Origin: Escherichia phage ESCO13 | Strand: one strand, 5' to 3' | Sequence record: NC_047770.1 | Length of the DNA stretch: 64,000 nt | Part shown: positions 1 to 64,000 of the stretch, piece by piece | Position numbering within the stretch: the stretch's first letter is position 1 | How the letters are laid out: every line of letters starts with the position of its first letter | Notes under the pieces: model-generated | Database searches by the model: none | Seen by the model: only the letters and a program-made list of their open reading frames with translations | What the model was told of the DNA's origin: nothing | Program-made: the position numbers and the translations under genes

Positions 1-795
1 GAGGTTATTGGGGTATCTAAAGATTTAGGCGGTATGCCAGTTCTTAAGGTTCCAAGTGACATTCTAAACAGGGCATCTTTAGATCCTGCTGGGGATGAAG
101 CACAATCTCTTCGAGTTCTCCAAGCCAATATCGCTAACCTGCACTCTGGTGAGCAAGCCTATATGGTATTGCCTTCAGACGTTTATGAAGGCACAGTGAT
201 GCGTCAATACGATCTTGTATTCCAAGGTGTTGATGGCACGGGTAAACAGTTTGACACTCAAGCACTAATCAAACAACGCAAACTGGATATTTATAACCGC
301 TTTGGTGCGGGTGTGTTGATTATGGGTGATGGTGATGCAGGAAGTTTTGCGCTTTCTGACAACAAACAAACACTATTGTCTCATTTTATTGAGCGAGATG
401 TAGATATTGTTGTAGAAGCTATAAACTCTCAACTGATCCCTCAAACACTACGACTAAACAATATCTTCCTTTCTGATGAAGATATGCCTAAGTTTGTCAG
501 TGGTGAAATGGGTGATCCTGATATTGAAGTAAATGCTAAAGCTATTCAGCAGTTGGTAGCCTCTGGTGCAATACCTTTAACCCCAGAAGTTATTAACGAG
601 TTCCTTGAAAAAATTGGTTTTGAATATCGTATCCCTGACGATATTGTTGCCAATAAAGAGAAATTCTTTGAATTCATGGATAACTATATGCCTGACAAAA
701 CTTCACGATCAGGAGATGGTTTAGCTACAGCGGGAACTGGAACGTCTGATACTGTTTCTGCTTTAGATCCTTCGGCACAAAACCTGTCGAATTAA
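1..795 (+). CDS. Portal protein, C-terminal fragment (ORF open at the window start)
   Basis: Reading frame is open from position 1 with no stop before the ATG at 34; it lies directly upstream of the scaffold/decoration/capsid genes. Assignment is by synteny only. Confidence 0.4.
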   Translation, partial: EVIGVSKDLGGMPVLKVPSDILNRASLDPAGDEAQSLRVLQANIANLHSGEQAYMVLPSDVYEGTVMRQYDLVFQGVDGTGKQFDTQALIKQRKLDIYNRFGAGVLIMGDGDAGSFALSDNKQTLLSHFIERDVDIVVEAINSQLIPQTLRLNNIFLSDEDMPKFVSGEMGDPDIEVNAKAIQQLVASGAIPLTPEVINEFLEKIGFEYRIPDDIVANKEKFFEFMDNYMPDKTSRSGDGLATAGTGTSDTVSALDPSAQNLSN

Positions 796-823
796 AAATA
801 TTTAATATTTTTTAATTTTTCTA

Positions 824-852
824 TTGACAAAACAACAAATATCCTGTAGACT
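824..852 (+). promoter_or_regulatory. Sigma70-like promoter candidate (TTGACA-N17-TAGACT) upstream of the 889 gene
   Basis: TTGACA at about 824-829, 17-nt spacer, TAGACT at about 847-852, AT-rich upstream tract; RBS AAGAGG and ATG at 889 follow. Confidence 0.45.
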
Positions 853-888
853 AAGATTTATGGGATATCTGTTTTTAAGAGGTTTCAA

Positions 889-1368
889 ATGGAACTCAAT
901 AAAGATACACTGTGGGAACTCTTCAAAACCTTCGCTGGTTTTAAAGAGAATTCTGAATCCCAACAAGATTCTATACCATCTCAAAAACCTGAAACTCTAG
1001 TCAAACAAAATAAATTTGATGAAGAAAAGATGCAGGTTATTGAGGTCTTGTATTGTCCACCTGAAGAAGACGATCTCCACGGAGAGCGCATGTCTGATTT
1101 GGAAATCAGGAAGATGGTTGACAACTTCAATGAGAATATTACCAACATTAGTGGTAATCTTGGTCACATGAAGAACACCGATAAGTTTTCTCCAATTAAA
1201 GCTTGGGTAAATGAAGTCGATTGTTACATTGGTGACGAACTCGTTGTGGAAGGAACTCCCCTCGTTAAAATCCAATTCAACGACCCTGAATTATATCAAG
1301 CTCGTAAAGACGGCGTTCTTAAAGGTTTGAGTATAGGCGCAATGGGCGTTAAAGTCAAGAAGGACTAA
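889..1368 (+). CDS. Hypothetical head morphogenesis protein (between portal and scaffold)
   Basis: 159 aa ORF with RBS; position suggests a head assembly role; no protease motif recognised. Confidence 0.4.
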   Translation: MELNKDTLWELFKTFAGFKENSESQQDSIPSQKPETLVKQNKFDEEKMQVIEVLYCPPEEDDLHGERMSDLEIRKMVDNFNENITNISGNLGHMKNTDKFSPIKAWVNEVDCYIGDELVVEGTPLVKIQFNDPELYQARKDGVLKGLSIGAMGVKVKKD

Positions 1369-1370
1369 TC

Positions 1371-2486
1371 GTGGCAAATACATATTTAACTAACGTAGAC
1401 TTTTCTGGAAAAGCTACGGAAGAGTCACTAGGTGCTCATATTGCTTACACTTTTGATTTTCAAGGTGGAGCGGCATCTGGTTATAATACCCCCCTTTTAT
1501 TTAAGTCAGACGGATCTCCAGACATAACTTTTGAAAAGTTAGAAGCTCTCACTAAAATGGGAGAAGATGTTACAGAGTTACGTAAAAGCTATATTCAACA
1601 AGTGATGGATCGCATTTCTGAAAAAGTGCGTGAAAAATTTGAAGCTGGTTGGGATTGGGTTTACGTTATTGATGCTGACTTCGATGCGAACGTTGCAATT
1701 TTCTGTTCAGATAACGGTATGTTCTCTGTTGGCTTTAAAGTTGACGGACTGAATGTTGAAGTTGAAGAGGTTGCTAAACCTGTTGTTCGTGTTACTGATT
1801 ATCAAGTTGTTGATGGTGATGTAATGATCTCCATTGATTTCTTTGAGGACGTTTTAGACGATGCTTTGAGTAATCTCGTTAAGAGTTCCTTGAAACAAAG
1901 TCAAGTTAAAGATTATTTAGTGAAAGCTCACGCTAAAGCTAATACAAACTCTGTGGATGCAGAGGCTAACCCCGCAGGTGATAAATCTGCAAACACAACT
2001 GGAATCAATAAAGGAGAAACCCCTTTGGAAAATATCAACAAAGAAGAATTCCTGAAATCTGCTGAATTCCAAGAACTGATGAAAGCACAGATCGCTGAAG
2101 CTGTAGAAAAAGCAGCCGCAGATGCACGTGCAGCCGCAGAACTTGAAGCACAGGAAAAAATCGCTAAGGCAGAACAGGAAGCAGAAGAACTTCGTAAAGC
2201 TGAACAAGCTCGTATCGAAGAAGAATATACAACTGTTGTTAAATCCTATTCTTTCGTAGAAGAAGACAAAGTTGAAGCTCTCGTTAAATATCTGGTAGAC
2301 AATAAAGATATCGCTGAAACTATCGTCAAAGCATTCGAAAAAGCACGTGCAGAAGTGGACGCAGTTAAGAAAGAATTTGGAGCAGAACGTGGTGTTGATG
2401 TGATCAATACTCAACCTGTAGCTAAATCTTCTTCTGAACTGATTAGTCAGAAAGCTGCTGAACTTAAAAAAGCCCAGAAACAATAA
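1371..2486 (+). CDS. Scaffolding-like protein (GTG start)
   Basis: 371 aa; C-terminal half is Ala/Glu/Lys-rich helical coiled-coil-like (AEAVEKAAADARAAAELEAQEKIAKAEQEAEELRKAEQ); lies immediately upstream of the decoration and capsid genes. Confidence 0.5.
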   Translation: MANTYLTNVDFSGKATEESLGAHIAYTFDFQGGAASGYNTPLLFKSDGSPDITFEKLEALTKMGEDVTELRKSYIQQVMDRISEKVREKFEAGWDWVYVIDADFDANVAIFCSDNGMFSVGFKVDGLNVEVEEVAKPVVRVTDYQVVDGDVMISIDFFEDVLDDALSNLVKSSLKQSQVKDYLVKAHAKANTNSVDAEANPAGDKSANTTGINKGETPLENINKEEFLKSAEFQELMKAQIAEAVEKAAADARAAAELEAQEKIAKAEQEAEELRKAEQARIEEEYTTVVKSYSFVEEDKVEALVKYLVDNKDIAETIVKAFEKARAEVDAVKKEFGAERGVDVINTQPVAKSSSELISQKAAELKKAQKQ

Positions 2487-2505
2487 TCTTAGGAGATTAA
2501 ATTAA

Positions 2506-2904
2506 ATGGCTAAAGGAATTACTTTATCTAACTCTCGCCAGGAATTCGGACACCTGGTTCTGGGTGGAGTGTTTAGCTCTGACCTTGGACACTGTGTACG
2601 TGAAGTTAACCTGGTTAAAACAGCAACCATGAAAATTGGTTCTATCCTGAAAGCTGACAACACTGAAGCTGCTAAAGCTGAAGCTGCCGATGCTGCTAAA
2701 GTTCTGATTTGGACTGATGCTCTGTTCGGTATTGATGATGTAGCAGTAGGTGACACTTTCACCGCAGTTGTTGGCGTACGTGATCTTACTCTGAACCGCT
2801 TTGCAGTATACTACAAAGATGGCTCCCTGGTAGATGACGCTGGCGTAGCAGCACTGGAAACACATGATCTGAAACTGACCGAAAAAGTCGTTTTCACTTC
2901 TTAA
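2506..2904 (+). CDS. Putative head decoration protein (gpD-like position)
   Basis: 132 aa; strong RBS AGGAG; immediately precedes the major capsid gene as in lambda D-E order. Confidence 0.4.
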   Translation: MAKGITLSNSRQEFGHLVLGGVFSSDLGHCVREVNLVKTATMKIGSILKADNTEAAKAEAADAAKVLIWTDALFGIDDVAVGDTFTAVVGVRDLTLNRFAVYYKDGSLVDDAGVAALETHDLKLTEKVVFTS

Positions 2905-2925
2905 TTTTAATAGGAGATTAATATA

Positions 2926-3927
2926 ATGCCAGCAGTAATTTTAGATCAGGTTGTAGATTTCAGCCCTATGATCGAACTTCAGGATTCCCCTGATACACTG
3001 ATTGCCAGCCTGAATCTGTTCAGTGTTGACTATCATTCAACTACCGCTATTGAAATCGGTAAAGAAAAAGCTGAAGATGCTCTGATCTCCGCTCGTGAGC
3101 GTGGTGGTGAGCGTAACTTCCTGACCATGAAAAATCCAGAACTGAAAGCGTTCCGCATTCCGTTCTTCCCTCTGGATAAAAACATCAAAGCTCAAGATAT
3201 TCAATCTTTCCGTAGCTTTGCAATGGCAGGAATCAATGACTCTCTGCGCACAGACGCTGAAGTTGTTAACCGTTATATGTCCCAGATTCTGCGTGACGTA
3301 GCAAAAACCAAAGAGAAAATCTTTGCAGAAGCAGTTATGGGTCGTGCCTATAACGGCGTAGGTGGTGCAGCTAACTCTGCATACAACTGGTATACCGAGT
3401 GGAATGCTACCCAGAAATCTGTTGCTGTAGACTTTGCTTCTACCACTGTTTCTCCAGCAGCCACTATCGAACAAGAAGCTCGTGCTTACATCATCGATAC
3501 TAAACAAGATGGCTCTACCGCTACCCGTATCGTAGCTCTGTGTTCTCGTGAATTTTTCGCATCTCTGGTTAACTCTCCATTTGTTCGCCAGGCGTATCAG
3601 TATTTCCAGGGAACTCCTAACCTTCTGCGTGACCGCCTTAGCGGTAACATGGATGTTCAGGTGTTCGAATGGAACGGTGTAACTTACATTGAAGATATCC
3701 ACGGTAACATCCCTGCTGGTGAAGCATATGTTCTGCCTATGGGTATCGAAGGTATGTTCCAGGCGCACTACGCTCCTGCGGATACTCCAGAACTGGCTAA
3801 CACCCAGGCTCGTGAACTGTATACCTTCATGATCAGCCAGCACCGCACTATTCAGCTTCAGTCTGAATTCTCGCTGCTCGCAGTTAACACCCGTCCAGAA
3901 CTGGTAGTTAAACTGACTACGGCTTAA
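2926..3927 (+). CDS. Major capsid protein, lambda gpE-like
   Basis: 333 aa; C-terminal region (VLPMGIEG...NTQARELYTF) resembles lambda gpE (NTMVLGNTQARGLRTYG, recalled from memory); strong RBS GGAG; followed by a rho-independent terminator. Confidence 0.75.
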   Translation: MPAVILDQVVDFSPMIELQDSPDTLIASLNLFSVDYHSTTAIEIGKEKAEDALISARERGGERNFLTMKNPELKAFRIPFFPLDKNIKAQDIQSFRSFAMAGINDSLRTDAEVVNRYMSQILRDVAKTKEKIFAEAVMGRAYNGVGGAANSAYNWYTEWNATQKSVAVDFASTTVSPAATIEQEARAYIIDTKQDGSTATRIVALCSREFFASLVNSPFVRQAYQYFQGTPNLLRDRLSGNMDVQVFEWNGVTYIEDIHGNIPAGEAYVLPMGIEGMFQAHYAPADTPELANTQARELYTFMISQHRTIQLQSEFSLLAVNTRPELVVKLTTA

Positions 3928-3947
3928 CAGAACTCTGTTAATATTAG

Positions 3948-3981
3948 AGGCTCGTCCGTGATGGGCGAGCCTTTTCTGTTT
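3948..3981 (+). terminator. Rho-independent terminator after the major capsid gene
   Basis: Stem AGGCTCG/CGAGCCT followed by TTTTCTGTTT. Confidence 0.6.
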
Positions 3982-4011
3982 ACAATAAGAGTTTACAATG
4001 AGGAGATTGAT

Positions 4012-4356
4012 ATGTCAAACCCAGAATTGAAACGTTACTTTAGTTATCACGAAATGATTCGTGATTTCGAATCGCTTTCACCACTGATTGATGCTGATAA
4101 AACATTAGTATCTGCGCCACCAATGTCTTTCTATCTGAAAGATGGTCGTATTGCATTAGGTGGAAACTTCATTCACTTCCTCACGCGTTTGAGAGAAGAA
4201 ACAGGTATTCTTGTGCATCCTTTTGCAAGTGAAGAACACATGGGTTACTATCTTGTAAGTTACGAAGACTATGCACCTGTAAAAATCAAAGAAGAAGTTT
4301 TAAAAGTAGAAGCGGTAGACACTCCAGCTAAAAAACGTTCCCTTCGTAAAAAATAA
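4012..4356 (+). CDS. Hypothetical protein (head completion/neck candidate)
   Basis: Track ORF 3958-4356 begins inside the terminator; the in-frame ATG at 4012 preceded by AGGAG is the more likely start. Confidence 0.45.
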   Translation: MSNPELKRYFSYHEMIRDFESLSPLIDADKTLVSAPPMSFYLKDGRIALGGNFIHFLTRLREETGILVHPFASEEHMGYYLVSYEDYAPVKIKEEVLKVEAVDTPAKKRSLRKK

Positions 4357-4365
4357 GGTGGGCTT

Positions 4366-4914
4366 ATGCTGAATGCGGTAGAGTTGGCACCACTGATCCG
4401 AATTCTTGTTTATAACCCTTCTCAAGAAGTATTGCCAGATGCAATGCTGATTCAGATCGTCCAAACTTGGATTGATATTATAGGGAATGAAGATAAGGAT
4501 AAGTGTGCAGTATTGTGGAACAGCTTGATTTCTGTTTTAGAGTATTTATGGAACAACGATGTTCTTAATAACAATACTCAAACAGGAGGAGCTATGTCCC
4601 GCAGAGAAAAGATGGGTGAAGTCGAAGTTGAAGTTAAATTTAACAACGGTCAAGTAACTTATAAGTCTCCGTGGGAAGATATCTATCATAACTATTTAAA
4701 TGGTCTTATGGTGATCCCTGGGTGCACGGCAGGACGAGGAGCAACCAGTAAAGTTCTTATTGGTGGTGTTGATGCTCGTGAGATTGATCGAGTAAACAGT
4801 GATCCTAACTCTGTAAATGGTCTTGGTAATGTTGCAAGTGTTGATCGTAATACACGCAACGTTAATTATTTGCGAAATTACGGACCTGTTTCTTTTTATC
4901 GTAGGGACAAATAA
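4366..4914 (+). CDS. Hypothetical neck/head-tail connector protein
   Basis: 182 aa ORF in the head-tail joining region; no motif recognised. Confidence 0.4.
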   Translation: MLNAVELAPLIRILVYNPSQEVLPDAMLIQIVQTWIDIIGNEDKDKCAVLWNSLISVLEYLWNNDVLNNNTQTGGAMSRREKMGEVEVEVKFNNGQVTYKSPWEDIYHNYLNGLMVIPGCTAGRGATSKVLIGGVDAREIDRVNSDPNSVNGLGNVASVDRNTRNVNYLRNYGPVSFYRRDK

Positions 4915-5402
4915 TGGAAAGTGAGATCTTACCAGGTGACGATACAGATTGGGAAACCATTATCAAAAAGATGATGGACCTTGAACAAGTTCAAATCGAA
5001 GCTGGTTTTTTAACAAACAAAAGGCATCCTGAATCAGATCTCACTATTCCTGCAATAGCAGCTATTCAACAATATGGTAATGAAACAAACAACATACCTG
5101 CTCGCCCTTTTATAACAGATGGTGCTGTTATCTCACAGAACAATATCGCTAAAAAGATGAAGCAGGTTTTTGCAAATTACCTAATGAACAATGTTGGGTT
5201 GGCTGTTTTTGAGCCTATAGCGAGAGCCTCTAGAGAAGGAATAGCTCAAGCGATTGCAATGCAACGTTATCGTCCTTTATCTCCTGTGACAATTAAGATA
5301 CGACAAGATAAAGGCAACTATTCTAATCATATCTTAATAGATACGGCATATATGATAAATGCAATCGAAACAAAAATCACAAAAAGCAAGTCTAAAAAAT
5401 AA
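4914..5402 (+). CDS. Hypothetical virion protein (neck or tail completion candidate)
   Basis: 162 aa; start overlaps the previous stop (ATGA-type coupling); position between capsid and sheath. Confidence 0.35.
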   Translation: MESEILPGDDTDWETIIKKMMDLEQVQIEAGFLTNKRHPESDLTIPAIAAIQQYGNETNNIPARPFITDGAVISQNNIAKKMKQVFANYLMNNVGLAVFEPIARASREGIAQAIAMQRYRPLSPVTIKIRQDKGNYSNHILIDTAYMINAIETKITKSKSKK

Positions 5403-5403
5403 C

Positions 5404-5432
5404 TTGCATAAACTTTGTTTTTGATGTATACT
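5404..5432 (+). promoter_or_regulatory. Weak sigma70-like promoter candidate (TTGCAT-N17-TATACT)
   Basis: Hexamers with a 17-nt spacer, but the -10 sits only about 5 nt from the RBS of the next gene, which weakens the call. Confidence 0.25.
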
Positions 5433-5447
5433 AAAAAGGAGATACAA

Positions 5448-5864
5448 GTGTTACTAGATCAATTTACTCTCCTTGATCTAACTGAATACCAAGGTCGTAG
5501 ACGAGTCTACAAAGAGGCCGTTGGTTCAGTTATTGCTAACTTAGAAAGTAGTGTAGAATATGAACCATTTACTATTGAAGCTGCAAGCTTACAACCGATA
5601 TCTGGTAAAACACTGAATGCACTACCTGAAGGTTACAGATCTAAGGCTCAATATAGTTTCTGGACTAAAACAGAAATGAAGGGGTTACAACAAGGAACAG
5701 AACAGCTATCAGATCAGATATTGATAGATGGTAAATGGTATTCTGTTTATTCCCTTAAAGATTGGACCAGAACATCTTTCTTAGTCCATCATCACTGTGT
5801 TGCAATATTAGACGATCAAAACAACTCCTGGTCTTATGGAACAGAAGGAGGAAACTTTGGCTAA
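5448..5864 (+). CDS. Hypothetical protein
   Basis: Track ORF starts at TTG 5415; GTG at 5448 with RBS AGGAG 6 nt upstream is the more likely start. Confidence 0.4.
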   Translation: MLLDQFTLLDLTEYQGRRRVYKEAVGSVIANLESSVEYEPFTIEAASLQPISGKTLNALPEGYRSKAQYSFWTKTEMKGLQQGTEQLSDQILIDGKWYSVYSLKDWTRTSFLVHHHCVAILDDQNNSWSYGTEGGNFG

Positions 5865-6495
5865 TATTTACCAACAAATAGAAGCATACGAAAATGCCAT
5901 CTACTTAAATATAGGTGGCTTCCTTCAAGAATTAGTGGGGTTGCCAGTCTATGTTATGGATAAGCCATTCATTAAACCGGATACTCCTTACCTAGCACTA
6001 CGTATTATCACTTCCAGCGATTCTGGAGGTTGGTCTTACCGAAGCTCTATTCAAAATGATATGTATTCCTACGAGATGGATAATACCTACGAGATTGAAC
6101 TCGTAGCCTATCGTGGAAGACCTACCACTTTGATGAGCTATGTTCTGGCTGCTCTCCGTGGTGCAGAGGAATTAAAATACAAACATCTCTATTCTAAAGG
6201 TCTTGGTTTTTTAGGAGCCTCTAATATAGCTCAAGCCAATACAATTGTAGACGGAGATAAGACTGAATTAAGAGCGCGTATGGTTATGACGTTCAACACT
6301 CGCATGAGTATTGAAGATATTGCTACTACACCAATAGAAGCAATCAACATGCACATCCGTTCATTCAGAGATAGTTACAATGATCCTATCCCTTTAGATT
6401 TAATTCTAAACAGGGTTTATGCAATTACTTTGGTTCCAGGCGAATACTCGTCAGTTAATCAAAATGGATCATTATTTAACAACCCTACCGAATAA
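5836..6495 (+). CDS. Hypothetical protein (tail terminator/sheath initiator candidate)
   Basis: 219 aa; possible alternative start TTG at about 5857 after AAGGAGG; immediately upstream of the sheath gene. Confidence 0.4.
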   Translation: MEQKEETLANIYQQIEAYENAIYLNIGGFLQELVGLPVYVMDKPFIKPDTPYLALRIITSSDSGGWSYRSSIQNDMYSYEMDNTYEIELVAYRGRPTTLMSYVLAALRGAEELKYKHLYSKGLGFLGASNIAQANTIVDGDKTELRARMVMTFNTRMSIEDIATTPIEAINMHIRSFRDSYNDPIPLDLILNRVYAITLVPGEYSSVNQNGSLFNNPTE

Positions 6496-6529
6496 ACTCA
6501 TTGGAATTAAGTTTCTAACAGGAGCATAA

Positions 6530-7903
6530 ATGGCAACTTTTCGTGAAAAGGTAGCAACCGTAACTTTACTGTATGGTGCTACATCAATTCGTGAAACCCA
6601 GTTCGATATTCCCCTGATCCTTACAGGTCAGAACGTAACTGGCGAAGCGATTCAATATTACTCTTCTTCCGATGCACTTTTGGAAGCAGGTTATGGATTA
6701 AATGATCCAGCGTATATTATGGCAGTCAAACTGTTTAACGGTTTGTTCCCACCAGATCAAGTTATGGTTGGTAAGCGTGAAGTTACAAACTTTACTCTAA
6801 CTCCAATCGTAGAAGATAGTGCAACTTACACAATTACCATCAAAAATGGTACCAAGAAAAAAGAATTTAAATTCATTGCTGATGACACTGCAACTGCACA
6901 AGAGATTGTAGTTGGTCTGACTGAAATGATCAATGCAGATCTTGTTTATGGCCCACTGTTTACAGTAGCTAACAACGGCGCTGCAATGACTTTCACTCCA
7001 GTAGAAGGTAAGTTTGGTTCTATTGACAGCACAGGTTTCACTCAAGAAACTGTCTATGCTAATGCTATTACGGAAGATATTGCTGCTCTGCATGATATTG
7101 ATAGTAGCTGGTTCTGGACCCTTTCAGATTCCCATGAAACAGAAGATGTTCTAGCTTTGGCTGCATGGGTAGAAGAGAATGATAAAGTTTACTTCTTCTC
7201 TAGCTCTGAACCTGGAATTAAAACGAAAGCAGAAGATAACGTTCTGGAACGACTGAATGACCTCGGTTATAATAACACTTGCTTTGCTTTGTGGATGACC
7301 GATGCAGATTCTGTATTCCCAGAAGCAGCAGTTGTTGGTGCAATCTGTTCTCGTCAACCTGGTTTAACTACTCTTCACGGTAAAACACTGGTAGGTGTAG
7401 AGATCGAGAAACTGGATCAGACTTCGGAAAACAATATTGTTCAACAGAACGGTAACATCTATCGTAAAGAGCATGGAACTCTGTTCTATCGTGATGGATT
7501 GATGGTTAGCGGTTTCTTTGTTGACTATGTTGTTCATGCTTTGTGGTTTAAAGCTCGCACAGAAGAATCACTGTTTACACTGTTTAAACAACAGTCTATG
7601 CTGGGCGGTGGTGTTCGTGCTACTTCAAACGGTCTAGCTTTGATTCGACAAGCTGTTCTGGCTAACCCGATCCAAGTAGGTATCCTCAACGGTTCCATCG
7701 CTAATGAAGTTGTTACTTCTGAAGAGACTGGTTTGCGTGTCGATCTGAAACCTATAGTTTATATTCCTTCTCGTGCCGATATGACCGATGCGCAAATCAA
7801 TGCTCGTCTGGTTGATGGGATGAAGATTGAATATGTTTACGCTGGCTTCTTCCATTACGTTAAAGTTCAGGTCAACGTCCTGACTAACCGTACTGCAAAC
7901 TAA
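6530..7903 (+). CDS. Tail sheath protein
   Basis: 457 aa; size and position immediately before the ~159 aa tube gene and the chaperone/tape-measure pair; a hairpin follows. Confidence 0.55.
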   Translation: MATFREKVATVTLLYGATSIRETQFDIPLILTGQNVTGEAIQYYSSSDALLEAGYGLNDPAYIMAVKLFNGLFPPDQVMVGKREVTNFTLTPIVEDSATYTITIKNGTKKKEFKFIADDTATAQEIVVGLTEMINADLVYGPLFTVANNGAAMTFTPVEGKFGSIDSTGFTQETVYANAITEDIAALHDIDSSWFWTLSDSHETEDVLALAAWVEENDKVYFFSSSEPGIKTKAEDNVLERLNDLGYNNTCFALWMTDADSVFPEAAVVGAICSRQPGLTTLHGKTLVGVEIEKLDQTSENNIVQQNGNIYRKEHGTLFYRDGLMVSGFFVDYVVHALWFKARTEESLFTLFKQQSMLGGGVRATSNGLALIRQAVLANPIQVGILNGSIANEVVTSEETGLRVDLKPIVYIPSRADMTDAQINARLVDGMKIEYVYAGFFHYVKVQVNVLTNRTAN

Positions 7904-7908
7904 TACGG

Positions 7909-7925
7909 CGGGGGTTAAGCCCCCG
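7909..7925 (+). terminator. GC hairpin after the sheath gene (terminator-like, weak U tract)
   Basis: CGGGGG-TTAAG-CCCCCG followed by TTATC. Confidence 0.35.
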
Positions 7926-7949
7926 TTATCAAAATAAAGAGGATCTATA

Positions 7950-8429
7950 ATGGATAAAATGCTTACTGGCGTAATGGCCTACGACCCATCTCAAGTTATC
8001 CTTTCATTAGGTGGTTGGGAACCGTGGGGTTTTGCGGCTGATACTAAAATCGTTATTGCTAAATCTAACGATATTATCAACCCTTATTCAGGGACTGATG
8101 GGGACGTTTCATTAGCTTTGAGTCGTAACCGTTTGGGAACACTCACAATGTCTTTGCAACGCACATCTCCAGCTAACGAAGTACTTGCAACATATGCACA
8201 AACAATGTATTCTACTCGTCAAGTAGCATTCAGTGTTTACTTGGAAGACCCACGTGGCTATTACATTAGCACGATTGGATGGATTCAAAGTCAGCCTGAA
8301 GATACTATTGGCGAAATGATTACAGAGAACCAATGGGTTATTGGTCTTAAAGATGCAAGCCTTCTGCGTAATGAAGTTGGTGTAGGTTTGAGCACCCTTA
8401 ACTCAATCTCTGCTCTGACAATTCAATAA
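7950..8429 (+). CDS. Tail tube protein
   Basis: 159 aa; RBS AGAGGA; position after the sheath gene; terminator downstream. Confidence 0.55.
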   Translation: MDKMLTGVMAYDPSQVILSLGGWEPWGFAADTKIVIAKSNDIINPYSGTDGDVSLALSRNRLGTLTMSLQRTSPANEVLATYAQTMYSTRQVAFSVYLEDPRGYYISTIGWIQSQPEDTIGEMITENQWVIGLKDASLLRNEVGVGLSTLNSISALTIQ

Positions 8430-8434
8430 TAAAT

Positions 8435-8457
8435 AAAGGGCAGAAATGCCCTTTTTA
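8435..8457 (+). terminator. Rho-independent terminator after the tube gene
   Basis: AAAGGGC-AGAAAT-GCCCTTT followed by a T run. Confidence 0.55.
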
Positions 8458-8474
8458 TCATTAGAGAGGAAAAT

Positions 8475-8957
8475 ATGTCACAAGAACAAGATAACACAAT
8501 TCAAAAATATGCTCGACCAGAAGAAGTAGTTGAGATTCCGTTAGATGGAAACAGATCTGTTACTTTCCGTATTATGAAGTGGAGTCCATCTAAAGTGTTT
8601 GACAGGATTCCAGAATTAGGTAGTGTTCTGGTTGTTCCTATGACTATGTATAGCACAGCAACAATGTCCGCAGACGAAGACCTTGAGTCACGTATTGCTA
8701 TGGCACTGATCCAACTTTTTGCAGGTTTGGAAGAAAAGAATTTAACTGTCTTTTTGCGTAAAATTTTAGATGAGGTTTATACCCAAGACGGTTATAACGT
8801 TGCAGAAAATTTTGATGAATTATTTATGGCTCACCCAGAACTAGTGTTAGATCTTACTGCTAAAGTTCTGGAGGTAAACTACGGCCCTTTTTTCAAACGA
8901 GGTTTCGGAAAACTGTTCACACAGCTTCAGGCGATGACGAGTTTAGCAGCAAATTAA
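8475..8957 (+). CDS. Tail assembly chaperone (0-frame product)
   Basis: 160 aa ORF immediately upstream of the tape measure; an overlapping -1 frame ORF follows. Confidence 0.55.
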   Translation: MSQEQDNTIQKYARPEEVVEIPLDGNRSVTFRIMKWSPSKVFDRIPELGSVLVVPMTMYSTATMSADEDLESRIAMALIQLFAGLEEKNLTVFLRKILDEVYTQDGYNVAENFDELFMAHPELVLDLTAKVLEVNYGPFFKRGFGKLFTQLQAMTSLAAN

Positions 8958-9223
8958 CACCTGCGATTGAACATGCTATCGACACAGCAACGAAAACCCT
9001 TACTTTGAAGTGGTATGAGGTTATTCTTTGCAAAGTCGTTAAAGATACCTCGGAAACACTGAAAACATTGGATAACTACGGTGTAGATTATCTTTTAAAA
9101 CTATATGAGTATTTAACATACGAAGAGTATGTTGAAGCCATGTATGTTAAAGACACTTCAATAAAGAGAAAACATCAAAACCAGACAAATAAAATGTCAG
9201 ATTTGTTTAAGAAACTTGTTTAA
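8864..9223 (+). CDS. Tail assembly chaperone -1 frameshift extension (G/GT-like)
   Basis: The -1 frame relative to 8475-8957 is open from about 8864 to 9223; slippery heptamer T_TTT_TTC at about 8888-8894 lies in the overlap; predicted fusion about 250 aa. Confidence 0.45.
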   Translation, partial: SSGGKLRPFFQTRFRKTVHTASGDDEFSSKLTPAIEHAIDTATKTLTLKWYEVILCKVVKDTSETLKTLDNYGVDYLLKLYEYLTYEEYVEAMYVKDTSIKRKHQNQTNKMSDLFKKLV

Positions 9224-9243
9224 TCCAACACGAGGAACATACT

Positions 9244-11232
9244 TTGTTAGAAATTAACGCCTCCAGAATTAGTAACGTGGTTACGTTTAAGGTGGACAAG
9301 AACAGTCTCAAGGAAGCAAAAGATGCCGTGTTGAGTGTTCAGAAGTTTGCAAATAAAATGCAACCCACTATGAACATGACCAAGTTTAGACAACAAATGA
9401 AAGAGATTGAGCGTGAACTTAAGAAAGCTCAAACTCAAAGTCAAAAACCTATGCGAGCACCTACTCCCGCCGGAGCGGGTGCTCCTGTAGGAGGATCTGG
9501 TAGACCTAGAACTCCTAAAACCCCGCAAGGAAGAGAAGAAGAAAAAGCTCGTAAAGCTGCTGAACGCGAAGCTAAAGCAGCAGCACGTAGGGAAGATTTA
9601 GGTAATCTTCGTTTGCAGAACTTTAACTACAGAGCAAGAGCATTTAGTAAAGCCAGTCCTGGCGCTATGCAAGAAGCTAGGGACGTTATGGGTAAAGCTG
9701 TAGAGCAATACAAAAAGGGTGAAATAACTCTTCAACGTATGAACCAAGCTCTTGCTCACCAGTTGGATGCTTTACGCAGATCTCATCGTGAAAAGAATGC
9801 TGAAATAGAAGACGAGGTTCGCGGTCGTCGCCGTATTCGTAGAGAGCTAGAAGCAGAAGCTAAAATGCGTATACGTATGCGAAATCGTGAACTTAGAGAT
9901 ATAGAACGCAACCGTAAGCGTGAATTAGCTCAACAAAAACGTGATCGTGATCGTAGATACGGACAATTAAAAGAAGGTGCAGCAGGTCTTAATCCACGCA
10001 TGATTGCATCCTCTTTGATAGGTGCTGGGCTGTTTGCAGGTGGTTCTGTAGTTGGTAACACGTTGATGAATACTAACGAAAGAATTAAACTTGTAAGTCG
10101 TGGTGCTGAAAACGTTCAGACAAACGCCAACGCTATTTTGGCAATGACAGCTTGGGGTGAACAGAACGGTGTAGACTCTGCAAATATTATTAAATCAATA
10201 GATAATATTAAAGACGTTCGTGAACGTCTTGGTAATACTGTTTTAGCTGCAAAGTGGAATGAGAAAGAAGGGAAGTGGAAAGGCGGTGATAATGGCATAA
10301 CTGACATTATGAACTTGTTCGGATGGAATCCAGAACAGCTTAAACCTTTACAGAACGATCCTTTAGCTTTTATTCAGGCTACTGTTAATGAAGGTGAGCG
10401 TCGAGGTATGAACTCTGCTCAAATCGGGCGACTTCTTGAAAACCTTGGTGATGACCTTATGCACTACCAACGTATGTTTAGTAAAAACGGCGAAGGGTAT
10501 AATGAAGTATTGAAAATGCTTCAAAGAACAGGTGCAACATTAACTCAAGAACAAATAGATGCTTCTAAAGAGTTTACTCGTTTTGCTGCAACAGTTCAGC
10601 TTGTAGGTCAAGGTATGCAGAACCACTTCTTAGAGGGTTTTGTGAAAGCCTTACCTAAAGATGATTCTTGGTTGGATAACGTTAAAGTGCTAGATCAGTT
10701 TGCCAAAGATTTAGGTGAAGAACTCGGTAAGACAACAGTTCAATTAGGAGGTTTTGCTAAAGAATTAGGAGATGGCTTCGGATCTTTTACCAATTGGCTT
10801 AAAGAAACATTCCCAGATACATTCGGAGACAACACAGATCCTAATAAATCTATGGCACAAAAAGCATACGAGGCAACGCAAAGTGGAGACAGCAATCCTG
10901 TAGCAGATTGGTTGTACAATTTAACAGGTATTGATACACAAGACATTGGTCGTATGTGGAGAGGAGAACAAACAAGGACACGTGCTTTTGGATTTGGTAA
11001 TCCTCTTGAAGATTTACGTGAATCAGCCTATACACCTAACGTAAGTTTGGCTCGTAATCAACCTGTTGTTGAGAATACGGTAGCAATACCAAGTGATCTT
11101 ATCAAAGTTACGATCAGCCCTTCTTCAGAGTTTGGAAATATTCTTGATGCAAGAATTCAAAATAGCGGAAATAGCATTTTCCAACGTTTGTCTCTTTCAA
11201 CTCTAAGTGGACAATCTAACACTGGTGGTTAA
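9244..11232 (+). CDS. Tail tape measure protein (TTG start)
   Basis: 662 aa; largest ORF after the chaperone pair; Arg/Lys/Glu-rich helical N-terminal region. Confidence 0.65.
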   Translation: MLEINASRISNVVTFKVDKNSLKEAKDAVLSVQKFANKMQPTMNMTKFRQQMKEIERELKKAQTQSQKPMRAPTPAGAGAPVGGSGRPRTPKTPQGREEEKARKAAEREAKAAARREDLGNLRLQNFNYRARAFSKASPGAMQEARDVMGKAVEQYKKGEITLQRMNQALAHQLDALRRSHREKNAEIEDEVRGRRRIRRELEAEAKMRIRMRNRELRDIERNRKRELAQQKRDRDRRYGQLKEGAAGLNPRMIASSLIGAGLFAGGSVVGNTLMNTNERIKLVSRGAENVQTNANAILAMTAWGEQNGVDSANIIKSIDNIKDVRERLGNTVLAAKWNEKEGKWKGGDNGITDIMNLFGWNPEQLKPLQNDPLAFIQATVNEGERRGMNSAQIGRLLENLGDDLMHYQRMFSKNGEGYNEVLKMLQRTGATLTQEQIDASKEFTRFAATVQLVGQGMQNHFLEGFVKALPKDDSWLDNVKVLDQFAKDLGEELGKTTVQLGGFAKELGDGFGSFTNWLKETFPDTFGDNTDPNKSMAQKAYEATQSGDSNPVADWLYNLTGIDTQDIGRMWRGEQTRTRAFGFGNPLEDLRESAYTPNVSLARNQPVVENTVAIPSDLIKVTISPSSEFGNILDARIQNSGNSIFQRLSLSTLSGQSNTGG

Positions 11233-11239
11233 TAAAATA

Positions 11240-11261
11240 CCTCGCTTCGGCGGGGTTTTTT
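11240..11261 (+). terminator. Rho-independent terminator after the tape measure gene
   Basis: CCTCGC-TTCG-GCGGGG (one G-U pair) followed by TTTTTT. Confidence 0.6.
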
Positions 11262-11269
11262 CGTTTCCC

Positions 11270-11299
11270 TTGACACGAAGTTTCTATATGTGTTACAAT
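11270..11299 (+). promoter_or_regulatory. Sigma70-like promoter candidate (TTGACA-N18-TACAAT)
   Basis: Consensus -35 and near-consensus -10 directly after the terminator, upstream of the baseplate gene block. Confidence 0.45.
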
Positions 11300-11309
11300 A
11301 ATCAATATG

Positions 11310-11332
11310 GGAAGATCTTGCATCTTCCTTTT
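11310..11332 (+). promoter_or_regulatory. Leader hairpin plus U tract between promoter and 11359 gene (attenuator-like)
   Basis: GGAAGAT-CTTGC-ATCTTCC followed by TTTT, located between the predicted transcription start and the RBS. Confidence 0.3.
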
Positions 11333-11358
11333 GGCATTATCATTACTACGAGGTTATC

Positions 11359-12060
11359 ATGGCAGCAATGACTCCACAACAGTCGGTGAGAGCCGTCTAT
11401 AAGGCAGAACAGGAAATCAACTCTACCGAGAATAAAAATACCTCGGCATCTACTGTAAAGGGTGATAATGGTTTCTGCATTTTAGCAAGTGTTTATAATA
11501 GTTCAAGTGATCAATACATTCAAAACTTTAAAGCAATTACTTTCGATTCGGTCCCTGAAGTAGGTGTAACTCGTGAGGCAGATGTTACAAGTTTTCCAGT
11601 AGAATCAGGATCGGATGTAAGTGACCACGTTCAAATAAAAAACAACAGATTTAAACTTTCAGGTATAATTACCGAAACACCAATTCGGCTTATGCGAGAT
11701 CAATTATACAGTGCAGGTGTAAATGGGGCAAGGATTTCTCAAGCAATAGAATATCTAGATCAAATATTTGAGTCAAGACAACCAATAGTTCTTTTGACAG
11801 AACACAGGACTTTTGAAAATGTTATTCTGAAAGGGTACTCTTATGATTATAAATCTGAATTTGCTATGCAATTTGATTTAGAGTTCGAACAAATTCGTCT
11901 AGTCTCTAAGGCCACTACTAATGCTATTGCTGTAAAAACAGCACCAAATAAGTCAACTGGTGGTGATGTGAAAGGTCAAGTCGCTTCTAATGGTCCTAAG
12001 TCAGATATTACAGTAAGAACTGCTGAAGCTACTAATACCCCAACAAACAACGGAGGTTAA
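11359..12060 (+). CDS. Hypothetical tail/baseplate protein (first gene after tape measure)
   Basis: 233 aa; position comparable to XkdP/gpU-like proteins of contractile tails; no motif confirmed. Confidence 0.35.
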   Translation: MAAMTPQQSVRAVYKAEQEINSTENKNTSASTVKGDNGFCILASVYNSSSDQYIQNFKAITFDSVPEVGVTREADVTSFPVESGSDVSDHVQIKNNRFKLSGIITETPIRLMRDQLYSAGVNGARISQAIEYLDQIFESRQPIVLLTEHRTFENVILKGYSYDYKSEFAMQFDLEFEQIRLVSKATTNAIAVKTAPNKSTGGDVKGQVASNGPKSDITVRTAEATNTPTNNGG

Positions 12061-12062
12061 TA

Positions 12063-12476
12063 GTGACAACTTATTCTAAAACAACAAGGTCTACAAGTAA
12101 TACTGGCTACAGTGCAGTTTATCTGGAGGACCATTCTACTTATTTTGCATGGTATCTGAAAACTGAAGAGTACCCTGATCAAACATATACAGTTACATTG
12201 GATGGAGTTGATTATGACATTCGTTTAAGGTGGAACACTAGGGACGAGTCTTGGCAATGTCAGATAGGATTATCTGGAGATGATCCAAGTATAAGTTTCA
12301 AAGTTACAAATGGTTTAGATCTTCTTAAACCTTATAAATATCTTGAAAGTGTGCCAGATGGTCAATTGTATATAGTAGATACAGTTAAGATTAATGGTCG
12401 TCCTGGGTATACAACTACAGGTCGAGATAAACGTTTTGTATTGGTTTATATTGATAACAAACCTAATCAGGCGTAA
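12063..12476 (+). CDS. Hypothetical tail protein (GTG start)
   Basis: 137 aa; RBS GGAGG 7 nt upstream. Confidence 0.4.
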   Translation: MTTYSKTTRSTSNTGYSAVYLEDHSTYFAWYLKTEEYPDQTYTVTLDGVDYDIRLRWNTRDESWQCQIGLSGDDPSISFKVTNGLDLLKPYKYLESVPDGQLYIVDTVKINGRPGYTTTGRDKRFVLVYIDNKPNQA

Positions 12477-12485
12477 GGAGATAAT

Positions 12486-13496
12486 ATGGCAGAAAGAGAG
12501 TATACAAAAGCTCCTGCCCCTAATTTAAACAGGGCATACAAATTATTAATTGGTTCTGCCACAAACACAATACAGAAGAGAACTAAGAACTCGGCATTTA
12601 AATCTACAGTAGATTTGGATACCAAGTTAGGGACAACAGAAAAATCCTCTTCTAATTTGTATTTGTTGCAAGACCATCAAATAACCTTCAGTATTAAGAA
12701 AGATAATAACAAAGATCCTAACCAAGCAGAGATTGTAGTTTATAACCTTTCGGATGATACTGTTAACTATATAAACCGTGGTATCCGAAATAACTTGGCT
12801 GTTGCTTTAGCGGTAGGATACGAAGGTGAAGAGTTGGTTATGGTCTTCAAAGGAACTATCCAGTGGGTTAGTGATACTTTTGACTCGGTAGACAGGAAAA
12901 CCACTTTACACTGTTTGGATGGCGGTATTAACATTGCAGAAGCAAGAACAAGCCGCAGTTATCCAAAAGGAACTAAAATCAAACGTGTTGTGACAGATTT
13001 GGTAAAGGATTTAGGAACTACAGAAGGTAATATACACGTAGATAATGATCAAACCTTATCTTCAGCAACAGCTATGTGTGGAAACACTTCACATTACCTA
13101 GAACATATTTGTAAAAGTATTGATCACAATGTGTCGATACAAGATGGATCTGTTTATGTCACTCCTCGTTCACAAATGTCTAGTGCACGTAGCGCCTACA
13201 TTAGCCCTGAAACTGGTCTGATAGGAAGTCCAGAACCATTCCACAACGATATAAAACCTACTAAAAAAGTTACCAAGTCCTCTAAGAAGGCAAAGAAACC
13301 TACAGATGGTGTTAAATTCAAATGCCAAATGAATGGTGCAATACTACCAGAAAAAACAATCTGGTTAAAAAGCCGAGATTATGATGGTCCATTTAAAGTT
13401 GTTTCTGTTTCTCACAATGGTGATAAAGAGGGTAAAGAGTGGGTTACTGAAGTGGAGTGTGTATCCGTGTCTGAAATAATGACTAAGGAGAAATAA
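12486..13496 (+). CDS. Putative baseplate hub protein (gpD/XkdQ-like position)
   Basis: 336 aa; position and size only. Confidence 0.3.
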   Translation: MAEREYTKAPAPNLNRAYKLLIGSATNTIQKRTKNSAFKSTVDLDTKLGTTEKSSSNLYLLQDHQITFSIKKDNNKDPNQAEIVVYNLSDDTVNYINRGIRNNLAVALAVGYEGEELVMVFKGTIQWVSDTFDSVDRKTTLHCLDGGINIAEARTSRSYPKGTKIKRVVTDLVKDLGTTEGNIHVDNDQTLSSATAMCGNTSHYLEHICKSIDHNVSIQDGSVYVTPRSQMSSARSAYISPETGLIGSPEPFHNDIKPTKKVTKSSKKAKKPTDGVKFKCQMNGAILPEKTIWLKSRDYDGPFKVVSVSHNGDKEGKEWVTEVECVSVSEIMTKEK

Positions 13497-14230
13497 TGGA
13501 TGCATTGAATTTTGTCACAGCAATGCGCGGATTAATGACAGAACAATTAGCAGAAGTCCATACAGCCCTGCCAGTCCGTGTGACTGGCGTTAATTATGGT
13601 GCTAAAACTGTCACTTTAGAATCTATTGTTAAAAACACACGATCTAGTGAAGATGAAATAGATTATCCTACTTTTGAAGATGTTCCTTTTATGGTTAATG
13701 GGGGTGGGACAGGAAGAATCTCATTCCCTATTAAAGCTGGCGATTTAGGAACTGTTATATTTTCTGAAAGAGATCCTTCTAATGCACTGCAAACTAGTGG
13801 AGAAACCTCTTCATCATCCACTTTTATGCAGCCTTGTGGATTATACCCTATTTGTTTTATTCCCAAAATAGCTACAGGAACAGATTCAACAGAAGCCGTA
13901 GATTCTGAAAAGGTAGTTATTTCTAATAACAAAAACACGTACGCTTCTTTCGACCCTACAGGTAATATTTCAATATGGAATAGTCAAGGGATGAAAATAG
14001 ATATTACTACCTCCGGTATTACTATTACAGATGGCACAGGGACTTTGGATCTAAAAGGTGGTAATTTAACTTTCAAAGGCGGCGTGGCAGATATCAATGG
14101 TCTTAAAATAGATCAGAACGGTTTGATGACAGATGGTAATGGCATCGGATTCCATACTCACACGCACACGGTTCGTAACATTCAGAGCGGTAACTCAAGT
14201 GCCGAGTCCTTAAAACCAACAGGAGCCTAA
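13496..14230 (+). CDS. Baseplate spike protein, gpV/gp5-like
   Basis: 244 aa; N-terminal OB-like region (LPVRVTGV...GRISFPIKAGDLGTVIFSERD); Gly/Thr-rich beta region; C-terminal GFHTHTHTV His cluster consistent with a metal-binding spike apex. Confidence 0.5.
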   Translation: MDALNFVTAMRGLMTEQLAEVHTALPVRVTGVNYGAKTVTLESIVKNTRSSEDEIDYPTFEDVPFMVNGGGTGRISFPIKAGDLGTVIFSERDPSNALQTSGETSSSSTFMQPCGLYPICFIPKIATGTDSTEAVDSEKVVISNNKNTYASFDPTGNISIWNSQGMKIDITTSGITITDGTGTLDLKGGNLTFKGGVADINGLKIDQNGLMTDGNGIGFHTHTHTVRNIQSGNSSAESLKPTGA

Positions 14231-14231
14231 C

Positions 14232-14858
14232 ATGGGAATCCCTTTTGACTTAAAACTTGGGCCAAACAACGACCTCATCATGGATGATGGGGATTTGGTC
14301 CTCACTACAACCAGAACAGAAATTGCAGCACAAACTCTTGGGATAACTCTGAACACGTATCGTGGGGAGTGGTTTTTAAATACTAACTTCGGTGTTCCTT
14401 ACTTACAAGAGATTATTGGTGTTGCTAGAAAGAAAGATATTGTAGACAGAATATTTTTAGCAGAGATTGCCAAAAACGTTTACATAGATACAATAAACAG
14501 TTATAAATCTGCTTATGACATGGATCAACGTTATTACTCAATGACAGTTATGGTCACAGTTGGAGCAGATACAGTAACATCTATATTCAATACTCAACCT
14601 TCTGAAGAGTTTATTTACCCTGAAGCTGGTGAAGACAATGCAGCGATCACTTGTGAAGCTTACAGTATTGTTGAGAATTCGAATAGACTTTATCGCTTTA
14701 TCAACTTTGTTGGTTTGCCACGTGATACCTACTCTACTTGGTGGAATGAATGGTCTACAGAGTCAGCAGTGGAAAGAATCATGGTTAACGAAAAAGGTGA
14801 TGCATTAGCTACAAACAATAATTTCGGTATAACAGCTATGACAGGAGTAGAAGAGTAA
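14232..14858 (+). CDS. Baseplate wedge protein, gp25/GPW/XkdS-like
   Basis: N-terminal DLVLTTTRTEIAAQTLGITLNTYRGEWFLNTNFGVPYLQ resembles the gp25/W-family core; follows the spike gene. Confidence 0.45.
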   Translation: MGIPFDLKLGPNNDLIMDDGDLVLTTTRTEIAAQTLGITLNTYRGEWFLNTNFGVPYLQEIIGVARKKDIVDRIFLAEIAKNVYIDTINSYKSAYDMDQRYYSMTVMVTVGADTVTSIFNTQPSEEFIYPEAGEDNAAITCEAYSIVENSNRLYRFINFVGLPRDTYSTWWNEWSTESAVERIMVNEKGDALATNNNFGITAMTGVEE

Positions 14859-15331
14859 TGGCAGATTTAACTACGATCAAAGTTTCTGATCTTACACAAA
14901 CAACCTCTGTGTCTGATACAGATTTCTTTGTAACAGATCAGGCTGGAATAACAAAGAAAACTTCTTTGAAAGTGCTGTTGAGTGGTGCAGGGGTAACTAG
15001 AAACCGTCTGAATGCACGGGGAACAGTAACTAGCACCCTGGCATTAGATATTAGTTCGGCAGAATATTTTTCAGCAACTTTATCTTCTGCAACGTGCACA
15101 ATTAGTTTTACTAATATTCCAGTAGCAACAAATGCAGTTTTAAACTTTACTTTAGCTTTGCGTCAAGGAAGTGGTGCAAATAAAGTCGTATGGCCTTCTT
15201 CTGTAAAATGGAGTTTTGGTCGTTCCCCAGTTTTGAGTTATCGTCAAGGTGCAACAGACACTTTTGAGTTTATCAGTTATGATAATGGAGCAACTTGGAC
15301 AGGTAGCTTAGTTTTAGCAGGAGTTATTTAA
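14858..15331 (+). CDS. Hypothetical baseplate protein
   Basis: 157 aa; start overlaps upstream stop. Confidence 0.4.
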   Translation: MADLTTIKVSDLTQTTSVSDTDFFVTDQAGITKKTSLKVLLSGAGVTRNRLNARGTVTSTLALDISSAEYFSATLSSATCTISFTNIPVATNAVLNFTLALRQGSGANKVVWPSSVKWSFGRSPVLSYRQGATDTFEFISYDNGATWTGSLVLAGVI

Positions 15332-18207
15332 TGTCAAGAGTTAAGCACAATATTGACAACACGTTTCAGTTGATTGAAGGGTTGGTTCAGTTTTTGGAAA
15401 GAAATACTGGGCTTACCATAGATCCTACGGTTCAGCATTACATTATCAACCCACAAAACGTATTGGCGAACAACAGACACTTTATTAACTGGACAGCGCA
15501 GGAAGGGCAACCAAACGGTGACGCTACTACCGAAGGTCAATCTGTGCTTATCACTGGTTTTGCTTATGCATATTTGGCTACAGGGGATAAAAAATATCTT
15601 GAATCTGCCGAGAAGTATTGGCAAGCCTATATAGATCACTTCTTCGGGGGCCAACCTATTCCTGATCCTCCGGCTAAGTATCGTCCCAACTGGATCATCA
15701 ATGGTAAAGAACCACGTTTAGCACATTACCCTCTCACAGATGATGGGTATCCTACGCACGGTGGGTTCAAAGGTAGCATGATGACTTGGATTAACGGAAG
15801 GACTGTTATTCCTAAAGGTGCACCGCATTGGGGAGAATACTTAGATAAAGCTTGGTTTGCTTTCAATGGTAATCTTGGTTGGAACTCCGTTAACGCAACA
15901 GTTTATGCAACTAACCCAGATGGTTCAACTAACTGGAAAGAATATGGAGATCAGTGGGACGTTGAATGGATTATAGATCGTCTAGGACGTAAAGTTGATT
16001 GGGATGGTAACATTTTATCTACAGGGCACAGCTTCGCAGAATATGGAACAGTGCAACTTAAAAATGCTTCTGTGAACGGTGATTATAAATTCAACTACGC
16101 TACATGCAACCCTGTAGAACACGGTGGATATCTGCTTAAGCGTAATGAGATGTGGCATAACCGTCCTGTAAACGTTCCGGTAGAGTTAGGCTATCAAGAT
16201 AATGCTTCCGATGCTGAAACGTGGTGGTGTGATGCAAACTACTTGATGTATCAGATCACAGGAGAGAGAAAATACTGGCTTTGCTGGCAATCTTCTTTAT
16301 TGTTGTGTCAAGACTACTCAAACATCGATATGTTTGATAAATTCTTCCGTAGATCTACGACAGCAATAATTCCTTTTACAGATGGTATCTCGTATGATTA
16401 CTCATACCCATCTACAGCAATACCTAAATATTCTCGTGACGAATTAGGATATACAGTAATTCGCCAAGATGTTTCAGCACAAACAACTCTAGAACAACAG
16501 GCAGTTTGGTTCAGAGTGGATCAGAATTCAAAACTGCGTATTGAGTTTCAAGGTGTAGATGATGCAGGGGAAGGTGTTCTTTTCCGTCCAGAGTTAGAAT
16601 TAAGCAAGACTAAGAGTGAAACAGACACAGTGACATATCGTTGTGGCTTACCTCTTGGTGCAGCTAATATGACTAAGATGGATATACCTTTATCTAGTTT
16701 TATGCGCACCGAACCTCCTGGAGGTGGTGTATATATTATTGCTGAACCTAGAATCATTGTTGACTGGGGAAGCAATACTGTGATACAATATAAATATGCA
16801 ACTGGTATTGCTGGGACAAATAGTGATCAGATAGTTTCTGCTAATATGGATTCAGATGGTGGTTTTACTATTGGATTTTGGTTAACACCAACTAAAACAG
16901 CCAATTTAAAATCTATTACCTATCGTTCATACGCAGATGATTTTAACATCACTATTACGGATTCCGCAGGTTGGAGATGGTGGGCCATGTTAGAAAAAAC
17001 AAATTCTGCATGGGTTACTAAAGCTTTAAGTCCTGCTGATTTCAAATTAAGCACTTGGCAACCTAATCACAATGACACAGAGACAAAACCTTCGTCAATA
17101 AACCTGACTGCTGTTGATCAGATCAACATTGCATTGGATTCTGAACCTGCAAATGGCTTGACAGGGGCAATCGACTTTTATTGCGTTAACGATATCCCAT
17201 CTTTGTATTCTTCAGCCGCTGGTGATGATTACACAATGTATTTCAGGGTTACAGTTTCATCTGAAAATCCTTATACAGCAAAACTTGGAGATTGTACAAT
17301 ACTGGACTACAAACTTGACAGTTTGAATTATACTCCAGGAATCATTCCATTTTCCAATATTAGTGATCCTAACACAGCATTATATGACGGTTGGCGTGGT
17401 ATTCCTTACCCAGGTTATCAATACCCATCCTTATATTGTTTTAAAGGGAGAGATATTGACTGGGTTCGTATGAACAACAGTATAGACTTTTTATATGATT
17501 CACAAATGTGGTTTTATAATAAGTTTGCCCCTGTGATGCCTGGGCCAATGGCACAAGCTTATGTTTGGGATCGTTGGGATGCTCATAAATACGGAAACAA
17601 GAATGAGTTCACAATGTATCATTGGAACGATAAAGCTTGGGATGGTTATGAAGCACGAGCATTCTTCTGTGCATGTCATACAGTATACGAACTGAAACAA
17701 CGAGGAGCAGAAGTTCCTGCAAAACTTTTAACAGTTTGTAAAAACTGGATCAACTATCTGAAATGGTTCCAAGATAACAACGAAGGAAGAACACCAACAA
17801 TATTTTATCCCAATGGAGAAGTGGCTGCGCCTGTAGATGACTTTACAAGTCACATGTCTGCGCTCTTTATGGCGGGATGTGCTATAATGGGGATGGCTGG
17901 ATATGATTCAGAAATTCCTAACATTAGAATAGTAGCAGACCGCTGTTTTGAACTTATTCAGGAAAACTATATTGTTCTTGGTCCTAATCACGTCATGAAT
18001 GGTTGTTGGAGTGCCGCTCCTAGACCAGACAGTGATAACGGAGTCTTCTTTGGCTTCCACGCTGGAGAGTTGTTACGTGGTTTTGGGTTGTATGCTTTAT
18101 ACAAAAAACTTAATCCCCAAAATGCATTACCTGTTTTGGATTCGAGCAATATTCCTGCACTTACTGTTTTGACAATGGCAAACATTAGTGTGGACGTTAC
18201 CGAGTAA
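15331..18207 (+). CDS. Large tail/baseplate protein with a possible carbohydrate-active N-terminal domain
   Basis: 958 aa; N-terminal segment (ITGFAYAYLATGDKKYLESAEKYWQAYIDHFF) is reminiscent of alpha/alpha-toroid glycosidase/lyase folds; speculative. Confidence 0.35.
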   Translation: MSRVKHNIDNTFQLIEGLVQFLERNTGLTIDPTVQHYIINPQNVLANNRHFINWTAQEGQPNGDATTEGQSVLITGFAYAYLATGDKKYLESAEKYWQAYIDHFFGGQPIPDPPAKYRPNWIINGKEPRLAHYPLTDDGYPTHGGFKGSMMTWINGRTVIPKGAPHWGEYLDKAWFAFNGNLGWNSVNATVYATNPDGSTNWKEYGDQWDVEWIIDRLGRKVDWDGNILSTGHSFAEYGTVQLKNASVNGDYKFNYATCNPVEHGGYLLKRNEMWHNRPVNVPVELGYQDNASDAETWWCDANYLMYQITGERKYWLCWQSSLLLCQDYSNIDMFDKFFRRSTTAIIPFTDGISYDYSYPSTAIPKYSRDELGYTVIRQDVSAQTTLEQQAVWFRVDQNSKLRIEFQGVDDAGEGVLFRPELELSKTKSETDTVTYRCGLPLGAANMTKMDIPLSSFMRTEPPGGGVYIIAEPRIIVDWGSNTVIQYKYATGIAGTNSDQIVSANMDSDGGFTIGFWLTPTKTANLKSITYRSYADDFNITITDSAGWRWWAMLEKTNSAWVTKALSPADFKLSTWQPNHNDTETKPSSINLTAVDQINIALDSEPANGLTGAIDFYCVNDIPSLYSSAAGDDYTMYFRVTVSSENPYTAKLGDCTILDYKLDSLNYTPGIIPFSNISDPNTALYDGWRGIPYPGYQYPSLYCFKGRDIDWVRMNNSIDFLYDSQMWFYNKFAPVMPGPMAQAYVWDRWDAHKYGNKNEFTMYHWNDKAWDGYEARAFFCACHTVYELKQRGAEVPAKLLTVCKNWINYLKWFQDNNEGRTPTIFYPNGEVAAPVDDFTSHMSALFMAGCAIMGMAGYDSEIPNIRIVADRCFELIQENYIVLGPNHVMNGCWSAAPRPDSDNGVFFGFHAGELLRGFGLYALYKKLNPQNALPVLDSSNIPALTVLTMANISVDVTE

Positions 18208-18215
18208 GGGGTAAA

Positions 18216-20279
18216 ATGAAACAAGCTATATTTACTGTCACGCGAGACAAGAGAGTAAATGCGAGTTCATTTAACTACACGACTGTTGACGGAACAGCAG
18301 TCGCTGGTAGAGATTATATAGCAAAATCGGGAACACTTGTGTTCCCTGATGATGCTGATTCTGCTACCATTGTGGTTGAAGTATTTGAACGACCAAAGAA
18401 CTCAATAGATCTTAACTTCTCCCTCCAAGTTTCAGGGATTAGTCAAAATAACATGATGGTTGAAACGACCATCAATTGTATTATAACTACTATCCAAGAA
18501 AACACTACTCCAATAACTTGGACTACAAAAGACGTTAAAATGTTCTCTCCTATGTATTGGACAATAGACTCTCAAGCAACGGAAAGTTGTTCTATTGTAT
18601 CTCATGGAGACTCTTTTACTGCAAGATTTGTAAACAGAACAGCAGCAGGTTTGGCAGGGGTTATCTGGAGCACAGTTGACAAATATGATCACAAAGGTGT
18701 TGGGTATTTACCCCACACAGATTTAAGTTCAGAGAAACTTTGGTTTAAAATGGAAATTAGTCAAAACATGCCAGGTTTTAAAGAAGAACCTTTGGTGCCG
18801 ACTTTGACTGTAACTCTCCTGGATAAAAGTGTTCATTATGTCAGTTTAGGATTCTACGCTTCAGATATTTCAGAAGATGGTAAAACAGCCACAATCAAGT
18901 TAGATTTTGGTAATATCTTTTCTGGCCCTAATAATGATATTCCTTTGGATATGAGTGCTGTAGATAATATTTTCTTCTCTTTGATTACAGCAAGGTATGA
19001 AGAAATAGAAGAGATTGTACCTATTGCCAGTCAAGAGGCTTGGTTTACTTTCACTCTTCTTGAACCTACTTCTGGTTACAGTATGATGAAAGTCAGCAAC
19101 CTTGTCCAGCCTGAACATGATATTCGCATGTGCACATCTTATGATGATATGTATAACCTGACTCCAGAGAGAGTTATTTATAATACGTATGCACTAGGTT
19201 ATCGTGGAATGATTAACCATTACAACGGAATGTCTCACTATTATGAGTTCTCATGGAACGGAACATCTTGGGCTTTAAATAGATCTGTTTTCCTGAATCC
19301 GGCTACAGAAGCTTGGCTTAACAGTTTCCATTCTATAGCTAATGAAAATGGCTACACAATAATGAACTCTTTGAGTTTTGAGTTGATGAGCACAGTTTGT
19401 CCTGTAGAATGGGTTCAACATGATTGGAACGATGCTCTTGCAGCAACAGGTTATGAGCCGCCTAGTTATGTGTTATCTCCAACAATTGATGAAGGTATGG
19501 AATATTTGCAAAATGTTATTAACAAAATAGCATCTATTTCTCAAGCTAACAATATTCCAGTCGTCATTCAAATTGGTGAACCTTGGTGGTGGTATAATAC
19601 AGCAAGTAAAATGCCTTGTATATATGATTACACTACCAAACTAGCATTCAATACAGAAACAGGCTTATTTGCACAAGATGCAGGAACAATAGATAATTAT
19701 AAAACAGGAACACCGTTTGACGAATACTATGCATTTTTGTCTCGTAAACTAGGATTAAGAGTTACAAAGTTTGCAACAGACACTAGAGCAACTTATCCAG
19801 GAGCTAAAGTAACATTGCTTCCGTTCTTACCGTCAATTATTGGCAACGGTTTGATGGAGAAAGTTAACTTTCCGTCTGATTACTACATTCCTGAAGCTTT
19901 TGATTTTTACTGTTCAGAGTGTTACGACTGGCTTCTGGAAGGTAAAATGATGAAAGCATTTGATGCAATTACCATACCACATGAAAAATTAGGTTTTGAA
20001 TATTCTGATATTCACTATCTTTCAGGTTTTGTTCCAGATGCTACTCTTGCACCTTTGTATGGCTTCGATCCTGAATCAAACTACCGCACGTATCTTTGGA
20101 AAATGATTATAGGTAATATAGTGTTGAACGCCAATAAGTTCAATGGACTTACACAATATATATGGGCCTATCCTCAAATAATGCACGATTCCATCACGGT
20201 AGTTAATTCTCAATCCCAAGTTTTCTATATGGGTAACGTGCCTTTGAACGTTTATTTACAGGATACAGTATATGCCTAA
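18216..20279 (+). CDS. Tail fibre/adhesin-like protein with N-terminal Calx-beta domain
   Basis: 687 aa; RVNASSFNYTTVDGTAVAGRDYIAKSGTLVFPDDADSATIVVEVF matches the Calx-beta motif (T.DGTA.AG.DY...G.L.F). Confidence 0.45.
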   Translation: MKQAIFTVTRDKRVNASSFNYTTVDGTAVAGRDYIAKSGTLVFPDDADSATIVVEVFERPKNSIDLNFSLQVSGISQNNMMVETTINCIITTIQENTTPITWTTKDVKMFSPMYWTIDSQATESCSIVSHGDSFTARFVNRTAAGLAGVIWSTVDKYDHKGVGYLPHTDLSSEKLWFKMEISQNMPGFKEEPLVPTLTVTLLDKSVHYVSLGFYASDISEDGKTATIKLDFGNIFSGPNNDIPLDMSAVDNIFFSLITARYEEIEEIVPIASQEAWFTFTLLEPTSGYSMMKVSNLVQPEHDIRMCTSYDDMYNLTPERVIYNTYALGYRGMINHYNGMSHYYEFSWNGTSWALNRSVFLNPATEAWLNSFHSIANENGYTIMNSLSFELMSTVCPVEWVQHDWNDALAATGYEPPSYVLSPTIDEGMEYLQNVINKIASISQANNIPVVIQIGEPWWWYNTASKMPCIYDYTTKLAFNTETGLFAQDAGTIDNYKTGTPFDEYYAFLSRKLGLRVTKFATDTRATYPGAKVTLLPFLPSIIGNGLMEKVNFPSDYYIPEAFDFYCSECYDWLLEGKMMKAFDAITIPHEKLGFEYSDIHYLSGFVPDATLAPLYGFDPESNYRTYLWKMIIGNIVLNANKFNGLTQYIWAYPQIMHDSITVVNSQSQVFYMGNVPLNVYLQDTVYA

Positions 20280-20532
20280 AGAAAGTGGTTTTAAAAAATT
20301 TATTCGCGGAATGTTCTGCACTTACCCTGGCAACGGGGTAAGCTCTACAAAAGTCTGGAACGCTGTAGGCATGTCTGTTATGACAGGCATGTTTATCTTT
20401 TTAGGAATAGAAAAAGAAATTCCTGAATGGATGGGTTGGGCTTTTGTTTTCATGATAACTCCTTCTCGCCTCATGAAAAATCTTATTGATTTACGCTGGG
20501 GCAGATCACAATCTACCAAAGAGGATGACTAA
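20272..20532 (+). CDS. Small membrane protein (two predicted TM helices, charged C-terminus)
   Basis: 86 aa; hydrophobic segments VWNAVGMSVMTGMFIFLGI and WMGWAFVFMI; C-terminal RWGRSQSTKEDD; holin-like architecture but inside the tail module. Confidence 0.35.
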   Translation: MPKESGFKKFIRGMFCTYPGNGVSSTKVWNAVGMSVMTGMFIFLGIEKEIPEWMGWAFVFMITPSRLMKNLIDLRWGRSQSTKEDD

Positions 20533-22019
20533 TGGATGAATATGGTTTGACAGATGCGGGATTTGTAATCCCGACTTTTGACGATGTTCTAAACAACTAT
20601 ATGACAGCAGTAAAAAACACATTTGGTGCAGATGCAGCCACTTCGGAAGATACTGTGATCGGACAACTGTTTAGAATAATTGCATACACAGATTACACAT
20701 TGTGGGAAGGTATGCAAGGTGTTTATAATACTCAAACACTAGATGGTGCAGAAGGTATTTATCTTGATGAAATCTTTTCTAAACGCGGTTTCTATCGAGC
20801 AGGGGCAGCAGCAAGTACAGGTTATGCCTATGTTAAGAGTAATAACAAAGCAGCTTGGACTTATGAGTTAGGCACGGATATTTACTTCAACTCTGATAGT
20901 GATATGAACTACTATGTTAGCACACCAACTATGTTGAATGCTAAGATTGCAGCTTATCAAATCTCTCGTGCTAATGCAACTGCTACAGGTGTTCCAAATA
21001 TTACTTTTTATGCACAAAGTGCGGTGGATGGAGGACTAAACAGTAAAACACTTGCACCTGGTTCTTCTACATTTATAACCGATCTTGAAACTTTTATCAA
21101 GGCGAATTTAACAGAAGCTGATCGTAGTCTTGTATTTTCTGATTCAGGTAACTTATCAATTGGTTTTACTTCTTTAACCAGTGATACTCCAGTGGGGCTG
21201 GTAACTCCTATTAAATTTTATGCTAGTGTTCCGGTTGGAACCAAGTGGAGTGAGATTCCGGTAGTTGCAGCAGAGAAAGGATACAATCCTGTTGGTGTGG
21301 AGTCTATTACAGGGATATCTTCTACCTTTACAGGTTATCTTGATAGTGGTAACTTCTATTCATTTTCCCCTGGTCGAGATGTTGAGACAGACGCAGAATT
21401 CCGCTCTCGTTTCAATGACAACGTTGACGAAGCTAACGCAGGGACACGAGCAGCTATTGTGAAAGCTCTGCTACTTACAGATGGTGTTACTAAGGTGAAG
21501 ATTTATGATAACCCTACATTACATGATCAAGAACATGCTCCAGCTATGACTTTCCAGACTATAGTTTATGGTGGCAGTGCAGAAGAAATTGCAAATGTTA
21601 TCTATAAAACCAAACCAATCAACACTTTGACACACGGAACAACAAACATAACAGTTACAACAGAAGATGGAGGACAAGAAATTATTCGCTTCTCTCCTGG
21701 TGCTTCTGTTATGTATTCCGTAAAACTTGTTTATCAAACTGTCAACGGAACAACTTTAAGTGGAACAGAAAAACAAAACATCGTAGAAGCTTTACAAAAC
21801 CTGCAAGCTTACTTTGAGTTAGGTTCTTCAGTAACGAACGATCAAATCAAAGGTGTTATTTATGCAGCACTTGCTTTTGGACGCTTGACTTCTCTTCGTG
21901 TTTATGTTAAACTTAATACTGAGGATGACAGTAAATATACAGAGAATAATATAGTTCCTGCTTATAATGTTGTCCCTTCTTTTGACCTTGATAACATTTC
22001 TTACGAGTATGGAGTGTAA
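20532..22019 (+). CDS. Baseplate J-like protein
   Basis: 495 aa; N-terminal region (LDGAEGIYLDEIFSKRGFYRAGAAASTGYAYV) matches the Baseplate_J pattern; position in the baseplate block. Confidence 0.55.
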   Translation: MDEYGLTDAGFVIPTFDDVLNNYMTAVKNTFGADAATSEDTVIGQLFRIIAYTDYTLWEGMQGVYNTQTLDGAEGIYLDEIFSKRGFYRAGAAASTGYAYVKSNNKAAWTYELGTDIYFNSDSDMNYYVSTPTMLNAKIAAYQISRANATATGVPNITFYAQSAVDGGLNSKTLAPGSSTFITDLETFIKANLTEADRSLVFSDSGNLSIGFTSLTSDTPVGLVTPIKFYASVPVGTKWSEIPVVAAEKGYNPVGVESITGISSTFTGYLDSGNFYSFSPGRDVETDAEFRSRFNDNVDEANAGTRAAIVKALLLTDGVTKVKIYDNPTLHDQEHAPAMTFQTIVYGGSAEEIANVIYKTKPINTLTHGTTNITVTTEDGGQEIIRFSPGASVMYSVKLVYQTVNGTTLSGTEKQNIVEALQNLQAYFELGSSVTNDQIKGVIYAALAFGRLTSLRVYVKLNTEDDSKYTENNIVPAYNVVPSFDLDNISYEYGV

Positions 22020-22021
22020 AA

Positions 22022-22651
22022 ATGGCAGTGAGTGTTGACCATGTAACAACTTGGGCCAGTATCAATGAAGATGTTAAAAACCTTCTGATTGAAGATTTTA
22101 AATCTTCTCCTAACATTGTCAAGCTCCTCTACATCGTATCCAGTGAAAAGCAAAAGATAGATCAGGCAATGATCTATCTTGCTAAACACCGCTTGATCTC
22201 TACAGCCACAGGCAAATACCTAGATATTCTAGGGGAAGAAATGGGGATCGAACGTAATGGCTCTGATGATGAAGAGTATAGAACAATATTAAAAATCAGG
22301 GCTTACCGCGTAGCCTCATCGGGGACTCGTGGTGACATAATTGATATCTTCGCCCGTTTCACAGGAACAGAGCGTGAAACGCTTAATACTTACGTAGGTT
22401 TGAATAAAACCTTTGATGTGTTTTTCTACAACCTGTGTCTTCAATCTGATCAAGCTTTAGAGCAGTTGCTAAGTGTTTTCCCTATTATTAGTAGCTACCG
22501 TCTTGGAGCAAAAGCAGGATCAGCTTTTGGTTTTAGTTCTTATTATGCTACCAAACCGCCTCATGGTATTGGTGGTTTAGGTTCCCTGTACATGGAATCT
22601 ACTGGGGATGAAACAGGACGCATGTGTACGCTTCTCAAGCAAATAGATTAA
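22022..22651 (+). CDS. Baseplate protein, gpI/XkdU-like position
   Basis: 209 aa immediately downstream of the J-like gene. Confidence 0.35.
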   Translation: MAVSVDHVTTWASINEDVKNLLIEDFKSSPNIVKLLYIVSSEKQKIDQAMIYLAKHRLISTATGKYLDILGEEMGIERNGSDDEEYRTILKIRAYRVASSGTRGDIIDIFARFTGTERETLNTYVGLNKTFDVFFYNLCLQSDQALEQLLSVFPIISSYRLGAKAGSAFGFSSYYATKPPHGIGGLGSLYMESTGDETGRMCTLLKQID

Positions 22652-22660
22652 GGAGTTTAA

Positions 22661-23722
22661 ATGGCGAAGCCAATATATTATCCTGACTGGGCTACACAAA
22701 CTGTAACGCTCCCAGGAACTTTAAACACAAACAAAATTAGACCTAAAGAAACCATCCGCACAGTTGGTATGGATTATGGTCAAATCATGACTTGCGAAGA
22801 AATGAACTGGATTCTTAATAATATCGGTTTATGGATTCGCTATTTGGTGGATGACTTTCTTCCAACTTTACCTAATACCTACTTGCCTTTAGTGGGAACT
22901 AAGATTACAATGGCAGGTGATGCTACTGGTGAGGCTACTTGGAACGGTAACAAAGAAGTTACTTTATCTATCCAGGTTCAAGATAACAGTCATAATCACT
23001 TGTCGGCAAACATTACGGATGCCACTAGTTCAACAGTAACACCAAACGTGTTGGTAAAACGTGATGCGGGTGGTGCTATTTATGGTGGTGATGTTTATGT
23101 TAACGGTACTTCCACAACAGATCCTGCAACACTGTTCTTCAAAAACTTTGCAGGACAAACAAATGGTGAGATTTCTGCCGAGTATCAAAGCGGAGGTCAG
23201 CTTTACATCTATCGTAGAAATCCTAGCACAGGCAGTGTATCGGCAGGTGTTCGTTTATATGATGCAGGTTATGTTCTAATAGATAATCCAAGATCAAACA
23301 GTGGACAAGACACTTCTAACGGAAATGCTTTAGTTCGTTTAGATTATCTGAACTCTCGTTTGACTTCCCTTCAGAACACATTGCAGACGAATATTAACAC
23401 TGTTCAAAACAACTTGAATAATGTTAACAACAACCTCTCTTCTCGTATAAACAATGTAGAAAGTAATCATCAAAGTCAGATTACAAATAACTACAACTAT
23501 GCTAACGGAACCTTTGTAAGAGATATTCGTTATACTAGCCAAGGTGTGTATTATCCACCAGGGAACGAGGTTTCTTGGACTTATATCTGTTCTTCTGGTT
23601 ATGTTCTTTCTGGTATTATCGTACAGGAAACAGGACGTAGCTCTGCGGATAACATCGGTGGGGTTTACTTCAAACGCCTCCAGCGCAACGTTAACGGAAA
23701 CTGGTACGATATTGGAGGCTAA
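22661..23722 (+). CDS. Tail fibre protein
   Basis: 353 aa; Asn/Gln-rich heptad segment (LNSRLTSLQNTLQTNINTVQNNLNNVNNNLSSRINNVE) typical of fibre shafts. Confidence 0.45.
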   Translation: MAKPIYYPDWATQTVTLPGTLNTNKIRPKETIRTVGMDYGQIMTCEEMNWILNNIGLWIRYLVDDFLPTLPNTYLPLVGTKITMAGDATGEATWNGNKEVTLSIQVQDNSHNHLSANITDATSSTVTPNVLVKRDAGGAIYGGDVYVNGTSTTDPATLFFKNFAGQTNGEISAEYQSGGQLYIYRRNPSTGSVSAGVRLYDAGYVLIDNPRSNSGQDTSNGNALVRLDYLNSRLTSLQNTLQTNINTVQNNLNNVNNNLSSRINNVESNHQSQITNNYNYANGTFVRDIRYTSQGVYYPPGNEVSWTYICSSGYVLSGIIVQETGRSSADNIGGVYFKRLQRNVNGNWYDIGG

Positions 23723-24268
23723 ATGATATTTACAAACTTTAAAAAATATATTCCTGAAGACCCTGAACTAAAAGAATTGGTAGAAGCAGAGAACATTCTT
23801 TTTCTTCGTTGCGATCAAGGTTACGACTGGTATGATTTACGTAGCACAGAATTCAATAACGATAAAATGAAAGTCGTTTTTGATGATCAAAATCGTATTG
23901 TGTTTTGGAATACTGATCCTACACTACTTTGCCCTGAAGATCTTTCTATAGCACAAGTAGACTTTAATATAGATACTTTTGAGGATATTAGGAACAAGGT
24001 TCTGGATTTAGAAACCTTAACTCTTAAAGATAAAGAGTATTCCCGTGAAGAGTTGATGACACAAGCTAGTGCAAAAATTCGCTCTTTACAAGAAACAGCG
24101 GTAGCACTTATAACACCTTTACAGTATGCTAAAGATTTAGAAATGGCTACTGAAGACGAATTAGCTTATCTTAAAAATCTTCAAGTTTATGTAGTTAAAC
24201 TAAATCGTGTTCCGCTTCAAAAAGACTATCCTTACGCTATAGATTGGCCTACATTACCGACAGAATAA
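23723..24268 (+). CDS. Hypothetical protein (tail fibre assembly candidate)
   Basis: 181 aa following the fibre gene. Confidence 0.3.
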   Translation: MIFTNFKKYIPEDPELKELVEAENILFLRCDQGYDWYDLRSTEFNNDKMKVVFDDQNRIVFWNTDPTLLCPEDLSIAQVDFNIDTFEDIRNKVLDLETLTLKDKEYSREELMTQASAKIRSLQETAVALITPLQYAKDLEMATEDELAYLKNLQVYVVKLNRVPLQKDYPYAIDWPTLPTE

Positions 24269-24277
24269 GGGATCACT

Positions 24278-24613
24278 ATGGAATTTCAAGAAGCATGGGG
24301 ACTTGCAAAGGATGCAATAATCCCTTTAATCGGAGTCATCTGGTTCTTTTTCAAACAAAAAATGGATAAATTCGGCTCTGATCTTGAGGAAATGGAGGAG
24401 AAAAGTCGAGAGCTAGAGAAGAAGTTGGTCTTTGTTGAATCAACTTATGCAACTAAAGCCGAACTTACCCAGATGCTAAATCAAATTAACTCTACATTAA
24501 TGGCAAATAATAACACCCTTGAGCAAAAAATTGAAAAGATTATGGACCTCAAGAATGCGACTATCCAAATGATGCTAGATGACATAGTTAAACGTACACA
24601 GAATAAGGGGTAA
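24278..24613 (+). CDS. Membrane-anchored coiled-coil protein (i-spanin- or holin-like architecture)
   Basis: 111 aa; N-terminal TM segment AIIPLIGVIWFFF followed by a charged helical region. Confidence 0.3.
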   Translation: MEFQEAWGLAKDAIIPLIGVIWFFFKQKMDKFGSDLEEMEEKSRELEKKLVFVESTYATKAELTQMLNQINSTLMANNNTLEQKIEKIMDLKNATIQMMLDDIVKRTQNKG

Positions 24614-24616
24614 TTA

Positions 24617-27600
24617 ATGGCAACATTCCCAACATATCCAGCAACGTCTCTCGAACAGGGCGTAGACCTGGTTATTTTCTCATCTAACCAACTCCATGAT
24701 GTTATTAATGGAAGTGCTACAGAGAGTATTGAAACAGAATCAGGGTTGATACCAACCCTGAGAAAAGCCCTTGTTGACAACTTTTTCTTTAAAAGCCCAT
24801 TGGATTGGGCGCAAGGCACAAACGAAACAGTTTTTAACCAACTACGTTATTTTCAGAATGGGGTATTGAGCGGTTATTATTATGCTCCTAATGCTACACT
24901 GGTAAACCCAATTCCTATGCAAGGGACTCCAGTAGGAGATAACAACTGGGTATTGTGGGGACTGAAGACAGAACAACTAGCAACAGAAGTCACCCCGTGG
25001 GTATACTCTGGTGCAACGGGTTATGAAACAGTAATTAGTCCTCCTTACATCTTTGATAGTGCTATTGTTACGATCAATGGTGTTATTCAGGTTCTGGGGG
25101 AAGCTTTCCGTATAGAAGATAGTAAGATCATCTTATCTGAACCTTTGGGACACGATCCTGCAACAGGACTACCAAACAAGCTTTTTGCTTATATTGGTAA
25201 AATCGTAGCTTCAGCAGATACAGATCCTAATCTAGAGAACCGTCTTGTTAGTTTAGAAACAAAAACGGAAGAACTAACAGAAAGCATGGATAAAGTCCCT
25301 CTGCAAACTATTGCTCGTAAATATGGTTTGTTAGATGACGAGGTGGCTTACGCAACAGCAGGTCAATCGTTAACAGGGATTAAAGCTCTGTATGATCCAG
25401 TAGCACAGTCTTCCTACACATTACCTCCTAACATCACAGGAACTTTAACATCCTTGTCTGTTTCTGGAGTAATGACTTATTCTGGGGGGTCTGTAGATCT
25501 TTCTGCACTAGCTGTTGAACGTGGACAGTTTGTTCATTTGCCTACAAGCTTTGGTAATAACGTAACTCTGACAGCTAAAAATCAGACGATTGGACGTGGT
25601 GCTGGTCGTTATCGTTGGGCTGGAAGTTTACCAAAAAGTATTTTGGCCTCCGATACATTGGAGACAAGCGGTGGATTAGGTCCAAATGCATGGGTTCTGA
25701 CCAATACAGAAGGACTGTTAACCCCTCGTGGTGGAACATACAACGATTTATTCGATGTTGTCTACTTGTCAGAATTTGCTAACAACACAACAACATATAC
25801 CACACCAGAAGCAGCTTTCCAAGCGGCACTGTTAGCAGCAAAAGCTTCGAAAAGCAAGATTCTCGATGCTTACGGTTGCGATATGACTTTCACGACAAGC
25901 TCTTTTGATATTCAAGGTATCACTTTGCGTGGGGGTGTGTTCCGTGGTCAACGCGACTATCGTGTGCAAAATGCTACAGTAGAAGGCACAACTTTCCGTA
26001 ACTCTCGTGTTATGTATTGGGGTGGTGCTGTGCGCATGTTCGATTGTTTGTGGGACGGTGCTCCTCGCGCAGGTCAAGTTGGTAGCTTGGTATTCCAAGG
26101 CAACCCAATATCAGGTACTTTTGAAATTGATAACTGTACTTTTAAAAACGGGTTGTATGGCATCCTTCAACAAGGAACAGGGGAACCAGTAACACATGGT
26201 GTCTTCCGTAACCTTACCTTCATGGACATGCAAGGTGATGCAATAGAACTGAACGTCATCAATAAACATTATGACGATGGTTGTGTGATTGAGAATATTT
26301 ACCTGTCTAATATCGATGGGACTAACGCTCCTATTCCTCTGTCCAACTGGGGTATCGGTATCGGTGTAGCTGGTAAAGGACCATATGGTTACGGAATACC
26401 TGATGATCAATATTGCAAGAATATTACAATTCGTAACGTTTTTGCAAAACGTTGTCGTCAGATTGTCCACGTAGAAGTTGGTCGTAATATCTCTATCGAA
26501 AACATTCATGGCGATCCAGACCAAACTGTATCTGTTGGGACAGGTTTGGCAACTGGCGCAGTTGTAATGTATGGAAGTAAAGACTTTACGATTGATGGTG
26601 TTTATGGAGAGCCTAAAACAGACGGTAGCACACTTGCAAGTAATATCCGTATGATTTATTTGGAGTGGGGAACTAACGCAGTTCTGGACGAAGAGGGTAA
26701 TCCGGTAGTTCCGGCACAGGGTAGACCTTCAAATCCATGCTTTAACTATTCTGTTCGTAACATTCACACCAAAACTGGGCGTGTTTTTGCGGGAGTTTCC
26801 GCTGGGCCAGGTTATGAAAACAGAGTTAGCTTTGAAAATATTCGTTGCGCCGCATTGCAGTTGTTCGGTATAGCTTCTTGGCTTTCAATGTCTAACATCA
26901 CCTGTAATATCTTCGATTGTGTTGGTCAACCTGAATCTGGTCCAGGGACATTTTATGATGGATTCTTCCGTAGAGAAAAATCTGTTCTTGAAATGGTTAA
27001 CGTAAACTGTTACCCAGATGGCAAGACGATGGTTACTGGTCGTCCACAGTGGAGCCGTTGCCGTTACTCGGATATTCATCGTGTCAACTGTAATGTTGAA
27101 GCTAATATGTATACCAATATCGCAGGTGGTATTGGAGCTATTGTAGGGACAACGGGCAAAGTTTATTACTTAGAGCCTAATCCTAGTCGAAACATTGATG
27201 GAATGCATTTCCCAACGGGGAAAGAGTTTGACAAAGGGGATATGATAGTCAAGGCGGATAATACGTTCTTCCTTGTAACAACAAGTGGGGCATATATTCC
27301 AGATATCCCAGCTTTCGGTATTCGAGCTACACAGGCAGGAGATACCTTCCTGACACAGAACTTGACTCCTAACGGGACAGCAACAAATGCTTCTTGGTTG
27401 TATCATTACCCTCTGTCAGCAGGGACACGTATCCGTATTCCTGGTGCTGGTGTAGGTGGAGCAGATTTGGACACAGTTATTACTCGTGCACCTTATCAAG
27501 ATAATGATACGTGGACTAACCCAGTTAAAATAGACATTGCAGATCCAATTGTAACGCCTACAAGTGCTGGAGTTAGAATTAAAACCATACCTAATGATTC

Positions 27601-27670
27601 CAGTAATGTTTCTGTAGGTAATACTGCGGTTATTCGCCCAACGCCAGTAGTAGATGTGCCAACAACCTAA
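24617..27670 (+). CDS. Tailspike with beta-helix (pectin-lyase-like) depolymerase domain
   Basis: 1017 aa; recurring short beta-rung motifs (FRNLTFMDMQGDAIEL, ENIYLSNIDG, NITIRNVF, NISIENIHG, YSVRNIHT, VSFENIRC, SNITCNIF) typical of parallel beta-helices. Confidence 0.5.
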   Translation: MATFPTYPATSLEQGVDLVIFSSNQLHDVINGSATESIETESGLIPTLRKALVDNFFFKSPLDWAQGTNETVFNQLRYFQNGVLSGYYYAPNATLVNPIPMQGTPVGDNNWVLWGLKTEQLATEVTPWVYSGATGYETVISPPYIFDSAIVTINGVIQVLGEAFRIEDSKIILSEPLGHDPATGLPNKLFAYIGKIVASADTDPNLENRLVSLETKTEELTESMDKVPLQTIARKYGLLDDEVAYATAGQSLTGIKALYDPVAQSSYTLPPNITGTLTSLSVSGVMTYSGGSVDLSALAVERGQFVHLPTSFGNNVTLTAKNQTIGRGAGRYRWAGSLPKSILASDTLETSGGLGPNAWVLTNTEGLLTPRGGTYNDLFDVVYLSEFANNTTTYTTPEAAFQAALLAAKASKSKILDAYGCDMTFTTSSFDIQGITLRGGVFRGQRDYRVQNATVEGTTFRNSRVMYWGGAVRMFDCLWDGAPRAGQVGSLVFQGNPISGTFEIDNCTFKNGLYGILQQGTGEPVTHGVFRNLTFMDMQGDAIELNVINKHYDDGCVIENIYLSNIDGTNAPIPLSNWGIGIGVAGKGPYGYGIPDDQYCKNITIRNVFAKRCRQIVHVEVGRNISIENIHGDPDQTVSVGTGLATGAVVMYGSKDFTIDGVYGEPKTDGSTLASNIRMIYLEWGTNAVLDEEGNPVVPAQGRPSNPCFNYSVRNIHTKTGRVFAGVSAGPGYENRVSFENIRCAALQLFGIASWLSMSNITCNIFDCVGQPESGPGTFYDGFFRREKSVLEMVNVNCYPDGKTMVTGRPQWSRCRYSDIHRVNCNVEANMYTNIAGGIGAIVGTTGKVYYLEPNPSRNIDGMHFPTGKEFDKGDMIVKADNTFFLVTTSGAYIPDIPAFGIRATQAGDTFLTQNLTPNGTATNASWLYHYPLSAGTRIRIPGAGVGGADLDTVITRAPYQDNDTWTNPVKIDIADPIVTPTSAGVRIKTIPNDSSNVSVGNTAVIRPTPVVDVPTT

Positions 27671-27676
27671 TGGAAT

Positions 27677-27697
27677 AGAGGGGGGGATTCCCCCTCT
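27677..27697 (+). terminator. GC hairpin after the tailspike gene (weak U tract)
   Basis: AGAGGGGG-GGATT-CCCCCTCT followed by TCTTCC. Confidence 0.3.
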
Positions 27698-27733
27698 TCT
27701 TCCAATAGAATGGTCTAATGATAGGAGAGATAA

Positions 27734-29758
27734 ATGAATTTAACAAGACCTAATAGTGCGATAGCCGATCTGGTAGAAGCTACTTATCGAAAACGTCGCA
27801 GCTTTGAGGCAGGTTTTACATTACGTAATTCCCGTGAAGTTTTGCTGTTAGCAGCAGAAGGGAATTATTACCAATGGAAAGGAACTTTTCCTAAAGTAGT
27901 TCCAGCAAACTCTACGCCAGCCACCACAGGTGGTATTTCTTCCCTTGCATGGCAAAATGTTGGGACCGCTGATGATATAGCAATTATCAATGCCAAGTTT
28001 ACGGCAGTGCAACAACAGATTAATGATTTGTCAGAAGCAATACCTGAAGCTGGTAAATCGGCTTATCAGATCGCACTTGATAATGGTTTTGTTGGAACAG
28101 AAGCCCAGTGGCTTGCTTCTTTGAAAGGAGATACTGGTGCTCAACTTAATATTAAGGGATCATTAGCAAGCACTAGTGAACTACCATCTACAGGTAACAT
28201 CGCAGGAGATGGTTATATCGTAGGTGATGTGATTTACGCTTGGGATGGTTCTGTTTGGAAACTTATTTCTTCTCTTGGACCAGAAGGGAAATCAGCTTAT
28301 GAGGTATGGTTGGCAGATGGTAATACAGGATCTGTTTATGACTTTCTTACCTCTATAAAAGGTGATAAAGGTGATGTTGGTCCTACAGGGCCACAGGGAG
28401 CACCTGGTGTTAACGCCAACGGTTTTGATTATCGTGGGGATTTACCTTCTACAAGTAACTTACCACAACCTAACTCTGAAAACGTAAGCCAAGCTTATTC
28501 TATCAATGGTAATCTTTATGTCTCTAATGGGACAGCTTGGGTCAACATGGGTAATATTGTTGGTCCTCAAGGTCCACAAGGTGAGGCAGGTAAAGACGGT
28601 CTTGATGGAACAGATGGAGATGAAGGGAAATCTGCATATCAAAGTTGGCTGGATGCTGGTAATGAAGGGACAGAAGTAGATTTTATTGCCTCACTTAAAG
28701 GTCCAAAAGGAGACAAGGGTGATCAAGGAGAGCGAGGTCCACAAGGTGAACTAGGTCCACAAGGACCAGTGGGTGCAACAGGATCAGGCTTAGAGATTAT
28801 CGGGGTTCTGAACAGTGAAGCTGAACTTCCTCCTACTGGAGAAGTAGGTGACGCATATAAAATTAATAATGATTTATATGTTTGGGTCCAAGATGCTACG
28901 GAATGGATGAATGTTGGCAGTCTTGGAGGAACATCAATTACAGCTAAAGGTCATGTTCCGAACAGTGAAGCTCTCCCTGTTTACAATAACTATGGTGATG
29001 CTTACTTAACTGAAGACACTAGTAATCTTTACATCTATACCTACGATCAAGACACCAATTCCGCATCTTTTGTTGACATGGGAAGTATTAAAGGCGACAA
29101 AGGTGAAAAAGGGGATAAAGGAGATAAGGGTGATCCTGGAACAAACGGAACCAACGGTACTGATGGGACCAACGGTAAGGATGGCGCACAGTGGTTTGTA
29201 GCAACAACTAATCCAGTCACAGGAGACGGTGTTATCAATGATTACGCCTTCAATACTACCACTGGAGCAGTGTTTAAGAAAACAGATTCTTCTACGTGGA
29301 CGCTTATAGGCACTCTTCCTAGTATACCAGAAGCCCCTCAAGACGGCTTGACGTATGGTCGGTCTGATGGAAACTGGATCGAAATATCAGGATCAGATCC
29401 TACGGAAGCTATAACACCAACTAGAGTTACAGCAGGTTTCATGGAACTTGAAACAACTACTGCCAACTCTGGAGCATCTTGGACTCCTTCTGGAACTTCC
29501 AATATGTATGTTGTTACAGTAACTGATGCTCTGACAGTTGGAGCATGGCCTGGTGTCACTGGCTCTACAAAACCTAAAGCATTTTCAGCAATGATTTATT
29601 TGATTCAAGATACAACGGGACACACGGTTACACTAGATGCGTCTTATGGAGCACTAAATGATACAGAAATAGCAACTACTGCTAACGCAGTAACAATTTT
29701 GCAATTAACGTATCCTGGTGTGGGTGATATCGTGGACATGGTTGTTGTAACACGATAA
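27734..29758 (+). CDS. Collagen-like repeat tail fibre
   Basis: 674 aa; several Gly-X-Y runs (GDKGDVGPTGPQGAPG; GPQGPQGEAGKDGLDGTDGDEG; GPKGDKGDQGERGPQGELGPQGPVGATG; KGDKGEKGDKGDKGDPGTNGTNGTDGTNGKDG) and three copies of a GKSAY..WL..GN.G...DF..S.KG module. Confidence 0.7.
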   Translation: MNLTRPNSAIADLVEATYRKRRSFEAGFTLRNSREVLLLAAEGNYYQWKGTFPKVVPANSTPATTGGISSLAWQNVGTADDIAIINAKFTAVQQQINDLSEAIPEAGKSAYQIALDNGFVGTEAQWLASLKGDTGAQLNIKGSLASTSELPSTGNIAGDGYIVGDVIYAWDGSVWKLISSLGPEGKSAYEVWLADGNTGSVYDFLTSIKGDKGDVGPTGPQGAPGVNANGFDYRGDLPSTSNLPQPNSENVSQAYSINGNLYVSNGTAWVNMGNIVGPQGPQGEAGKDGLDGTDGDEGKSAYQSWLDAGNEGTEVDFIASLKGPKGDKGDQGERGPQGELGPQGPVGATGSGLEIIGVLNSEAELPPTGEVGDAYKINNDLYVWVQDATEWMNVGSLGGTSITAKGHVPNSEALPVYNNYGDAYLTEDTSNLYIYTYDQDTNSASFVDMGSIKGDKGEKGDKGDKGDPGTNGTNGTDGTNGKDGAQWFVATTNPVTGDGVINDYAFNTTTGAVFKKTDSSTWTLIGTLPSIPEAPQDGLTYGRSDGNWIEISGSDPTEAITPTRVTAGFMELETTTANSGASWTPSGTSNMYVVTVTDALTVGAWPGVTGSTKPKAFSAMIYLIQDTTGHTVTLDASYGALNDTEIATTANAVTILQLTYPGVGDIVDMVVVTR

Positions 29759-29761
29759 CAG

Positions 29762-29786
29762 AAGCCCCGAAAGGGGCTTTCTTTTT
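29762..29786 (+). terminator. Rho-independent terminator after the collagen-like fibre
   Basis: AAGCCCC-GAAA-GGGGCTT followed by TCTTTTT. Confidence 0.65.
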
Positions 29787-29799
29787 ATGGAGGGTTTAA

Positions 29800-32475
29800 A
29801 TGTTTCCAATTCCAATATTTACTATTATGACCAGCACTGGTGTCGTTCCTCTGCCAGCAGGTATTGTTAAAAAAGTAATCACTTTAGATTACCCAGATAA
29901 CGCTGGTAATTCTAACAGCAGTTTAGCAATTTTGCTTAATGATGGTAGATTGTTTACTCAAGGCGCAAACCTCTTTGGTGAGATTGCAGATGGAACTCGT
30001 AGTGCACGATTCAATAATTTCCACTTAGCTTCTACTGTAGTAGCGGATGTGTTTACCGCAGATCGTTGTTTTGTTATTAAAACTAACAGTGGGGGATGGC
30101 AATATTCAGGATTGACAGCAGGGTTGGTAGGATCTATAGCAGCAGGTGGTACGGATGCATGTGTAACTACCTGGACCAGCTTTCCATCTGTAATAACAGG
30201 GACTATTTCTTTAGCCAATCTTAAAGAGGTTAAAGGAGGGTATAACAATACTCTCTGGTTAATGAATAGTGGTGTTCTTTATGGATCGGGTCAAAACACA
30301 GTAGGTAGTTTAGGTGCAAGCACTACTAACGAAGTTTCTACTCCTCGTCAGATAACAAGCGCAGCAGTTGCTTTTGATGCAGGTTACAACCAATGCTCTT
30401 ATGTCAACAATGTGGGAACCTTGCGTGTTTGTGGAGCTAGTAAAGGTTTAGCAGGTAATAATAACACAACAACAGCTTTTGTCAATGCCACAATATCCAC
30501 TACTGAAACAGTGTATGTCAAAGATTACATCAATACAGTTTCCCAGACAATAGTTGTAGGAGATACCTCCGGTGGCACGGGTACAGTAAACTACTTATAT
30601 GTTAGATCTAATACAGAAACAACCTACACTAAACTGGATACCTTTGCAGCAGGTTTCTCAACATGGAAGTTTCCACCAAGCCGCCACTCTTTTTTCGTTG
30701 GGATCAATAATTCCTTGTGGGCTATTGGTAAGAACTACACTGCAAACTTAGGTTTGGGGTATGATTCTGCGAGCGGAGATCCACTCCAAGTGGGAAAACC
30801 AGTTAAACCTGAAGGAGTGGGTTCTTGGGATATAAACAAGCTCACAAGCGTTCATACGCTGAATATGGATGTTACTAACCAATTAGGTTATCAAGGAACC
30901 TTTTTCGTTTATAATGGAGATATGTATTATTCCGGTATTTGGAAAGATGGGAAAGCCTCGTATCTGTTCAATAGTGGTCTAAACTATAATAAATTCACAC
31001 CAATAGCAAGCTCCGTGATTACGGGCGATATTCTGGCAACAGGCTTAACTACAGATTCTTTAGGAATTTGTATTGTAGGTGGAACTAAACAGTTGACACA
31101 TTCTGTTAGCCCAGAAGGAGGCAAACTTTTCAATATTAAATACACTTCTTCTGCCCCTGCAAACATGACAATATCATCTACTGGTTTAATGACTTTCCAT
31201 GCAGAAGGTGGTTTTGATGCAGGTATGACAGCCTTAAACGCTGAAGGAACAACTTTATCAGATACCTCTGGAGGATATGCTTCAACATTGAGTGTTTACA
31301 CCCCTAGCTTATCTGCGATGGATGTAGGAACAACACAAACAATGGTAGCAGAAATAACGCCAACAGGAGCAGCAAGCTTACCTGGTATGGTTGTTGAGTA
31401 TTTCTCTAATGACCCTACGGTAGCAACAGTTGACCCCGTTACAGGCGTTATTACAGCGGTTGCTGATGGAGGTTGTCGTATCGGTTGTAGAGCAACTTAT
31501 CAAGGTGTGGTAACTGCCGAAGATAGTTCTTATCTCACAGTGAATGCTGTGGTGATTGTGATGGATTATGATTTGACGCAAGAAACTATTCCGGCGGATG
31601 TAAAGGTCAACAGGAGTAACCGTTATGCCAGGGCTTCTGGAGATATCCTTGTACCTACAGAGAGTTCTGCTCCCGTAGCACCTTTAGAATATGTTGGTAC
31701 AACTCCACAAGGTAGACGTGTTGTAGCAGCCAACCGTACACATATCTTTATCAACAATAACTTGACAACAGCTTCCCCGTGGTTGAAGACGAACTTGACA
31801 GTCACGGCATCAACAATCAACTCTCCGGTTGGAACTACAGCTAACACTTACAAGTTAACACCTTCTACAACTTCAGGACAACATATTTTATCAGCAGTGA
31901 ATACAGCTTCTGATATTACAGCAGGTAAGCACTGGGCGGCATCCGTATTCTTGAAGCCAGACGGGATCACTAAAGTGAAACTCAAATTGACTTCAGGAGA
32001 TGAGATTAACGAAGGGACTTATGATCTTGTAGCTGGAACATTTACAGGTGCAGATGCAAACATAATCGATATGGGGAATGGTTGGTATCGTGTAATTCTA
32101 CACAAAGTGACAGTTGCCAAACAAGCATCTATAACCTATGAGATTATAGCTTTGAATGCAAGTGGATCAGACACTTTCGCAGGAGATGGTACGGCAGGTC
32201 TTATTGCTTGGGTTCCACAGCTTGAGATGGGTGATATGACAAATCCAGTTTGGGCTGGGACACCATTTGTTTGTTCTTATGCACGAGACACTACCAGTGC
32301 TGTTACCTTCACTATTCCTAAGAATGGACATACTGGCGTGGACATTTACCACACTGATGGTACTGTGCAACGAGAGGTCTTCACTGGTACAGCTACAACT
32401 TGGATGTTGACGTTCACCGCCGCAAGTGCGGATTGGGGATCGAAGTTCATTACAGGTTTGAAATATTACGACTAA
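29800..32475 (+). CDS. Tail fibre/receptor-binding protein with Big_2 (bacterial Ig-like) domain
   Basis: 891 aa; segment YFSNDPTVATVDPVTGVITAVADGG...LTVNAV matches the Big_2 pattern. Confidence 0.5.
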   Translation: MFPIPIFTIMTSTGVVPLPAGIVKKVITLDYPDNAGNSNSSLAILLNDGRLFTQGANLFGEIADGTRSARFNNFHLASTVVADVFTADRCFVIKTNSGGWQYSGLTAGLVGSIAAGGTDACVTTWTSFPSVITGTISLANLKEVKGGYNNTLWLMNSGVLYGSGQNTVGSLGASTTNEVSTPRQITSAAVAFDAGYNQCSYVNNVGTLRVCGASKGLAGNNNTTTAFVNATISTTETVYVKDYINTVSQTIVVGDTSGGTGTVNYLYVRSNTETTYTKLDTFAAGFSTWKFPPSRHSFFVGINNSLWAIGKNYTANLGLGYDSASGDPLQVGKPVKPEGVGSWDINKLTSVHTLNMDVTNQLGYQGTFFVYNGDMYYSGIWKDGKASYLFNSGLNYNKFTPIASSVITGDILATGLTTDSLGICIVGGTKQLTHSVSPEGGKLFNIKYTSSAPANMTISSTGLMTFHAEGGFDAGMTALNAEGTTLSDTSGGYASTLSVYTPSLSAMDVGTTQTMVAEITPTGAASLPGMVVEYFSNDPTVATVDPVTGVITAVADGGCRIGCRATYQGVVTAEDSSYLTVNAVVIVMDYDLTQETIPADVKVNRSNRYARASGDILVPTESSAPVAPLEYVGTTPQGRRVVAANRTHIFINNNLTTASPWLKTNLTVTASTINSPVGTTANTYKLTPSTTSGQHILSAVNTASDITAGKHWAASVFLKPDGITKVKLKLTSGDEINEGTYDLVAGTFTGADANIIDMGNGWYRVILHKVTVAKQASITYEIIALNASGSDTFAGDGTAGLIAWVPQLEMGDMTNPVWAGTPFVCSYARDTTSAVTFTIPKNGHTGVDIYHTDGTVQREVFTGTATTWMLTFTAASADWGSKFITGLKYYD

Positions 32476-32480
32476 TAAAA

Positions 32481-32510
32481 AAGGGAACCCGCAAAGGTTC
32501 CCTTTTCTTT
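32481..32510. terminator. Bidirectional rho-independent terminator at the strand switch
   Basis: 9-bp stem AAGGGAACC/GGTTCCCTT flanked by an A run upstream and a T run downstream, between convergent genes ending at 32475 (+) and 32539 (-). Confidence 0.6.
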
Positions 32511-32538
32511 TATAAAAACTCTTTATAAATCAATAAGA

Positions 32539-33426
32539 TCAGAACGGAATATCATCATCGAAGTCCATTGGAGGTTCTTCTTGATTGCTTGGAGTTGGTT
32601 CTGGTTGTGGTTCAGGTTTCTTAACTTCTTTCTTCTCTTCTTTCTTAGGTTGTTCTGCGGAACCACGAATGGCAGCAGCAACTTTATCAGACAGAGCTAG
32701 AACTTTACGAGCAGAGTCAATCAGATCTTCTACAGATACAGTCTTAATGGTATGGTCTTTACAAGCATTGAGAATAGCGTGACCAACAGATGCCCCAAGA
32801 TCATAATCATTAATATCAACGCCACGAGATTCAGCAATTTCCGATTTCAGCGTGACAGTTGCAGATTGAACAACCCCAGCGATATCGAAAGCATCACCTT
32901 TAACACCATTACGAATCAGTTCCAGTGCACCATTTACTGCGTGACCAGTTTCCAGACCTACAGTATCACGTTTTTTATAGGACTGCTTAGGAGCAGCATC
33001 GTTGGAACCTTTATTGCCAGAAGATTTGTTAGACTTCTGAACACCATCGGTAGACAATACTGTAATACGAGATTTTTTAGTATTGTAGTAAGTTTTACCG
33101 CCTTTATTATCAACGCGATCAATATCAATACTTACTTCTACACCTTTTTCAATAGTGATCCAATTATCACCTTCTTTGACTTGCAGGTTTTCATAACCTT
33201 CTTTCAGTTCAATGTCACCAAGAGAAATCCAAACACCTTTCTCATCTGGTTTAGCACCTTTCTCTTTCAGAACAAGAGAGGCTCGGTGAGTTGAAACAAT
33301 CGTTTTTCCTTCCCAATGAAAAGTTTTAGGTTCAGCGAATTTATCCAGTTTAACGTAGTCTACGATACCAGTTGCATAAGTTACGGTTTTGCCTTTACGA
33401 TCAGTTTCAGTATTAATTACGGACAT
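32539..33426 (-). CDS. Single-stranded DNA-binding protein (phage-type, bacterial SSB-like C-terminal tail)
   Basis: 295 aa; C-terminus PQPEPTPSNQEEPPMDFDDDIPF is identical in its tip to the E. coli SSB tail; first gene of the reverse-strand replication block. Confidence 0.5.
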   Translation of the reverse strand: MSVINTETDRKGKTVTYATGIVDYVKLDKFAEPKTFHWEGKTIVSTHRASLVLKEKGAKPDEKGVWISLGDIELKEGYENLQVKEGDNWITIEKGVEVSIDIDRVDNKGGKTYYNTKKSRITVLSTDGVQKSNKSSGNKGSNDAAPKQSYKKRDTVGLETGHAVNGALELIRNGVKGDAFDIAGVVQSATVTLKSEIAESRGVDINDYDLGASVGHAILNACKDHTIKTVSVEDLIDSARKVLALSDKVAAAIRGSAEQPKKEEKKEVKKPEPQPEPTPSNQEEPPMDFDDDIPF

Positions 33427-33442
33427 TATTATCTCCTCTACA

Positions 33443-33835
33443 TTACATTAATTTTGCACAGAAAGAGCGGAGTCTTTCCATATCATCTTGCTCTAACAGG
33501 TATTTACCTTTACCTATTCCAACTCCAATTTCACCATTAGGAAAATGAACTATTTGCACTGGGAAACCTCCGAGTTTAATTGTGGCAGCTTTGCCTTCTT
33601 CGTCTATAACGTTTCGGATTGTATCTTGCAGTGAAATGAATTCTTTGTTTGTAACAGTGGTTTCAATTATTTCAGATGTTTCGACACGAGCAGTTAGCTT
33701 CTTGTTTCCACCTTGAATAACCAAAATTTGAAAATAAAAAGAGTTGTCAAGACCTACAACATTTTTCTCAACTAGTGTCAAACTGGTGTAGTTTCCATAA
33801 ACAGTTTCAACAGCTATCTTAGAACGTTCAGTCAT
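33443..33835 (-). CDS. Hypothetical protein
   Basis: 130 aa ORF with RBS. Confidence 0.4.
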   Translation of the reverse strand: MTERSKIAVETVYGNYTSLTLVEKNVVGLDNSFYFQILVIQGGNKKLTARVETSEIIETTVTNKEFISLQDTIRNVIDEEGKAATIKLGGFPVQIVHFPNGEIGVGIGKGKYLLEQDDMERLRSFCAKLM

Positions 33836-33880
33836 TGAATGCTATCCTATCATAAAATGTTTAATATTGTCAAGCTTTAA

Positions 33881-34474
33881 TTACCAAGGAATATCATCTT
33901 CTTCCAATCTGGTATCTACTTGAGGTGGACGTGGAACCTTAACCTCTTTCACAAAACGAAGATATGGGAAACGTGTAGCAATTTTAATAACGTGTTTGGC
34001 ATCTTCTCTAACATCTTTGTGCAAGAAGCAGATCCCTGTTTCCAAAGTTGTTTCAAAATCTTTAGAGTAATAACAATCCTTCCCATCAAATGCAGCCTGG
34101 CAGATGGACAGATCAAACTCATTTAGAAAGGTTGTCATTACGCTTGGTTCCATAATCATAAGGTTGCAAAGCTGACCATCACGTTCAAACTCAAAAACGT
34201 GTTTAAGACCAGTAACACCCTCGTAGTTATCCGAAGCTTCTTTGTTTCCTAATTTACGAACATTAGTTCCCATCAAAGCAGATGCAATCAATTCTTGTAT
34301 TTGCTCTTCTGATCGATGTGCAGGAAGAGACGTGTAAAAATCCAGATCACGTCCAGCAATATCAAGAATACGCCAATCACGAACAGCGCCGCCAGCCAAG
34401 ACAGAATTAGGATCAGCAATCTTTAATACGGTAAGAATTTCTTTGGCAATATTGATTTGTTTTGATTTAGTCAT
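33881..34474 (-). CDS. Nucleotidyltransferase-fold protein with SSB-tail-like C-terminus
   Basis: 197 aa; LAGGAVRDWRILDIAGRDLDFY resembles the GGxVRD...DxD nucleotidyltransferase head; C-terminus ends RLEEDDIPW. Confidence 0.35.
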   Translation of the reverse strand: MTKSKQINIAKEILTVLKIADPNSVLAGGAVRDWRILDIAGRDLDFYTSLPAHRSEEQIQELIASALMGTNVRKLGNKEASDNYEGVTGLKHVFEFERDGQLCNLMIMEPSVMTTFLNEFDLSICQAAFDGKDCYYSKDFETTLETGICFLHKDVREDAKHVIKIATRFPYLRFVKEVKVPRPPQVDTRLEEDDIPW

Positions 34475-34685
34475 GGATACGCTCCACAGTTACTTTTACA
34501 ACATCGTCCATATTAATCTCATCCCCCAAGACCTCAATAACACCTTCCTCATAAAGTCGAGCACATTCTTCCCACACTTCAGCTTCCGTCATTCCGCCTG
34601 CAATCTTATTTGCAAGACCTTTAATAACATCTTCATTTTGTTCATCAACAAGAATTGAAACATTAAAGCTCACTAATTTACGCAT
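34467..34685 (-). CDS. Hypothetical protein
   Basis: 72 aa; RBS AAGGAG. Confidence 0.4.
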   Translation of the reverse strand: MRKLVSFNVSILVDEQNEDVIKGLANKIAGGMTEAEVWEECARLYEEGVIEVLGDEINMDDVVKVTVERIHD

Positions 34686-34695
34686 TGTTTTCTCC

Positions 34696-34863
34696 TTATA
34701 CTTCTAAACGGAAAGTTTCTTTAGATACAAAATCGTATCCACCTTTTTCAAGCCAGTCATTGTAAACCTCATCGGCTTGAGACTCTATCATAAAATACCG
34801 AGTGATAACTTCGTCTCCGACAATACGCACAATTTTATAGCAAATCATGATACCATTTCCCAT
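34696..34863 (-). CDS. Small ORF not in the track (about 55 aa), translationally coupled
   Basis: ATG overlaps the stop of the upstream gene (TAATG); RBS GGAGGA; fills an otherwise empty 177-nt gap. Confidence 0.3.
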   Translation of the reverse strand: MGNGIMICYKIVRIVGDEVITRYFMIESQADEVYNDWLEKGGYDFVSKETFRLEV

Positions 34864-35054
34864 TAATCTTCCTCCAGATCAATTTCATTATAACAATGTA
34901 TGCAGAAACCATCATTGTGCATATGTTGTTCATAGGACATATCTTTACCACAAGACCAACAACGGATATCCCCATCGTCCCATTCACGTTCTTCTTCACC
35001 TTCAAATTCATCTGGTAGGTAAGGCATACCAAGACAATCTAAATCGTAATGCAT
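34863..35054 (-). CDS. Small Cys-rich (zinc-ribbon-like) protein
   Basis: 63 aa; CWSCGK...CIHCYN; RBS AGGAGGA. Confidence 0.4.
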   Translation of the reverse strand: MHYDLDCLGMPYLPDEFEGEEEREWDDGDIRCWSCGKDMSYEQHMHNDGFCIHCYNEIDLEED

Positions 35055-35067
35055 ATCTCCTCCTATA

Positions 35068-35085
35068 AAGGGGCAGAAGCCCCTT
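35068..35085 (-). terminator. Hairpin downstream of the DNA polymerase gene (weak terminator candidate)
   Basis: AAGGGGC-AGAA-GCCCCTT; no strong U tract. Confidence 0.25.
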
Positions 35086-35102
35086 ATAAAACAATGAGTT
35101 AA

Positions 35103-37700
35103 CTAGTGACAGGACGCCCAGGAGTTACCCACATCATATCCGGCAGTAAGCTGAACATTAAGATTGTAAAATTCTCCAGCCTTAGTAACAGCTAAAGCAG
35201 CAAGTTCACCTGCCCGACTATAGGCTGTAAACCATCCACCTTTGGGAGATTCATGAATGTTAGCCCAAATTTGCCCTGTCTCTTTTTCCTTATTATGCTT
35301 CCATTCTTCAACTTTAGCAAGGCATTCTTTATCAATTTTCTTTTGTTCTTCAGGATCGTCTACTTTCTTCCAACCTAATGATTCAGGTGAAAACCATTTG
35401 AATTCTACAAGGTTACGAGAAACTTCAAGCTGGGCTTCATCGTGATATGCAATCATTTGTTGCACGAAGTCTTTATTCTTCCAGTCATCTTTAAAGAAGT
35501 CAACACTTAGCCCTTCTTCTTCGATCATGTCGTCATAAATAACCATTGCACGTTTAGCACAGATAACCCCACCACTTTGGAACAGAGAGTTAAGAATCGC
35601 GTGAGCAGAACGAGTAGGAACCTTACGACCGTCAATACCCAAAACATACTGTTTACCAGTCTTAACCCAGAAATCGTTTAAACGTTCTTTAAGACGCGCC
35701 AGTGGGAATGCAGCTTCCCAGAAAGCATCGAACACCAGTTGCCCTGTGTATTTATCGCTACCAATTGTTTTAGCAACCTTGTCTGCTTGTGCACCATAAG
35801 TGATCCCGTATTTAACAGATTTCGCCGGACTACGTTCAAACTTACGCCCAATAGTATCTGTAATACGTTTTGCCATCATGGTATGAACATCGTTAGGCTT
35901 CTCTAACAAGAGAGCGTTACAGTATTCATGAGGCTCCGGTTCGTAGCGCCAACAATAATGCGACTCAATCTTTGCTTCCAAAGAGTCGAAGTCATAACCG
36001 ATCTGGAAGTATTTAGGAACTTCTACACCAAACAAGTTACGCATCTCCCATCCAAACAAAGATGTGACACGAGGGATATTGGCTACAGACCTATGCTTCA
36101 TACGAGAGGTTGCAGCATCACATGTAGCGGCTGGTGTAGGAATACGCCCATCCGCCCTTACTGCGGCTAAGAAACCTTTATCGTATTCTTGATCTTCTTC
36201 ATCTTCTTCCCAATCAGCACCGCCACCTAAAATAGAGTTCCTACGATGCTTATACGTTAAGTATTCTACAATCTGAGTAGCATAAGGAAATTTCTCACCC
36301 AAAGCTTGCAGGTTAGGACAGATTTCTTTTTCCTGACCTTTGGTAAAACATGGGTTAGTCAATACTTTAAGACCGCGACCTTTACCTTTTGCTATACGCT
36401 CTTGAATCTTCCTTTCCAAGGTTTCCGGTGTGCACTCCAGATGATCACAACGATCCTGACAAAAATTAGAAGATAGAGTTTGCTCAACGTAAGCTCGAAT
36501 ACCTTTCTGAAGTTCTTCCTCGCTCTTTTTAATCTTGGTGCCAGATTTAAGAGTCAAGTCTTTATCTTTATATTCAGACGGTACCCAACCTAATCCTACA
36601 AGCCAGTTTTTAATATGGGTTGTATCGTTCAATGTTGCAGGGATGTTAGGATCACATAGAGGTTCATCTGCTGCAACTGGCAGTTTCCACTCTTTCCCCA
36701 ACATAACTAACCACCAATCGCCATCCCTCTCTTCCAAATGACCATCATGCTTCTTAGCAAAATTGATCATATGGTTAGTTGGCTCTAAGTTCTTTTTAAT
36801 TTGCAACTTAGGTGGAATAAAAGCCTTAAGATAGCCTTTTGTTGCTGGTTTAGGTGGCAAAATAGGCTCAACGAGTAAACGAAGACGCTCCATTTCTGCA
36901 TCCAAAAAAGCAAGGTTCTCTTCTGCTTGCTTCATGTTAAAAGCAAACCCACGGTGTTCCTGGCGTGTGATAATGTCTGCTACACGTTGTTCAAGTTCAA
37001 ATGGACCTTCCCATTTATCATAATCACCCCATTCTTCCATAAGGTAGTTATATACGCTCGTATTGGCTTTGTTGTCATAGATACAGTAATAAAGCATATC
37101 CGCAGCAAAAGTCTTAAATCGATCTTCTTCTGGAATCTCTTTACGGAAATCTATTTTTACATCACCACCTGCTTTTCGAGAAAGTGCTGCCAAGCTATGT
37201 CCTGATTTGCCCTCAATCTTTCGATCTGGGTTTAACACTTTACTCAAAATCAAGGAGTCAATAAGTTTTACCTTATTTTTGCCCCACGTATTATATTTAA
37301 CACTGTAATCTAATCCATAAAACAGTTTTGTAGCCAACCAGTCGTAGTTGATACCGTTGTGAGCCACAGCCATTTCAACCAGATATTCAGGCTTGTCTTT
37401 AAAATAACCTTCATGATTAATAAAGTCTGGGAAATCTTTTAGTTGAAAATGCGTGTAATCTTGCGCCACATACTCTTTAAGAACATATGTGTATTTACCA
37501 TCTGACTCTTCATAAGGACGCCCATCAAAGATGTATTTAGGGCCATCGTGGAAAGCTACTATTTCTCCTGTTTCATGGTTCTCTAAGACAATACAGTGCA
37601 TTTGAAATGTGTCTTTGAGACGATAAGGACTAGCTAAATAATCAATAGTGTCATTATTCAACAATCCGTTTGCTTCAATATCCCATGTAAACTTACTCAC
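35103..37700 (-). CDS. DNA polymerase, family A, with 3'-5' exonuclease domain
   Basis: 865 aa; N-terminal exo motif DIEANG; motif A-like DFDSLEAKI; motif B-like K..YGITYG; motif C MIAYHDE. Confidence 0.85.
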   Translation of the reverse strand: MSKFTWDIEANGLLNNDTIDYLASPYRLKDTFQMHCIVLENHETGEIVAFHDGPKYIFDGRPYEESDGKYTYVLKEYVAQDYTHFQLKDFPDFINHEGYFKDKPEYLVEMAVAHNGINYDWLATKLFYGLDYSVKYNTWGKNKVKLIDSLILSKVLNPDRKIEGKSGHSLAALSRKAGGDVKIDFRKEIPEEDRFKTFAADMLYYCIYDNKANTSVYNYLMEEWGDYDKWEGPFELEQRVADIITRQEHRGFAFNMKQAEENLAFLDAEMERLRLLVEPILPPKPATKGYLKAFIPPKLQIKKNLEPTNHMINFAKKHDGHLEERDGDWWLVMLGKEWKLPVAADEPLCDPNIPATLNDTTHIKNWLVGLGWVPSEYKDKDLTLKSGTKIKKSEEELQKGIRAYVEQTLSSNFCQDRCDHLECTPETLERKIQERIAKGKGRGLKVLTNPCFTKGQEKEICPNLQALGEKFPYATQIVEYLTYKHRRNSILGGGADWEEDEEDQEYDKGFLAAVRADGRIPTPAATCDAATSRMKHRSVANIPRVTSLFGWEMRNLFGVEVPKYFQIGYDFDSLEAKIESHYCWRYEPEPHEYCNALLLEKPNDVHTMMAKRITDTIGRKFERSPAKSVKYGITYGAQADKVAKTIGSDKYTGQLVFDAFWEAAFPLARLKERLNDFWVKTGKQYVLGIDGRKVPTRSAHAILNSLFQSGGVICAKRAMVIYDDMIEEEGLSVDFFKDDWKNKDFVQQMIAYHDEAQLEVSRNLVEFKWFSPESLGWKKVDDPEEQKKIDKECLAKVEEWKHNKEKETGQIWANIHESPKGGWFTAYSRAGELAALAVTKAGEFYNLNVQLTAGYDVGNSWASCH

Positions 37701-38494
37701 TATTCCTCCTTTCTAATGTTCTCCAGAACCCACTGAAGTTCTTTTAAACTTAAACTTCTTACTCCCGCAGTTTTACTAGCTTCAGCTTTAAGTAACGGGT
37801 AAGCCTCAATGATACGCGTTTTAAGATCAGAAGTCAAGGCTTTTAAAAAATAGGTAGATGCTTCAGATAAAGAATCTTCTTCTGATAACACTTTACCTGC
37901 ACTTGCTCCCGCTCTCCTAACGGCTATATCGTAGTCTTTACTGTTACCTAATACGAATAGTCGATTCTCTCCTAAAACAACGGGAGAACGCTTCTCGTTG
38001 CGTTTAATCCATATCTGGAATACACAAGGAACATCCCAAGGTTCTCCATGAAGAATAAAAGATCCTTTTGGACATTCTTCTTCGTAAAGAAGATGCATGT
38101 GGGGATTTAGTTTGTGTGCAAAAAAGATTTTTTGAAATGTGCGAGGCAAGATAAAACAAATACCACCTTCGTTATCCAACATTTCAGCACAATGGTTAAA
38201 GAACTTAATGGCAAGACTAGCATTTTTTCCAAACGGAGGATTACCGACAAAAGCAGTTACACTACCAACAGACTCTACAGATTGAGCTAAAAAATCTGCC
38301 TCAATACAATCTTCAAACTTAGGATCAATATCAAAAGAAGTTATGTTTTTAAAACAAGAAGAGAAAGCTCCTTCTCCCGCAGATGGTTCTACGTAGTTAG
38401 CTTCCTCTCCAAAAATTTCTTTGATCTTATCACATAAGAACCCCGCATAAGCGGGGTTAGTGTAATATTGATCAAGTGTGTTCAACTTGCTCAA
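37700..38494 (-). CDS. SAM-dependent DNA methyltransferase (N6-adenine/N4-cytosine type, NPPF motif)
   Basis: 264 aa; motif I VEPSAGEGAF; motif IV FVGNPPFG; stop overlaps the polymerase start. Confidence 0.6.
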   Translation of the reverse strand: MSKLNTLDQYYTNPAYAGFLCDKIKEIFGEEANYVEPSAGEGAFSSCFKNITSFDIDPKFEDCIEADFLAQSVESVGSVTAFVGNPPFGKNASLAIKFFNHCAEMLDNEGGICFILPRTFQKIFFAHKLNPHMHLLYEEECPKGSFILHGEPWDVPCVFQIWIKRNEKRSPVVLGENRLFVLGNSKDYDIAVRRAGASAGKVLSEEDSLSEASTYFLKALTSDLKTRIIEAYPLLKAEASKTAGVRSLSLKELQWVLENIRKEE

Positions 38495-38503
38495 TAGTCC
38501 TCC

Positions 38504-38935
38504 TTAGTTGTTAGCGAACTCAATAGTGAGGTCAACTTTACCATCGTCAGAAATAACCATGTTTTTGGTATTTTTAAAGATGATATCTACTTTACCTTCA
38601 CTTACACGACAGAATGCAACACCATCTGCAACTTTATCGATATAATATTTGTAAGAAAGAATACCCACTTTACTACGACCAGCACCTTTTGTGAAAGAAG
38701 GGCTTACATCGAAACGGAAACCTTTAGAAGAAACAACACGGTAAGAACGTCCAGTTGGAAGATGTTCAATAACAGAGACATTGTTCTCAACAACTTTTAC
38801 AGCAAACTCTTCAGGATGATCCTCAACAATCATATGTGGGATGGCAAATGCCAACGCTTGTTTGTGTTTAATAACACCAGCACCCAGAGCACCAGCAGCT
38901 TTAACTTTTGCATTCAGATCGATTGTCATACGCAT
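38504..38935 (-). CDS. Hypothetical protein
   Basis: 143 aa; RBS GAGGAG; own promoter candidate upstream. Confidence 0.45.
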   Translation of the reverse strand: MRMTIDLNAKVKAAGALGAGVIKHKQALAFAIPHMIVEDHPEEFAVKVVENNVSVIEHLPTGRSYRVVSSKGFRFDVSPSFTKGAGRSKVGILSYKYYIDKVADGVAFCRVSEGKVDIIFKNTKNMVISDDGKVDLTIEFANN

Positions 38936-38968
38936 TTTTACTTCTCCTCTTGTTTGGTTGATGAGACA

Positions 38969-38997
38969 AGTATAAGTCCCTTCCGCAAAGTTGTCAA
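38969..38997 (-). promoter_or_regulatory. Sigma70-like promoter candidate on the minus strand (TTGACA-N17-TATACT)
   Basis: Reverse complement of about 38969-38997 reads TTGACA, 17-nt spacer, TATACT; RBS and start at 38935 follow. Confidence 0.45.
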
Positions 38998-39013
38998 CAG
39001 GTATTTTTAATAA

Positions 39014-39029
39014 AAGGGCCGAAGCCCTT
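39014..39029 (-). terminator. Hairpin at the 3' end of the primase-helicase gene (terminator candidate)
   Basis: AAGGGC-CGAA-GCCCTT overlapping the stop codon, followed on the minus strand by TTATTAAAAA. Confidence 0.3.
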
Positions 39030-40806
39030 AGTAGTTGCTATCCGTAGGCAAATTAGCAGGATTGTTGAAATACTGCTCTTTGTCATGCAGAGTTGCAGTT
39101 CTAATGTCATAGTAAAACTGCCCTGCCGGACCAGTTTCCGAGAACTCACGGTTTTTTAGGATAAAGCAATGAGTCGTATTGCGTTCTACAGGGTCTTCAG
39201 CGGCTTTATCTCGTTCCAAAGCCAAGGTAATACCAGCACCTTTAGCCAAGAAACTACTACCCATTGCATCGTCCTCTGTTAAGTGTTCATTGCCACCATT
39301 AGCCGATTTCTTAACGTGTGAGATGACGATAATAGTTATAGCATACTCTTTCATGATGCGCTTCAACCATGTTGCTAACTCTTCCTGGGCTTGAACATCC
39401 ATACCAGAAAGCAAATCAGAATAAGGGTCGATAACAAGAATTGTTACTCCAAAATAGATGATCATCTCCAAAACTTTTTCTTTGATAGACTCCACATCTG
39501 CTCCACGATCATCACACACATAAAAACGTGGTGATCCATCTTCTCTTTCGTAAAAATCTAGGATTTTTTCTTTATTCTCTTCCAAGATTTGAAATTTCTC
39601 TTCCGGTGTTTTCCTGTGTAGAGGAATATGCAGGAACGAGGACAACAGGTTACGAGAATACTTCTTATAAGTTGCTTCCAAGGACAGAATGCCTAGGGTA
39701 TGTTCTGGGTGCGCAACAATGATATGTTTGGTGATCTCGTTCACCATCAAAGTTTTACCGATACTGGTCTTTGCCAGGATGACTGTAATCTCTTCCTCTA
39801 CTAAACCACCACCCAGCATATTTGCAGCAACACGCATAAAAGGAGGCAAGGTAATCATCTTGGATTCCAAGCATTCTAATGCAGCTTCATACAAGACATT
39901 AGAAGCATAAACACCTGCTGGGGTGTATAGACGAGCACTCCAAAAAGCTTTTACGAAATCTTTTGCACGACCTTCTTCCAGATATTGATTGGCATCCTTA
40001 AGATCCATCTGCATACGGTAGACTTTGTTACGAGGCAGCACCTTAACAATATTTTCAAATGCCTCATTACCTGCTTTGTCATTATCCATGCAAACAATAA
40101 TCTTCTTAAATTTTTCAAAGAAAGGGTATTGTGCCTGAACTTGTTTATACATACTGGTTTCACCAGTTGTGCCACTTACTACGGCTGGAAGCTCATATTT
40201 ACTGTCCAAGTTTTCAGATAGCATTTGATAAGCTGCCAGAGCATCGTGTTCACCACCTGTAATTACAACAGTATGAGAACGGTCTGCAAAACGAATTTGT
40301 CCAAAAAGATCTACATCTTTACCTACTTGACCAATAGGTTTACTGAAATCTTTAGGATGAATACGACGCTTAAAACCAACCAATTCTTTACCGATGGTAG
40401 TCGGATATAAACAACTTTCTACTACCATCTGATCTCCTTCCTGACGGTATTCATAACGAACACCATAGAAAGATGAAACTTTTTCTTTAATGCCTCGATA
40501 ACCACGTGGGTTGGTTGATGTTTCTTGAACAATTTTACGATGAATCTGTTTATTAAATTCCGAACCCACAATCTCCTCCTCTTCTTCTAAAACTTCACCA
40601 TTTTCTCGTAACCATTCTACGCTAGGAATAGTGTATTCACACGCAAAGCACTTAGCACCTTTATGCTCTCCATTAGAATCTAATCCGTAAACCATCAGGT
40701 TATTACGAGAGCGATCCTTGCCATTTTTCATGCAGCGCGGACAACCTGTATGTCCTTCCTTGCTAAGATCAACATCAAATCCATATTTAGTTATAATGTG
40801 CGACAC
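39028..40806 (-). CDS. DNA primase-helicase (T7 gp4-like)
   Basis: 592 aa; N-terminal Cys4 zinc ribbon (CPRCMKNG...CFACEY); TOPRIM-like region; Walker A ILAKTSIGKT; DnaB-like C-terminal domain. Confidence 0.8.
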   Translation of the reverse strand: MSHIITKYGFDVDLSKEGHTGCPRCMKNGKDRSRNNLMVYGLDSNGEHKGAKCFACEYTIPSVEWLRENGEVLEEEEEIVGSEFNKQIHRKIVQETSTNPRGYRGIKEKVSSFYGVRYEYRQEGDQMVVESCLYPTTIGKELVGFKRRIHPKDFSKPIGQVGKDVDLFGQIRFADRSHTVVITGGEHDALAAYQMLSENLDSKYELPAVVSGTTGETSMYKQVQAQYPFFEKFKKIIVCMDNDKAGNEAFENIVKVLPRNKVYRMQMDLKDANQYLEEGRAKDFVKAFWSARLYTPAGVYASNVLYEAALECLESKMITLPPFMRVAANMLGGGLVEEEITVILAKTSIGKTLMVNEITKHIIVAHPEHTLGILSLEATYKKYSRNLLSSFLHIPLHRKTPEEKFQILEENKEKILDFYEREDGSPRFYVCDDRGADVESIKEKVLEMIIYFGVTILVIDPYSDLLSGMDVQAQEELATWLKRIMKEYAITIIVISHVKKSANGGNEHLTEDDAMGSSFLAKGAGITLALERDKAAEDPVERNTTHCFILKNREFSETGPAGQFYYDIRTATLHDKEQYFNNPANLPTDSNY

Positions 40807-40818
40807 TTTGTTCTCCTG

Positions 40819-41097
40819 TTAAAATGGTTCGTTAGTCTCCATCATATATTCTGCTTCTAGTTCTTCCATGTGCTTTCTAAATTGGAAAGCAATTTCTGCT
40901 ACAGTTACATTTAAATCTTTTTCAAAAACTTCTGTAGATCCTTCATAAAAACGAATACCGTCAATTAAAAGCCCTCCGTGGTAATCCCAATCGCTTTCAC
41001 GAGAAAGTGGATTAGGTTCTTCATAATAGTAATCCACCTCCACGACCAAGGCTTTCCCGTTACGAGTGGTGTATTCAAAATCAAAAGTGTTAATCAT
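40819..41097 (-). CDS. Hypothetical protein
   Basis: 92 aa ORF, coupled to the downstream gene. Confidence 0.4.
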   Translation of the reverse strand: MINTFDFEYTTRNGKALVVEVDYYYEEPNPLSRESDWDYHGGLLIDGIRFYEGSTEVFEKDLNVTVAEIAFQFRKHMEELEAEYMMETNEPF

Positions 41098-42041
41098 TAT
41101 AGCTCCTCAAATAAAAGTCTACGACGCTCATTCAACACATCAATGTGATAATGAGTCCTGACATACTTAGCTAATGCTAATCCTTTCTCCATGCAAACAT
41201 CGGGAGCACTTAATAAGTATTCCGTAATATCTTTCCACTCGGAAGGTGTTTCAGCAAAGAATAACAAATCTTTAAACTCTTGTGTATGATAATTCTCACG
41301 AGGAGAGCAGATTAAAGGTAAACCCTTAGCACCTGCCTCAAGAATTTTAAGATTGCTTTTTGCATTATTAAACACGTTATCGACCAATGGTGCAAGACTG
41401 ATTTGATGACCATCGTAAGATTCCATGTAGTTGGCATATGGTCTTACACCTTCATAAACACTAGTTGGTGCTACATTTTCTCTAATTACAGACCATTCAC
41501 GACTACTTAAAACTTCAGAATCCCTACGAAAACCACATATTGTAAGATCTTTACCAAAATCGGGCAAGATAGCCAAATCTTGTTTATGTGTTTCACTTCC
41601 AGCCCAGACTAATGGAGTTTTGGAGTAGCGATCACGGGTCAACACAAATTGACCTTCATCGTAAGGAAGTCCATTAGGGATTATGTGCACATTATCATTG
41701 TATTGTGAAAGTTCAACTTGCAAAGCAGGTGTCGTAGTTGTAACAAGATCACTGTGCTCTAAAAACCATTTTAAATGTTCACGAATACCTGATTCAAAAA
41801 TACCTTCTAACATGTGTCCTTTTGGAATAACTAAAGAGTCATCCAAATCCATAACCATTTTAAAGCCCAGGTTTTTAAGGGCTAAAAAGCCCTCTTTACC
41901 TTTTGTTGGCACTCCGTTAAAAACGAAAACGTTGTATTTAGGTTGTGAAGAGAACTGCCTTGAGTAAGGCAGCACTACCCTATGGAAATCGCAGACACTA
42001 TAATTGATTCCGTTACGATTGTCAAGAATTATTTGTCCCAT
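41097..42041 (-). CDS. Glycosyltransferase, GT-B-like (paralog 1 of tandem pair)
   Basis: 314 aa; shares with 42049-43035: C(D)FHRVV(L/I)P, DLDD, NxLPxDxGQF, VWAG, LAPLVDNxFNNxKSNLKILEAGAKG, VRTHY. Confidence 0.45.
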   Translation of the reverse strand: MGQIILDNRNGINYSVCDFHRVVLPYSRQFSSQPKYNVFVFNGVPTKGKEGFLALKNLGFKMVMDLDDSLVIPKGHMLEGIFESGIREHLKWFLEHSDLVTTTTPALQVELSQYNDNVHIIPNGLPYDEGQFVLTRDRYSKTPLVWAGSETHKQDLAILPDFGKDLTICGFRRDSEVLSSREWSVIRENVAPTSVYEGVRPYANYMESYDGHQISLAPLVDNVFNNAKSNLKILEAGAKGLPLICSPRENYHTQEFKDLLFFAETPSEWKDITEYLLSAPDVCMEKGLALAKYVRTHYHIDVLNERRRLLFEEL

Positions 42042-42048
42042 ACTTCAC

Positions 42049-43035
42049 CTACAAACTTTCAATAACCTGGCGTCGCAATTCGTTTGCATCTGCCAGATTA
42101 TAATGTGTTCGAACATGTTCCGCTAAGAACAAGCCACGATCTTCCCGATAGTTCGGATTGCGAAGAAGCTTAACAATTTCGTAATGCCATTCTGCTTTAT
42201 TCTCTGCGTAAGCAACAGCGCGAGCATCTACAGGGTTAAAATAAGGTAATATCTTAGAACAAACAATTGGAATACCTTTTGCCCCAGCTTCCAAGATTTT
42301 GAGATTACTTTTACAATTATTAAAATCGTTATCTACCAGAGGAGCTATAGCAATAGCATGACCCTCGTAAACACTCATGTAATTATCTAAATCTTTTACA
42401 GCGGCTTTATATTTAGCATTTGGTAAATTTCTGCGAATCTTAATCCACTCTTGTCCCGTGATGCTCTGTGATGCCTCATATCCCGCAATAGTAAGAAGTT
42501 CATCGTCGAAAGTATTAGAGACTAGTCGTAAGTCGGGTTCGTGACTAGCACCGCCAGCCCATACGACAGGGGTACCGGATGAACGATCATTTGACAAAGT
42601 GAATTGTCCGCTATCAAAAGGAAGTGCATTTCGGATCACAACAACATTCCTATTTAAGTGACGGATCTTATATGCCAAGTATTCCGTAGTCACAATGACC
42701 ACATCAGCAAGCTTAACCATAGCTACAATAGAATGGGTGTTTGACTCGTATAGACTTGCTAAATAATGTTCTGGATTAAGTTGGTAGAAATCATCTAAAT
42801 CTACAACAATCTTAACACCTTGACGTTTCAGGGACAGAACATATTCTGCCCCTTTAGAATGAATACGGTTAAACACGACAACATCTTTCTTAGGCTGAAA
42901 ATTATTGTTGTTAAATGGTATAACAATACGATGATAATCACAACCACTGTGAGGTTTTGCATCAATTTTCAGTTTAGTCCATTTTTTATTTGACATGTGC
43001 CAGTGCCTCCTCATAAGAAATTCGGATTTTCCCAT
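42049..43035 (-). CDS. Glycosyltransferase, GT-B-like (paralog 2; likely start at ATG 42996)
   Basis: Clear paralog of 41097-42041; ATG at about 42996 has RBS GGAGG and removes most of the overlap with the upstream gene. Confidence 0.45.
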   Translation of the reverse strand: MGKSEFLMRRHWHMSNKKWTKLKIDAKPHSGCDYHRIVIPFNNNNFQPKKDVVVFNRIHSKGAEYVLSLKRQGVKIVVDLDDFYQLNPEHYLASLYESNTHSIVAMVKLADVVIVTTEYLAYKIRHLNRNVVVIRNALPFDSGQFTLSNDRSSGTPVVWAGGASHEPDLRLVSNTFDDELLTIAGYEASQSITGQEWIKIRRNLPNAKYKAAVKDLDNYMSVYEGHAIAIAPLVDNDFNNCKSNLKILEAGAKGIPIVCSKILPYFNPVDARAVAYAENKAEWHYEIVKLLRNPNYREDRGLFLAEHVRTHYNLADANELRRQVIESL

Positions 43036-43669
43036 TTTTAATATCTTCTAAAGACGCTTTATATTCTTCCCAGTTAATGCCAATAGCAGCTTCTTTCTCT
43101 TCTTTTGTCAGATTAGCAAAAGGCATAGGATTGTTTCCAAAAACATCGTCTGGGTGGATATAAGCCATGATACGAAGTGGACAAGGTATTGCCTGAATGC
43201 CCTGATTCAAACCAGCAGCTTTCAAACGGTGTACCCATTCAGCATCTTCAAAACCATAGCCGTGAGTGTAAGGGCGGAAATAACCCATCTTCTCAACAAC
43301 GGCACGAGAATACATTGCAAATTGACACATTGCAAGTTCCCAGAGAATAACTTCTCCTTTACTCCCAACAACTTTATCTTTGAAATACTCCGGCATACCA
43401 AAGAAATCCCATCCTCCAGAGACAGCTTGATCTACAAAATATGTTTCCCATCCCTCCATGATTGGGTAGCAATCGTCGTCAAAAATAAACCAATAATCAT
43501 AACCTTCTTCATAAAACTGGTGCATAAGTTCATTCCTGGCGTAAGCTACACCTTTACGATCTGGATCGTTGAATACTCGAAAATCTGCATGTGGATCTGT
43601 TACAAGATAGTCTTTAAGTGGACGGACACCTACAGTGATAACACCCACTCCGATTTTAATATTTTCCAT
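42986..43669 (-). CDS. Glycosyltransferase, GT-A-like (DxD)
   Basis: 227 aa; WFIFDDDCYP (DxD-type) and GYGFEDAEW motifs. Confidence 0.45.
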   Translation of the reverse strand: MENIKIGVGVITVGVRPLKDYLVTDPHADFRVFNDPDRKGVAYARNELMHQFYEEGYDYWFIFDDDCYPIMEGWETYFVDQAVSGGWDFFGMPEYFKDKVVGSKGEVILWELAMCQFAMYSRAVVEKMGYFRPYTHGYGFEDAEWVHRLKAAGLNQGIQAIPCPLRIMAYIHPDDVFGNNPMPFANLTKEEKEAAIGINWEEYKASLEDIKNGKIRISYEEALAHVK

Positions 43670-43677
43670 TTTCTCTC

Positions 43678-44241
43678 CTAGATAGTTTTACTGTGATCGT
43701 GACAGTGTAATAAATGATGTATAGACCGTTGAGGATTTGTTTGACCTAATCTGTAAATGTGAAACAGATACATTCCCCGCATCAATCCTAACCTTTTTCC
43801 TTTTTCATGTAAAGTGCGAGAGAAAATTAGGTCGAATTGGATAGATTTTTCTTCGAAAGGAATTTCATTCCACAATGATTTTCTAAAAAGCAAAAAGAAA
43901 CCTGCCAGAGGTGTTCCGAAAGGAACTTCTTCAACACTCACTTTATGATATTCTCTTGCAATCTTAGCATATTCTATATGGTTTAGAATATTTGGATCAT
44001 CGTTAATTTGGTTAGAGAAAAGCTGATAACCACTACCTAACCTGTTACAAGTTGCACCTATTACATCAAAAGGCGGGTTTGACATAATAAGCTCTTCAAG
44101 CATAGATGGTTGATCAGGCAGGAGGAACATTGTATCGGTATCTCTTAAGCACACCCAACTATCATCTGGAAGAACGGCAATAGCTTCATTGATAGCCTTG
44201 CCGATATTTCCTGTCAGATAGGGAGTAATATAATAAATCAT
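43678..44241 (-). CDS. Putative GT-A-like glycosyltransferase
   Basis: 187 aa; LRDTDTMF DxD-like motif; weak. Confidence 0.3.
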   Translation of the reverse strand: MIYYITPYLTGNIGKAINEAIAVLPDDSWVCLRDTDTMFLLPDQPSMLEELIMSNPPFDVIGATCNRLGSGYQLFSNQINDDPNILNHIEYAKIAREYHKVSVEEVPFGTPLAGFFLLFRKSLWNEIPFEEKSIQFDLIFSRTLHEKGKRLGLMRGMYLFHIYRLGQTNPQRSIHHLLHCHDHSKTI

Positions 44242-44258
44242 TCTCCCCCTCCGTTATA

Positions 44259-44450
44259 TTAACTGTCAGCTACAATCCCACGTTTAATCATTTCTTGTTG
44301 GATTTGGATGACACGATCTCGTGCTTCCATATATTCTTTAAAAGATTCTTGGAGATGGTCACGAGCTACATCCCGTAGTTTAATCAGCTTGTCGTTTGTC
44401 ACTTCTTGAAGAGAGATCTCGCCAGTTTCATTGGTCCCAAGCGTTTTCAT
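44259..44450 (-). CDS. Hypothetical protein
   Basis: 63 aa ORF. Confidence 0.35.
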   Translation of the reverse strand: MKTLGTNETGEISLQEVTNDKLIKLRDVARDHLQESFKEYMEARDRVIQIQQEMIKRGIVADS

Positions 44451-44706
44451 TTACAACCTCCTTAATAGCTACTGCACAGTTCTTACAAATACATTGACCT
44501 TTGTTCTTAGAAATTTCAATGTAAGGTTCATTTTCGTTTTCTCCGCGTCGTGAATCGTATATTACAGTATTGAAGCAGACAACGCAAATGTTTTTAATAA
44601 CAACATATTTTTGCACTTTTTGTTTAGTGCGAAAATTTACTTCAATGACTTCTCCCATCAGTGAATCTCCCCTAAAATGTTGTTTTGAGACATTACTGCG
44701 GAGCAT
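44428..44706 (-). CDS. Small Cys4 zinc-finger-like protein (likely start at about 44658)
   Basis: CVVCFN...CICKNC; internal Met gives a start overlapping the upstream stop. Confidence 0.35.
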   Translation of the reverse strand: MLRSNVSKQHFRGDSLMGEVIEVNFRTKQKVQKYVVIKNICVVCFNTVIYDSRRGENENEPYIEISKNKGQCICKNCAVAIKEVVNENAWDQ

Positions 44707-45005
44707 TCTACAGCATCATGAGTCCTTGCAAAACGCTCCCACAGCACAGCATCTACTTTAAGAACCATACAAGGATAAATACTGTCGTTGATCATATCAA
44801 TGCTATATTTATCTACATCCTTTTCATCTTCCATAAACAAAGTAGCGTATGCTTCCAAATGTTTACGGGTGTAGTATACGTCCTCTTCGGTAAGACCGAC
44901 AACCAGGTAACTTGCTACAACAACAGTATTATCTTCTTGCATTTTAACTCCCCTTTGGTAGATAGAAACCATGCACTTTATCTCGATAAACAAGACGCAT
45001 ATCAC
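44658..45005 (-). CDS. Hypothetical protein (likely start at ATG about 44942)
   Basis: Internal Met preceded by AGGGGAG, 1 nt after the hydrolase stop. Confidence 0.4.
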   Translation of the reverse strand: MICVLFIEIKCMVSIYQRGVKMQEDNTVVVASYLVVGLTEEDVYYTRKHLEAYATLFMEDEKDVDKYSIDMINDSIYPCMVLKVDAVLWERFARTHDAVECSAVMSQNNILGEIH

Positions 45006-45465
45006 GCTCCCAGTGTGTCCTTATATTCCGTTTCTTGAAGTATAGAGCACCTTTAGTAACATCTAAAACAGACCGCAATTCAGGAAAATGTTTCTCTAAA
45101 TAAAGTAAACGCTCCGCTATTGCTTTTGCTTCCTGCCACTTATCTTTCTCTGTCACGTTAAAAGTTTTCGCATATGAGAATTGCCCTTTCTGGAACAAGA
45201 CTCCCTTGACTGTGTTAGGGAAGTAGGCATCATTTCTTCTGTTGATTACCACATTCCCAACGGCATTCATTCCTTTTTTACCCAGACCGCGACCTTCTGC
45301 GTAAATTGCACAAGCTAATAGAATTTTATCATTATATTGCTTTGTACATTTGTGAACTACTTTAGCGGTTTTTACGTTTGCAGCTTCGGCTTTCGCCACA
45401 ACAGGTGTAAATGTAAAAGCAGTTAAGGATAGTAACGCAACTGTTACAAAGTTTTTTATCAGCAA
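44944..45465 (-). CDS. Secreted cell wall hydrolase, SleB/CwlJ family (endolysin candidate; TTG start)
   Basis: 173 aa; N-terminal signal peptide MLIKNFVTVALLSLTAFTFTPVVAKA; Hydrolase_2-like core LLACAIYAEGRG...NVVINRRND...VLFQKGQFSYAK; RBS AAGGAGG. Confidence 0.65.
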   Translation of the reverse strand: MLIKNFVTVALLSLTAFTFTPVVAKAEAANVKTAKVVHKCTKQYNDKILLACAIYAEGRGLGKKGMNAVGNVVINRRNDAYFPNTVKGVLFQKGQFSYAKTFNVTEKDKWQEAKAIAERLLYLEKHFPELRSVLDVTKGALYFKKRNIRTHWERDMRLVYRDKVHGFYLPKGS

Positions 45466-45497
45466 ATTTTGCCTCCTTTTTAAGTTAACGAACTTCT

Positions 45498-45526
45498 AGT
45501 ATAACACGATAGAGGCTTTATTGCAA
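45498..45526 (-). promoter_or_regulatory. Sigma70-like promoter candidate on the minus strand (TTGCAA-N17-TATACT)
   Basis: Minus-strand reading gives TTGCAA, 17-nt spacer, TATACT, then RBS and the hydrolase start; a GC hairpin (about 45527-45547) abuts the -35. Confidence 0.45.
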
Positions 45527-45565
45527 GAGGGGGACTTCTCCCCCCTCAAAATCATTTGTTAATTA

Positions 45566-46168
45566 TTATGGACATTCATACCATTCTTTTTTACCACCGA
45601 AGGCCATCACCACATCGCAAATATCCAGACCAGCTTTACCTACACCATATGCTTTCAGCTTCCATTCTCCATCTTCACGAACCAGGGAAGCCACGTGGCA
45701 GATTGTGTTGCCAGCTACTTCAGGAGCCAGGAAGTCAAAATCCAGAATTTCCACATTGCGCTCGGAGTCGAAGATTTTAAGCATACCTTCAGAAGCATGA
45801 CCAAAACGTTTCAGACCTGTATCATCATCAATGGTCAGAACAAAGGCAATCTCTTGTGCATCAGGAGAGATTTTAGCCAGAGTAATATCAATCTGCTCCA
45901 TGCTGCCAGTTCCATCACGAACATCGTCACCAGCGAAGGTAGAACGTTCAGGATCAAACTTGTTAGCATAGCAAACCAGATGACGTGCAGATAGCATTTC
46001 AGGATTGCCAGCGGCATTGTGACGACAAACCAGTGCACTTACATCCAGATCCAGTTTAGAATCAGATTTCCAAGAGAATTCCAGACGCAGTTCTTTCAGA
46101 GCCGGAGCAACTTTCTTCAGGGAAATTTTTTCGCTAGAACCTTTTTTCAGGGAAATTTTATCAGTCAT
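45566..46168 (-). CDS. terD: TerD-domain protein
   Basis: 200 aa; N-terminus MTDKISLKKGSSEKISLKK (TerD-type ISLxKG strand, duplicated); acidic GDDVRDGTG region; size typical of TerD. Confidence 0.65.
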   Translation of the reverse strand: MTDKISLKKGSSEKISLKKVAPALKELRLEFSWKSDSKLDLDVSALVCRHNAAGNPEMLSARHLVCYANKFDPERSTFAGDDVRDGTGSMEQIDITLAKISPDAQEIAFVLTIDDDTGLKRFGHASEGMLKIFDSERNVEILDFDFLAPEVAGNTICHVASLVREDGEWKLKAYGVGKAGLDICDVVMAFGGKKEWYECP

Positions 46169-46183
46169 CTTTTGTCTCCTCTA

Positions 46184-46453
46184 TTATTTAAGTGTAATAC
46201 CAGTTACAGTCAATTCTACTTCCAAAAGCTTAGATGTGTTTTGGATTGATACTAATTGTGCATGATGGTTTAGTTCTACAGCAGAATAATCATTTTCCCC
46301 ATCATCTACTTTTAAATAAACAATGATTTCACTAAGGTCTAAACCATTTTCGTCAAATGCATTTTCATAGACGAAAGTATCTCCTACATCCAAATCTTTA
46401 ATGGTAAGGCATCGTTTATTTACTTTTTGCTCATCAATTTCGAAGTTTAACAC
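46184..46453 (-). CDS. Small acidic protein, paralog A (upstream partner of TerD)
   Basis: 89 aa; paralogous to 47475-47819 (DLDVGDTFVY...LEVELTVTGITLK versus DLDVGATFMY...VEVDLEVTNITLKKEK). Confidence 0.45.
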   Translation of the reverse strand: MLNFEIDEQKVNKRCLTIKDLDVGDTFVYENAFDENGLDLSEIIVYLKVDDGENDYSAVELNHHAQLVSIQNTSKLLEVELTVTGITLK

Positions 46454-46682
46454 TTCTTCCTCCTAATGTTATCTCCGGTTTGTATATACGAAGAATTATA
46501 GCATTTTCATTTTCTTTGTCAACCCATTCTTCATAATCAGGCCATACATGAATCTCTACTCTACTTACAATATCTTCCATTCGCACAGTCCCAATGAAAT
46601 ACTCTTTGAGACTGCGCATAATGAAAGCTTCTCTCTCGCGCCAATAATTTTCTATGACTTGAGAGGCAAGCTCGTCGATCAT
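46434..46682 (-). CDS. Hypothetical protein
   Basis: 82 aa; start overlaps the vWA stop. Confidence 0.4.
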   Translation of the reverse strand: MIDELASQVIENYWREREAFIMRSLKEYFIGTVRMEDIVSRVEIHVWPDYEEWVDKENENAIILRIYKPEITLGGRSVKLRN

Positions 46683-47473
46683 TTTTTAGCACCTACTTTA
46701 ACAACCCACTCTCCGAACTCTTCAGATAAGAGTTTGTCATAAAGCTCTGAATCTGTCAAGTCTAAATCTTTAATGCCAATAAAACCAACATTATCATAAG
46801 CATTTGCCAGTTCTTTCAGGAAGCCAAACTTCTCATTACCAACGCCAACCATGAACCAATAAATAGGTTTATTCTTATTCTCTTCAATAAGACGACGAAC
46901 AGCACTAGGATCACCATTCTCACCATCCGTCTGGAAGAATACAACACCAGGGGTAACGTCAGCACCTGGTTCAGACACAGCTACAACCTTTTCACGCTCT
47001 ACAGATACTGTTTCAGTTTTACCAAGCAGACGATTAAAGAAGCCTTTCTTTGGAGCCTCCTCTTGTACCACTTGTTTAGTGGTAATATATTTGGTAACAG
47101 TGCCAAAATACTCATCGTAGATATCTGCCATTACAGGGGCGTAATTTGTTCCACCTCCGATACGAACATTACGCATACATTTACCAACATAGTCATCGTA
47201 AACGTCTGCTGTTGCTGGAGTAAGCTCTTGGGAACTCGTATTGAAGGCCCACATATCAATTTGTTGATTATCGTCGAACAGCATACCAAAAGGAAGCAGT
47301 TTACCTACAAAATCACTCACTACCCCACTAGAATATAGACCATGCATACTACCAGAAATATCTAGAGCACATGCTACACGAAGAACAATCTTACCTTCAT
47401 TCAGGTTCTTATTCTTTTTCAGAGAGAAAGCAAGGTTTTCTTGACGTTTTTTCAGGCTGATTTTCTCGGACAT
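46679..47473 (-). CDS. von Willebrand factor A domain protein (TerY-like)
   Basis: 264 aa; MIDAS motif DISGSM, GGTNY and TDGENG elements; N-terminus MSEKISLKK resembles the TerD N-terminal strand. Confidence 0.65.
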   Translation of the reverse strand: MSEKISLKKRQENLAFSLKKNKNLNEGKIVLRVACALDISGSMHGLYSSGVVSDFVGKLLPFGMLFDDNQQIDMWAFNTSSQELTPATADVYDDYVGKCMRNVRIGGGTNYAPVMADIYDEYFGTVTKYITTKQVVQEEAPKKGFFNRLLGKTETVSVEREKVVAVSEPGADVTPGVVFFQTDGENGDPSAVRRLIEENKNKPIYWFMVGVGNEKFGFLKELANAYDNVGFIGIKDLDLTDSELYDKLLSEEFGEWVVKVGAKK

Positions 47474-47474
47474 A

Positions 47475-47819
47475 TTATTTCTCCTTCTTAAGTGTAATAT
47501 TGGTAACTTCTAAATCTACTTCCACCATATTTGTATCTGGTGGGATGCAATGAGTATAGCCTCGTTGTGCTAGTGATCCATTAATACAAATCGCACTGTT
47601 TGTGGAATTTTTAATGAACACCAAGTTACGGTAGGTATCCAACCCTGCGTCTTCATAGGCATCATAATACATGAATGTGGCCCCTACGTCAAGATCTTCG
47701 AAAGCAATAGGTAAATCCTGACTTTTTTCTTCTTGAATATTGAATCTAAACACGCATACCTCCTCTACCAATTTTGAAGCCCAAATCGTAAGCTTCCTTA
47801 GTGATCTTTTGTAACTCAC
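47475..47819 (-). CDS. Small acidic protein, paralog B (upstream partner of vWA; GTG start)
   Basis: 114 aa; paralog of 46184-46453; the homologous region starts about 22 residues in. Confidence 0.45.
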   Translation of the reverse strand: MSYKRSLRKLTIWASKLVEEVCVFRFNIQEEKSQDLPIAFEDLDVGATFMYYDAYEDAGLDTYRNLVFIKNSTNSAICINGSLAQRGYTHCIPPDTNMVEVDLEVTNITLKKEK

Positions 47820-48309
47820 TTATAGGAAGTGTTACAAGAGGATCATCTTCTTCAATTTCCATCTTGTCATCTTCTGTTTCAATGAGAGTATTATGCACTT
47901 TGTGATAAGGGTTGTCAACACGTTTAAACTTATTCTTTTCTGTGCTGAAAAAACAATCTGGATCTTCTTCGCCATCACCCCAACCTTGGTTAGGATCTCC
48001 GTCAGATTGTTCTGTAGGGATTTCACCTGTAAAATACTCTTCCAGCACCATAGCGATACCATCCCTTGGATTCGAGGAATGCATTAAATCACAAACCTTA
48101 CCCCAATCCATAGCCCATTCGAACCGTTCACGAACGCCATTTTCATCCTCCTTTCCAGAGAAAACACAACCATAACTATCATAGTTGCCATACATCTCTT
48201 CAATAACAACACCGTCCTTCAAAAGAAAGAGATAACAAGGTGATCCGTCGAAAGAAGTAGAAAGGGCAGCTTTGCCCGATTCTTTGCACAAAAAGCTAAA
48301 ACAACCCAT
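47746..48309 (-). CDS. Hypothetical acidic protein
   Basis: 187 aa ORF, coupled to neighbours. Confidence 0.4.
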   Translation of the reverse strand: MGCFSFLCKESGKAALSTSFDGSPCYLFLLKDGVVIEEMYGNYDSYGCVFSGKEDENGVRERFEWAMDWGKVCDLMHSSNPRDGIAMVLEEYFTGEIPTEQSDGDPNQGWGDGEEDPDCFFSTEKNKFKRVDNPYHKVHNTLIETEDDKMEIEEDDPLVTLPISELQKITKEAYDLGFKIGRGGMRV

Positions 48310-48512
48310 TACAAACCCTCCTTCAGATTATCAAGAGCTACAGTGGTTTCACAAAATTCTCCATAAGCTTTATGATGTTCCAGAAAAGCTTCGGGTCCAC
48401 CCCAATCATTGTCTTGTGTATTCCAGCCATCAATAAAAGCATCTTCAATGATTGTGATCAGTTCTTGTCGGGTTAACTGGATAATATTAGGGTCGTTATC
48501 GTAGTTAAACAT
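48309..48512 (-). CDS. Hypothetical protein
   Basis: 67 aa. Confidence 0.35.
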   Translation of the reverse strand: MFNYDNDPNIIQLTRQELITIIEDAFIDGWNTQDNDWGGPEAFLEHHKAYGEFCETTVALDNLKEGL

Positions 48513-48678
48513 CCTCTTCCTCCTCTAAAATATGGAACCCGTAATTACAATAGTCCTGAAAGGTTTCGTGTGCAAGATCTTCTATATCCTCTTGAGACAT
48601 ATCATCTTCAATTTCGATATCCACAACCTCATTGCATCCACACCAAGCAGTTTCAATATTCACTCGTAATATTTTCAT
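48505..48678 (-). CDS. Small ORF not in the track (about 57 aa), translationally coupled
   Basis: ATG overlaps the upstream stop (TAATG); its stop overlaps the next ATG; protein MKILRVNIETAWCGCNEVVDIEIEDD... Confidence 0.3.
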   Translation of the reverse strand: MKILRVNIETAWCGCNEVVDIEIEDDMSQEDIEDLAHETFQDYCNYGFHILEEEEDV

Positions 48679-48878
48679 TACTCCTCCTCCTCCTCATTGA
48701 AGTCAATATCTGCAAGGAGTTCGAATTTACGGAAGTTACGACAACCTTCATAAATATAACAATCACGACAAACTGCTAGAACACTTGGGGGATATATGCC
48801 TCCCATCGGCGCGAATCGTTTTTCGTCATCATAACGGACACCAATGTCCTCATCAATTATATAGATACGGATTCTCAT
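48678..48878 (-). CDS. Hypothetical Cys-containing acidic protein
   Basis: 66 aa; CRDCYIYEGC; poly-Glu C-terminus. Confidence 0.35.
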   Translation of the reverse strand: MRIRIYIIDEDIGVRYDDEKRFAPMGGIYPPSVLAVCRDCYIYEGCRNFRKFELLADIDFNEEEEE

Positions 48879-49987
48879 TTACCAAGCCCTCGTTTCACAG
48901 CAGCTACCATCCCGTCTTCCAAAGATTGAACTTCATTAATATAATCAACACGAGCAGCACGGGCTTCCGTATTGATGCGGTTAGTTTCTTCCAACATCTT
49001 AACCAAGTTTTCCTGATCGTGACGCAGAGTTTCAATATCCAACACTTGACGGTTAGCCAGTGCTGCTGCTTCGATCTGATTCTGTGTGGCAAGATCGCTA
49101 CCCAGTTTAATTGCCAGGTTAAATTCATCAAGAACGTTATTCTGCGTCTCTGCTGCTTTCATTTGACGTAAGCTCTCGATATACATTGAGAAGTTAGCAG
49201 AGTAAGCAGGAATAACATTATTTACTATGTTACGCGCAGATCGCATTAAGCTTGCAGAAACTTTTTGCATACCTTGTACACGCGGTCCCATTTGGACACA
49301 CAGTAGGCGCAATGCTTTTAAATCTGCAATACGAATCTCCAGAAGATCCAAAGTATCTCGGATCACTTGTCGCTGTTCTACTGCATCTTCTGGAAGAGCA
49401 GCCAAAGCTTGTTCTTCTTTTTCATAGGTTGCTGTTAGAAGCTGCATATCTCGGTTCAAACTTGCAGCATATTGTCCAATAGCTTGATGTAGCTTTTCAA
49501 GATATACCAAGGAATCTTCTTCTTTGCGAATATCCATTTGAAGGTTTTTTACCAACTCTTCAATACGGTTATTAACATTATCAAACTCCCCAAACAGATC
49601 TTCTTTCATACCCATAACTTTTTTAATGAGTTTAGTAATACCCTTGCTTTGTTTAATAGAGTTTGGATCAAGTTGTTTTGCCTGTTTAATCAAAGCTGTG
49701 AGTCGTTCACTCATCTGATCGCCTTGATTACTACGTTGATGTTTTAATACCTCGGCATTCAAGGAACGCAAGGTTGTTCCTGCCTCTGCCCCAATCTCTT
49801 CGATCTCTTGTCGGGTCATAGAAGGCAAAACTGGAACTTCTTGCGGTGCCGCTGGTGCATAAACAGGACTGGCATCTAACACGCTTGGAGCGAATACAGA
49901 TTTACTTGCATCTGTTGTTGCAGCAAATACGCTCATTTCAGGCTTCTTCTGACCGCCAGTAGCTGCTTTTAAAAATGGACTTGTCAT
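48875..49987 (-). CDS. TelA-like (toxic anion resistance family) helical protein
   Basis: 370 aa, helical/coiled-coil throughout; size and composition resemble TelA/YceH-family proteins; supported by the TerD/vWA/TerC context, not by a confirmed motif. Confidence 0.4.
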   Translation of the reverse strand: MTSPFLKAATGGQKKPEMSVFAATTDASKSVFAPSVLDASPVYAPAAPQEVPVLPSMTRQEIEEIGAEAGTTLRSLNAEVLKHQRSNQGDQMSERLTALIKQAKQLDPNSIKQSKGITKLIKKVMGMKEDLFGEFDNVNNRIEELVKNLQMDIRKEEDSLVYLEKLHQAIGQYAASLNRDMQLLTATYEKEEQALAALPEDAVEQRQVIRDTLDLLEIRIADLKALRLLCVQMGPRVQGMQKVSASLMRSARNIVNNVIPAYSANFSMYIESLRQMKAAETQNNVLDEFNLAIKLGSDLATQNQIEAAALANRQVLDIETLRHDQENLVKMLEETNRINTEARAARVDYINEVQSLEDGMVAAVKRGLGK

Positions 49988-50574
49988 TCTTCATTCTCCT
50001 CTTCTGCATCTCTTATATATGGTGAAACACCGTACTCTTTAGCTACTTTAACCCAATCGTCCCATTTATACAACCATAATTTTCCTTCGGTCCCTTCTTT
50101 ATCTGATTTCAACCACATATTAGGTTGCTTACCTGGGTACATGCGATTAGGTTTACGATTATAACCTCTAACACATCTTGTCGCAAACCTATCTACCAGA
50201 ACAAGAACATATTTATATTCGTGGTTCAACGGCTCTTTGGAAGTGGCTTTAGGATTAGCCCCTAACTCTGCTGCCAGTTTTTGCCAATGAGCACCGTGTC
50301 TACTAAACTTACCCATACAACCATCAATAGCATGAGCAATTTCGTGCTTCATTGTATCCACGATCATATCTCTTGTAGAGTTCTTATGCAAGTGCCAATT
50401 TACAACAACAATTTTATCTCGGTAGTTGCACCAACCGAAAGAGTTATTCACTTTGTTTCTAACACAAGCTTTATATCCTGCTTCACGTAACATGTTGTAG
50501 TAAACAGGAAAATCTTCTTTTATTTCCTGCATCACTTCCCACCACAAGAGTTGCAAGTCTCTCTCGGTATACAT
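49984..50574 (-). CDS. SprT-like zinc metallopeptidase domain protein
   Basis: 196 aa; MKHEIAHAIDGCMGKFSRHGAHW (HExxH followed by HGxxW). Confidence 0.55.
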   Translation of the reverse strand: MYTERDLQLLWWEVMQEIKEDFPVYYNMLREAGYKACVRNKVNNSFGWCNYRDKIVVVNWHLHKNSTRDMIVDTMKHEIAHAIDGCMGKFSRHGAHWQKLAAELGANPKATSKEPLNHEYKYVLVLVDRFATRCVRGYNRKPNRMYPGKQPNMWLKSDKEGTEGKLWLYKWDDWVKVAKEYGVSPYIRDAEEENEE

Positions 50575-50577
50575 AAC

Positions 50578-51171
50578 TTACACCTTAAAAGTGAAATGCG
50601 TGGTCGTGGTTTCAAAATCAGGACCAGATAAACGTGCACTGAAATCTGAAATATTTGTAATTAAAAAGCTTTTATGCATACCTAACACAGCTACGCTTTC
50701 AATATCTTCTACTAACATTTCAACCATGTTAGAAACATGGCTGAACGTAGAGTTTTGTTTTTTGATGGTGTAGAAAGAAAGATTCCCACCTGCTGTATAA
50801 GATACCTCTTCAAAATCTTTAATCGTATATTGTGTGCCATCAGTAAAGAAAATGGTAGCTTTATTAGTAGCACGTTTCTTGTTTTTTGGTCCTTTTTTAC
50901 GTTTACTGCGAGTAGGCAAACCGTTTGGGAACACCATAGCTACAAATTCTTCAGCAGAAACCTCCTTACCGAAATCATAACCATAAGAAACAGCGTCTAT
51001 AAACTCGTCATCTTCATTTTTAAAATAATGGAAATAGGGCCAATTTGAAAGATTATCAAGCATCTTATGCTCGTCCACAGCAGAGAATGTATCCCTCAAA
51101 GCGCGTGTGATTTGCAAAGCATTAGGCAACCTTTTAACACCTACGATGGAAGTACGAATAGAAATTGTCAT
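50578..51171 (-). CDS. Hypothetical protein
   Basis: 197 aa; basic central segment; no motif recognised. Confidence 0.4.
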   Translation of the reverse strand: MTISIRTSIVGVKRLPNALQITRALRDTFSAVDEHKMLDNLSNWPYFHYFKNEDDEFIDAVSYGYDFGKEVSAEEFVAMVFPNGLPTRSKRKKGPKNKKRATNKATIFFTDGTQYTIKDFEEVSYTAGGNLSFYTIKKQNSTFSHVSNMVEMLVEDIESVAVLGMHKSFLITNISDFSARLSGPDFETTTTHFTFKV

Positions 51172-51185
51172 TGTTTTTCTCCTTA

Positions 51186-51698
51186 TTAACGTCGCTTGCT
51201 ACGAGATGAACTCTTTTTACTTAAAGGGCTATTGTAAGATTTACGAGTTGTATAGCTACTATTTGTTTTAAAAGTTTGTCTCGGCTTTTCATAAGTTTTT
51301 ATCTCTTGTTTAGGCTTACTATAAAAATTAGTTTTCGGTTTAGGTGTATTATAATGCTTATTAATAATCGTTCTGTTATCGTTATAATCCCCACTGCTAC
51401 GATTACTACCGCCACTCATCATATGCCCTAACAACATACCTGTAGCAAACTCACCAACACCGCTACTACTAGAACCGCCACCATTGTTGATAATAGTTGT
51501 ATCTCCGTCAGATCCTTGTTGAGCGTATTGTTGAGGAGGTTGTTGGTATTGTGCAGGATTTGTTTCATCCTCGCAAGCTGTTAAAAAGATACAACCAATT
51601 AAAATCAGGGCTAGTTTTTTCATATTTGCTTTCCTCGTTTTGGCTATTAATACATCTGTGTTTGAAATCTCCAGAGAAGCAATAAAGTTGCTCTCCAT
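51186..51698 (-). CDS. Lipoprotein, Gly/Ser-rich (probable true start ATG at about 51623)
   Basis: Internal start gives MKKLALILIGCIFLTAC with lipobox LTAC; RBS GAGGA; mature part is Q/G/S-rich then basic. Confidence 0.5.
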   Translation of the reverse strand: MESNFIASLEISNTDVLIAKTRKANMKKLALILIGCIFLTACEDETNPAQYQQPPQQYAQQGSDGDTTIINNGGGSSSSGVGEFATGMLLGHMMSGGSNRSSGDYNDNRTIINKHYNTPKPKTNFYSKPKQEIKTYEKPRQTFKTNSSYTTRKSYNSPLSKKSSSRSKRR

Positions 51699-51806
51699 CT
51701 CGGTATAAACTCACTTTACTGCCGTTGATTACGCTTGTCAATACAAAAATTACAACAAACAACCCTATTGCAAAACAAATATTTTCAAACACAACCAACA
51801 AGTATT

Positions 51807-52157
51807 TCATTTTAAAAATACCTCATCATCAGTTTCATTATCCCAGAAGAACAAGTCCCAACCATTCGGATCATTCCATTTAGCTGCTGGAGAAGTCCAT
51901 ATTTGCTCGATATCAATATTCAAAACTTCACCGTTTCGTTTTGAAACAGCTTTAGTTAATTCCCAACGGGATACAGGCTCCACTTCCCCTGAACCACTCC
52001 CACAACAAGCTACCACATTAGGAGGCAAATTAATTGGATCTTTGGTCACGATCATAACGCTTACCCCAGGGTAAACTTTTGAAAGATAATCTAAAACGTA
52101 ATCCACATCACCAGATAAATCCCAAACAAGTTCTTGAATTTCATCAAAATTACTCAT
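51807..52157 (-). CDS. Hypothetical protein
   Basis: 116 aa; RBS AGGAGAG. Confidence 0.4.
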   Translation of the reverse strand: MSNFDEIQELVWDLSGDVDYVLDYLSKVYPGVSVMIVTKDPINLPPNVVACCGSGSGEVEPVSRWELTKAVSKRNGEVLNIDIEQIWTSPAAKWNDPNGWDLFFWDNETDDEVFLK

Positions 52158-52169
52158 AAGTCTCTCCTA

Positions 52170-52193
52170 TAAAATAGCCTCCCGAAGGAGGCT
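52170..52193 (-). terminator. Rho-independent terminator candidate downstream of terC (minus strand)
   Basis: AGCCTCC-CGAA-GGAGGCT followed on the minus strand by ATTTTAT. Confidence 0.4.
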
Positions 52194-52199
52194 CATTTA

Positions 52200-53174
52200 T
52201 TAAACAGTAGCTTCTTCTTTTTCAGGGAAGATAAAGCTTGCAATAACACCAAGAGATAATGTGCCTAGAACAATCATCAGACTTACGTTAGGGGAAATAT
52301 CATGCGGGAGGAATGACCACTTGGCATGAAGTGTTTCACCGAACGGGTGATACATAAGTTTAGCACCAACAAACACCAGAACCACAGCAACAGCTTTCTC
52401 TAAGTGAACCAGATATTTCACAGCTACACTTAACACAAAGAAAAGTGCACGTAAACCAAGAACAGCCATCAGCATTGCAGAATAAACTAGCAGAGGTTCT
52501 TGTGTCACACCGATCACAGCCGGAACTGAATCAAAAGAGAAGACAATATCTGTAAGCTCAATAACAAACACACAAAGAAGAGCAGGAGTTGCATATTTAA
52601 TACCATTCTTAATGGTGATGAACTTTTCACCATCCAGTGCATTGTGCACAGGCAGAACTTTACCTACTAAACGAACAGCCCAATGTTTAGAGTAATCAAT
52701 ATCCTCTTCTTCGTCACCACCTTTGATGATAGCCACGGCAGACCAAGCTACAATCAAACCGAACAACACTTGGACCGACCAATGAAGGTTAAACAAAGCG
52801 GTCCCTGCTGCAACAAAAATACCTCGGAAGACAATGGCTCCTGCAATCCCCCAAAGTAGAATCTTATGTTGGAGATGTGTGCTCTTAATTCCAAAGCTTG
52901 CAAAAATTGCCATGAACACCATTAGGTTATCTACAGAAAGACTCTTTTCCAACACATAGCCACTTAGGAAAAGCGCGGCAAACTCTTTACCATGTTCTAC
53001 CCAAATGAATGCGTAATACCCTAAAGCTAAAGCAATCCAAAAAACAGACCAAAGCAAAGCAGATTTAATTCCAATTTCTTTATTCTCTTTATGACCAAAG
53101 AAATCGATACCAATAGACAATGCTAAAATACCAACTAAAACAACTACATCAATAATTGGGAAACCGAGTTGCAT
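52200..53174 (-). CDS. terC: TerC-family integral membrane protein
   Basis: 324 aa, multi-pass membrane protein; signature segments EKSLSVDNLMVF and ELTDIVFSFDSVPAVIGVT (the two TerC repeats). Confidence 0.8.
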   Translation of the reverse strand: MQLGFPIIDVVVLVGILALSIGIDFFGHKENKEIGIKSALLWSVFWIALALGYYAFIWVEHGKEFAALFLSGYVLEKSLSVDNLMVFMAIFASFGIKSTHLQHKILLWGIAGAIVFRGIFVAAGTALFNLHWSVQVLFGLIVAWSAVAIIKGGDEEEDIDYSKHWAVRLVGKVLPVHNALDGEKFITIKNGIKYATPALLCVFVIELTDIVFSFDSVPAVIGVTQEPLLVYSAMLMAVLGLRALFFVLSVAVKYLVHLEKAVAVVLVFVGAKLMYHPFGETLHAKWSFLPHDISPNVSLMIVLGTLSLGVIASFIFPEKEEATV

Positions 53175-53253
53175 TCTTTTCTCCTCTCTTTGCGGGGAAC
53201 TATTCCCCGCTTCATGTGATATATCTTACTCTTTTTAAGAACTATGTCAACAC

Positions 53254-53475
53254 TTATTTTGTTGAATGAGAGGAAAAGATTCCTCGTAATACCGCCAAAA
53301 TAAACGAAACACAAACCACGGTCCAGAAGGTTACTGGGACAGTGATATCTGCATGACCCATAACTTCAGCAACATAGTTGTAAGCCAGCAACAGTAACCA
53401 AGCTGGAATCAAACTAAGCATAAAAGCAATAACAAAAAAGCTTACCACTGCAACAATACCTGCAAAAACACCCAT
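53254..53475 (-). CDS. Small membrane protein
   Basis: 73 aa; two to three hydrophobic helices. Confidence 0.4.
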   Translation of the reverse strand: MGVFAGIVAVVSFFVIAFMLSLIPAWLLLLAYNYVAEVMGHADITVPVTFWTVVCVSFILAVLRGIFSSHSTK

Positions 53476-53487
53476 ACTAATCTCCTC

Positions 53488-54027
53488 TTAAAGTTTATAA
53501 ATAGTCACATCGTGACCTGTTTTTACTAAAGTTTCTTCAATCATCACTTGGATGATAGCCCAATTACCTCCGGCATGTCCCGCTCCAATCATAGGTAAAC
53601 CGATCTTACATTTTTGGTCACGGAGAAGCAAATCATTAGCCATAGCTATTAGTGCATCGTAAAGTGCATCATAGTCCAACTGACGACCTTTAGCATTGTA
53701 TCCGTAACGGTATTGCCCGTATAGATTATATACCAAAGGGTCTGATTGTTCGTCTGGCACCCCTAAACTAAAAGAACCTAACTTACTTTGATCACCAGCC
53801 ATTGTGTCTAAATCTGCCGCATATGCATAAGGGAATGCTCGTTTAATTTGCGGAGCAATTCCTGCTCCCATATTACACATACAATTGCAACAATGAGCAA
53901 TAACAGTTACTTCACCTGCTTTAGCGGCATCAATAAGATTACCTGTTTTCATTTTAAGCATTTTTAGCTCCTTATTACAGAATGTGTTGTTTTGTGTAAC
54001 GATCCAAGAATTCAAAGTTTTCAGCAT
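53488..54027 (-). CDS. Macro-domain-like protein (probable start ATG at about 53961)
   Basis: VIAHCCNCMCNMGAGIAPQIKRAF and IGLPMIGAGHAGGNW resemble the macro-domain ADP-ribose-binding signature; internal ATG with RBS AAGGAG avoids overlap with the PRTase. Confidence 0.45.
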   Translation of the reverse strand: MLKTLNSWIVTQNNTFCNKELKMLKMKTGNLIDAAKAGEVTVIAHCCNCMCNMGAGIAPQIKRAFPYAYAADLDTMAGDQSKLGSFSLGVPDEQSDPLVYNLYGQYRYGYNAKGRQLDYDALYDALIAMANDLLLRDQKCKIGLPMIGAGHAGGNWAIIQVMIEETLVKTGHDVTIYKL

Positions 54028-54802
54028 ACTTTGAAATTCGGTTGTAACCTTCTCCCAAACATCCGAAGAAAAGTTGCTCTACATAGTAGTGTGGCAATTG
54101 GCTAAGAATGATTTTGAAGTCTTCGTGATTTTGGCCCATAAGATACTTAATAGGACGAACAAGACACTGTGCATCACGTTCTTCATTAATCATTTTAACA
54201 AACGCTTCTGGTGTATTGATGTAGTTAAAATTCAGTTTAGCTTCAGTATCTGCTTGATTACCTTCATATTTTGCAAAATACAAGAAGTAAACATCATTTT
54301 TAACTTGATTTTCATCAAGAATCTCAATCAGTTTGTCTTCATGAGTTCCGGTGATATTTACATCATCAATGAACACAAGCTTCTTATCACCCCAGAATTC
54401 TTTGTTGCAGTAGAATGTATCCCCATCAATAAGTTTCTTACGACTAGCTTTATCCAAGAAACCATAATCGTTGATATAGCTAACTTTACGATGAATAATA
54501 TCCAGTTCTGCTGAACGACCTTGATCATATTGTGCTTGCAACATATTAAAGTAATTAATAAAATGATCTGTCATCATTGTTGCAGCATTGTGCACATGGT
54601 TATAAGGAGAAGGGATGATAACAAATTGTTCCCCAATATGTTTCATTGCCACTTGAGCAAAAAACTGAAGTGCCAATTCTTTACCCATACGACGCGCAGC
54701 TTGGTTACTACCAAATTTCAATTTTGAATAGTCTTTGATATCAAAAGTAGCAGTTTCCAGGTCATCAAATTTATTTGCAAAAATTTGAGTTTGATTACGC
54801 AT
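53975..54802 (-). CDS. Type I phosphoribosyltransferase-fold protein
   Basis: 275 aa; PRPP-binding-like loop KLVFIDDVNITGTHEDKL. Confidence 0.55.
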   Translation of the reverse strand: MRNQTQIFANKFDDLETATFDIKDYSKLKFGSNQAARRMGKELALQFFAQVAMKHIGEQFVIIPSPYNHVHNAATMMTDHFINYFNMLQAQYDQGRSAELDIIHRKVSYINDYGFLDKASRKKLIDGDTFYCNKEFWGDKKLVFIDDVNITGTHEDKLIEILDENQVKNDVYFLYFAKYEGNQADTEAKLNFNYINTPEAFVKMINEERDAQCLVRPIKYLMGQNHEDFKIILSQLPHYYVEQLFFGCLGEGYNRISKYAENFEFLDRYTKQHIL

Positions 54803-55472
54803 TTACAATTTCTCCTCTTTTAAGTTTCTCTAGTAAATCGTTAGGGTTCTTAATATGACAGAAGTTAATCCCTATGTCAACACATTTACCATCAAATTCT
54901 TCGCTGTCCCCAACATGTAAAATCTCTTCAGCCTTCAAAGGAATGCTTGAATATGTGGCGGTCCTAACAAAGAATCTAGGATCTGGTTTACATAACAGAT
55001 GTTCGTCTGAAAAATGCATAAATTCAAAACAATTCCAACTGTCGAACATACAAGCACGACGCAAAATATCCCCAGATATAAAATTAGTATTGCTTTTAAT
55101 ACTAAGATCATATTTACCAGACAAGTATAGCAAACAAACTGGCAAATCTAAAGCGATATGTGGAGGAAATTTAAGAAACCATTGCTCACACTCAAAACGC
55201 ATTTGTGCAGATTCTACAGGGGTTAAACCTATCTTTCTTCCCAACATATTCCATGCATATGCTACACCTTCTGCACACCCATTTAGTGCAGCATTATCCA
55301 TAATTTCTTTGGCATCTTTATATGCTTCTTTTGCCGCACGTTCAGACATTCTACCATATGTAGCAATAGTGTGCGTACGTGCATCTGCATAGTTTTGATT
55401 GGCAGAAATAAGAGTATTCCATACATCAAAAGAAATATGTTTTATTGTCATACTAGGCCCACCACGCATCAA
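54795..55472 (-). CDS. HAD-superfamily hydrolase-like protein (variant motif I)
   Basis: Motif I-like ISFDVWNTL (Trp where the second Asp is expected); motif III CKPDP; motif IV VGDSEEFD. Confidence 0.45.
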   Translation of the reverse strand: MMRGGPSMTIKHISFDVWNTLISANQNYADARTHTIATYGRMSERAAKEAYKDAKEIMDNAALNGCAEGVAYAWNMLGRKIGLTPVESAQMRFECEQWFLKFPPHIALDLPVCLLYLSGKYDLSIKSNTNFISGDILRRACMFDSWNCFEFMHFSDEHLLCKPDPRFFVRTATYSSIPLKAEEILHVGDSEEFDGKCVDIGINFCHIKNPNDLLEKLKRGEIVNA

Positions 55473-56058
55473 GATTTAAGTTACTGTCTACCACAACTTG
55501 TTCTATGTGGTAGCCTTTTATCTGTATCCCACTGTTCAAGAGCATATCATACGCTTCATTGAAACGCAACTTATCTTCTGCGGAATATAAGCGAGCATTA
55601 TAAAATCGGTAATCAATTTCTTCAGCATTAGAAGAAATACGGAAGAAGTTTGTTTCTACTTCGGGATCACTTGCTGAAGTCTTAATGTGAACTTCTCCAT
55701 AATTTTCTTTACTTAGATCCATGAAAAGAACACAGGCAACATGTTTAAACATTCGTTCCAGTTTGTAACGAACAACATTGAAACCTGCATTCTCAAGTTT
55801 TTCTACACACTGCAACATTAAAGTAGTGTCGAGATCGCTTTGATACTTTGTTAACATACGATCACGTTGAGACTTTGTATCCCGATGTAAATCAATTGTT
55901 GTGCATTTGGCACCAATAATCTTAGCTGCTTTCATCAACTCTTCAGAACTAACGTTAGATAAAGTAAGATGAAAATGGGCTTTCCACACTTTTTTAGCAG
56001 GGACACCAAAAGATTTATCCCCACTATTCGGCATGTTGACTACTACACTATGTTGCAT
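55453..56058 (-). CDS. Hypothetical protein
   Basis: 201 aa; a single HxTx (HLTL) motif only; not confidently assignable. Confidence 0.3.
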   Translation of the reverse strand: MQHSVVVNMPNSGDKSFGVPAKKVWKAHFHLTLSNVSSEELMKAAKIIGAKCTTIDLHRDTKSQRDRMLTKYQSDLDTTLMLQCVEKLENAGFNVVRYKLERMFKHVACVLFMDLSKENYGEVHIKTSASDPEVETNFFRISSNAEEIDYRFYNARLYSAEDKLRFNEAYDMLLNSGIQIKGYHIEQVVVDSNLNLDAWWA

Positions 56059-56073
56059 TACTTATCTCCTCAC

Positions 56074-56298
56074 TTAAAATGGAAGTCTTTGAAGTTCATC
56101 TCCTCCGATATCAAGTAATTTAGCAACATCTCGATCAGAAAGCAACTCTTTTCTTTGTAAAATATCCACAAGGGTTGCAAGAATGTCCTTAACGTCCCGA
56201 TCACTGTTCTTCAAAAGTTCTCCTGCCGTCCCTACCCTATCTCCTACAGCAAAATATGTAACCATAAAACCTCCTACGCTAATCTGATTGCCAACCAC
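56074..56298 (-). CDS. Hypothetical small protein
   Basis: 74 aa; overlaps the nrdG 3' end; true start probably internal. Confidence 0.25.
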   Translation of the reverse strand: MVGNQISVGGFMVTYFAVGDRVGTAGELLKNSDRDVKDILATLVDILQRKELLSDRDVAKLLDIGGDELQRLPF

Positions 56299-56749
56299 TC
56301 GCCGTTTTGGTCCATAATCTTTGATTATCTGACCCTCTGAAAGGTTTTGTGGTTGGATTGTTTATTTCATACTTTCCGTCTACAATAATGTCAACAAGAT
56401 TTTTAATATACAAAGGCACTTCCTCAAAAGTATATCCTGTATACACCATTATATCTTTGCTTGACCCATAAACGTCTCTAACCTTTTCTATAAGGTTTTT
56501 AACATTGTAAATATTCTGCGGATCTAATGGTTCTCCTCCTAAAATTGTTAAACCTTTTACAAACGGTCTTGACAAATCTTTTAAAACTTGCTCTACATTT
56601 TCGTTAGTGAACGGTTTCCCATAAGAATAAGACCAGGCTTTCTGGTTAAAACAGCCACGACAACCGTGGCTACAACCACTAACCCAGAGGGAGCACCTAA
56701 CTCCCTCACCATTAATAAGATCTACAGGTTCATATCCTGCAAAATTCAA
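56279..56749 (-). CDS. nrdG: Anaerobic ribonucleotide reductase activating protein (radical SAM)
   Basis: 156 aa; CSLWVSGCSHGCRGCFN carries the CxxxCxxC radical-SAM cluster motif; overlaps and follows nrdD. Confidence 0.85.
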   Translation of the reverse strand: MNFAGYEPVDLINGEGVRCSLWVSGCSHGCRGCFNQKAWSYSYGKPFTNENVEQVLKDLSRPFVKGLTILGGEPLDPQNIYNVKNLIEKVRDVYGSSKDIMVYTGYTFEEVPLYIKNLVDIIVDGKYEINNPTTKPFRGSDNQRLWTKTASGWQSD

Positions 56750-58560
56750 AGATGTTTCTCCCTTTGCAAAACTTCCTGCATTTTACCTTTGTTATAAGGC
56801 CGTGAATTAGGGGCAGAAAGATACCCTGATACACGTCTAACTACAGAAATAGTTTCTTCTTCATGGTTGCCACAATTAGGACACTCAAACCCTTTAGCCG
56901 TTGCCTTAAATTCTCCATGAAAACCACACTTAAAGCATTGATCCACGGGCTGATTAATACCAAAATAGTGAATATGTTCATAAGCGTAGTCTACTAAAGT
57001 CTCCAAAGCTTCTAAGTTATTCTTTAAGTTTGGTGTTTCGACATAACTTATGTTACCACCATTGCTAATCTGTGCAAAACCTGCTTCATAATCCCATTTT
57101 TCAAAAGGATTTGTTACCAACCATACAGGTTGATGAAAAGAATTAGTAAGATAGTCTCTTTCTACCAGACCTGGATATTTTTCATTTAAAGCTGTTGCAA
57201 ATTTATAGCACAAGGATTCTGCTGGAGTTCCATAAAGACTAAATGCCAACTTAGATCGTTCTTTAAACACAGCACACACATCTTTCATATGTTGCAGAAT
57301 GTTTTTACCTAGTTCCTTTTTATCTTTTTCCTCTGGATAAAGGATTTCCAAAGCTTCGGCAAGACCTACATAACCAATACTAATAGAAGCATAACCACCT
57401 TCAAACAAAGCACCAATTTCATCGTTGGCATTTAAACGCGCTAAAGCCCCTTCCATGAAAAGAATAGGGTTTTCAGATGCTTTGGTATGTCTGATACGGT
57501 TTACACGTAGCATGTGAGCATCGTAGGCTATCTCCATATGTTTATTAAGAAGATCGGTGAAAGATTCTCCTTTACTTCTCGCTTCCGCAGCAATCAGAGG
57601 CAAGTTGATAGAAACTACTCCAAGGTTGAATCGTCCATCATATTTTTCTCCTTGTTCGGTGGCATAGTACGACAAAAAGGAACGACAACCCATACTCGTA
57701 ACGGTACCATCTGCTGATCCCGTAACTTCTTTGTTCAAAGGAACAGAAATAAAATCTGGATAAATACGATCAGCACAACATGCCAAAGCTTGTTGCTTAA
57801 GGTCGTAGTTAGGATCACTAGGTTTCATGTTAACACCTTCTTGTAAAAAGAAAATAACTTTAGGGAATACAGGCGTTACATGATCTTTACCTAGACCGTT
57901 ACTATGCACTTTAAGATAGTTAGCTGTGATCATTCTGCCAAAAACAGAGGTATCCAGACCCATACTGATTGTAATAAAAGGAGATTGTCCATTAACACTC
58001 ATTAAAGTGTTAACCTGATACAAAAGAGTTTGCATAGCGTCATATACATCTTGTTCGGTCATTTCTAGGGCTTCTTTCCTTGCATAACAACCGTAGCGAC
58101 GTTTGGTTATCTCCATGTTTTTAAGGAAACTGGCTTCAACATAAGGACTAAGACCTTTATCAATGTGCGCACACGTCTGACCTCCATACTGACTGGAGGC
58201 AACAGCTTGGATGATTTGAGTTAGCACTGTAGTAGCTACTCCAATAGATTTTGGTTTTTCTATCTGTGCAGCACCGATCTTAAAACCATTCTCTAACATA
58301 TCTTGATAATTAACAAGACAACAGTTTGTAAGAGGAGAGAGCAGATAATCCAAGTCGTGAATATGTCCAAAACCTTCTGTATGCCATTCTGACAAGTTTT
58401 TTGGCAGTATCTGTGTCATTGCCATATGTTTGCTTAAAATCCCCGCCAAGAGATCCCTGTGCGTGTTAACAAGGTGGGAAGGTTTGTTTGCATTCTCTCT
58501 AGTGTATGTTTCTGAAGTGCGATCTAAAAAAGAAAAAACATCTTGGTACAAATCTTTCAT
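56746..58560 (-). CDS. nrdD: Anaerobic ribonucleoside-triphosphate reductase (class III)
   Basis: 604 aa; C-terminal zinc ribbon CFKCG...CPNCG and glycyl-radical motif RRVSGYL. Confidence 0.9.
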   Translation of the reverse strand: MKDLYQDVFSFLDRTSETYTRENANKPSHLVNTHRDLLAGILSKHMAMTQILPKNLSEWHTEGFGHIHDLDYLLSPLTNCCLVNYQDMLENGFKIGAAQIEKPKSIGVATTVLTQIIQAVASSQYGGQTCAHIDKGLSPYVEASFLKNMEITKRRYGCYARKEALEMTEQDVYDAMQTLLYQVNTLMSVNGQSPFITISMGLDTSVFGRMITANYLKVHSNGLGKDHVTPVFPKVIFFLQEGVNMKPSDPNYDLKQQALACCADRIYPDFISVPLNKEVTGSADGTVTSMGCRSFLSYYATEQGEKYDGRFNLGVVSINLPLIAAEARSKGESFTDLLNKHMEIAYDAHMLRVNRIRHTKASENPILFMEGALARLNANDEIGALFEGGYASISIGYVGLAEALEILYPEEKDKKELGKNILQHMKDVCAVFKERSKLAFSLYGTPAESLCYKFATALNEKYPGLVERDYLTNSFHQPVWLVTNPFEKWDYEAGFAQISNGGNISYVETPNLKNNLEALETLVDYAYEHIHYFGINQPVDQCFKCGFHGEFKATAKGFECPNCGNHEEETISVVRRVSGYLSAPNSRPYNKGKMQEVLQREKHL

Positions 58561-58628
58561 TATTAATCCTTATTTTGTGAGTAGAACTATTATTCTACCT
58601 CTTTCAACCGAAAAAAGCTTTGAGGGAA

Positions 58629-58662
58629 ATCAAAAAAGGCGCAAAGTGCGCCTTTAAGTTTT
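58629..58662 (-). terminator. Rho-independent terminator upstream of nrdD (minus strand)
   Basis: AAAGGCGC-ACTTT-GCGCCTTT followed on the minus strand by TTTTGATTT. Confidence 0.5.
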
Positions 58663-58663
58663 A

Positions 58664-60079
58664 TCATTTGGAGAGGAATTGTCTTCCCATGATCTTACCG
58701 TTCTTCACAGCGGTCCCATCGTGTCCATTGTAATCCCAGGTTCCATCGATATTACGCAAGAAGCTATCACGAACAGTATAGGCTTTACCGTTCTCTACTT
58801 TACTTTCTTCCACAATGATTGCCATAACAAGCTTATTTTCAATTTCGGTAGTAACCGATTCTTTGATACCCTCTGTAACTTCACGATCATATTGGATATA
58901 AACTCGCTCCTCGGTTACTTGCACGTCTACCACATTTTTAAATGTGTAGGTCTGTTGCGTAGTGTAGAGGACACGAACGACACTCTTCTTACCTACCGGA
59001 GGCTTCTTACGAGGCTTACGGTAACGTGGTTTAGGGTTGTTAGTTGGAAGCCAACCAACAATATCCCGATCATATCCAACATGACCCCAAGTGAAATGCG
59101 TAGCCGATCCACTATCCGTAGTTCCGTCACGAAAGAGAACTTCTACGTGACCACCACAAGGGCGGTGTCCACCATTATTATAGTTGTATTTTGCCGTGCG
59201 CGGGAGAATGAAGTATTCTTTAATCGCCCACTCTTCCAGATTGTCGATATTCCAAGTGAATACTGTTCCCTTAGCAACATCTGTTTGACCATTGTTGAAG
59301 CGAACCTGCACGAAATCTTCCGAAGGCATAACACCTGTGTTCGGCAGATATTCAAATGCAGTATCTTCCGCTACAAACTGTTCTTCCTCTTGCTCCTCAA
59401 TACTTGGCACAGGCGCAGCTTCATCGTATTTCGCAGCAAACATATTTTTAAATTCTTGAGCCGTGACTTCTACAAGGCCGCGATCACCAGTAGCAGCAGA
59501 GTGTGGGCGTGGTAAATCCCCAACTTCAATATGCATTGCATCTAAGCCTGCTTGACGATCAAAGAAGATAACCTTGCGGAATTGTTTATCTTTATATTGT
59601 GGCAGTTCATACATACTTGGATCGATTGTCTTCAAACGTTCAGCATCTTCTGGCTTCCAGAAGCTTTTACCTGTTGCAAATCTAAAGTCTACCAGTAGTT
59701 TAACAACATCTCCTAATGATAAACTATCTGCATCTACGAAAACGTCTTCGATTCCCAATAACCCTGATTTCTTAAGAATCAAATCTAACATGTAACCTCC
59801 TGTGGTTTGTTCTGCGTCTGGATAACGATCAACACTGGTGCTGGTTACACCGTTTATTTCACCAGTGGAGGCATTGTAGGAAATATATGGGAAGGTCATA
59901 TCGTTCATTGCAAAATCACCTGAACAGGTTGGATCATCTTCTCCCTCCCAGCCATACACCTTCACAATACCTTCACACAATTTGTCATACACACCAGCGC
60001 GACGTGCTGCTTCAGCAACTTCCTGTTTACGGGCAAATTTATTAATCATGATTCCTCCTGTTAATTGCCATAGATGCAC
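58664..60079 (-). CDS. Hypothetical protein (GTG start)
   Basis: 471 aa; no motif recognised by eye. Confidence 0.4.
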   Translation of the reverse strand: MHLWQLTGGIMINKFARKQEVAEAARRAGVYDKLCEGIVKVYGWEGEDDPTCSGDFAMNDMTFPYISYNASTGEINGVTSTSVDRYPDAEQTTGGYMLDLILKKSGLLGIEDVFVDADSLSLGDVVKLLVDFRFATGKSFWKPEDAERLKTIDPSMYELPQYKDKQFRKVIFFDRQAGLDAMHIEVGDLPRPHSAATGDRGLVEVTAQEFKNMFAAKYDEAAPVPSIEEQEEEQFVAEDTAFEYLPNTGVMPSEDFVQVRFNNGQTDVAKGTVFTWNIDNLEEWAIKEYFILPRTAKYNYNNGGHRPCGGHVEVLFRDGTTDSGSATHFTWGHVGYDRDIVGWLPTNNPKPRYRKPRKKPPVGKKSVVRVLYTTQQTYTFKNVVDVQVTEERVYIQYDREVTEGIKESVTTEIENKLVMAIIVEESKVENGKAYTVRDSFLRNIDGTWDYNGHDGTAVKNGKIMGRQFLSK

Positions 60080-60599
60080 GAGGTTCGGCTATGGCTGTTG
60101 CATAAATATATGGATGACCTTGTGGGGACAATCTTGTTCCGAATGACCCTAATTCTAAACCATTCATGTCTTCCACGTCAAGCCCTATTTCTGTTTCTAC
60201 AATTCTTGTTTGGACTTTGTAGTAGGTCCAGAAGAAGTATCGCATTTCTTCGGCATACTCTTTCACTTCACCAAAGCTGGGATAGAACTCAATCAACTCC
60301 AGCTTCAAGAAGATGTTGAAGTGAGAATCATCCAACACTTCCTCTGTGCGGTAACATGGTGTCAGGGCCATGTAGGGATGACCAGCGATAAACTCGTAGC
60401 CATCCTTTTCCATTTGCAAGAATGATTGCTCGGCACTGGCAACATAAAACTTCCCATTAGGATGCCCCAAAGGAGCATCTTCTTTGCCAGGTGGCAGTGT
60501 GAATGCCAAAATATCTGCATCCACTAAATAAGGAACATCTAACATTTCAGCAAAGCGTCCATAACTCTGGATGGCTTCGGCAATCACACCTGTGTTCAT
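60042..60599 (-). CDS. Hypothetical protein
   Basis: 185 aa. Confidence 0.4.
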   Translation of the reverse strand: MNTGVIAEAIQSYGRFAEMLDVPYLVDADILAFTLPPGKEDAPLGHPNGKFYVASAEQSFLQMEKDGYEFIAGHPYMALTPCYRTEEVLDDSHFNIFLKLELIEFYPSFGEVKEYAEEMRYFFWTYYKVQTRIVETEIGLDVEDMNGLELGSFGTRLSPQGHPYIYATAIAEPRASMAINRRNHD

Positions 60600-60847
60600 G
60601 ACCTTCCTCCTGTGCGGAAAGCGCGTTTAGTAATGTTGGACATAATGATTAAATCTTGTAAAGTCATATCTGGGAACTGTTGTTCTAAAACTCCCTCGAC
60701 AGCCCCTATAATATCTGACAATTCAACAAGTTGCATTATTTTGCAATCCTGCTCAACAGCATCAAAAAGTTCTTCTACTTCCTCTTTAATCTTTTCTATG
60801 CTGCCATAAGGTTGTTTCTTAATGTCTGTTATGTGATACCCTGCCAT
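60596..60847 (-). CDS. Small helical protein, possible MazG/HisE-like nucleotide pyrophosphohydrolase
   Basis: 83 aa; EKIKEEVEELFDAVEQ...LVELSDIIGAVEGVLEQ resembles the EExxE...D/E helices of MazG-like proteins; tentative. Confidence 0.25.
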   Translation of the reverse strand: MAGYHITDIKKQPYGSIEKIKEEVEELFDAVEQDCKIMQLVELSDIIGAVEGVLEQQFPDMTLQDLIIMSNITKRAFRTGGRS

Positions 60848-62440
60848 TTAACGATCCTCTCTGATTTGATTAATCTTACGAGCAAGGGCAGCTATAAGCT
60901 TATCTTCTTCAGATACAGGAGCCGTGCTCTTACCTAAACGATGCATGTCTAAAATCTCTTGAACAGTTCGGTTCCATTGCAGACATTTAATACAACGTGT
61001 ATGTGCAACATACAGAAGATTTCGTTCTGATTCTTCAAGACCTACCCACTCACCCTTCTTATCGTAATTAGAAGGGAAGTCATTTGCAACAATAACCTGA
61101 TCCCATTCCAAACCTTTTGATTTGTGGGCTGTAGTTAAAGTAACTTTAGCCGTTGGAGAGTTACGGTGCATACGTAAAGTGTATGCAATATTATTAGCTT
61201 TACCAGAAACAACAATGTTTAAAAGTCGTTTTGCATCAGGATCTGATTCTGCACACTCTACAAATTCTTCCCAAGAAGTGTAAGGTAGAACTGTCTCATG
61301 CTTAACTTTGTCCAAATCACCTCTACGTAAAGCATTAACACTATCAACCATAGAAATGAAATCTTTGGTATCTACGTTAATAATAATCTCTTCTCCGTTA
61401 GCGATTCGGTCCATAGCTTCGAGCAACAGGGTCAAATTCTTACGGAAAATAATGGTGTAAGGTTTACTATAATCTACCACATCAGAATGAAAACTTCCAG
61501 TGACAGTATCATAACCTTTCCCTACCAGCGGATGCTTCAGAGGTGAGCGATCAGAAAGGATCGCATTAGCAATGTCCGCAACTTTAGGACCAAAGCGAAA
61601 ACAAGCTGTCAGAGGCAACTCAACCCCATATGTAGCCGTTTGCTTCATCATGTTCTGGCTTCCACGGAACTGATAAATACTCTGAAACTCATCACCCACA
61701 ACAACAATACGTTTAGCCGATTTAGCATTGCGAAGGATAGACAGGAATGCAGGGTTAACATCCTGGAATTCATCTCCAAAAATAATATCGTATCCTAAAT
61801 CTTCTTTACTCAATTCAAAGAGTTTCACATAGGTGTCATGAGTCATAATGGTTTCTGATTTAGGATCAATACGCTCACGCCAAAGTTGCTTCGCATATTT
61901 AACAACTTCGTTAATAAGTTTTTGTTCGTTGATGTTCTTACGTTTAAGATCTGACATATGCACTTTAGGAAAATGTTTATGTCCAATATGTTCATCGTCA
62001 GAAAACTCGTATTTAGCTAAAGTTTGTTTTACCATTAACCCGATCATTGCACGAGTCAGTAGCACTTTACCATTCTTATCAATCAAGTTCTGAATCTTGA
62101 ATTTTTTGGCAATCTCACTACCAGTTCCAGCTACGTTAACATATTGACCTTCTGGACGAGACAATTTGTGTCGAAGGTTTTGTGGAAGACGCTGGTAACA
62201 GATTGAATGTAGCGTTCGGCACATAACATTAGGCGGCATTTTACGTCGAGCTTCCTCTGCCATACTTTTGTTAAACGCCAAGTATAGAATACTATCATTT
62301 GTGCCATTAGCCAACATATACAGCGTTGACGTTTTACCTGATCCAGATTTAGCTTGAATTGTAACGAAACGATTTTCTTGATACCCACTTTCAATAGCGT
62401 ATTGTTCGTCGGTAGGTGTAAAACTCAACTGTGTAGACAC
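60848..62440 (-). CDS. UvrD/PcrA-like superfamily 1 DNA helicase
   Basis: 530 aa; Walker A AKSGSGKTST; VVVGDEFQSIYQFRGS; TAHKSKGLEWDQVIVA. Confidence 0.75.
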   Translation of the reverse strand: MSTQLSFTPTDEQYAIESGYQENRFVTIQAKSGSGKTSTLYMLANGTNDSILYLAFNKSMAEEARRKMPPNVMCRTLHSICYQRLPQNLRHKLSRPEGQYVNVAGTGSEIAKKFKIQNLIDKNGKVLLTRAMIGLMVKQTLAKYEFSDDEHIGHKHFPKVHMSDLKRKNINEQKLINEVVKYAKQLWRERIDPKSETIMTHDTYVKLFELSKEDLGYDIIFGDEFQDVNPAFLSILRNAKSAKRIVVVGDEFQSIYQFRGSQNMMKQTATYGVELPLTACFRFGPKVADIANAILSDRSPLKHPLVGKGYDTVTGSFHSDVVDYSKPYTIIFRKNLTLLLEAMDRIANGEEIIINVDTKDFISMVDSVNALRRGDLDKVKHETVLPYTSWEEFVECAESDPDAKRLLNIVVSGKANNIAYTLRMHRNSPTAKVTLTTAHKSKGLEWDQVIVANDFPSNYDKKGEWVGLEESERNLLYVAHTRCIKCLQWNRTVQEILDMHRLGKSTAPVSEEDKLIAALARKINQIREDR

Positions 62441-62454
62441 GTATTTCTCCTCTC

Positions 62455-62964
62455 TTAATAAAAACTCTTGACAATCCTCATCATTTCCTTAGCTCTGCTG
62501 GCATAAGGTTCTTTTAGATTAGGTGGCAAATGTGCATTAATGTATCCCATTTGTTTTTCCCATGTCCACTTATCTTTAAATCTTGGCATGGTATCTCCTG
62601 CTAAACTGTTTTCTTTTCGTGTTTGAATAATCCAATTACATGGAAAATGCACACCACCTTTACGGAAGGGAATATAATGTCCCAATGTGAATGCCTTATT
62701 GTTCTTTAAACGTCCAGCTAAATTAAGATTAACAATAAGACTACGAAACACATAGTATTGATAAAGATTGTCAACAGTATATACAGAGTAGTATGCTCTA
62801 AGTGCATTATCTCTACTAAGATTACCAACATCCAAACTGCACCAGTTTAAATTACTTGGATCATAGTTGTGATTATCAATCCATTCTTCTCTTTCCTCAA
62901 ATTCTGCATTAACAGCAGATTGCCCTGCTGTAGATACAAAAAGAGAATTTGCATCAAAGAACAT
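62455..62964 (-). CDS. Hypothetical protein
   Basis: 169 aa. Confidence 0.4.
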   Translation of the reverse strand: MFFDANSLFVSTAGQSAVNAEFEEREEWIDNHNYDPSNLNWCSLDVGNLSRDNALRAYYSVYTVDNLYQYYVFRSLIVNLNLAGRLKNNKAFTLGHYIPFRKGGVHFPCNWIIQTRKENSLAGDTMPRFKDKWTWEKQMGYINAHLPPNLKEPYASRAKEMMRIVKSFY

Positions 62965-62974
62965 ACTCCCTCCT

Positions 62975-63385
62975 TTAGTTTACATCGTTTAGAGCATTAC
63001 CAATCTTTAAGATAATAACATCGTTAAGGGCTTCTTCTCCATTAAGGCCAGAGAAAGCAGGAGTAACGAAAGTTACCATATAATAATGGTCTTCTTGTAG
63101 GATTGCGATAACGCCGTCTAGTTTAACATCTCCTGTGAAACGAAAAACTTTCAACTTTTGTTCTAAAGGAAGATCTCCTTCAACATTTAAAACCATATCT
63201 CCAACACCAAACTTTTCTGCCCCGATGTAGATGTAAGCTTGGTCCTCTTTTTTATGATAATACAGTGTTGCTTGTTTGTCTTGTAGTGTTGTGATACCAA
63301 ACACATCTACATCAATAATATTTTTCAAAAATTCTCCTCCCAAATCCAATAATTGTCTACATAAGTAGGATGCCTTTTGTCCCAC
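62975..63385 (-). CDS. Hypothetical protein
   Basis: 136 aa. Confidence 0.4.
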   Translation of the reverse strand: MGQKASYLCRQLLDLGGEFLKNIIDVDVFGITTLQDKQATLYYHKKEDQAYIYIGAEKFGVGDMVLNVEGDLPLEQKLKVFRFTGDVKLDGVIAILQEDHYYMVTFVTPAFSGLNGEEALNDVIILKIGNALNDVN

Positions 63386-63693
63386 TCTTTTCTAGCCCAA
63401 GCCACGGCTGCTATCAATACATCTCCATGACAAGGTTGAGGGGAGCAGAAGCAAACTAAATCTTTCCCTTCTAGCTCTAATAAATCTTCAAGAGTGATCT
63501 TACCACAACGAATTTGCTCCCACAACCACTCTTTATACCTTTGTATAGTTGATCCTCGTGGTTCATCATCTTTTAACTTAAAAGGGTTTGCAAACTTGGA
63601 GGCTTTTAGTCCCATGTGTGGCATTGCTCTACCAATATAAACAGCACCTTCTGGGATTGTTTTGCCTAAATGGTAAAAGTTTAATACCTTCAT
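63325..63693 (-). CDS. DUF4326-like protein
   Basis: 122 aa; VYIGRA...SKFANPF...YKEWL...GKDLVCFCSPQPCHGDVL matches the pattern I recall for the DUF4326 family. Confidence 0.35.
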   Translation of the reverse strand: MKVLNFYHLGKTIPEGAVYIGRAMPHMGLKASKFANPFKLKDDEPRGSTIQRYKEWLWEQIRCGKITLEDLLELEGKDLVCFCSPQPCHGDVLIAAVAWARKEWDKRHPTYVDNYWIWEENF

Positions 63694-63694
63694 A

Positions 63695-64000
63695 TTAACC
63701 TAAACACATACGTGCGATCAGACCTTGAATTAGTTTATCTGCTTCTTCTCGATCATAGTCGGTATCTTCTATACCACCATCTTCGTCACGATAAACTTTA
63801 CCTTCCAGGTACCCAGCATCGATCAAACCAATAATCAAATCGAACTGCCAACAAGAATTACCGAAAGGACGTTTTCCACTGAAACTGTCTTCTTCTTCCC
63901 AAAGTGTAGAGAGCAGTCGTCTGAAATATTCACGCACAGTAACAGTGCCAAGATCATCGTCTTCAAAAACAACATCTAAAGCATCTGGTTCAGCTTTATC
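63695..64000 (-). CDS. Hypothetical protein, 5' end probably beyond the window
   Basis: Track ORF 63695-63937 starts at GTG, but the frame stays open upstream to position 64000. Confidence 0.35.
   Translation of the reverse strand, partial: DKAEPDALDVVFEDDDLGTVTVREYFRRLLSTLWEEEDSFSGKRPFGNSCWQFDLIIGLIDAGYLEGKVYRDEDGGIEDTDYDREEADKLIQGLIARMCLG

Follow-up and report, generated by a model that had tools for sequence, protein, structure and literature searches.

SSB C-terminal tips on two phage proteins, host-identical on one with a predicted OB fold and nearly so on a nucleotidyltransferase encoded nearby: a possible shared docking tag

Introduction

The C-terminal peptide of E. coli SSB is a hub for genome-maintenance proteins, the main address label by which bacteria organise the upkeep of their genomes. 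It is also an antibacterial drug target (PMC5872125). What, then, does this label do at the end of two phage proteins encoded almost side by side? The question is raised by a 64,000-nucleotide stretch of DNA, hereafter the window, which belongs to a phAPEC8-like E. coli myovirus (Phapecoctavirus). A first-pass annotation had pointed out a 295-aa protein ending in DFDDDIPF and, two genes away, a nucleotidyltransferase-fold protein ending in RLEEDDIPW, and had proposed that the phage recruits or competes for host SSB-interacting proteins. Both ends were confirmed, on open reading frames located at 32539..33426 and at 33881..34474 (197 aa), respectively, and a single gene lies between them. Both frames are on the minus strand, which had not been mentioned before. 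The same annotation had taken the IPF-type tip as a hint of a proteobacterial host, rightly so since the window is from an E. coli phage.

Genomic setting and conservation of the tips

The two genes belong to a leftward replication module composed of primase/helicase, polymerase, nucleotidyltransferase and a 130-aa gene, and closed by the SSB-like gene; all tagged genes sit within one module. The 130-aa protein encoded between the tip-bearing genes (33443..33835, minus strand) is conserved and syntenic in relatives (phrog_16560, E 1e-76), and searches of Pfam, NCBIfam and the PDB gave no match for it. A sigma-70-like promoter match, TTGACA-18-TAGGAT with TG, precedes the 130-aa gene and the SSB-like gene (33844..33873, minus strand), but it is a consensus match only, in a region with fewer such matches than shuffled sequence. 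At the other end, a hairpin terminator (32479..32506) is common to the SSB-like gene and to a convergent tail gene on the plus strand.

Of the 575 open frames in the window that are 40 aa or longer, these two alone have an ending of the acidic-acidic-I-P-[FW] type, whereas the window's own amino-acid frequencies predict 2e-6 per ORF and 1.3e-3 per window. The complete reference genome used for whole-phage checks (LR597654.1, 150,152 bp) was scanned for a third ORF with such a tip, and none was found.

The C-terminus of the 295-aa protein reads ...PSNQEEPPMDFDDDIPF. Its last 12 residues, EPPMDFDDDIPF (32542..32577, minus strand), are those of E. coli SSB as found in PDB entries 7f2n and 1eqq, a match longer than the eight residues noticed earlier. 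In the family alignment, no member departs from P294 or F295, and D290 and D292 are nearly invariant, in contrast to a hypervariable linker just before the tip. The tip of this family always ends in Phe. Among 120 family clusters, 27 have the 11-mer PPMDFDDDIPF, even in members with an overall identity of about 31-35%. A recent capture of the tail from a host ssb gene can be ruled out: no more than 39 nt align with the chromosomal gene, at 87% identity and with synonymous differences, which argues that the tip has been selectively kept and not newly copied. Plasmid ssb genes, which encode canonical SSBs, also match the tail DNA.

The 295-aa SSB-like protein

With regard to its architecture, the 295-aa protein is a non-canonical SSB-like protein with the same layout as E. 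coli SSB (...MDFDDDIPF), namely, an OB fold, a disordered linker and an acidic tip. Residues 1-125 (33052..33426, minus strand) make up an all-beta domain predicted to adopt an OB fold (pLDDT >90), the best fold matches of which are the OB domains of RPA and SSB. Modelling of this N-terminal region had been set beforehand as a check of the SSB proposal, and its high-confidence outcome agrees with it. A Pro/Glu/Lys-rich linker, residues 254-283 (32578..32667, minus strand), is predicted to be disordered (pLDDT 46-57) and leads to the tip. Two features of bacterial-type SSBs, a predicted OB-fold domain and a disordered linker with a ...DDDIPF tip, are therefore present in the protein.

Unlike E. 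coli SSB (178 aa), the phage protein harbours an additional conserved four-helix domain between the OB fold and the tail (residues 153-253; 32668..32970, minus strand; pLDDT 90-96), with helices at 156-172, 179-201, 208-223 and 232-253. It is the best-conserved folded part of the family, with near-invariant D154, G157, G161, H162, A163, T190, K194, G211, V214, G215 and A217, and it holds two similar motifs, GxExGHAxNGA and LGASVGHAVLNA. Its fold matches are generic helical bundles and nothing more specific; the domain may serve in oligomerisation or partner binding.

The name "phage SSB" given at first to this protein stands as far as the predicted fold and the exact host-type tip are concerned, but it is not a statement of homology, because all sequence matches to SSB families span the tail alone. 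The OB domain shows no sequence homology to that of E. coli SSB. The protein gave no match to the Pfam SSB family (PF00436), the NCBIfam PRK09010 match was confined to residues 254-295 (22.8 bits versus a cutoff of 260), PHROG SSB families matched residues 247-295 only, and phmmer and profile searches of the PDB returned nothing other than the tail. No canonical SSB was detected elsewhere in the 150-kb genome at the sequence level, a search that misses SSBs recognisable by fold only, and the sole gene annotated as SSB in the reference genome is the ortholog of the 295-aa gene. When the E. coli SSB sequence was used as query in tblastn and phmmer, it found the tail and one weak OB-region match at genome positions 10087-10872; the latter is a goF-like family protein and was discarded as an SSB. 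The 295-aa protein would be expected to bind ssDNA. Literature searches, among them some on SSB-tip mimicry and on SSB-type tips on phage nucleotidyltransferases, retrieved no study of this protein family.

The 197-aa nucleotidyltransferase

The second tip is carried by a stand-alone nucleotidyltransferase (33881..34474, minus strand; phrog_10174, E 3e-63; phrog_1614 "nucleotidyltransferase", E 3e-11). The fold attributed to it at first sight is supported by a predicted Pol-beta-like structure for which Foldseek matches TdT, Cid1, TUT7, MenT1, TM1012 and CCA-adding enzymes, with probabilities of 0.9-0.99 and E values of only 0.009-0.06. The catalytic motif GGAVRDWRILDIAGRDLD (residues 28-45; 34340..34393, minus strand), comprising the G-G turn and the DxD metal carboxylates, is intact. 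Among 60 diverse family members, G28, G29, W34, D43 and D45 are invariant and R32 and D33 near-invariant, from which it can be read that the tip decorates an active enzyme.

Class II CCA-adding enzymes and poly(A) polymerases, MenT toxins and TM1012 share with this protein the GGxxRD...DxD signature and the Pol-beta-like fold. Its segments FDLSICQAAF and EDAKHVIKIATRF may resemble motifs B and D of class II CCA enzymes. Unlike the CCA-adding enzymes, the phage protein is about 200 residues long, lacks the tRNA-binding neck, body and tail, for which no match was found, and bears an SSB-like tip; it thus corresponds to a head domain only. Even the PolyA_pol head (PF01743) falls below the Pfam gathering threshold (E 0.023, 15.5 bits versus 23, profile positions 3-51 only), and 30 of 60 relatives also match it weakly (best E 3.9e-5). 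Residues 121-197 are predicted with pLDDT <50 and match no RNA-binding domain. A profile search of the PDB returned spurious Cas12f and phycobiliprotein matches, which were set aside, and no CCA enzyme.

Another phage protein with a predicted nucleotidyltransferase domain is the anti-Gabija protein Gad2 (bioRxiv 10.1101/2023.05.01.538930). Like the 197-aa protein it is phage-encoded and has this fold, but it is 400 aa long and comes from Bacillus phages. A precomputed PF26128 (Gad2) label is attached to two relatives, faintly to one of them; membership was nevertheless rejected, as a direct scan of 60 family members gave no PF26128 match at E <= 0.1, and P0129 shows no match to the Gad2 profile at E <= 1.

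The tip RLEEDDIPW (33884..33910, minus strand) closes a linker of about 20 residues (KEVKVPRPPQVDT...). Of 12 relatives retrieved by word search, 10 have P-W at the C-terminus, in nine cases as part of DDIPW, and some have a fuller copy of the tip, such as NDFEDDIPW or EDFQDDIPW. The family amounts to 1,052 clusters; among its best 150 representatives, tips occur in 6-7, as compared with about 0.1 estimated by chance, and D-I-P-W in three clusters. A relative that is 37% identical, P0136, is tipped and occupies the same slot of the replication module, whereas P0131, located elsewhere, is tipless. The tip is also missing from the syntenic homologs in L008-L014.

One may ask whether the tip of the 197-aa protein has arisen by chance or neutrally, with no docking role, on an enzyme that would process tRNA or RNA 3' ends. 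The database annotation, "tRNA nucleotidyl transferase / poly(A) polymerase", the tRNA cluster carried by the phage and the lack of a tip in the majority of the family and in a number of syntenic orthologs agree with such a view. It is nonetheless very unlikely in light of the 2e-6 expectation per ORF, of a P-W end shared by all 10 close orthologs although their linkers have turned over, of its reappearance both in the syntenic homolog with 37% identity and in a further cluster, and of a head domain for which the tRNA-binding parts are unmatched.

Possible readers of the tips

If the tips are functional, who reads them? Our preferred explanation, to which we give about an even chance, is that of a portable SSB-tail docking tag, placed on a replication-fork ssDNA-binding protein and on a small nucleotidyltransferase, and read mainly by host partners. 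The 295-aa protein would be the phage's own ssDNA-binding protein at the fork, with a divergent OB fold, a family-specific helical domain and a flexible tail ending in the exact host peptide. The 197-aa enzyme, presumably active, would have gained a Trp-ended near copy of this peptide in the phAPEC8 lineage. Each carrier would then occupy the sites, formed by a hydrophobic pocket and a basic rim, that read the SSB C-terminus (SSB-Ct): the SSB-like protein would couple phage ssDNA to the partners reading it, and the nucleotidyltransferase would be delivered to, or compete at, the same site or sites. We infer that the tips bind a partner, what this partner is, and likewise the substrate of the nucleotidyltransferase.

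Host SSB-interacting proteins would be the main readers because the peptide stays host-identical across very divergent phages, whereas drift would be expected if the receptor had co-evolved within the phage, as in T7. Other observations counted in favour of this explanation are that no canonical SSB was detected and that the SSB-like gene closes the replication module, that P0136 is tipped in the same slot and P0131 tipless elsewhere, that tips are enriched in the enzyme family, and that relatives bear such tags on a second replication protein. The original proposal, in which host partners would be recruited or competed for, is plausible.

The T7 system offers a different model. In this phage, the tails of gp2.5 and gp4 share one docking site on the phage polymerase gp5 (PMC12339929). 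As in T7, two proteins of the replication module carry here acidic tails that close with an aromatic residue, and the polymerase belongs to family A. The likeness is even closer in rV5-like relatives, which have the T7 arrangement: in the rV5 and L024-L030 clades, the SSB-like protein ends in ...FDDDIPF or ...FEDVPF and the gp4-type primase/helicase in ...FEDDETPF or ...EDEDCPF. A phage partner has also been reported for the SSB of HK620, which needs its last six residues to recruit the phage Sak4 (PMC5928155). Like the 295-aa protein, it is a divergent phage-encoded SSB with a DDDIPF-like end. The tips could accordingly be internal replisome tags that bring two proteins to a phage receptor, one being the SSB-like protein and the other the nucleotidyltransferase in this phage or the primase/helicase in rV5-like ones; their resemblance to the host peptide would then be ancestral or incidental. 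The receptor would most plausibly be the family-A DNA polymerase (35103..37700, minus strand; DNA_pol_A, E 8e-14; phrog_17, E 2e-111), or else the OB or helical domain of the SSB-like protein itself. The tipped primase/helicases of relatives, T7 docking and the HK620 SSB make a phage-internal receptor an equally serious reading, and the grouping of all tagged genes in one module together with the T7-like polymerase agrees with it; we hold it as possible, though tentatively.

The two systems also differ from the window, and the lack of drift, the untipped primase/helicase and the missing polymerase patch speak against the internal reading. The T7 tails, read from sequence, are EADEDGDF and SNDTDF and bear no resemblance to DDDIPF, whereas the tips described here copy the host; the internal reading would allow drift, yet 8-12 residues remain those of the host across members about 31-35% identical. 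In HK620, the tip NDYPPF is merely similar to that of the host and its partner is a phage annealase, while the tip of the 295-aa protein is host-identical; host-like tips are also present on plasmid and prophage SSBs. T7 has no counterpart of the nucleotidyltransferase that is the second carrier in the window, and the window's own gp4-type primase/helicase (39028..40806, minus strand), unlike those of rV5-like relatives, has no SSB-like tip and ends in ...PTDSNY. Finally, the front basic patch of T7 gp5 (K587, K589, R590, R591) is absent from the window polymerase and from nine relatives. This patch (KWKRR, 587-591) is part of an insert of 12 residues specific to T7, at which all of them show a gap, while the flanking motif, GxDGRKV...RSxHAxLNxLxQSxG, aligns cleanly. 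The T7 docking patch was thus rejected as a conserved receptor.

A host-directed tip might also act as a decoy. The nucleotidyltransferase tip, and perhaps that of an abundant SSB-like protein, would mainly titrate host SSB-interacting nucleases and helicases (ExoI, RecJ, RecQ and RecG among others), drawing them off host SSB or phage DNA, and so protect phage ssDNA ends, the activity of the enzyme being unrelated. The exact or near identity of the tips to the host peptide fits this proposal, as do the Trp fixed in all tipped orthologs and found in three clusters, which is consistent with tuning of affinity for a particular pocket, and the gain and loss of the tip among syntenic orthologs, as expected of an accessory module for host interaction. 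We consider it doubtful, as it leaves unexplained why the tagged enzyme keeps invariant catalytic residues and why tips are enriched within one enzyme family.

Going one step further along the lines of the docking tag that we favour, the Trp-ended tip might guide an active nucleotidyltransferase to a particular host protein that reads SSB-Ct, namely a repair nuclease or helicase, or a component of a defence system derived from such a protein, with the enzyme then nucleotidylating this protein or the nucleic-acid end bound by it. The chance of this being the case is slim. If true, such an "SSB-tail-guided effector" would represent a previously undescribed strategy of host takeover or anti-defence, and a single phage supergroup would have seen one portable tag shift between two carriers, the primase/helicase and the nucleotidyltransferase.

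In a broader context, a widespread and uncharacterised phage OB-fold family keeps a letter-perfect copy of the host label, and sister phages have similar labels on a primase/helicase or a small nucleotidyltransferase. This would offer a natural system for finding out which partners the label recruits in infection, and whether host repair and defence are hijacked or blunted. For the small phage nucleotidyltransferases, which form more than 1,000 clusters, localisation would be a first functional handle. The HNH-buried tip, the methylase-replaced tail and the tipless syntenic enzymes are natural variants that could be used as controls.

Homing endonucleases and disrupted tips

Homing endonucleases have repeatedly inserted at the DNA coding for the tip. 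In some sister phages, among them the Mt1B1_P17 type, and as seen by comparison with L002, an HNH endonuclease cassette replaces the terminator site at 32479..32506, and there are viable phages in which the tip is buried under a 15-residue extension ("APIGLQY..."; APIGLQYGRNFLHCF) derived from the inserted HNH gene. Their viability speaks against a strict requirement for an ...IPF end with a free carboxylate. The extension was also considered as a read-through or hidden feature of the window, and dismissed: the SSB-like frame closes with a TGA followed by the terminator, and no frame encodes it. A 470-aa tip-bearing protein of L015 was likewise rejected as an independent carrier, being a CapR/T5orf172 homing endonuclease, the tail of which resembles an original 3' end of the SSB-like gene that has been displaced. 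In another natural variant, a tail is replaced by a methylase cassette.

Two SSB-Ct-Type Tips in One Phage

The window originates from a phAPEC8-like E. coli myovirus (Phapecoctavirus, Stephanstirmvirinae), and the 2.3 kb around both tips share 99.3% identity with phAPEC8_ev052 and match 97 phage records, mostly from Escherichia phages. The SSB-like gene (32539-33426, minus strand) codes for a 295-aa protein ending in ...PSNQEEPPMDFDDDIPF, whose 12 C-terminal residues are the same as those of the E. coli SSB chains in the PDB, where they belong to the docking site for partner proteins (SSB-Ct). A single 130-aa gene separates it from a nucleotidyltransferase gene (33881-34474, minus strand), the 197-aa product of which ends in ...RLEEDDIPW. 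These are the only two among 575 open frames of the window with an acidic-acidic-I-P-[FW] ending, for which the window's own composition gives a chance expectation of 2e-6 per ORF, or 1.3e-3 overall, confirming the claim of the first-pass annotation that one phage carries two SSB-tail-like tips. No third ORF with such a tip is present in the complete 150-kb reference genome (LR597654.1, position 101944 of which corresponds to window position 32001). Immediately upstream of the primase/helicase gene, an ORF of 92 codons' product length (92 aa; 40819-41097, minus strand) ends in ...EAEYMMETNEPF, which is weakly tip-like (acidic, then P-F) and may be due to chance.

Family and Predicted Fold of the SSB-Like Protein

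At the sequence level, the likeness of the 295-aa protein to SSB is confined to its tail. A Pfam search returned no SSB match, PHROG SSB families align to residues 247-295 only, the NCBIfam match (residues 254-295) falls far under the cutoff, and the full-length protein belongs to phrog_4477, labelled 'unknown function'. PDB searches, with the single sequence or a 60-member profile, retrieved solely SSB tails or constructs fused to the SSB-Ct peptide. A confident AlphaFold2 model (mean pLDDT 83; 60 diverse homologs as input) consists of an all-beta domain (residues 1-125, pLDDT about 85-94), a disordered linker (residues 133-149), a four-helix domain (residues 156-253, pLDDT 90-96) and a disordered tail C-terminal to the latter. 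Larger members of the family (P0070, P0073, P0078, P0082 and others; 370-425 aa) harbour an additional beta-rich insert of ~70 residues between the OB fold and the helical domain (alignment columns about 201-300; consensus KVYGEI.S...GVAVV.DE....V.VVLGE.....V.VGGRL.A..D..G.I.SGFK.YG), possibly a second small barrel.

The SSB-like gene is the last of a leftward replication module comprising, in order, the primase/helicase, the family-A polymerase, small genes, the nucleotidyltransferase and the 130-aa gene (33443-33835, minus strand). Neither the annotation of the reference genome nor a search of its sequence with E. coli SSB revealed a canonical SSB; one weak OB-like match was discarded as a goF-like protein. 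Because of its predicted fold, its position in the replication module and the lack of a detectable canonical SSB, we name the 295-aa protein SSB-like, regard it as a non-canonical OB-fold protein and the best SSB candidate found, and infer that it binds ssDNA. Its earlier designation as a phage SSB thus stands in part, being favoured by the confident model with its N-terminal all-beta, OB-type domain, but not by any SSB sequence match beyond the tail.

Conservation of the SSB-Like Tip

Among the 120 clusters of the SSB-like family, all proteins that end at the tip have P-F as their last two residues, and the preceding Pro/Glu/Lys linker is hypervariable. Seventy clusters contain DDDIPF, 56 have DFDDDIPF and 27 the host-identical 11-mer PPMDFDDDIPF; these 27 include members just about 31-35% identical overall. 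The DNA of the SSB-like gene aligns to chromosomal ssb over the last 39 nt only (87%); one peptide specified with synonymous codon differences points to purifying selection, and these differences argue against a recent capture of the tail from host ssb.

Mobile Elements at the Tip-Coding DNA

Some near-identical phages carry an HNH homing-endonuclease gene (phrog_2340, E 9e-49) whose insertion point is exactly the SSB-like stop codon, a site which is uninterrupted in the window (32479-32541, stop codon and terminator). The cassette (L002:4886-5399 and L040:1405-2020 in two related loci) takes the place of the terminator and lengthens the SSB-like protein by 15 residues, APIGLQYGRNFLHCF, after ...DDDIPF, the endonuclease start codon being located within this extension. 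An [AS]P[ILV]GLQY... extension occurs in 17 of the 120 clusters, and the cassette matches 16 phage records, with Mt1B1_P17, ZCKP1 and nieznany as cultured, viable carriers. Given these viable phages with an extended tip, plaque formation does not strictly depend on a free ...IPF carboxylate. Since canonical SSB-Ct pockets bind the terminal carboxylate of the peptide, the extended tips make it less likely that a canonical interaction is essential.

In another relative (L015:10001-12592), the same spot is targeted by a mobile element of a different type, a homing endonuclease (CapR + T5orf172, GIY-YIG-type) encoded directly after the SSB-like gene. It ends in ...DDFANDIDIPEPEDDYDLDVPF, apparently the original SSB-like tail in displaced form, and the SSB-like protein now bears a different tail, ...EEGDEDLDIPF. 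In a metagenomic relative (L010:10001-12129), the SSB-like protein stops after ...AAIRG and has neither linker nor tip; the place of the tail is taken by two genes, one DNA methyltransferase-like (243 aa), the other coding for 143 aa. Either genuine absence of the tail in nature or faulty assembly could account for this arrangement. The HNH, CapR/T5orf172 and methyltransferase insertions therefore define the conserved tip-coding DNA as a homing hotspot. Elsewhere in the module, the family-A polymerase has 865 aa in the window (35103-37700, minus strand) versus 1077-1253 aa in some near relatives (loci compared, L006:5090-8323, L009:5002-8316, L027:3254-7015 and L041:7236-10855), and that of phage rV5 (L041) is split by an HNH gene, so that inteins or endonuclease insertions are common in the replication module.

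The Nucleotidyltransferase and Its Tip

The nucleotidyltransferase fold previously assigned to the neighbour two genes away is supported by the catalytic motif GGAVRD-x9-DLD and by the confident half of the model (residues 1-120), which resembles Pol-beta-superfamily enzymes (TdT, Cid1, TUT7, MenT1 toxin, TM1012, CCA-adding enzymes) with Foldseek probabilities of 0.9-0.99, yet E-values of merely 0.009-0.06. An exhaustive profile search (E <= 1e-3) gathered 1,052 clusters of stand-alone enzymes of roughly 200 aa. In 60 diverse members, G28, G29, W34, D43 and D45 are invariant; 30 of them match the Pfam PolyA_pol head domain weakly, as does the 197-aa protein below threshold, and none matches the Gad2 profile. 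With no tRNA-binding neck, body or tail domain detectable, the description that fits the 197-aa protein best is that of a minimal, class-II-like 'head-only' nucleotidyltransferase, and its database name, 'tRNA nucleotidyltransferase / poly(A) polymerase', is unproven.

A P-W ending is present in 10 of 12 relatives found by word search (DDIPW in nine, DDSFPW in one), some with a fuller SSB-Ct copy such as NDFEDDIPW or EDFQDDIPW. Among the best 150 of the 1,052 family representatives, the ending x-[IT]-P-[FWY] is found in six or seven (chance estimate about 0.1), and D-I-P-W in three clusters. One D-I-P-W-ended relative, P0136, 37% identical to the 197-aa protein, occupies the same slot in a similar replication module; the distant P0131 lacks the tip and is located outside any such module. 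Syntenic orthologs in sister clades (L008-L014) end in ...QEFMDEI, ...NEEFKI or ...SPDVFNF, and the tag is therefore patchily distributed among them. That the nucleotidyltransferase tip has no docking function seems very improbable to us. Its last residue is always Trp, versus always Phe on the SSB-like protein, which suggests that the two tips are not interchangeable.

Candidate Readers of the Tips

In our best explanation, which we hold with about even confidence, the tip would be a portable docking tag. The SSB-like protein would coat phage ssDNA, displaying a host-identical SSB-Ct, and the nucleotidyltransferase, with its strictly conserved catalytic residues, would be delivered to, or compete at, the same class of binding site. 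Host SSB-interacting proteins are favoured as main readers because the peptide is held host-identical across deep divergence, whereas the phage-internal tails of T7 bear no likeness to DDDIPF (gp2.5 ends in EADEDGDF and gp4 in SNDTDF). Tips acting purely as decoy or competitor are improbable.

A phage-internal receptor is a less probable alternative. In T7, the gp2.5 and gp4 tails both dock at the polymerase front basic patch (PMC12339929), and the last six residues of HK620 SSB are needed for recruiting the phage annealase Sak4 (PMC5928155). Further, in the E. coli phage rV5 (Vequintavirinae; L041:5099-7177 and 14046-15272) and the L024-L030 clades (L024:1329-3401; L029/L030), the gp4-type primase/helicase ends in ...GFEDDETPF or ...EDEDCPF and the SSB-like protein in ...FDDDIPF, ...FDDSIPF or ...FEDVPF, mirroring the acidic tails on T7 gp4 and gp2.5. 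The rV5-like SSB-like proteins have 408-416 aa and are annotated as hypothetical only. The primase/helicase of the window itself (39028-40806, minus strand) has no tip; with tips on the primase/helicase in rV5-like phages or on the nucleotidyltransferase in the window, the supergroup repeatedly tags a second replication-module protein. Against a T7-type receptor, the gp5 patch KWKRR (587-591) lies within a 12-residue insert that neither the window polymerase nor nine relatives possess, despite clean alignment of the flanking motif. Such a site is not conserved, and a phage receptor would have to be a different one; the host-identical tip disfavours a phage-internal receptor.

Phage and plasmid SSBs with host-like tips are already known, as are the acidic tails shared by T7 proteins. 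Undescribed in the searchable literature are a family of SSB-like proteins that combine an OB and a helical domain with a tail matching that of the host letter for letter, a small nucleotidyltransferase bearing an SSB-type tag that ends in Trp, and the apparent mobility of this tag, which sits on the primase/helicase in some sister phage groups and on the nucleotidyltransferase in others.

Other Genes in the Window

A 264-aa protein (37700-38494, minus strand), overlapping the polymerase start, is annotated in the reference as 'DarB-like anti-restriction' and gives weak methyltransferase-family matches only (phrog_799, E 1e-10; Eco57I, E 0.017). Upstream of the primase/helicase, a gene run (41097-44241, minus strand) codes for products resembling paralogous pairs, namely 314- and 328-aa proteins with common ...NLKILEAGAKG[LI]P... 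motifs, followed by 227- and 187-aa proteins. The 674-aa tail-fibre protein (27734-29758, plus strand) contains collagen-like Gly-X-Y runs, e.g. GDKGDVGPTGPQGAPG and KGDKGDQGERGPQGELGPQGPVGATG.

Follow-up and report, generated by a model that had tools for sequence, protein, structure and literature searches.

A lineage-specific expansion of a modular, nearly virus-only glycosyltransferase cassette in Escherichia phage ESCO13

Escherichia phage ESCO13 carries four adjacent glycosyltransferase (GT) genes among its replication genes, which raises the question of what these enzymes build and on which acceptor. The original prediction, made from a 64,000-nt stretch of the genome (the window), described two GT-B-like and two GT-A-like open reading frames between the primase-helicase and the endolysin region, near a DNA methyltransferase, and proposed that they either glycosylate phage DNA or alter host surface polysaccharide. 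The four frames, their minus-strand positions, their folds, and their neighbours all proved right (Table 1), and the two proposed targets are weighed below. With a probability of roughly 0.85, the four genes are transcribed together as a single operon for soluble cytoplasmic enzymes, two of GT-A fold (GT2-like) and two of GT-B fold (GT4-like), which would build a short oligosaccharide; the operon is an enlarged form of a mobile GT-A/GT-B cassette specific to viruses.

Table 1. Features of the ESCO13 glycosyltransferase region, with predicted functions (positions in the window).
Feature	Coordinates	Strand	Length	Description
N6-adenine methyltransferase	37700-38494			Neighbour
Primase-helicase	39028-40806			Neighbour
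Acidic ORF	40819..41097	-	92 aa	pI 4.2; match to phrog_4240 (unknown function), 1.2e-32
GTB1	41097..42041	-	314 aa	Second GT4-like GT-B glycosyltransferase; divergent old paralog of GTB2
GTB2	42049..42996	-	315 aa	GT4-like GT-B glycosyltransferase, from ATG 42996
GTA227	42986..43669	-	227 aa	GT2-like GT-A glycosyltransferase; R45, DDD 64-66, E141-D142
GT187	43678..44241	-	187 aa	Minimal GT-A glycosyltransferase; first GT of the operon
Small upstream ORF	44259-44450	-	63 aa	Same orientation as the GT cluster
Small upstream ORF	44428-44706	-	92 aa	CxxC...CxxC cysteine pairs
SleB-type hydrolase	44944-45465			Neighbour

The spacing between the four GT genes ranges from -11 to +8 nt, no minus-strand terminator was found inside the cluster, and both starts that were examined, those of GT187 (GGAGGGGGAG) and GTB2, are preceded by a strong Shine-Dalgarno sequence. 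The longest open reading frame of GTB2 spans 42049-43035; its start is assigned to the ATG at 42996 instead of the one at 43035, given that a GGAGG lies 9 nt 5' of the former and the latter has no such sequence, and the 315-aa RefSeq model agrees. The 5' end of GTB2 overlaps the 3' end of GTA227 by 11 nt. In 19-residue Kyte-Doolittle windows, the maximum is at most 1.65 in all four GTs, and no transmembrane-length hydrophobic segment was found in these proteins or in the flanking small ORFs.

GTB1 and GTB2 are predicted to adopt a GT-B fold of GT4-like type. Both match phrog_7162 (2.5e-149 for GTB2 and 9.8e-145 for GTB1), and the Pfam family Glyco_trans_1_2 scores 24.9 bits with GTB1 and 19.4 bits with GTB2, against a cut-off of 25, with further weak matches of the pair to Glyco_transf_4 and Glyco_trans_1_4. 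A profile of the family finds the GT4 enzymes TreT (E = 1e-4), BshA, and MshA (E = 0.07-0.15) in the PDB, in all cases within the C-terminal domain. The KSNLKILEAGAKG block, which holds E235, is near-invariant in the family, and GTB1 keeps all the family-invariant residues (P25, D67, D68, G148, G170, P218, K228, and K232).

This pair had been regarded as a tandem duplicate. Its paralogy holds, since the two sequences share 42% identity over 303 residues (E = 2e-78) and the block LAPLVDNxFNNxKSNLKILEAGAKG, a similarity far above chance; what does not hold is a recent origin. GTB1 is 37-39% identical to homologues in unrelated phages, and thus about as near to them as to GTB2, which in turn outscores GTB1 against every outside homologue tested (50% versus 39% for the GT-B gene of a Serratia prophage). 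In a neighbour-joining tree, GTB2 groups with the single-copy genes of other phages, and the GTB1 orthologues of the phapecoctavirus-like, Tr1-like, and L013 lineages form a clade of their own. These distances and groupings indicate that the duplication is ancient or that a second copy was acquired; GTB2 is the ancestral family copy of this lineage and GTB1 an old paralog.

GTA227 and GT187 are GT2-like proteins with the Rossmann-like fold of the GT-A class and a DxD motif for binding metal and nucleotide sugar; no relatedness between the two is detectable, even by hhalign.

A modular and nearly virus-only GT-A/GT-B cassette, newly recognised here, has been expanded in this lineage to give the ESCO13 cluster. 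At least 571 cassette loci were counted in IMG/VR versus 24 in approximately 185,000 bacterial species genomes. The members of this set of 24 in which phage genes can be recognised resemble prophages; its last five are giant proteins with several domains. The same 187/227/GT-B order is found in an HK97-like prophage of Serratia, between the lysis genes and HNH-TerS-TerL, and other make-ups include 227+B, 227+B+187, B+187, 187+B+B, and 187+B (B, GT-B). In small phages, as newly seen here, the cassette usually heads the late packaging/head operon, often together with sugar-tailoring acetyl- or methyltransferases. The recurrent partners are a hexapeptide acyltransferase, whose gene is the second one upstream in 15 loci, and, in nine, a Methyltransf_23 methyltransferase, both of sugar-tailoring type. 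By tblastn, GTs of actinophages are matched at 24-26% identity, the sole link in sequence to the mycobacteriophage GTs.

The genes that probably supply the donor sugar lie outside the ESCO13 window and had escaped the original prediction. Phage nieznany, which is 99.5% identical, encodes a complete dTDP-L-rhamnose pathway (rmlB, rmlA, rmlC, and rmlD, gp040-043) among its nucleotide-metabolism genes. In tblastn searches, RmlC and GT187 give equal record counts when grouped by organism name: Escherichia (104/104), Campylobacter (5/5), Phapecoctavirus (3/3), and Justusliebigvirus (3/3). Both queries also match the divergent relatives KP2025, phi1_175008, Tr1, and phiWec179, which include Klebsiella and Citrobacter phages, and Klebsiella phage 05F01 holds RmlC together with a GT-B homologue. 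The finding that rmlBACD and the cassette have the same distribution in every large myovirus lineage examined is new, and it makes dTDP-L-rhamnose the likely donor: at least one of the GT steps probably uses the sugar supplied by the phage operon. Such a source would free the pathway from the O-serotype of the host.

It was the position of the GTs in the replication block and of the rml genes among nucleotide-metabolism genes that first suggested a DNA target, originally with an anti-restriction purpose. In one version of this reading, a rhamnose-containing glycan would be added after replication, at low density or at a limited set of sequences, to a base made reactive, by hydroxylation or otherwise, by an unrecognised enzyme; this modification would confer no general resistance to restriction, and might instead counter a specific defence or mark DNA for packaging. 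The cluster does lie between DNA polymerase/primase-helicase and other replication genes, beside the N6-adenine methyltransferase. It also resembles the TET/5mYOX- or ThyA-linked clusters described by Pyle et al. (bioRxiv 10.1101/2023.12.21.572611), in which GT-A and GT-B enzymes restricted to phages, in some cases two successive ones, build di- or trisaccharides on DNA, with terminase, ParB-like, and methyltransferase genes as neighbours. The validated GT-As of those clusters carry an R...DDD...ED(Y/F) signature that resembles the motifs of GTA227, a protein that also has a weak match to Pfam TAGT (PF20691; E = 0.0013), and their GT-B models are also BshA/MshA-like, so the GT4-like relatives of GTB1 and GTB2 are no argument against a DNA acceptor.

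The R/DDD/ED motifs of GTA227 are generic to GT2, and the residue after ED is A, S, or T, not Y or F. The TAGT match covers residues 33-68 only and reaches 19.2 bits, under the cut-off of 27.5, and a TAGT protein ranks 35th in a search of a viral structure library (E = 7e-5). Moreover, the 227-like family is acidic (median pI 5.3), GTA227 itself having a charge of -13. In 7 of the 73 IMG/VR loci analysed, the cassette has a C5-cytosine methylase upstream; however, no dioxygenase and no 5mYOX or ThyA partner appears among the recurrent neighbours in these loci, and a 252-aa candidate beside the C5-methylase lacks conserved histidines.

The original prediction had correctly stated that no hydroxymethylase is visible in the window, and the nieznany genome adds none: no ThyA-type hydroxymethylase, 5-hydroxycytosine synthase, or TET/5mYOX enzyme is annotated over its 1-104 kb, and the neighbours of its putative cytosine methylase show no base-activating Pfam domain. 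Its sole thymidylate synthase is of the ThyX type, which is generic and present in more than 1000 phage records, mostly without these GTs. Small temperate phages with the cassette show no base-modification genes in the stretch examined. As for the DNA itself, the phi92-like BASEL phages have been described as "exceptionally susceptible" to restriction-modification systems (PMC8594841), and their genomes carry all four GTs together with the rml genes. The phapecoctavirus ESCO25, whose cluster region is 98.9% identical, is not among the three phages reported to resist HincII, and neither are ESCO9 and ESCO32 (PMC10269720), from which the virion DNA of ESCO25 is read as cut. Thus, unlike in the clusters of Pyle et al., the carrier DNA can be restricted, and DNA glycosylation is disfavoured as the function of the cluster, being unlikely even in its low-density form.

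The T-even systems (alpha-gt and beta-gt in T4; arabinosyltransferases in RB69 and DLP3) offer a second DNA precedent, as they also deploy phage GT-B/GT-A enzymes in lytic myoviruses and, in the case of the arabinosyl-5-hydroxycytosine phages RB69 and DLP3, pair GTs with phage nucleotide-sugar synthesis and can form poly-sugar chains (PMC13326640). Unlike the ESCO13 group, these phages replace all cytosines through a step catalysed by a ThyA homologue, and their DNA is highly resistant to restriction. No sequence link to the T4 enzymes emerged: the GT-B profile, run against all PDB sequences at E <= 10, recovered GT4 enzymes and neither T4 BGT (GT63) nor AGT (GT72). Together with the lack of a hydroxymethylase in nieznany (1-104 kb) and of broad restriction resistance in the relatives described in the literature, this sets the cluster apart from the T4 type.

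The other target originally proposed, host surface polysaccharide, would mean that the infecting phage remodels envelope glycans, be it LPS core or O-antigen, enterobacterial common antigen, or capsule precursors, and that the substrates of the GTs are lipid-linked intermediates on the cytoplasmic side of the inner membrane. This would serve to exclude superinfecting phages or to prevent progeny from adsorbing to cell debris. O-antigen synthesis as a rule relies on GT4- and GT2-type enzymes and dTDP-rhamnose, polysaccharide and teichoic-acid enzymes such as K4CP, GlfT2, TarP, and RmlT are among the closest solved folds, and acetyl- and methyltransferase partners are frequent in polysaccharide loci. 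In addition, the Stephanstirmvirinae recognise surface glycans, including enterobacterial common antigen and LPS core (PMC8594841). On the other hand, all four proteins lack a membrane segment, no flippase or polymerase accompanies them in any locus examined, and the family is essentially missing from cellular polysaccharide loci, as its scarcity in bacterial genomes indicates. Another class of phage-borne glycan-changing genes, the Gtr modules, works in lysogens from within the membrane and with a bactoprenol carrier, unlike the four soluble proteins of this strictly lytic phage; no GtrA flippase, GtrB bactoprenol glucosyltransferase, or GtrC was found in any of the loci examined, which separates the cluster from that class. 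Where the relatives are temperate, late genes surround the cassette, which does not occupy the positions typical of lysogenic conversion. Envelope remodelling is consequently retained as an alternative of low probability.

A further possibility is that the acceptor is a host protein, modified for takeover or to counter a defence, an RNA, for instance a tRNA, or a small molecule tied to the adjacent Ter-like stress module. Protein-glycosylating GT-A toxins and effectors are well known. The cluster adjoins TerD, vWA-TerF, and TelA genes in ESCO13 and in Klebsiella phage KP2025, in nieznany the annotation of this block continues with TerC and phosphatase genes, and the phage is reported to carry approximately 11 tRNAs (PMC7552041). 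Nevertheless, the cassette is widespread in phages that have no Ter genes and in which no tRNA genes were noticed within the stretches inspected, so this adjacency is best seen as synteny specific to the lineage, and four transferases with tailoring enzymes are more in keeping with an oligosaccharide than with one inactivating sugar. A target of this kind is therefore quite improbable.

With phage DNA argued against, the rhamnose made by the phage probably enters a short sugar chain, which is perhaps carried by a protein of the particle. In the mechanism proposed, the four GTs would assemble the chain by successive transfers: the GT-B enzyme, as the constant member of the cassette, would place the first sugar on the acceptor, and elongation would fall to the second GT-B and to the GT-A partners, which vary, the glycan being attached in the cytoplasm before or during particle assembly. 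As a tentative best guess, the acceptor is one of the phage's own proteins, most likely of the virion, by analogy with the capsid and tail-tube proteins of mycobacteriophages and with the rhamnose-containing capsid glycans of giant viruses.

Mycobacteriophage virions are glycosylated by phage-encoded GTs (Freeman et al. 2023, Cell Host Microbe, as summarised in PMC11256854 and PMC12619734). The clusters of Che8 and Myrna also comprise several soluble phage GTs acting together in the cytoplasm to yield an oligosaccharide, and many relatives of the cassette similarly lie beside structural genes. Unlike those systems, the ESCO13 cluster belongs to a phage of a Gram-negative host, is accompanied by its own rhamnose pathway, and lies in a replication block. 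Giant viruses have nucleotide-sugar pathways that include rhamnose. PBCV-1 (Vp54) and Mimivirus likewise encode both a nucleotide-sugar pathway and several cytoplasmic GT-A-type transferases, with which they decorate their own particles independently of the host machinery (PMC4691112, PMC10117803).

A protein target would be consistent with the timing and location of the cassette in other phages. Five further phage types carry it, or a 187-like domain, inside the packaging/head module or at its beginning, the Serratia prophage described above being one. The position is between terminase and portal in a P22-like contig, upstream of TerS-TerL in contig L006, and between the portal/head-morphogenesis and protease/capsid genes in Cellulophaga phage phi18:1. 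In environmental phages and Bacteroidota prophages, a sigma-like factor, a GT-B, an acetyltransferase, and a GT-A are followed by TerS and/or TerL; in two of these cases, TerS precedes the sigma-like gene, which leaves the GTs between TerS and TerL. In Pseudomonas prophages, a Ser/Thr-rich structural protein with Ig domains is encoded directly 5' of the GT-A/GT-B pair. Location alone does not discriminate, since the DNA-glycosylation clusters of Pyle et al. are also typically terminase-proximal (bioRxiv 10.1101/2023.12.21.572611), as are DNA methyltransferases and ParB-like nucleases. In addition, many of the 73 IMG/VR loci come from one related environmental phage group and do not count as independent observations. 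Against a virion protein stands the genomic setting in the phapecoctavirus: the cluster is part of the replication block, with the primase-helicase on one side and a Ter-like stress module on the other, and the rml genes belong to the nucleotide-metabolism block; a sequence scan revealed no obvious Ser/Thr-rich terminal acceptor tails in the structural proteins of the window.

Small ORFs flank the GT genes on both sides. The two upstream ones, which had no match in Pfam, are found 5' of GT187 in loci L010-L012, L014, L015, and L017, and this synteny suggests that they may have a role in the pathway. Downstream, the acidic ORF overlaps the end of GTB1 by 1 nt, an arrangement indicative of translational coupling. 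It is located directly 3' of GTB1 in loci L009-L013 and L017 as well, with 35-100% identity, having been kept beside the GT cluster in related large myoviruses.

The phage of the window belongs to Phapecoctavirus (Stephanstirmvirinae), and the 3.7-kb region around its glycosyltransferase (GT) cluster shares 99.5% identity with Escherichia phages nieznany and Ro121lw, and 95–99% with about 60 other records. The four GT genes originally predicted are confirmed. They lie on the minus strand, two encoding GT-A proteins of 187 and 227 residues (GT187 and GTA227) and two encoding GT-B paralogs (GTB1 and GTB2), all of them already annotated as glycosyltransferases in RefSeq. The true start of GTB2 is the internal ATG, since a GGAGG Shine-Dalgarno sequence precedes it by 9 nt and the RefSeq model agrees. 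The spacings between the four genes (−11 to +8 nt), the strong ribosome-binding site of GT187, and the absence of any minus-strand terminator within the cluster in a terminator scan indicate that they form one operon. A sigma-70-like promoter match at 42025-41997 was discounted because of its position within the GTB1 coding region. An ORF for 175 residues (43154-43681, plus strand) runs antisense across nearly all of GTA227; it has no support as a gene, and is most likely a chance ORF of this AT-rich region. On the side of the higher coordinates (downstream in the numbering of the window), the cluster adjoins a phage Ter-like stress module (45566-53174, minus strand), which is syntenic in Klebsiella phage KP2025.

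Features of the GT cluster and its surroundings, and IMG/VR loci of two cassette-linked protein families
Feature	Position	Strand	Remarks
Acidic 92-aa ORF (phrog_4240)	40819-41097	minus	downstream of the cluster, co-oriented; syntenic with it in related myoviruses
GTB1	41097-42041	minus	head-to-tail with the other three GTs
GTB2	42049-42996	minus	start ATG 42996; longest ORF from 43035
GTA227	42986-43669	minus	head-to-tail with the other three GTs
GT187	43678-44241	minus	head-to-tail with the other three GTs
Two small ORFs	44259-44706	minus	upstream of GT187, co-oriented; syntenic with the cluster in related myoviruses
TerD	45566-46168	minus	Ter-like stress module
vWA-TerF-like	46679-47473	minus	Ter-like stress module
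TelA	48875-49987	minus	Ter-like stress module
SprT-like metallopeptidase	49984-50574	minus	Ter-like stress module
TerC	~52200-53174	minus	mapped from the nieznany annotation; phosphatase/hydrolase genes beyond
160-aa and 140-aa protein families	L084 and related; e.g. L052:122-601, L083:1387-1806, L059:1934-2854		IMG/VR

The four proteins come no more than close to threshold with the curated Pfam models and have no match in NCBIfam, but PHROGs annotated as glycosyltransferase match all of them (E 1e-79 to 1e-149). In the PDB, a profile built from 25 GT-B homologues matches three GT4 enzymes, TreT, BshA, and MshA, over their C-terminal domains. GT187 and GTA227 have no sequence-level relationship to each other. 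Since PDB sequences gave only chance matches to either protein, whether searched with the single sequence or with a profile, fold prediction was required for them. The folds initially assigned from the sequence alone—two GT-B and two GT-A—proved right. No membrane-spanning segment was found in any of the four proteins.

GTB1 and GTB2 share 42% identity (E = 2e-78), and the motif block quoted in the original prediction is common to both. However, the description of the pair as a tandem duplicate holds for their paralogy, but not for its recency, as GTB1 is 37–39% identical to genes of unrelated phages. GTB2 outscores GTB1 against every outside homologue tested, and in a simple distance (neighbour-joining) tree, which is to be taken as indicative, GTB2 orthologues cluster with the single-copy genes of a Serratia prophage, contig L014, and KP2025, while GTB1 orthologues form a separate old clade. 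Together with a divergence that is alike in both domains (38% identity in the N-terminal and 45% in the C-terminal domain), these comparisons point to an ancient duplication or a second acquisition, predating the split between the phapecoctavirus-like phages, the Tr1-like phages, and the lineage of comparison locus L013. GTB1 and GTA227 appear to have been lost secondarily in KP2025. Both GT-B copies are probably active, since each keeps all the invariant residues of the family.

Homologues are scarce in the protein database, but plentiful in IMG/VR, where at least 571 loci encode a relative of the GT-B that bears the signature KSNLK[IVM]LE. By contrast, one genome each from approximately 185,000 bacterial and archaeal species yielded only 24 loci, among which those with recognisable phage genes resemble prophages, and the last five encode unrelated giant multidomain proteins. 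This family is therefore essentially virus-specific. Its members occur in several gene combinations with GT-A genes, here referred to as cassettes. A HK97-like Serratia prophage holds homologues of GT187 and GTA227 and one GT-B in the same gene order as the window, KP2025 has 187+B at the syntenic site, and other loci show 227+B, 227+B+187, B+187, 187+B+B (Tr1-like), or B alone. These combinations, and the presence of a 227-like GT-A directly 5' of the GT-B in 28 of the 73 loci analysed, identify the GT-B as the constant member of the cassette and the GT-A enzymes as its variable partners. The cluster of the window is thus an expanded form within a large viral family of GT-A/GT-B cassettes that had not been delineated before. 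Whichever its target, this family offers a handle on the system through its many viral loci, its signature, and its constant GT-B, and several of its carriers infect the genetically tractable E. coli K-12.

With regard to the sugar donor, nieznany encodes rmlB, rmlA, rmlC, and rmlD (gp040-043) for dTDP-L-rhamnose among ribonucleotide reductase, ThyX, and glutaredoxin genes, outside the stretch that the window covers. When tblastn records were tallied by organism name, RmlC and GT187 gave equal counts for Escherichia (104/104), Campylobacter-labelled (5/5), Phapecoctavirus (3/3), and Justusliebigvirus (3/3) phages, and both match the divergent relatives KP2025, phi1_175008, Tr1, and phiWec179. 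Klebsiella phage 05F01 holds RmlC together with a GT-B homologue. As the rml and GT genes share their distribution across such deep divergence, at least one step probably uses dTDP-L-rhamnose as its donor. The cluster is a glycan-assembly operon, already annotated but uncharacterised, that is probably fed by phage-made dTDP-rhamnose. In the stretches examined of the small cassette-bearing phages there are no sugar-pathway genes, so that these phages presumably draw on host nucleotide sugars. Several records named 'Campylobacter phage' (host C. jejuni) match the window or nieznany proteins as E. coli phages do: the DNA of MG065650 is 98.7% identical to the window, and at the protein level MG065639, MG065656, MG065645, and MG065659 are as similar as coliphages of the phi92-like or rV5-like type. 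These records are probably mis-assigned or contaminant.

The gene neighbourhoods of the cassette bear on its acceptor. Five other phage types have the cassette or a 187-like domain inside the packaging/head module or where this module starts. In the Serratia prophage it lies between the lysis genes and HNH-TerS-TerL, and in a P22-like contig between terminase and portal. In contig L006 it lies, with a hexapeptide transferase and a GT2, just 5' of TerS-TerL. A large group made up of Bacteroidota prophages and environmental phages, the loci of the latter being in many cases interrelated, has a sigma-like regulator, the GT-B, an acetyltransferase, and a GT-A followed by TerS and/or TerL; in two of these loci TerS precedes the sigma-like gene, which places the GT genes between TerS and TerL. 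Cellulophaga phage phi18:1 encodes a 407-residue GT with a C-terminal 187-like domain between the portal/head-morphogenesis and protease/capsid genes. In addition, in Pseudomonas prophages a Ser/Thr-rich structural protein with an Ig domain is encoded directly 5' of the GT-A/GT-B pair, which is followed by TerL, portal, and head protease genes. Two enzymes of sugar-tailoring type recur as partners of the cassette, a hexapeptide-repeat acyltransferase and one of the Methyltransf_23 family.

The Ig-domain protein (phrog_215; L091:7645-8268 in the Pseudomonas sp. App30 prophage, and also in loci L092 and L016) is very rich in Ser, Thr, and Ala, and is a candidate acceptor for O-glycosylation; the called start of the L091 gene is probably too far upstream, in a GC-rich genome. 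A tightly linked, unannotated 160-residue protein is encoded 5' of the GT-B in 36 loci of environmental phages. Its identity as a divergent GT187 was rejected (hhalign probability 0.1%), and by eye, without a family match, it looks like a late regulator of the sigma-70 region-4/HTH type. A basic protein of 140 residues (pI ~8.9), likewise unannotated and equally linked, is encoded directly 3' of the GT-B in 28 loci. Its match to phrog_2859 covers the part that is also matched by the N-terminal region of an XkdF-type serine-protease fusion from other loci.

Late co-expression with particle genes, the solubility of the enzymes, the combination of several GTs with enzymes that tailor sugars, the viral specificity of the family, and, in the large myoviruses, a nucleotide sugar of the phage's own making together recall virion glycosylation as known from mycobacteriophages and from giant viruses. 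On these circumstantial grounds, we tentatively propose a phage protein as the acceptor. Stephanstirmvirinae, the phi92-like phages among them, would attach an oligosaccharide that contains rhamnose to the proteins of their own virions through a self-sufficient pathway formed by the phage rmlBACD and the four GTs, and the modular cassette, which heads the late operon of hundreds of uncultured phages, would represent a general system for glycosylating phage particles. The probability of this complete model is estimated at roughly 0.3. The case is limited in several ways: an uninformative scan of the structural proteins of the window for Ser/Thr-rich acceptor tails gave no acceptor motif, the cluster of this phage sits in the replication block, and the terminase-proximal position of the cassette is one that DNA-modifying genes favour as well.

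Glycosylation of phage DNA was the leading idea of the original prediction, and Olsen et al. speculated that rhamnose is placed on hydroxymethylated bases (PMC7552041). According to Pyle et al. (bioRxiv 10.1101/2023.12.21.572611), phage DNA GTs can be GT-A proteins with R...DDD...ED(Y/F) or GT-B proteins resembling BshA/MshA, and may work in pairs near terminase, ParB, and methyltransferase genes, so that both the folds and the neighbourhood of the cassette are compatible with a DNA acceptor. However, DNA-glycosylation systems are defined by a partner that activates the base, either a ThyA homologue that produces 5-hmC, 5-hmU, or 5-hydroxycytosine (PMC13326640), or a methylase plus the TET-like dioxygenase 5mYOX. 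Neither was found in the nieznany annotation (1-104 kb), which extends the earlier remark that no hydroxymethylase is visible in the window. The genes around the putative cytosine methylase 'Dcm' of nieznany hold no TET-like or other base-activating Pfam domain. In RefSeq, gp068 (L002:33128-33811) and gp051 (L002:26200-26709) of this phage are DNA methyltransferases 'Dcm'; they have no Pfam match at E <= 0.01, and their activity is uncertain, the annotation deriving from viral orthologous groups only. The divergent 332-residue 'ThyX' of nieznany was rejected as a novel base-hydroxylating enzyme tied to the GTs, because it is a generic phage enzyme that occurs in 1033 phage records (including rV5-like, ICP1, PB1-like, and N4-like phages), the majority without the GTs. 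In the 73 cassette loci, the recurrent neighbour clusters include a C5-methylase in only 7 and no dioxygenase; a 252-residue protein beside the C5-methylase in environmental loci has no conserved histidine, and hence is not a 2OG-Fe(II) enzyme. GTA227 scores below the Pfam threshold for the TET-associated GT family TAGT (PF20691), and a TAGT protein ranks 35th among the viral structure matches.

Restriction data point in the same direction. Maffei et al. 2021 mention a 'putative dTDP glycosylation machinery' in these phages, which nevertheless are reported to be exceptionally sensitive to restriction-modification in vivo (PMC8594841); JohannJBalmer and PaulScherrer, phi92-like members of that group from the BASEL collection, hold the full GT cluster and the rml genes. 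Moreover, the three phages reported as resistant to HincII in the collection that contains ESCO25, ESCO9, and ESCO32 (PMC10269720) include neither ESCO25—a phapecoctavirus that shares 98.9% identity with the window over the cluster region—nor the phi92-like ESCO9 and ESCO32. The latter three are read as representing HincII restriction-pattern groups, with their DNA cut. The published data thus argue against bulk DNA modification, and a sparse, site-specific modification through an unrecognised activating enzyme is unlikely. Were DNA the target, the modification would be made without any known base-activating enzyme, and would give no protection against classical restriction. Literature searches yielded no experimental work on the product of the cluster, and no experimental data for rhamnose in phage DNA or for glycosylated phi92 virions.

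Remodelling of the host envelope (LPS, ECA, or capsule), the other function originally envisaged, fits the enzyme types and the rhamnose. Yet the GTs are soluble and have no carrier-lipid partners, their family is nearly absent from cellular glycan loci, and the phage is lytic, which makes such remodelling quite unlikely. The initial functional interpretation as a whole is only partly supported. Other targets, to which the adjoining Ter-like module might point, are more improbable still, as the cassette is widespread in phages without Ter genes and the adjacency is thus a lineage-specific synteny.

If virion proteins are the target, the system would be the first of its kind among phages of Gram-negative bacteria, and virion glycosylation would extend beyond actinophages to the Gram-negative phages in general. 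Phapecoctaviruses and their phi92-like relatives, which devote approximately 6.5 kb to the four GTs and a complete rhamnose pathway, are broad-host-range coliphages, repeatedly isolated for therapy and biocontrol and used in therapy cocktails, so that a glycosylated virion would bear directly on how therapeutic phages are recognised by antibodies, remain stable in serum, and interact with mucus.

Two further features of the window were noted. The DNA polymerase is encoded by an ORF for 865 residues (35103-37700, minus strand), whereas in the otherwise 99.5%-identical nieznany it is a single annotated CDS for 1189 residues (L001 5332-8901) followed by an HNH endonuclease gene, and in KP2025 it is annotated in three pieces. 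The polymerase gene of these phages may thus be polymorphic for an intein, an intron, or a homing endonuclease. The GC skew is positive before ~32 kb and negative after it, a switch that coincides with the change from plus-strand structural genes (~1-32.5 kb) to minus-strand replication and metabolism genes.

Follow-up and report, generated by a model that had tools for sequence, protein, structure and literature searches.

Two related small genes of Escherichia phage ESCO13 (NC_047770.1) each lie directly upstream of a gene for a protein with nearly the same first residues, one a TerD and the other a vWA protein. This raises the question of whether a unit of two genes was duplicated, or only the small gene. 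A sequence-only reading of the window, i.e. the whole 64,000-nucleotide (64-kb) stretch analysed here, had proposed the former, with a small-plus-TerD unit copied and one copy gaining a vWA body. The window derives from a Phapecoctavirus (phAPEC8-like) genome and matches phage nieznany at 99.6%. The genes concerned are, in the order of transcription:

47746-48309, minus strand: 187-aa ORF upstream of small protein B (phrog_14928), its stop overlapping the start of small B
47475-47753, minus strand: small protein B, 92 aa, pI 4.43, directly upstream of the vWA gene
46679-47473, minus strand: vWA-TerF-like protein, 264 aa (PF10138, 130.1 bits against a cut-off of 29.4)
46434-46682, minus strand: 82-aa ORF between vWA and small A (phrog_22387, E 8e-58)
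46184-46453, minus strand: small protein A, 89 aa, pI 4.26, with an all-beta barrel model, directly upstream of TerD
45566-46168, minus strand: TerD-domain protein, 200 aa (PF02342, E 3.2e-28, 98.9 bits against 25.3)

Three further genes provide the context of a Ter module:

48875-49987, minus strand: TelA-like protein (PF05816, E 3e-33)
52200-53174, minus strand: TerC-family membrane protein (PF03741, E 3e-40)
53975-54802, minus strand: PRTase_3, a ComF-like phosphoribosyltransferase (PF15610, E 6e-42), from the metabolite branch of Ter systems

The cluster of PRTase, Macro, TerC, SprT-like, TelA, vWA-TerF-like and TerD genes is of the known phage type. Significant Pfam matches to TerD, vWA, TelA, TerC and PRTase_3 occur in one neighbourhood, the co-occurrence by which, in the summary given in PMC7824862, Anantharaman, Iyer and Aravind (2012) recognise a Ter stress-response system; the neighbourhood also has a weak HAD-like match (E 0.0014) and a Macro domain at the threshold. 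According to the same paper, modules of TelA, vWA-TerF-like, TerC and TerD are known from jumbo and other phages, and PMC8386662 describes one in Klebsiella phage phiKp34. In these papers, exclusion of competing phages or protection against stress is the proposed role. The region thus belongs to a Ter (tellurite-resistance-like) stress or exclusion module, whose output here may be superinfection exclusion or stress protection.

The vWA protein has an intact MIDAS motif (D38-x-S40-x-S42, T109, D183); the 41 vWA sequences compared have D38, S42, T109 and D183 without exception and S40 in at least 90%. Its AlphaFold2 model (pLDDT 92.7) leads Foldseek to the copine-type vWA domains BON1 and RGLG. 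No TerD Pfam match was found in its 264 aa, hence it is not a TerF, i.e. a TerD-vWA fusion. In the TerD protein, residues 5-179 correspond to positions 3-177 of the 187 of PF02342, and the alignment to PDB 2KXT (E 1.5e-15) also starts at residue 5.

The two small proteins are true, old paralogues and both are acidic, as was first read from the sequence. With BLASTP they align over their full length (E 2e-14, 34% identity, 54% positives), with an invariant DLDVG.TF.Y core and EV.L.VT.ITLK C-terminus. Both match PHROG 11278 (phrog_11278, a profile of 92 positions) end to end, small A with residues 1-89 (E 7e-45) and small B with residues 1-92 (E 4e-51). Both ORFs do lie on the minus strand, but the coordinates of the second had to be corrected: small B starts at a GTG at 47753 (92 aa) and not at 47819, the start of the 114-aa frame first listed (47475-47819), whose 22 extra in-frame codons overlap the upstream 187-aa gene. 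The shorter start was chosen because AGGAGG lies 5 nt upstream of this GTG, the counterpart in phage UP17 is annotated as a 279-nt CDS and the alignment of the family HMM opens at residue 24 of the stop-to-stop frame. The N-termini then read MFRFNIQEEK for small B and MLNFEIDEQK for small A.

The position of each small gene directly before a protein starting with KISLKK also held: small B stops 1 nt before the ATG of vWA and small A 15 nt before that of TerD. The C-terminal codons of small B (AAGAAGGAGAAATAA) contain the ribosome-binding site of vWA, and translational coupling would allow the small proteins to be made in a fixed proportion with their downstream partner. The 82-aa ORF shares 4 nt (ATGA) with vWA and 20 nt with small A; it is found only in Phapecoctavirus-like phages, and phiWec181 and L012 have homologues of it in this position, 80-81 aa long. 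The 187-aa ORF is also present upstream of small B in Justusliebigvirus outra and absent from this place in L012. Two predicted transcription signals frame the small A-TerD pair:

46495-46522, minus strand: sigma-70 consensus promoter, TTGACA-16-TGcTATAAT, inside the 82-aa ORF and ~40 nt upstream of small A
45527-45547, minus strand: GC-rich hairpin, GAGGGGG-7-CCCCCTC, 19 nt after the TerD stop

The promoter matches the consensus at 12 of 12 positions, with an extended -10; the 64 kb contain no second perfect match, against an expectation of 0.06. It stands at the same place upstream of small A in phiWec181 and L012/L013, suggesting that in Phapecoctavirus the small A-TerD pair has an additional, strong, host-type promoter of its own. 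Judged by its sequence, the hairpin likely marks the end of this transcript; a terminator scan made no call there because no T-run follows.

Gene order across relatives shows which unit was duplicated. A small gene adjoins the vWA/TerD pair in every locus examined, in varying arrangements. Justusliebigvirus and Klebsiella phage 05F01 have the order small-vWA-TerD. Eight distant metagenomic lineages have vWA-small-TerD, and a ninth contig breaks off immediately upstream of a small-TerD pair. In L010 the order is vWA-small-small-TerD, and small-vWA-82aa-small-TerD is confined to Phapecoctavirus-like phages. Of the ten remote family members whose loci were inspected, each is placed either between vWA and TerD or immediately ahead of TerD. 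In a neighbour-joining tree, bootstrap support reaches only 66% for the B clade, which spans three genera, and likewise for the A clade. The small gene thus changes number and position on its own, and relatives with one small gene, in either position, have both vWA and TerD. It was the small gene alone that was duplicated, and not a small-plus-TerD cassette. The duplication would have preceded the split of the Stephanstirmvirinae genera, copy A holding the apparent ancestral slot directly before TerD and copy B standing before vWA; Justusliebigvirus and the 05F01 lineage would later have lost copy A.

The cassette model also makes a claim on the protein starts: vWA would have replaced the TerD body in one copy of an ancestral small-plus-TerD-type unit, leaving the ISLKK strand as a remnant of TerD. 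Besides the two paralogous genes, each before a KISLKK-starting protein, it can draw on the TerD-like profile of the vWA N-terminus. The two elements are:

47414-47473, minus strand: vWA N-terminal element, residues 1-20 (MSEKISLKKRQENLAFSLKK), similar to the TerD N-terminus and outside the Pfam vWA model
46112-46168, minus strand: TerD N-terminal element, residues 1-19 (MTDKISLKKGSSEKISLKK), inside the TerD domain

The vWA protein starts with MSEKISLKK, and its Pfam vWA-TerF-like match begins only at residue 31. In a six-frame translation of the whole 64-kb window, K[ILV][SA]LKK occurs three times, always in the vWA and TerD N-termini. Profile-profile alignment of both proteins (hhalign) covers the first 19 columns only (E 6e-4, probability 28%), in agreement with the common motif first proposed. 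The motif also persists in orthologues, from which its absence would have counted against the sequence-only reading: L7, K9, L18 and K20 are kept in at least 90% of the 41 vWA sequences. The wider distribution of the element speaks against the cassette model. Throughout the vWA-TerF-like family, including stand-alone bacterial proteins, the vWA domain is preceded by an hSLxK...hSLxK element, which is also found in the linkers of TerD-vWA fusions and in phages without any small gene. Furthermore, vWA residues 7-20 are modelled by AlphaFold2 as a helix, while the corresponding TerD sequence is part of a beta-hairpin in the beta-sandwich domain; the elements may therefore be alike in sequence and not in structure. 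Hence, duplication of the cassette is considered very improbable. The KISLKK start is a family-wide tag and not a relic of the duplication of the small gene.

From one genome to the next, the N-terminus of vWA varies in step with that of its cognate TerD (exact permutation p = 1/40320, 8 deep lineages), with 4.0 identities over 7 positions in cognate pairs versus 1.6 in non-cognate pairs. Three related Caulobacter/Brevundimonas phages have INL, IDL and LSV, respectively, each like its own TerD. As an alternative, the common N-terminus might be a by-product without meaning for the protein, arising from short-tract gene conversion or from an A-rich, unstructured translation-initiation region. 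Consistent with this, the motif is AAA-rich in coliphages, and in L012 the 5' ends of vWA and TerD have an identical stretch of 21 nt where relatives differ. However, the window and most relatives encode the same residues with different codons, e.g. serine by TCC versus AGC. In the window the motif reads ATC AGC in one gene and ATT TCC in the other, so that recent gene conversion was rejected there as the only source of the common N-terminus. Moreover, the co-variation extends to GC-rich Caulobacter phages with non-A-rich codons, Pseudomonas phage M5.1 has both motifs in vWA and in TerD in swapped order, and the conservation of the element within the vWA family is not expected of a by-product, which makes this explanation quite unlikely. 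In each genome, selection at the protein level, together with occasional micro gene conversion, would keep the vWA N-terminus like that of its own TerD.

The small family consists of phage-only, acidic proteins of ~90 residues, modelled as a small beta-barrel, in which GLD/ELN loops are conserved. A word-indexed homology search with small A alone returned near-identical proteins only. The reach of the family was therefore determined with a six-sequence alignment and then a profile run exhaustively against 1.84 billion proteins, yielding 24 matches: ~20 are family members or fragments of 54-93 aa, and four long proteins are matched in short stretches only. From the long matches P0087, a run of tandem ~94-residue repeats, was set aside, as were P0097, P0099, P0101 and P0102, which match in short stretches only (repeat-driven or partial). 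Neither the small proteins nor the 82-aa and 187-aa ORFs have a match in Pfam, NCBIfam or PADLOC; a DUF5006 match (E 0.046) was below the threshold and disregarded. Since profile-profile comparison shows no relationship of the small family to TerD (E 0.45) or vWA (E 0.12), the small proteins are not fragments of either. Phages of Caulobacter, Brevundimonas, Rhizobium and Pseudomonas with TelA-vWA-TerC-TerD modules have no detectable family member, nor does an Acinetobacter phage with a TerD-vWA-TerC-like order; scanning with the family HMM near vWA/TerD in Caulobacter, Brevundimonas, Bacillus and Acinetobacter phages gave no match. ORFs of 87 to 92 aa upstream of TelA in Caulobacter/Brevundimonas phages were rejected as candidates, as they do not match the HMM and their sequences are unlike the family.

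This restricted distribution could mean that the small proteins are unrelated to Ter, being ordinary phage accessory genes (e.g. for host takeover or anti-defence) in an inherited gene order. Indeed, other Ter-bearing phages do without them, and in structure they are closest to many small, uncharacterised phage proteins. The carriers form one broad phage lineage and keep the same backbone, in which TelA lies upstream and the SleB-like Hydrolase_2 and glycosyltransferase-like genes follow downstream, so that common descent, and not function, may account for some of the synteny. Yet the other neighbours (187-aa, 82-aa, 193- to 239-aa and Band_7 genes) turn over and the small gene itself moves, while it never leaves the vWA/TerD pair, even at ~20-30% identity, and it lies close to the next gene downstream or overlaps it. 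A role unrelated to Ter is rated as rather unlikely; more probably, the small proteins belong to a vWA–TerD assembly as accessory subunits.

The reading we favour, and hold to be somewhat better than an even bet, is that of a Phapecoctavirus Ter module in which the small gene alone was duplicated, KISLKK is a co-varying, family-wide element, and TerD and vWA form a split-TerF assembly with small accessory subunits. TerD and the vWA protein would be the non-covalent equivalent of a fused TerF, using their common N-terminal element to dock to one another or to a common Ter partner (e.g. TelA or TerC), and the small acidic barrels would serve as accessory subunits or adaptors. The locking of the small gene to the pair and the N-terminal co-variation both point to such a physical complex. 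A more specific version, considered unlikely, regards the N-terminus as a genome-specific 'address' peptide co-evolving in TerD and vWA, with the acidic, SH3-like small proteins reading or chaperoning the lysine-rich tag (KhSLKK). There, the TerD-mimicking peptide of vWA would plug into a TerD assembly or a common Ter receptor, strand or peptide mimicry holding the split TerF together, and in Stephanstirmvirinae-like phages the small proteins would be dedicated tag readers or chaperones, each client having its own paralogue in Phapecoctavirus.

Ter systems occur widely, in bacteria, plasmids and phages alike, and this locus offers two starting points for studying their assembly and action: a phage-only small protein genomically locked to the vWA/TerD pair, and an N-terminal element changing in step in the TerD and vWA of the same genome. 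Should neither result hold, what is left is an ordinary gene duplication within an already described phage Ter cluster.

Compared to the phage Ter modules of PMC7824862 and PMC8386662, the window has the core genes TerD, vWA-TerF-like, TelA and TerC in common, and its PRTase and weak HAD-like match add to the likeness. Unlike in those modules, vWA and TerD are not separated by TerC in the lineage of the window; instead, an unannotated small barrel protein, in one or two copies, flanks the pair. The TerD, TelA and vWA passages of the two papers make no mention of such small proteins. PHROG 11278 carries no function, and the remote members P0086-P0100 extend the family beyond it. SH3-like small beta-barrels (the C-terminal part of ribosomal protein L2, EF-P domain I/KOW, FeoA, Tudor/PWWP) score weakly against the small proteins and have no sequence similarity or functional motif in common with them; the SH3-like label, taken from the predicted model, is a fold class and not family membership. 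Among known TerD proteins (Streptomyces 3IBZ and Klebsiella pneumoniae 2KXT), the latter aligns with the whole phage TerD, including the doubled N-terminal hSLxK motif, which in the phage copy is lysine-rich (KISLKK twice). TerF-type fusions (PF02342 and PF10138) contain a vWA domain of the same family as that of the window. In these fusions the hSLxK...hSLxK element lies between the TerD and vWA domains and in the window before the vWA domain; unlike in the fusions, TerD and vWA are separate proteins here, the latter with ~20 TerD-like residues at its N-terminus.

Phapecoctavirus genomes (phAPEC8-like E. coli myophages, Stephanstirmvirinae) match the region at 99-99.6% identity, and the Ter-region genes lie on the minus strand throughout. 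Based on Pfam, they are transcribed in the order PRTase_3, Macro, TerC, SprT-like, TelA, vWA-TerF-like and TerD, followed by a SleB-like hydrolase.

Genes of the Ter region (Pfam assignments, except for the last four)
53975-54802, minus strand: PRTase_3
52200-53174, minus strand: TerC
48875-49987, minus strand: TelA
46679-47473, minus strand: vWA-TerF-like protein
45566-46168, minus strand: TerD
within the Ter module, minus strand: Macro-domain protein and SprT-like protein
downstream of TerD, minus strand: SleB-like hydrolase
47746-48309, minus strand: 187-aa gene
47475-47753, minus strand: small B, 92 aa
46434-46682, minus strand: 82-aa ORF
46184-46453, minus strand: small A, 89 aa

The Ter module, TerD and the vWA-TerF-like protein all belong to known families. 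Flanking PRTase_3, at 53488-54027 and 54795-55472 of the window, are the Macro-domain protein, whose E of 1e-4 is at the Pfam threshold, and a HAD-like hydrolase match that is weak (E 0.0014); together the three would form a nucleotide-metabolite branch of the module. Nearby genes for a nicotinate PRTase, a PRPP synthetase and a macro-domain protein in Pseudomonas phage M5.1 echo the window's PRTase and Macro genes.

Small A and small B are paralogues over their full length (BLASTP E 2e-14, 34% identity), as the sequence-only reading had proposed, and the shared motifs it named are invariant between them. The second ORF, which it placed at 47475-47819, does exist, but starts at GTG 47753 and is therefore shorter, based on a ribosome-binding site, the annotation in related phages and an HMM alignment whose first position is residue 24 in the open frame. 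Each small gene is followed by a protein starting with KISLKK: the vWA ATG lies 1 nt past the end of small B, with its ribosome-binding site inside small B's last codons, and TerD follows small A after 15 nt. The whole six-frame translation of the 64 kb contains K[ILV][SA]LKK at three places only, one being the vWA N-terminus and the other two lying in that of TerD. The 82-aa ORF overlaps both vWA and small A, and this ORF, the 187-aa gene, small B and vWA are linked by stop and start codons that overlap or adjoin.

Both small proteins match PHROG 11278 (function unassigned) end to end, with no match in Pfam, NCBIfam or PADLOC; by sequence comparison, they belong to an unannotated PHROG without a characterised relative. 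An alignment-seeded search yielded 23 clusters, and a profile search run exhaustively over 1.84 billion representative proteins only 24 matches, about 20 of them family members or fragments of 54-93 aa. Four long proteins, matched in short stretches only, were set aside; P0087, the one read, consists of tandem repeats. Every family member is acidic (pI 4.3-5.5). AlphaFold2 gives a confident all-beta model with seven strands (pLDDT 83), and profile comparison found no relationship to TerD or to vWA. A and B copies are 26-42% identical to each other, about the same distance as to remote members. Matches and model show a phage-only family of predicted small barrels, with two paralogous members in the window.

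A small gene is found at the vWA/TerD pair in every locus examined, in varying arrangements.

Position of the small gene relative to vWA and TerD
small-vWA-TerD: Justusliebigvirus (outra), Klebsiella phage 05F01
vWA-small-TerD: eight remote metagenomic lineages; in a ninth (L005), the contig ends just upstream of the small-TerD pair
vWA-small-small-TerD: metagenomic loci L010/L011
small-vWA-(81/82 aa)-small-TerD: Phapecoctavirus-like phages only (window, phiWec181, L012)

These gene orders show strict synteny of the small family with vWA/TerD. Because all carriers fall within one broad phage lineage, inherited gene order may be what keeps the small genes in position, as accessory genes unrelated to Ter. 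However, the small gene stays by vWA/TerD while moving around the pair and while other neighbours change, with 187-aa, 193- to 239-aa and Band_7 genes being gained or lost. The family HMM detected exactly two copies in the window and no member near vWA/TerD of Caulobacter, Brevundimonas, Bacillus and Acinetobacter phages.

It had also been proposed that a cassette of small protein and TerD-type gene was duplicated, one copy then gaining a vWA body; this is contradicted by the distribution of the tag (the N-terminal element of vWA and TerD) and the small gene. Neighbour-joining groups the pre-vWA copies from three genera in one clade and the Phapecoctavirus-like pre-TerD copies in a second (66% bootstrap each). 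The simplest reading would be that the pre-TerD slot is ancestral, that the small gene was duplicated by itself before the Stephanstirmvirinae genera split, and that copy A was later lost outside Phapecoctavirus, nothing pointing to co-duplication of a TerD-type gene. Duplication of the small gene is ordinary. The family duplicates repeatedly, because a distant metagenomic phage holds an independent tandem pair (90 aa + 87 aa, 31% identical) between vWA and TerD (L010 1180-1725, L011 257-802). Caulobacter, Brevundimonas, Rhizobium and Pseudomonas phages (L014, L016, L053, L056, L058) have a fixed order TelA-vWA-TerC(DUF475)-TerD without a small-family member. Band_7 (SPFH) genes near TelA/vWA/TerD in two remote relatives (L050 2095-2574, L052 1-296) hint at a membrane-microdomain link.

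An 18.6-kb contig (L018, JAEZZU010000159.1), assigned to a 'Proteobacteria bacterium' MAG, codes for a vWA protein with 100% identity to that of the window, next to TerD, and is probably mis-binned phage DNA. MG065639/MG065689, OP562383 and OR584014, named as Campylobacter, Acinetobacter and Pseudomonas phages, carry a coliphage-type locus: in the Acinetobacter-labelled record, DNA identity is 99% along the 2.9-kb query (vWA protein 100%), and the Campylobacter-labelled vWA is 66.5% identical to the window's, the same as in phi92-like coliphages. These host labels look doubtful.

Only one site in the 64 kb fits the sigma-70 promoter consensus perfectly (46522-46495, minus strand; TTGACA-16-TGcTATAAT, extended -10), against 0.06 expected by chance; it is located within the 82-aa ORF, some 40 nt before small A. 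This promoter is conserved in position in phiWec181 and L012/L013, the small A of phiWec181 and L012 being only 44-47% identical to the window's. A GC-rich hairpin is located just past the TerD stop (45527-45547, minus strand). With promoter and hairpin around it, small A-TerD looks like a self-contained two-gene unit in Phapecoctavirus, probably expressed early. Directly after the hairpin, before the SleB-like hydrolase gene, is a promoter-like site (TTGCAA-17-TATACT with TG, 45498-45526, minus strand).

The first 30 residues of the vWA protein form an extension, the Pfam domain beginning at residue 31. Here L7, K9, L18 and K20 are kept at at least 90% in 41 vWA family members, bacterial ones included; the motif is thus present in orthologues. 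The pattern hSLxK...hSLxK also occurs in bacterial stand-alone vWA proteins and in TerD-vWA fusion linkers, where the N-terminal part of the TerD profile matches it too, making it a property of the vWA-TerF-like family and not of this phage. In a vWA-TerD profile comparison, the first 19 columns align (58% identity, E 6e-4, probability 28%), but the rest does not. Judged on its residues, the vWA element is a TerD-N-terminus-like, family-wide feature. AlphaFold2 models vWA residues 7-20 as a helix (pLDDT 82-95) and the TerD N-terminal sequence lies inside the beta-sandwich domain; the likeness may be confined to sequence. The vWA model (46679-47473) also has a long inserted beta-hairpin arm (residues 125-169) with a short helix at its tip (KGFFnrLlGK), G144, F145 and G151 being at least 90% conserved over phage and bacterial members; it could bind a membrane or partner.

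If paralogous segments evolve independently, those of one genome should resemble each other no more than they resemble those of other genomes. The vWA N-terminus is closest to its own genome's TerD, above any other TerD.

N-termini of vWA and TerD from the same genome
window: vWA MSEKISLKK, TerD MTDKISLKK
L007: vWA MTEKVSLKK, TerD MTAKVSLKK
L010: vWA MTEKLSLKK, TerD MAKLALKK
CcrColossus: vWA ..INLAK, TerD ..INLTK
Bambus: vWA ..VIDLEK, TerD ..VIDLSK
CcrSC: vWA ..LSVEK, TerD ..LSVEK
Acinetobacter phage 313: vWA LQFDLVK, TerD LQFDLCK
Gallionellaceae MAG: vWA MAINLQK, TerD MAINLEK
Rhizobium phage TM39: vWA LDLTK, TerD LDLNK
Pseudomonas phage M5.1: same two motifs in vWA and TerD, order swapped

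Over 7 variable positions, cognate pairs share 4.0 identities vs 1.6 for non-cognate pairs. For 8 deep lineages (one representative each), the observed score is reached by the true pairing only (exact permutation p = 1/40320); in an earlier permutation of 9 lineages, p was about 1e-5. The genome-specific co-variation shown by these alignments indicates concerted evolution or co-evolution of the two N-termini. It is independent of the small protein because it also holds in lineages without one. The lysine-rich tag (KhSLKK) is present in every small-protein-bearing lineage and absent in lineages without, a co-occurrence with the acidic protein that would fit electrostatic contact.

The shared N-terminus may also be a neutral product of gene conversion or of a translation-initiation need. 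In L012, the 5' ends of vWA and TerD (4984-5010 vs 6279-6305) share 21 identical nt, GAGAAAATTAGTCTGAAAAAA, where close relatives use other TerD codons, which suggests an occasional micro gene-conversion event. As the whole story, however, neutrality is opposed by the GC-rich Caulobacter phage cases, by the swapped motif order in M5.1 and by the shared residues being mostly coded by different codons (window: ATC AGC vs ATT TCC), a sign of selection acting on the peptide.

In the mechanism considered most likely, TerD and the vWA protein would associate as a split counterpart of fused TerF. Their common N-terminal element could be a docking or recognition piece, between the two or toward a partner of both (TelA or TerC, for example), and the acidic small proteins may be accessory subunits or adaptors, co-made with the downstream partner.

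Neither the small family nor the co-variation is mentioned in the TerD/TelA/vWA passages of PMC7824862 and PMC8386662. Besides these two papers, full-text searches on phage TerD/vWA/TelA, TerD/TerF/vWA N-termini and Phapecoctavirus tellurite genes gave only a tellurite-resistance paper and a swine-farm phage paper. According to passages of PMC7824862 and PMC8386662, phage-borne Ter modules occur in jumbo and other phages, with competitor exclusion or stress protection as proposed role. The window's module is of this kind. TerF is a TerD-vWA fusion, whereas the window's vWA protein has no TerD domain and hence is not a TerF fusion. The locus is a variant within the known Ter system, its co-varying N-terminal tag being the part that deserves follow-up.
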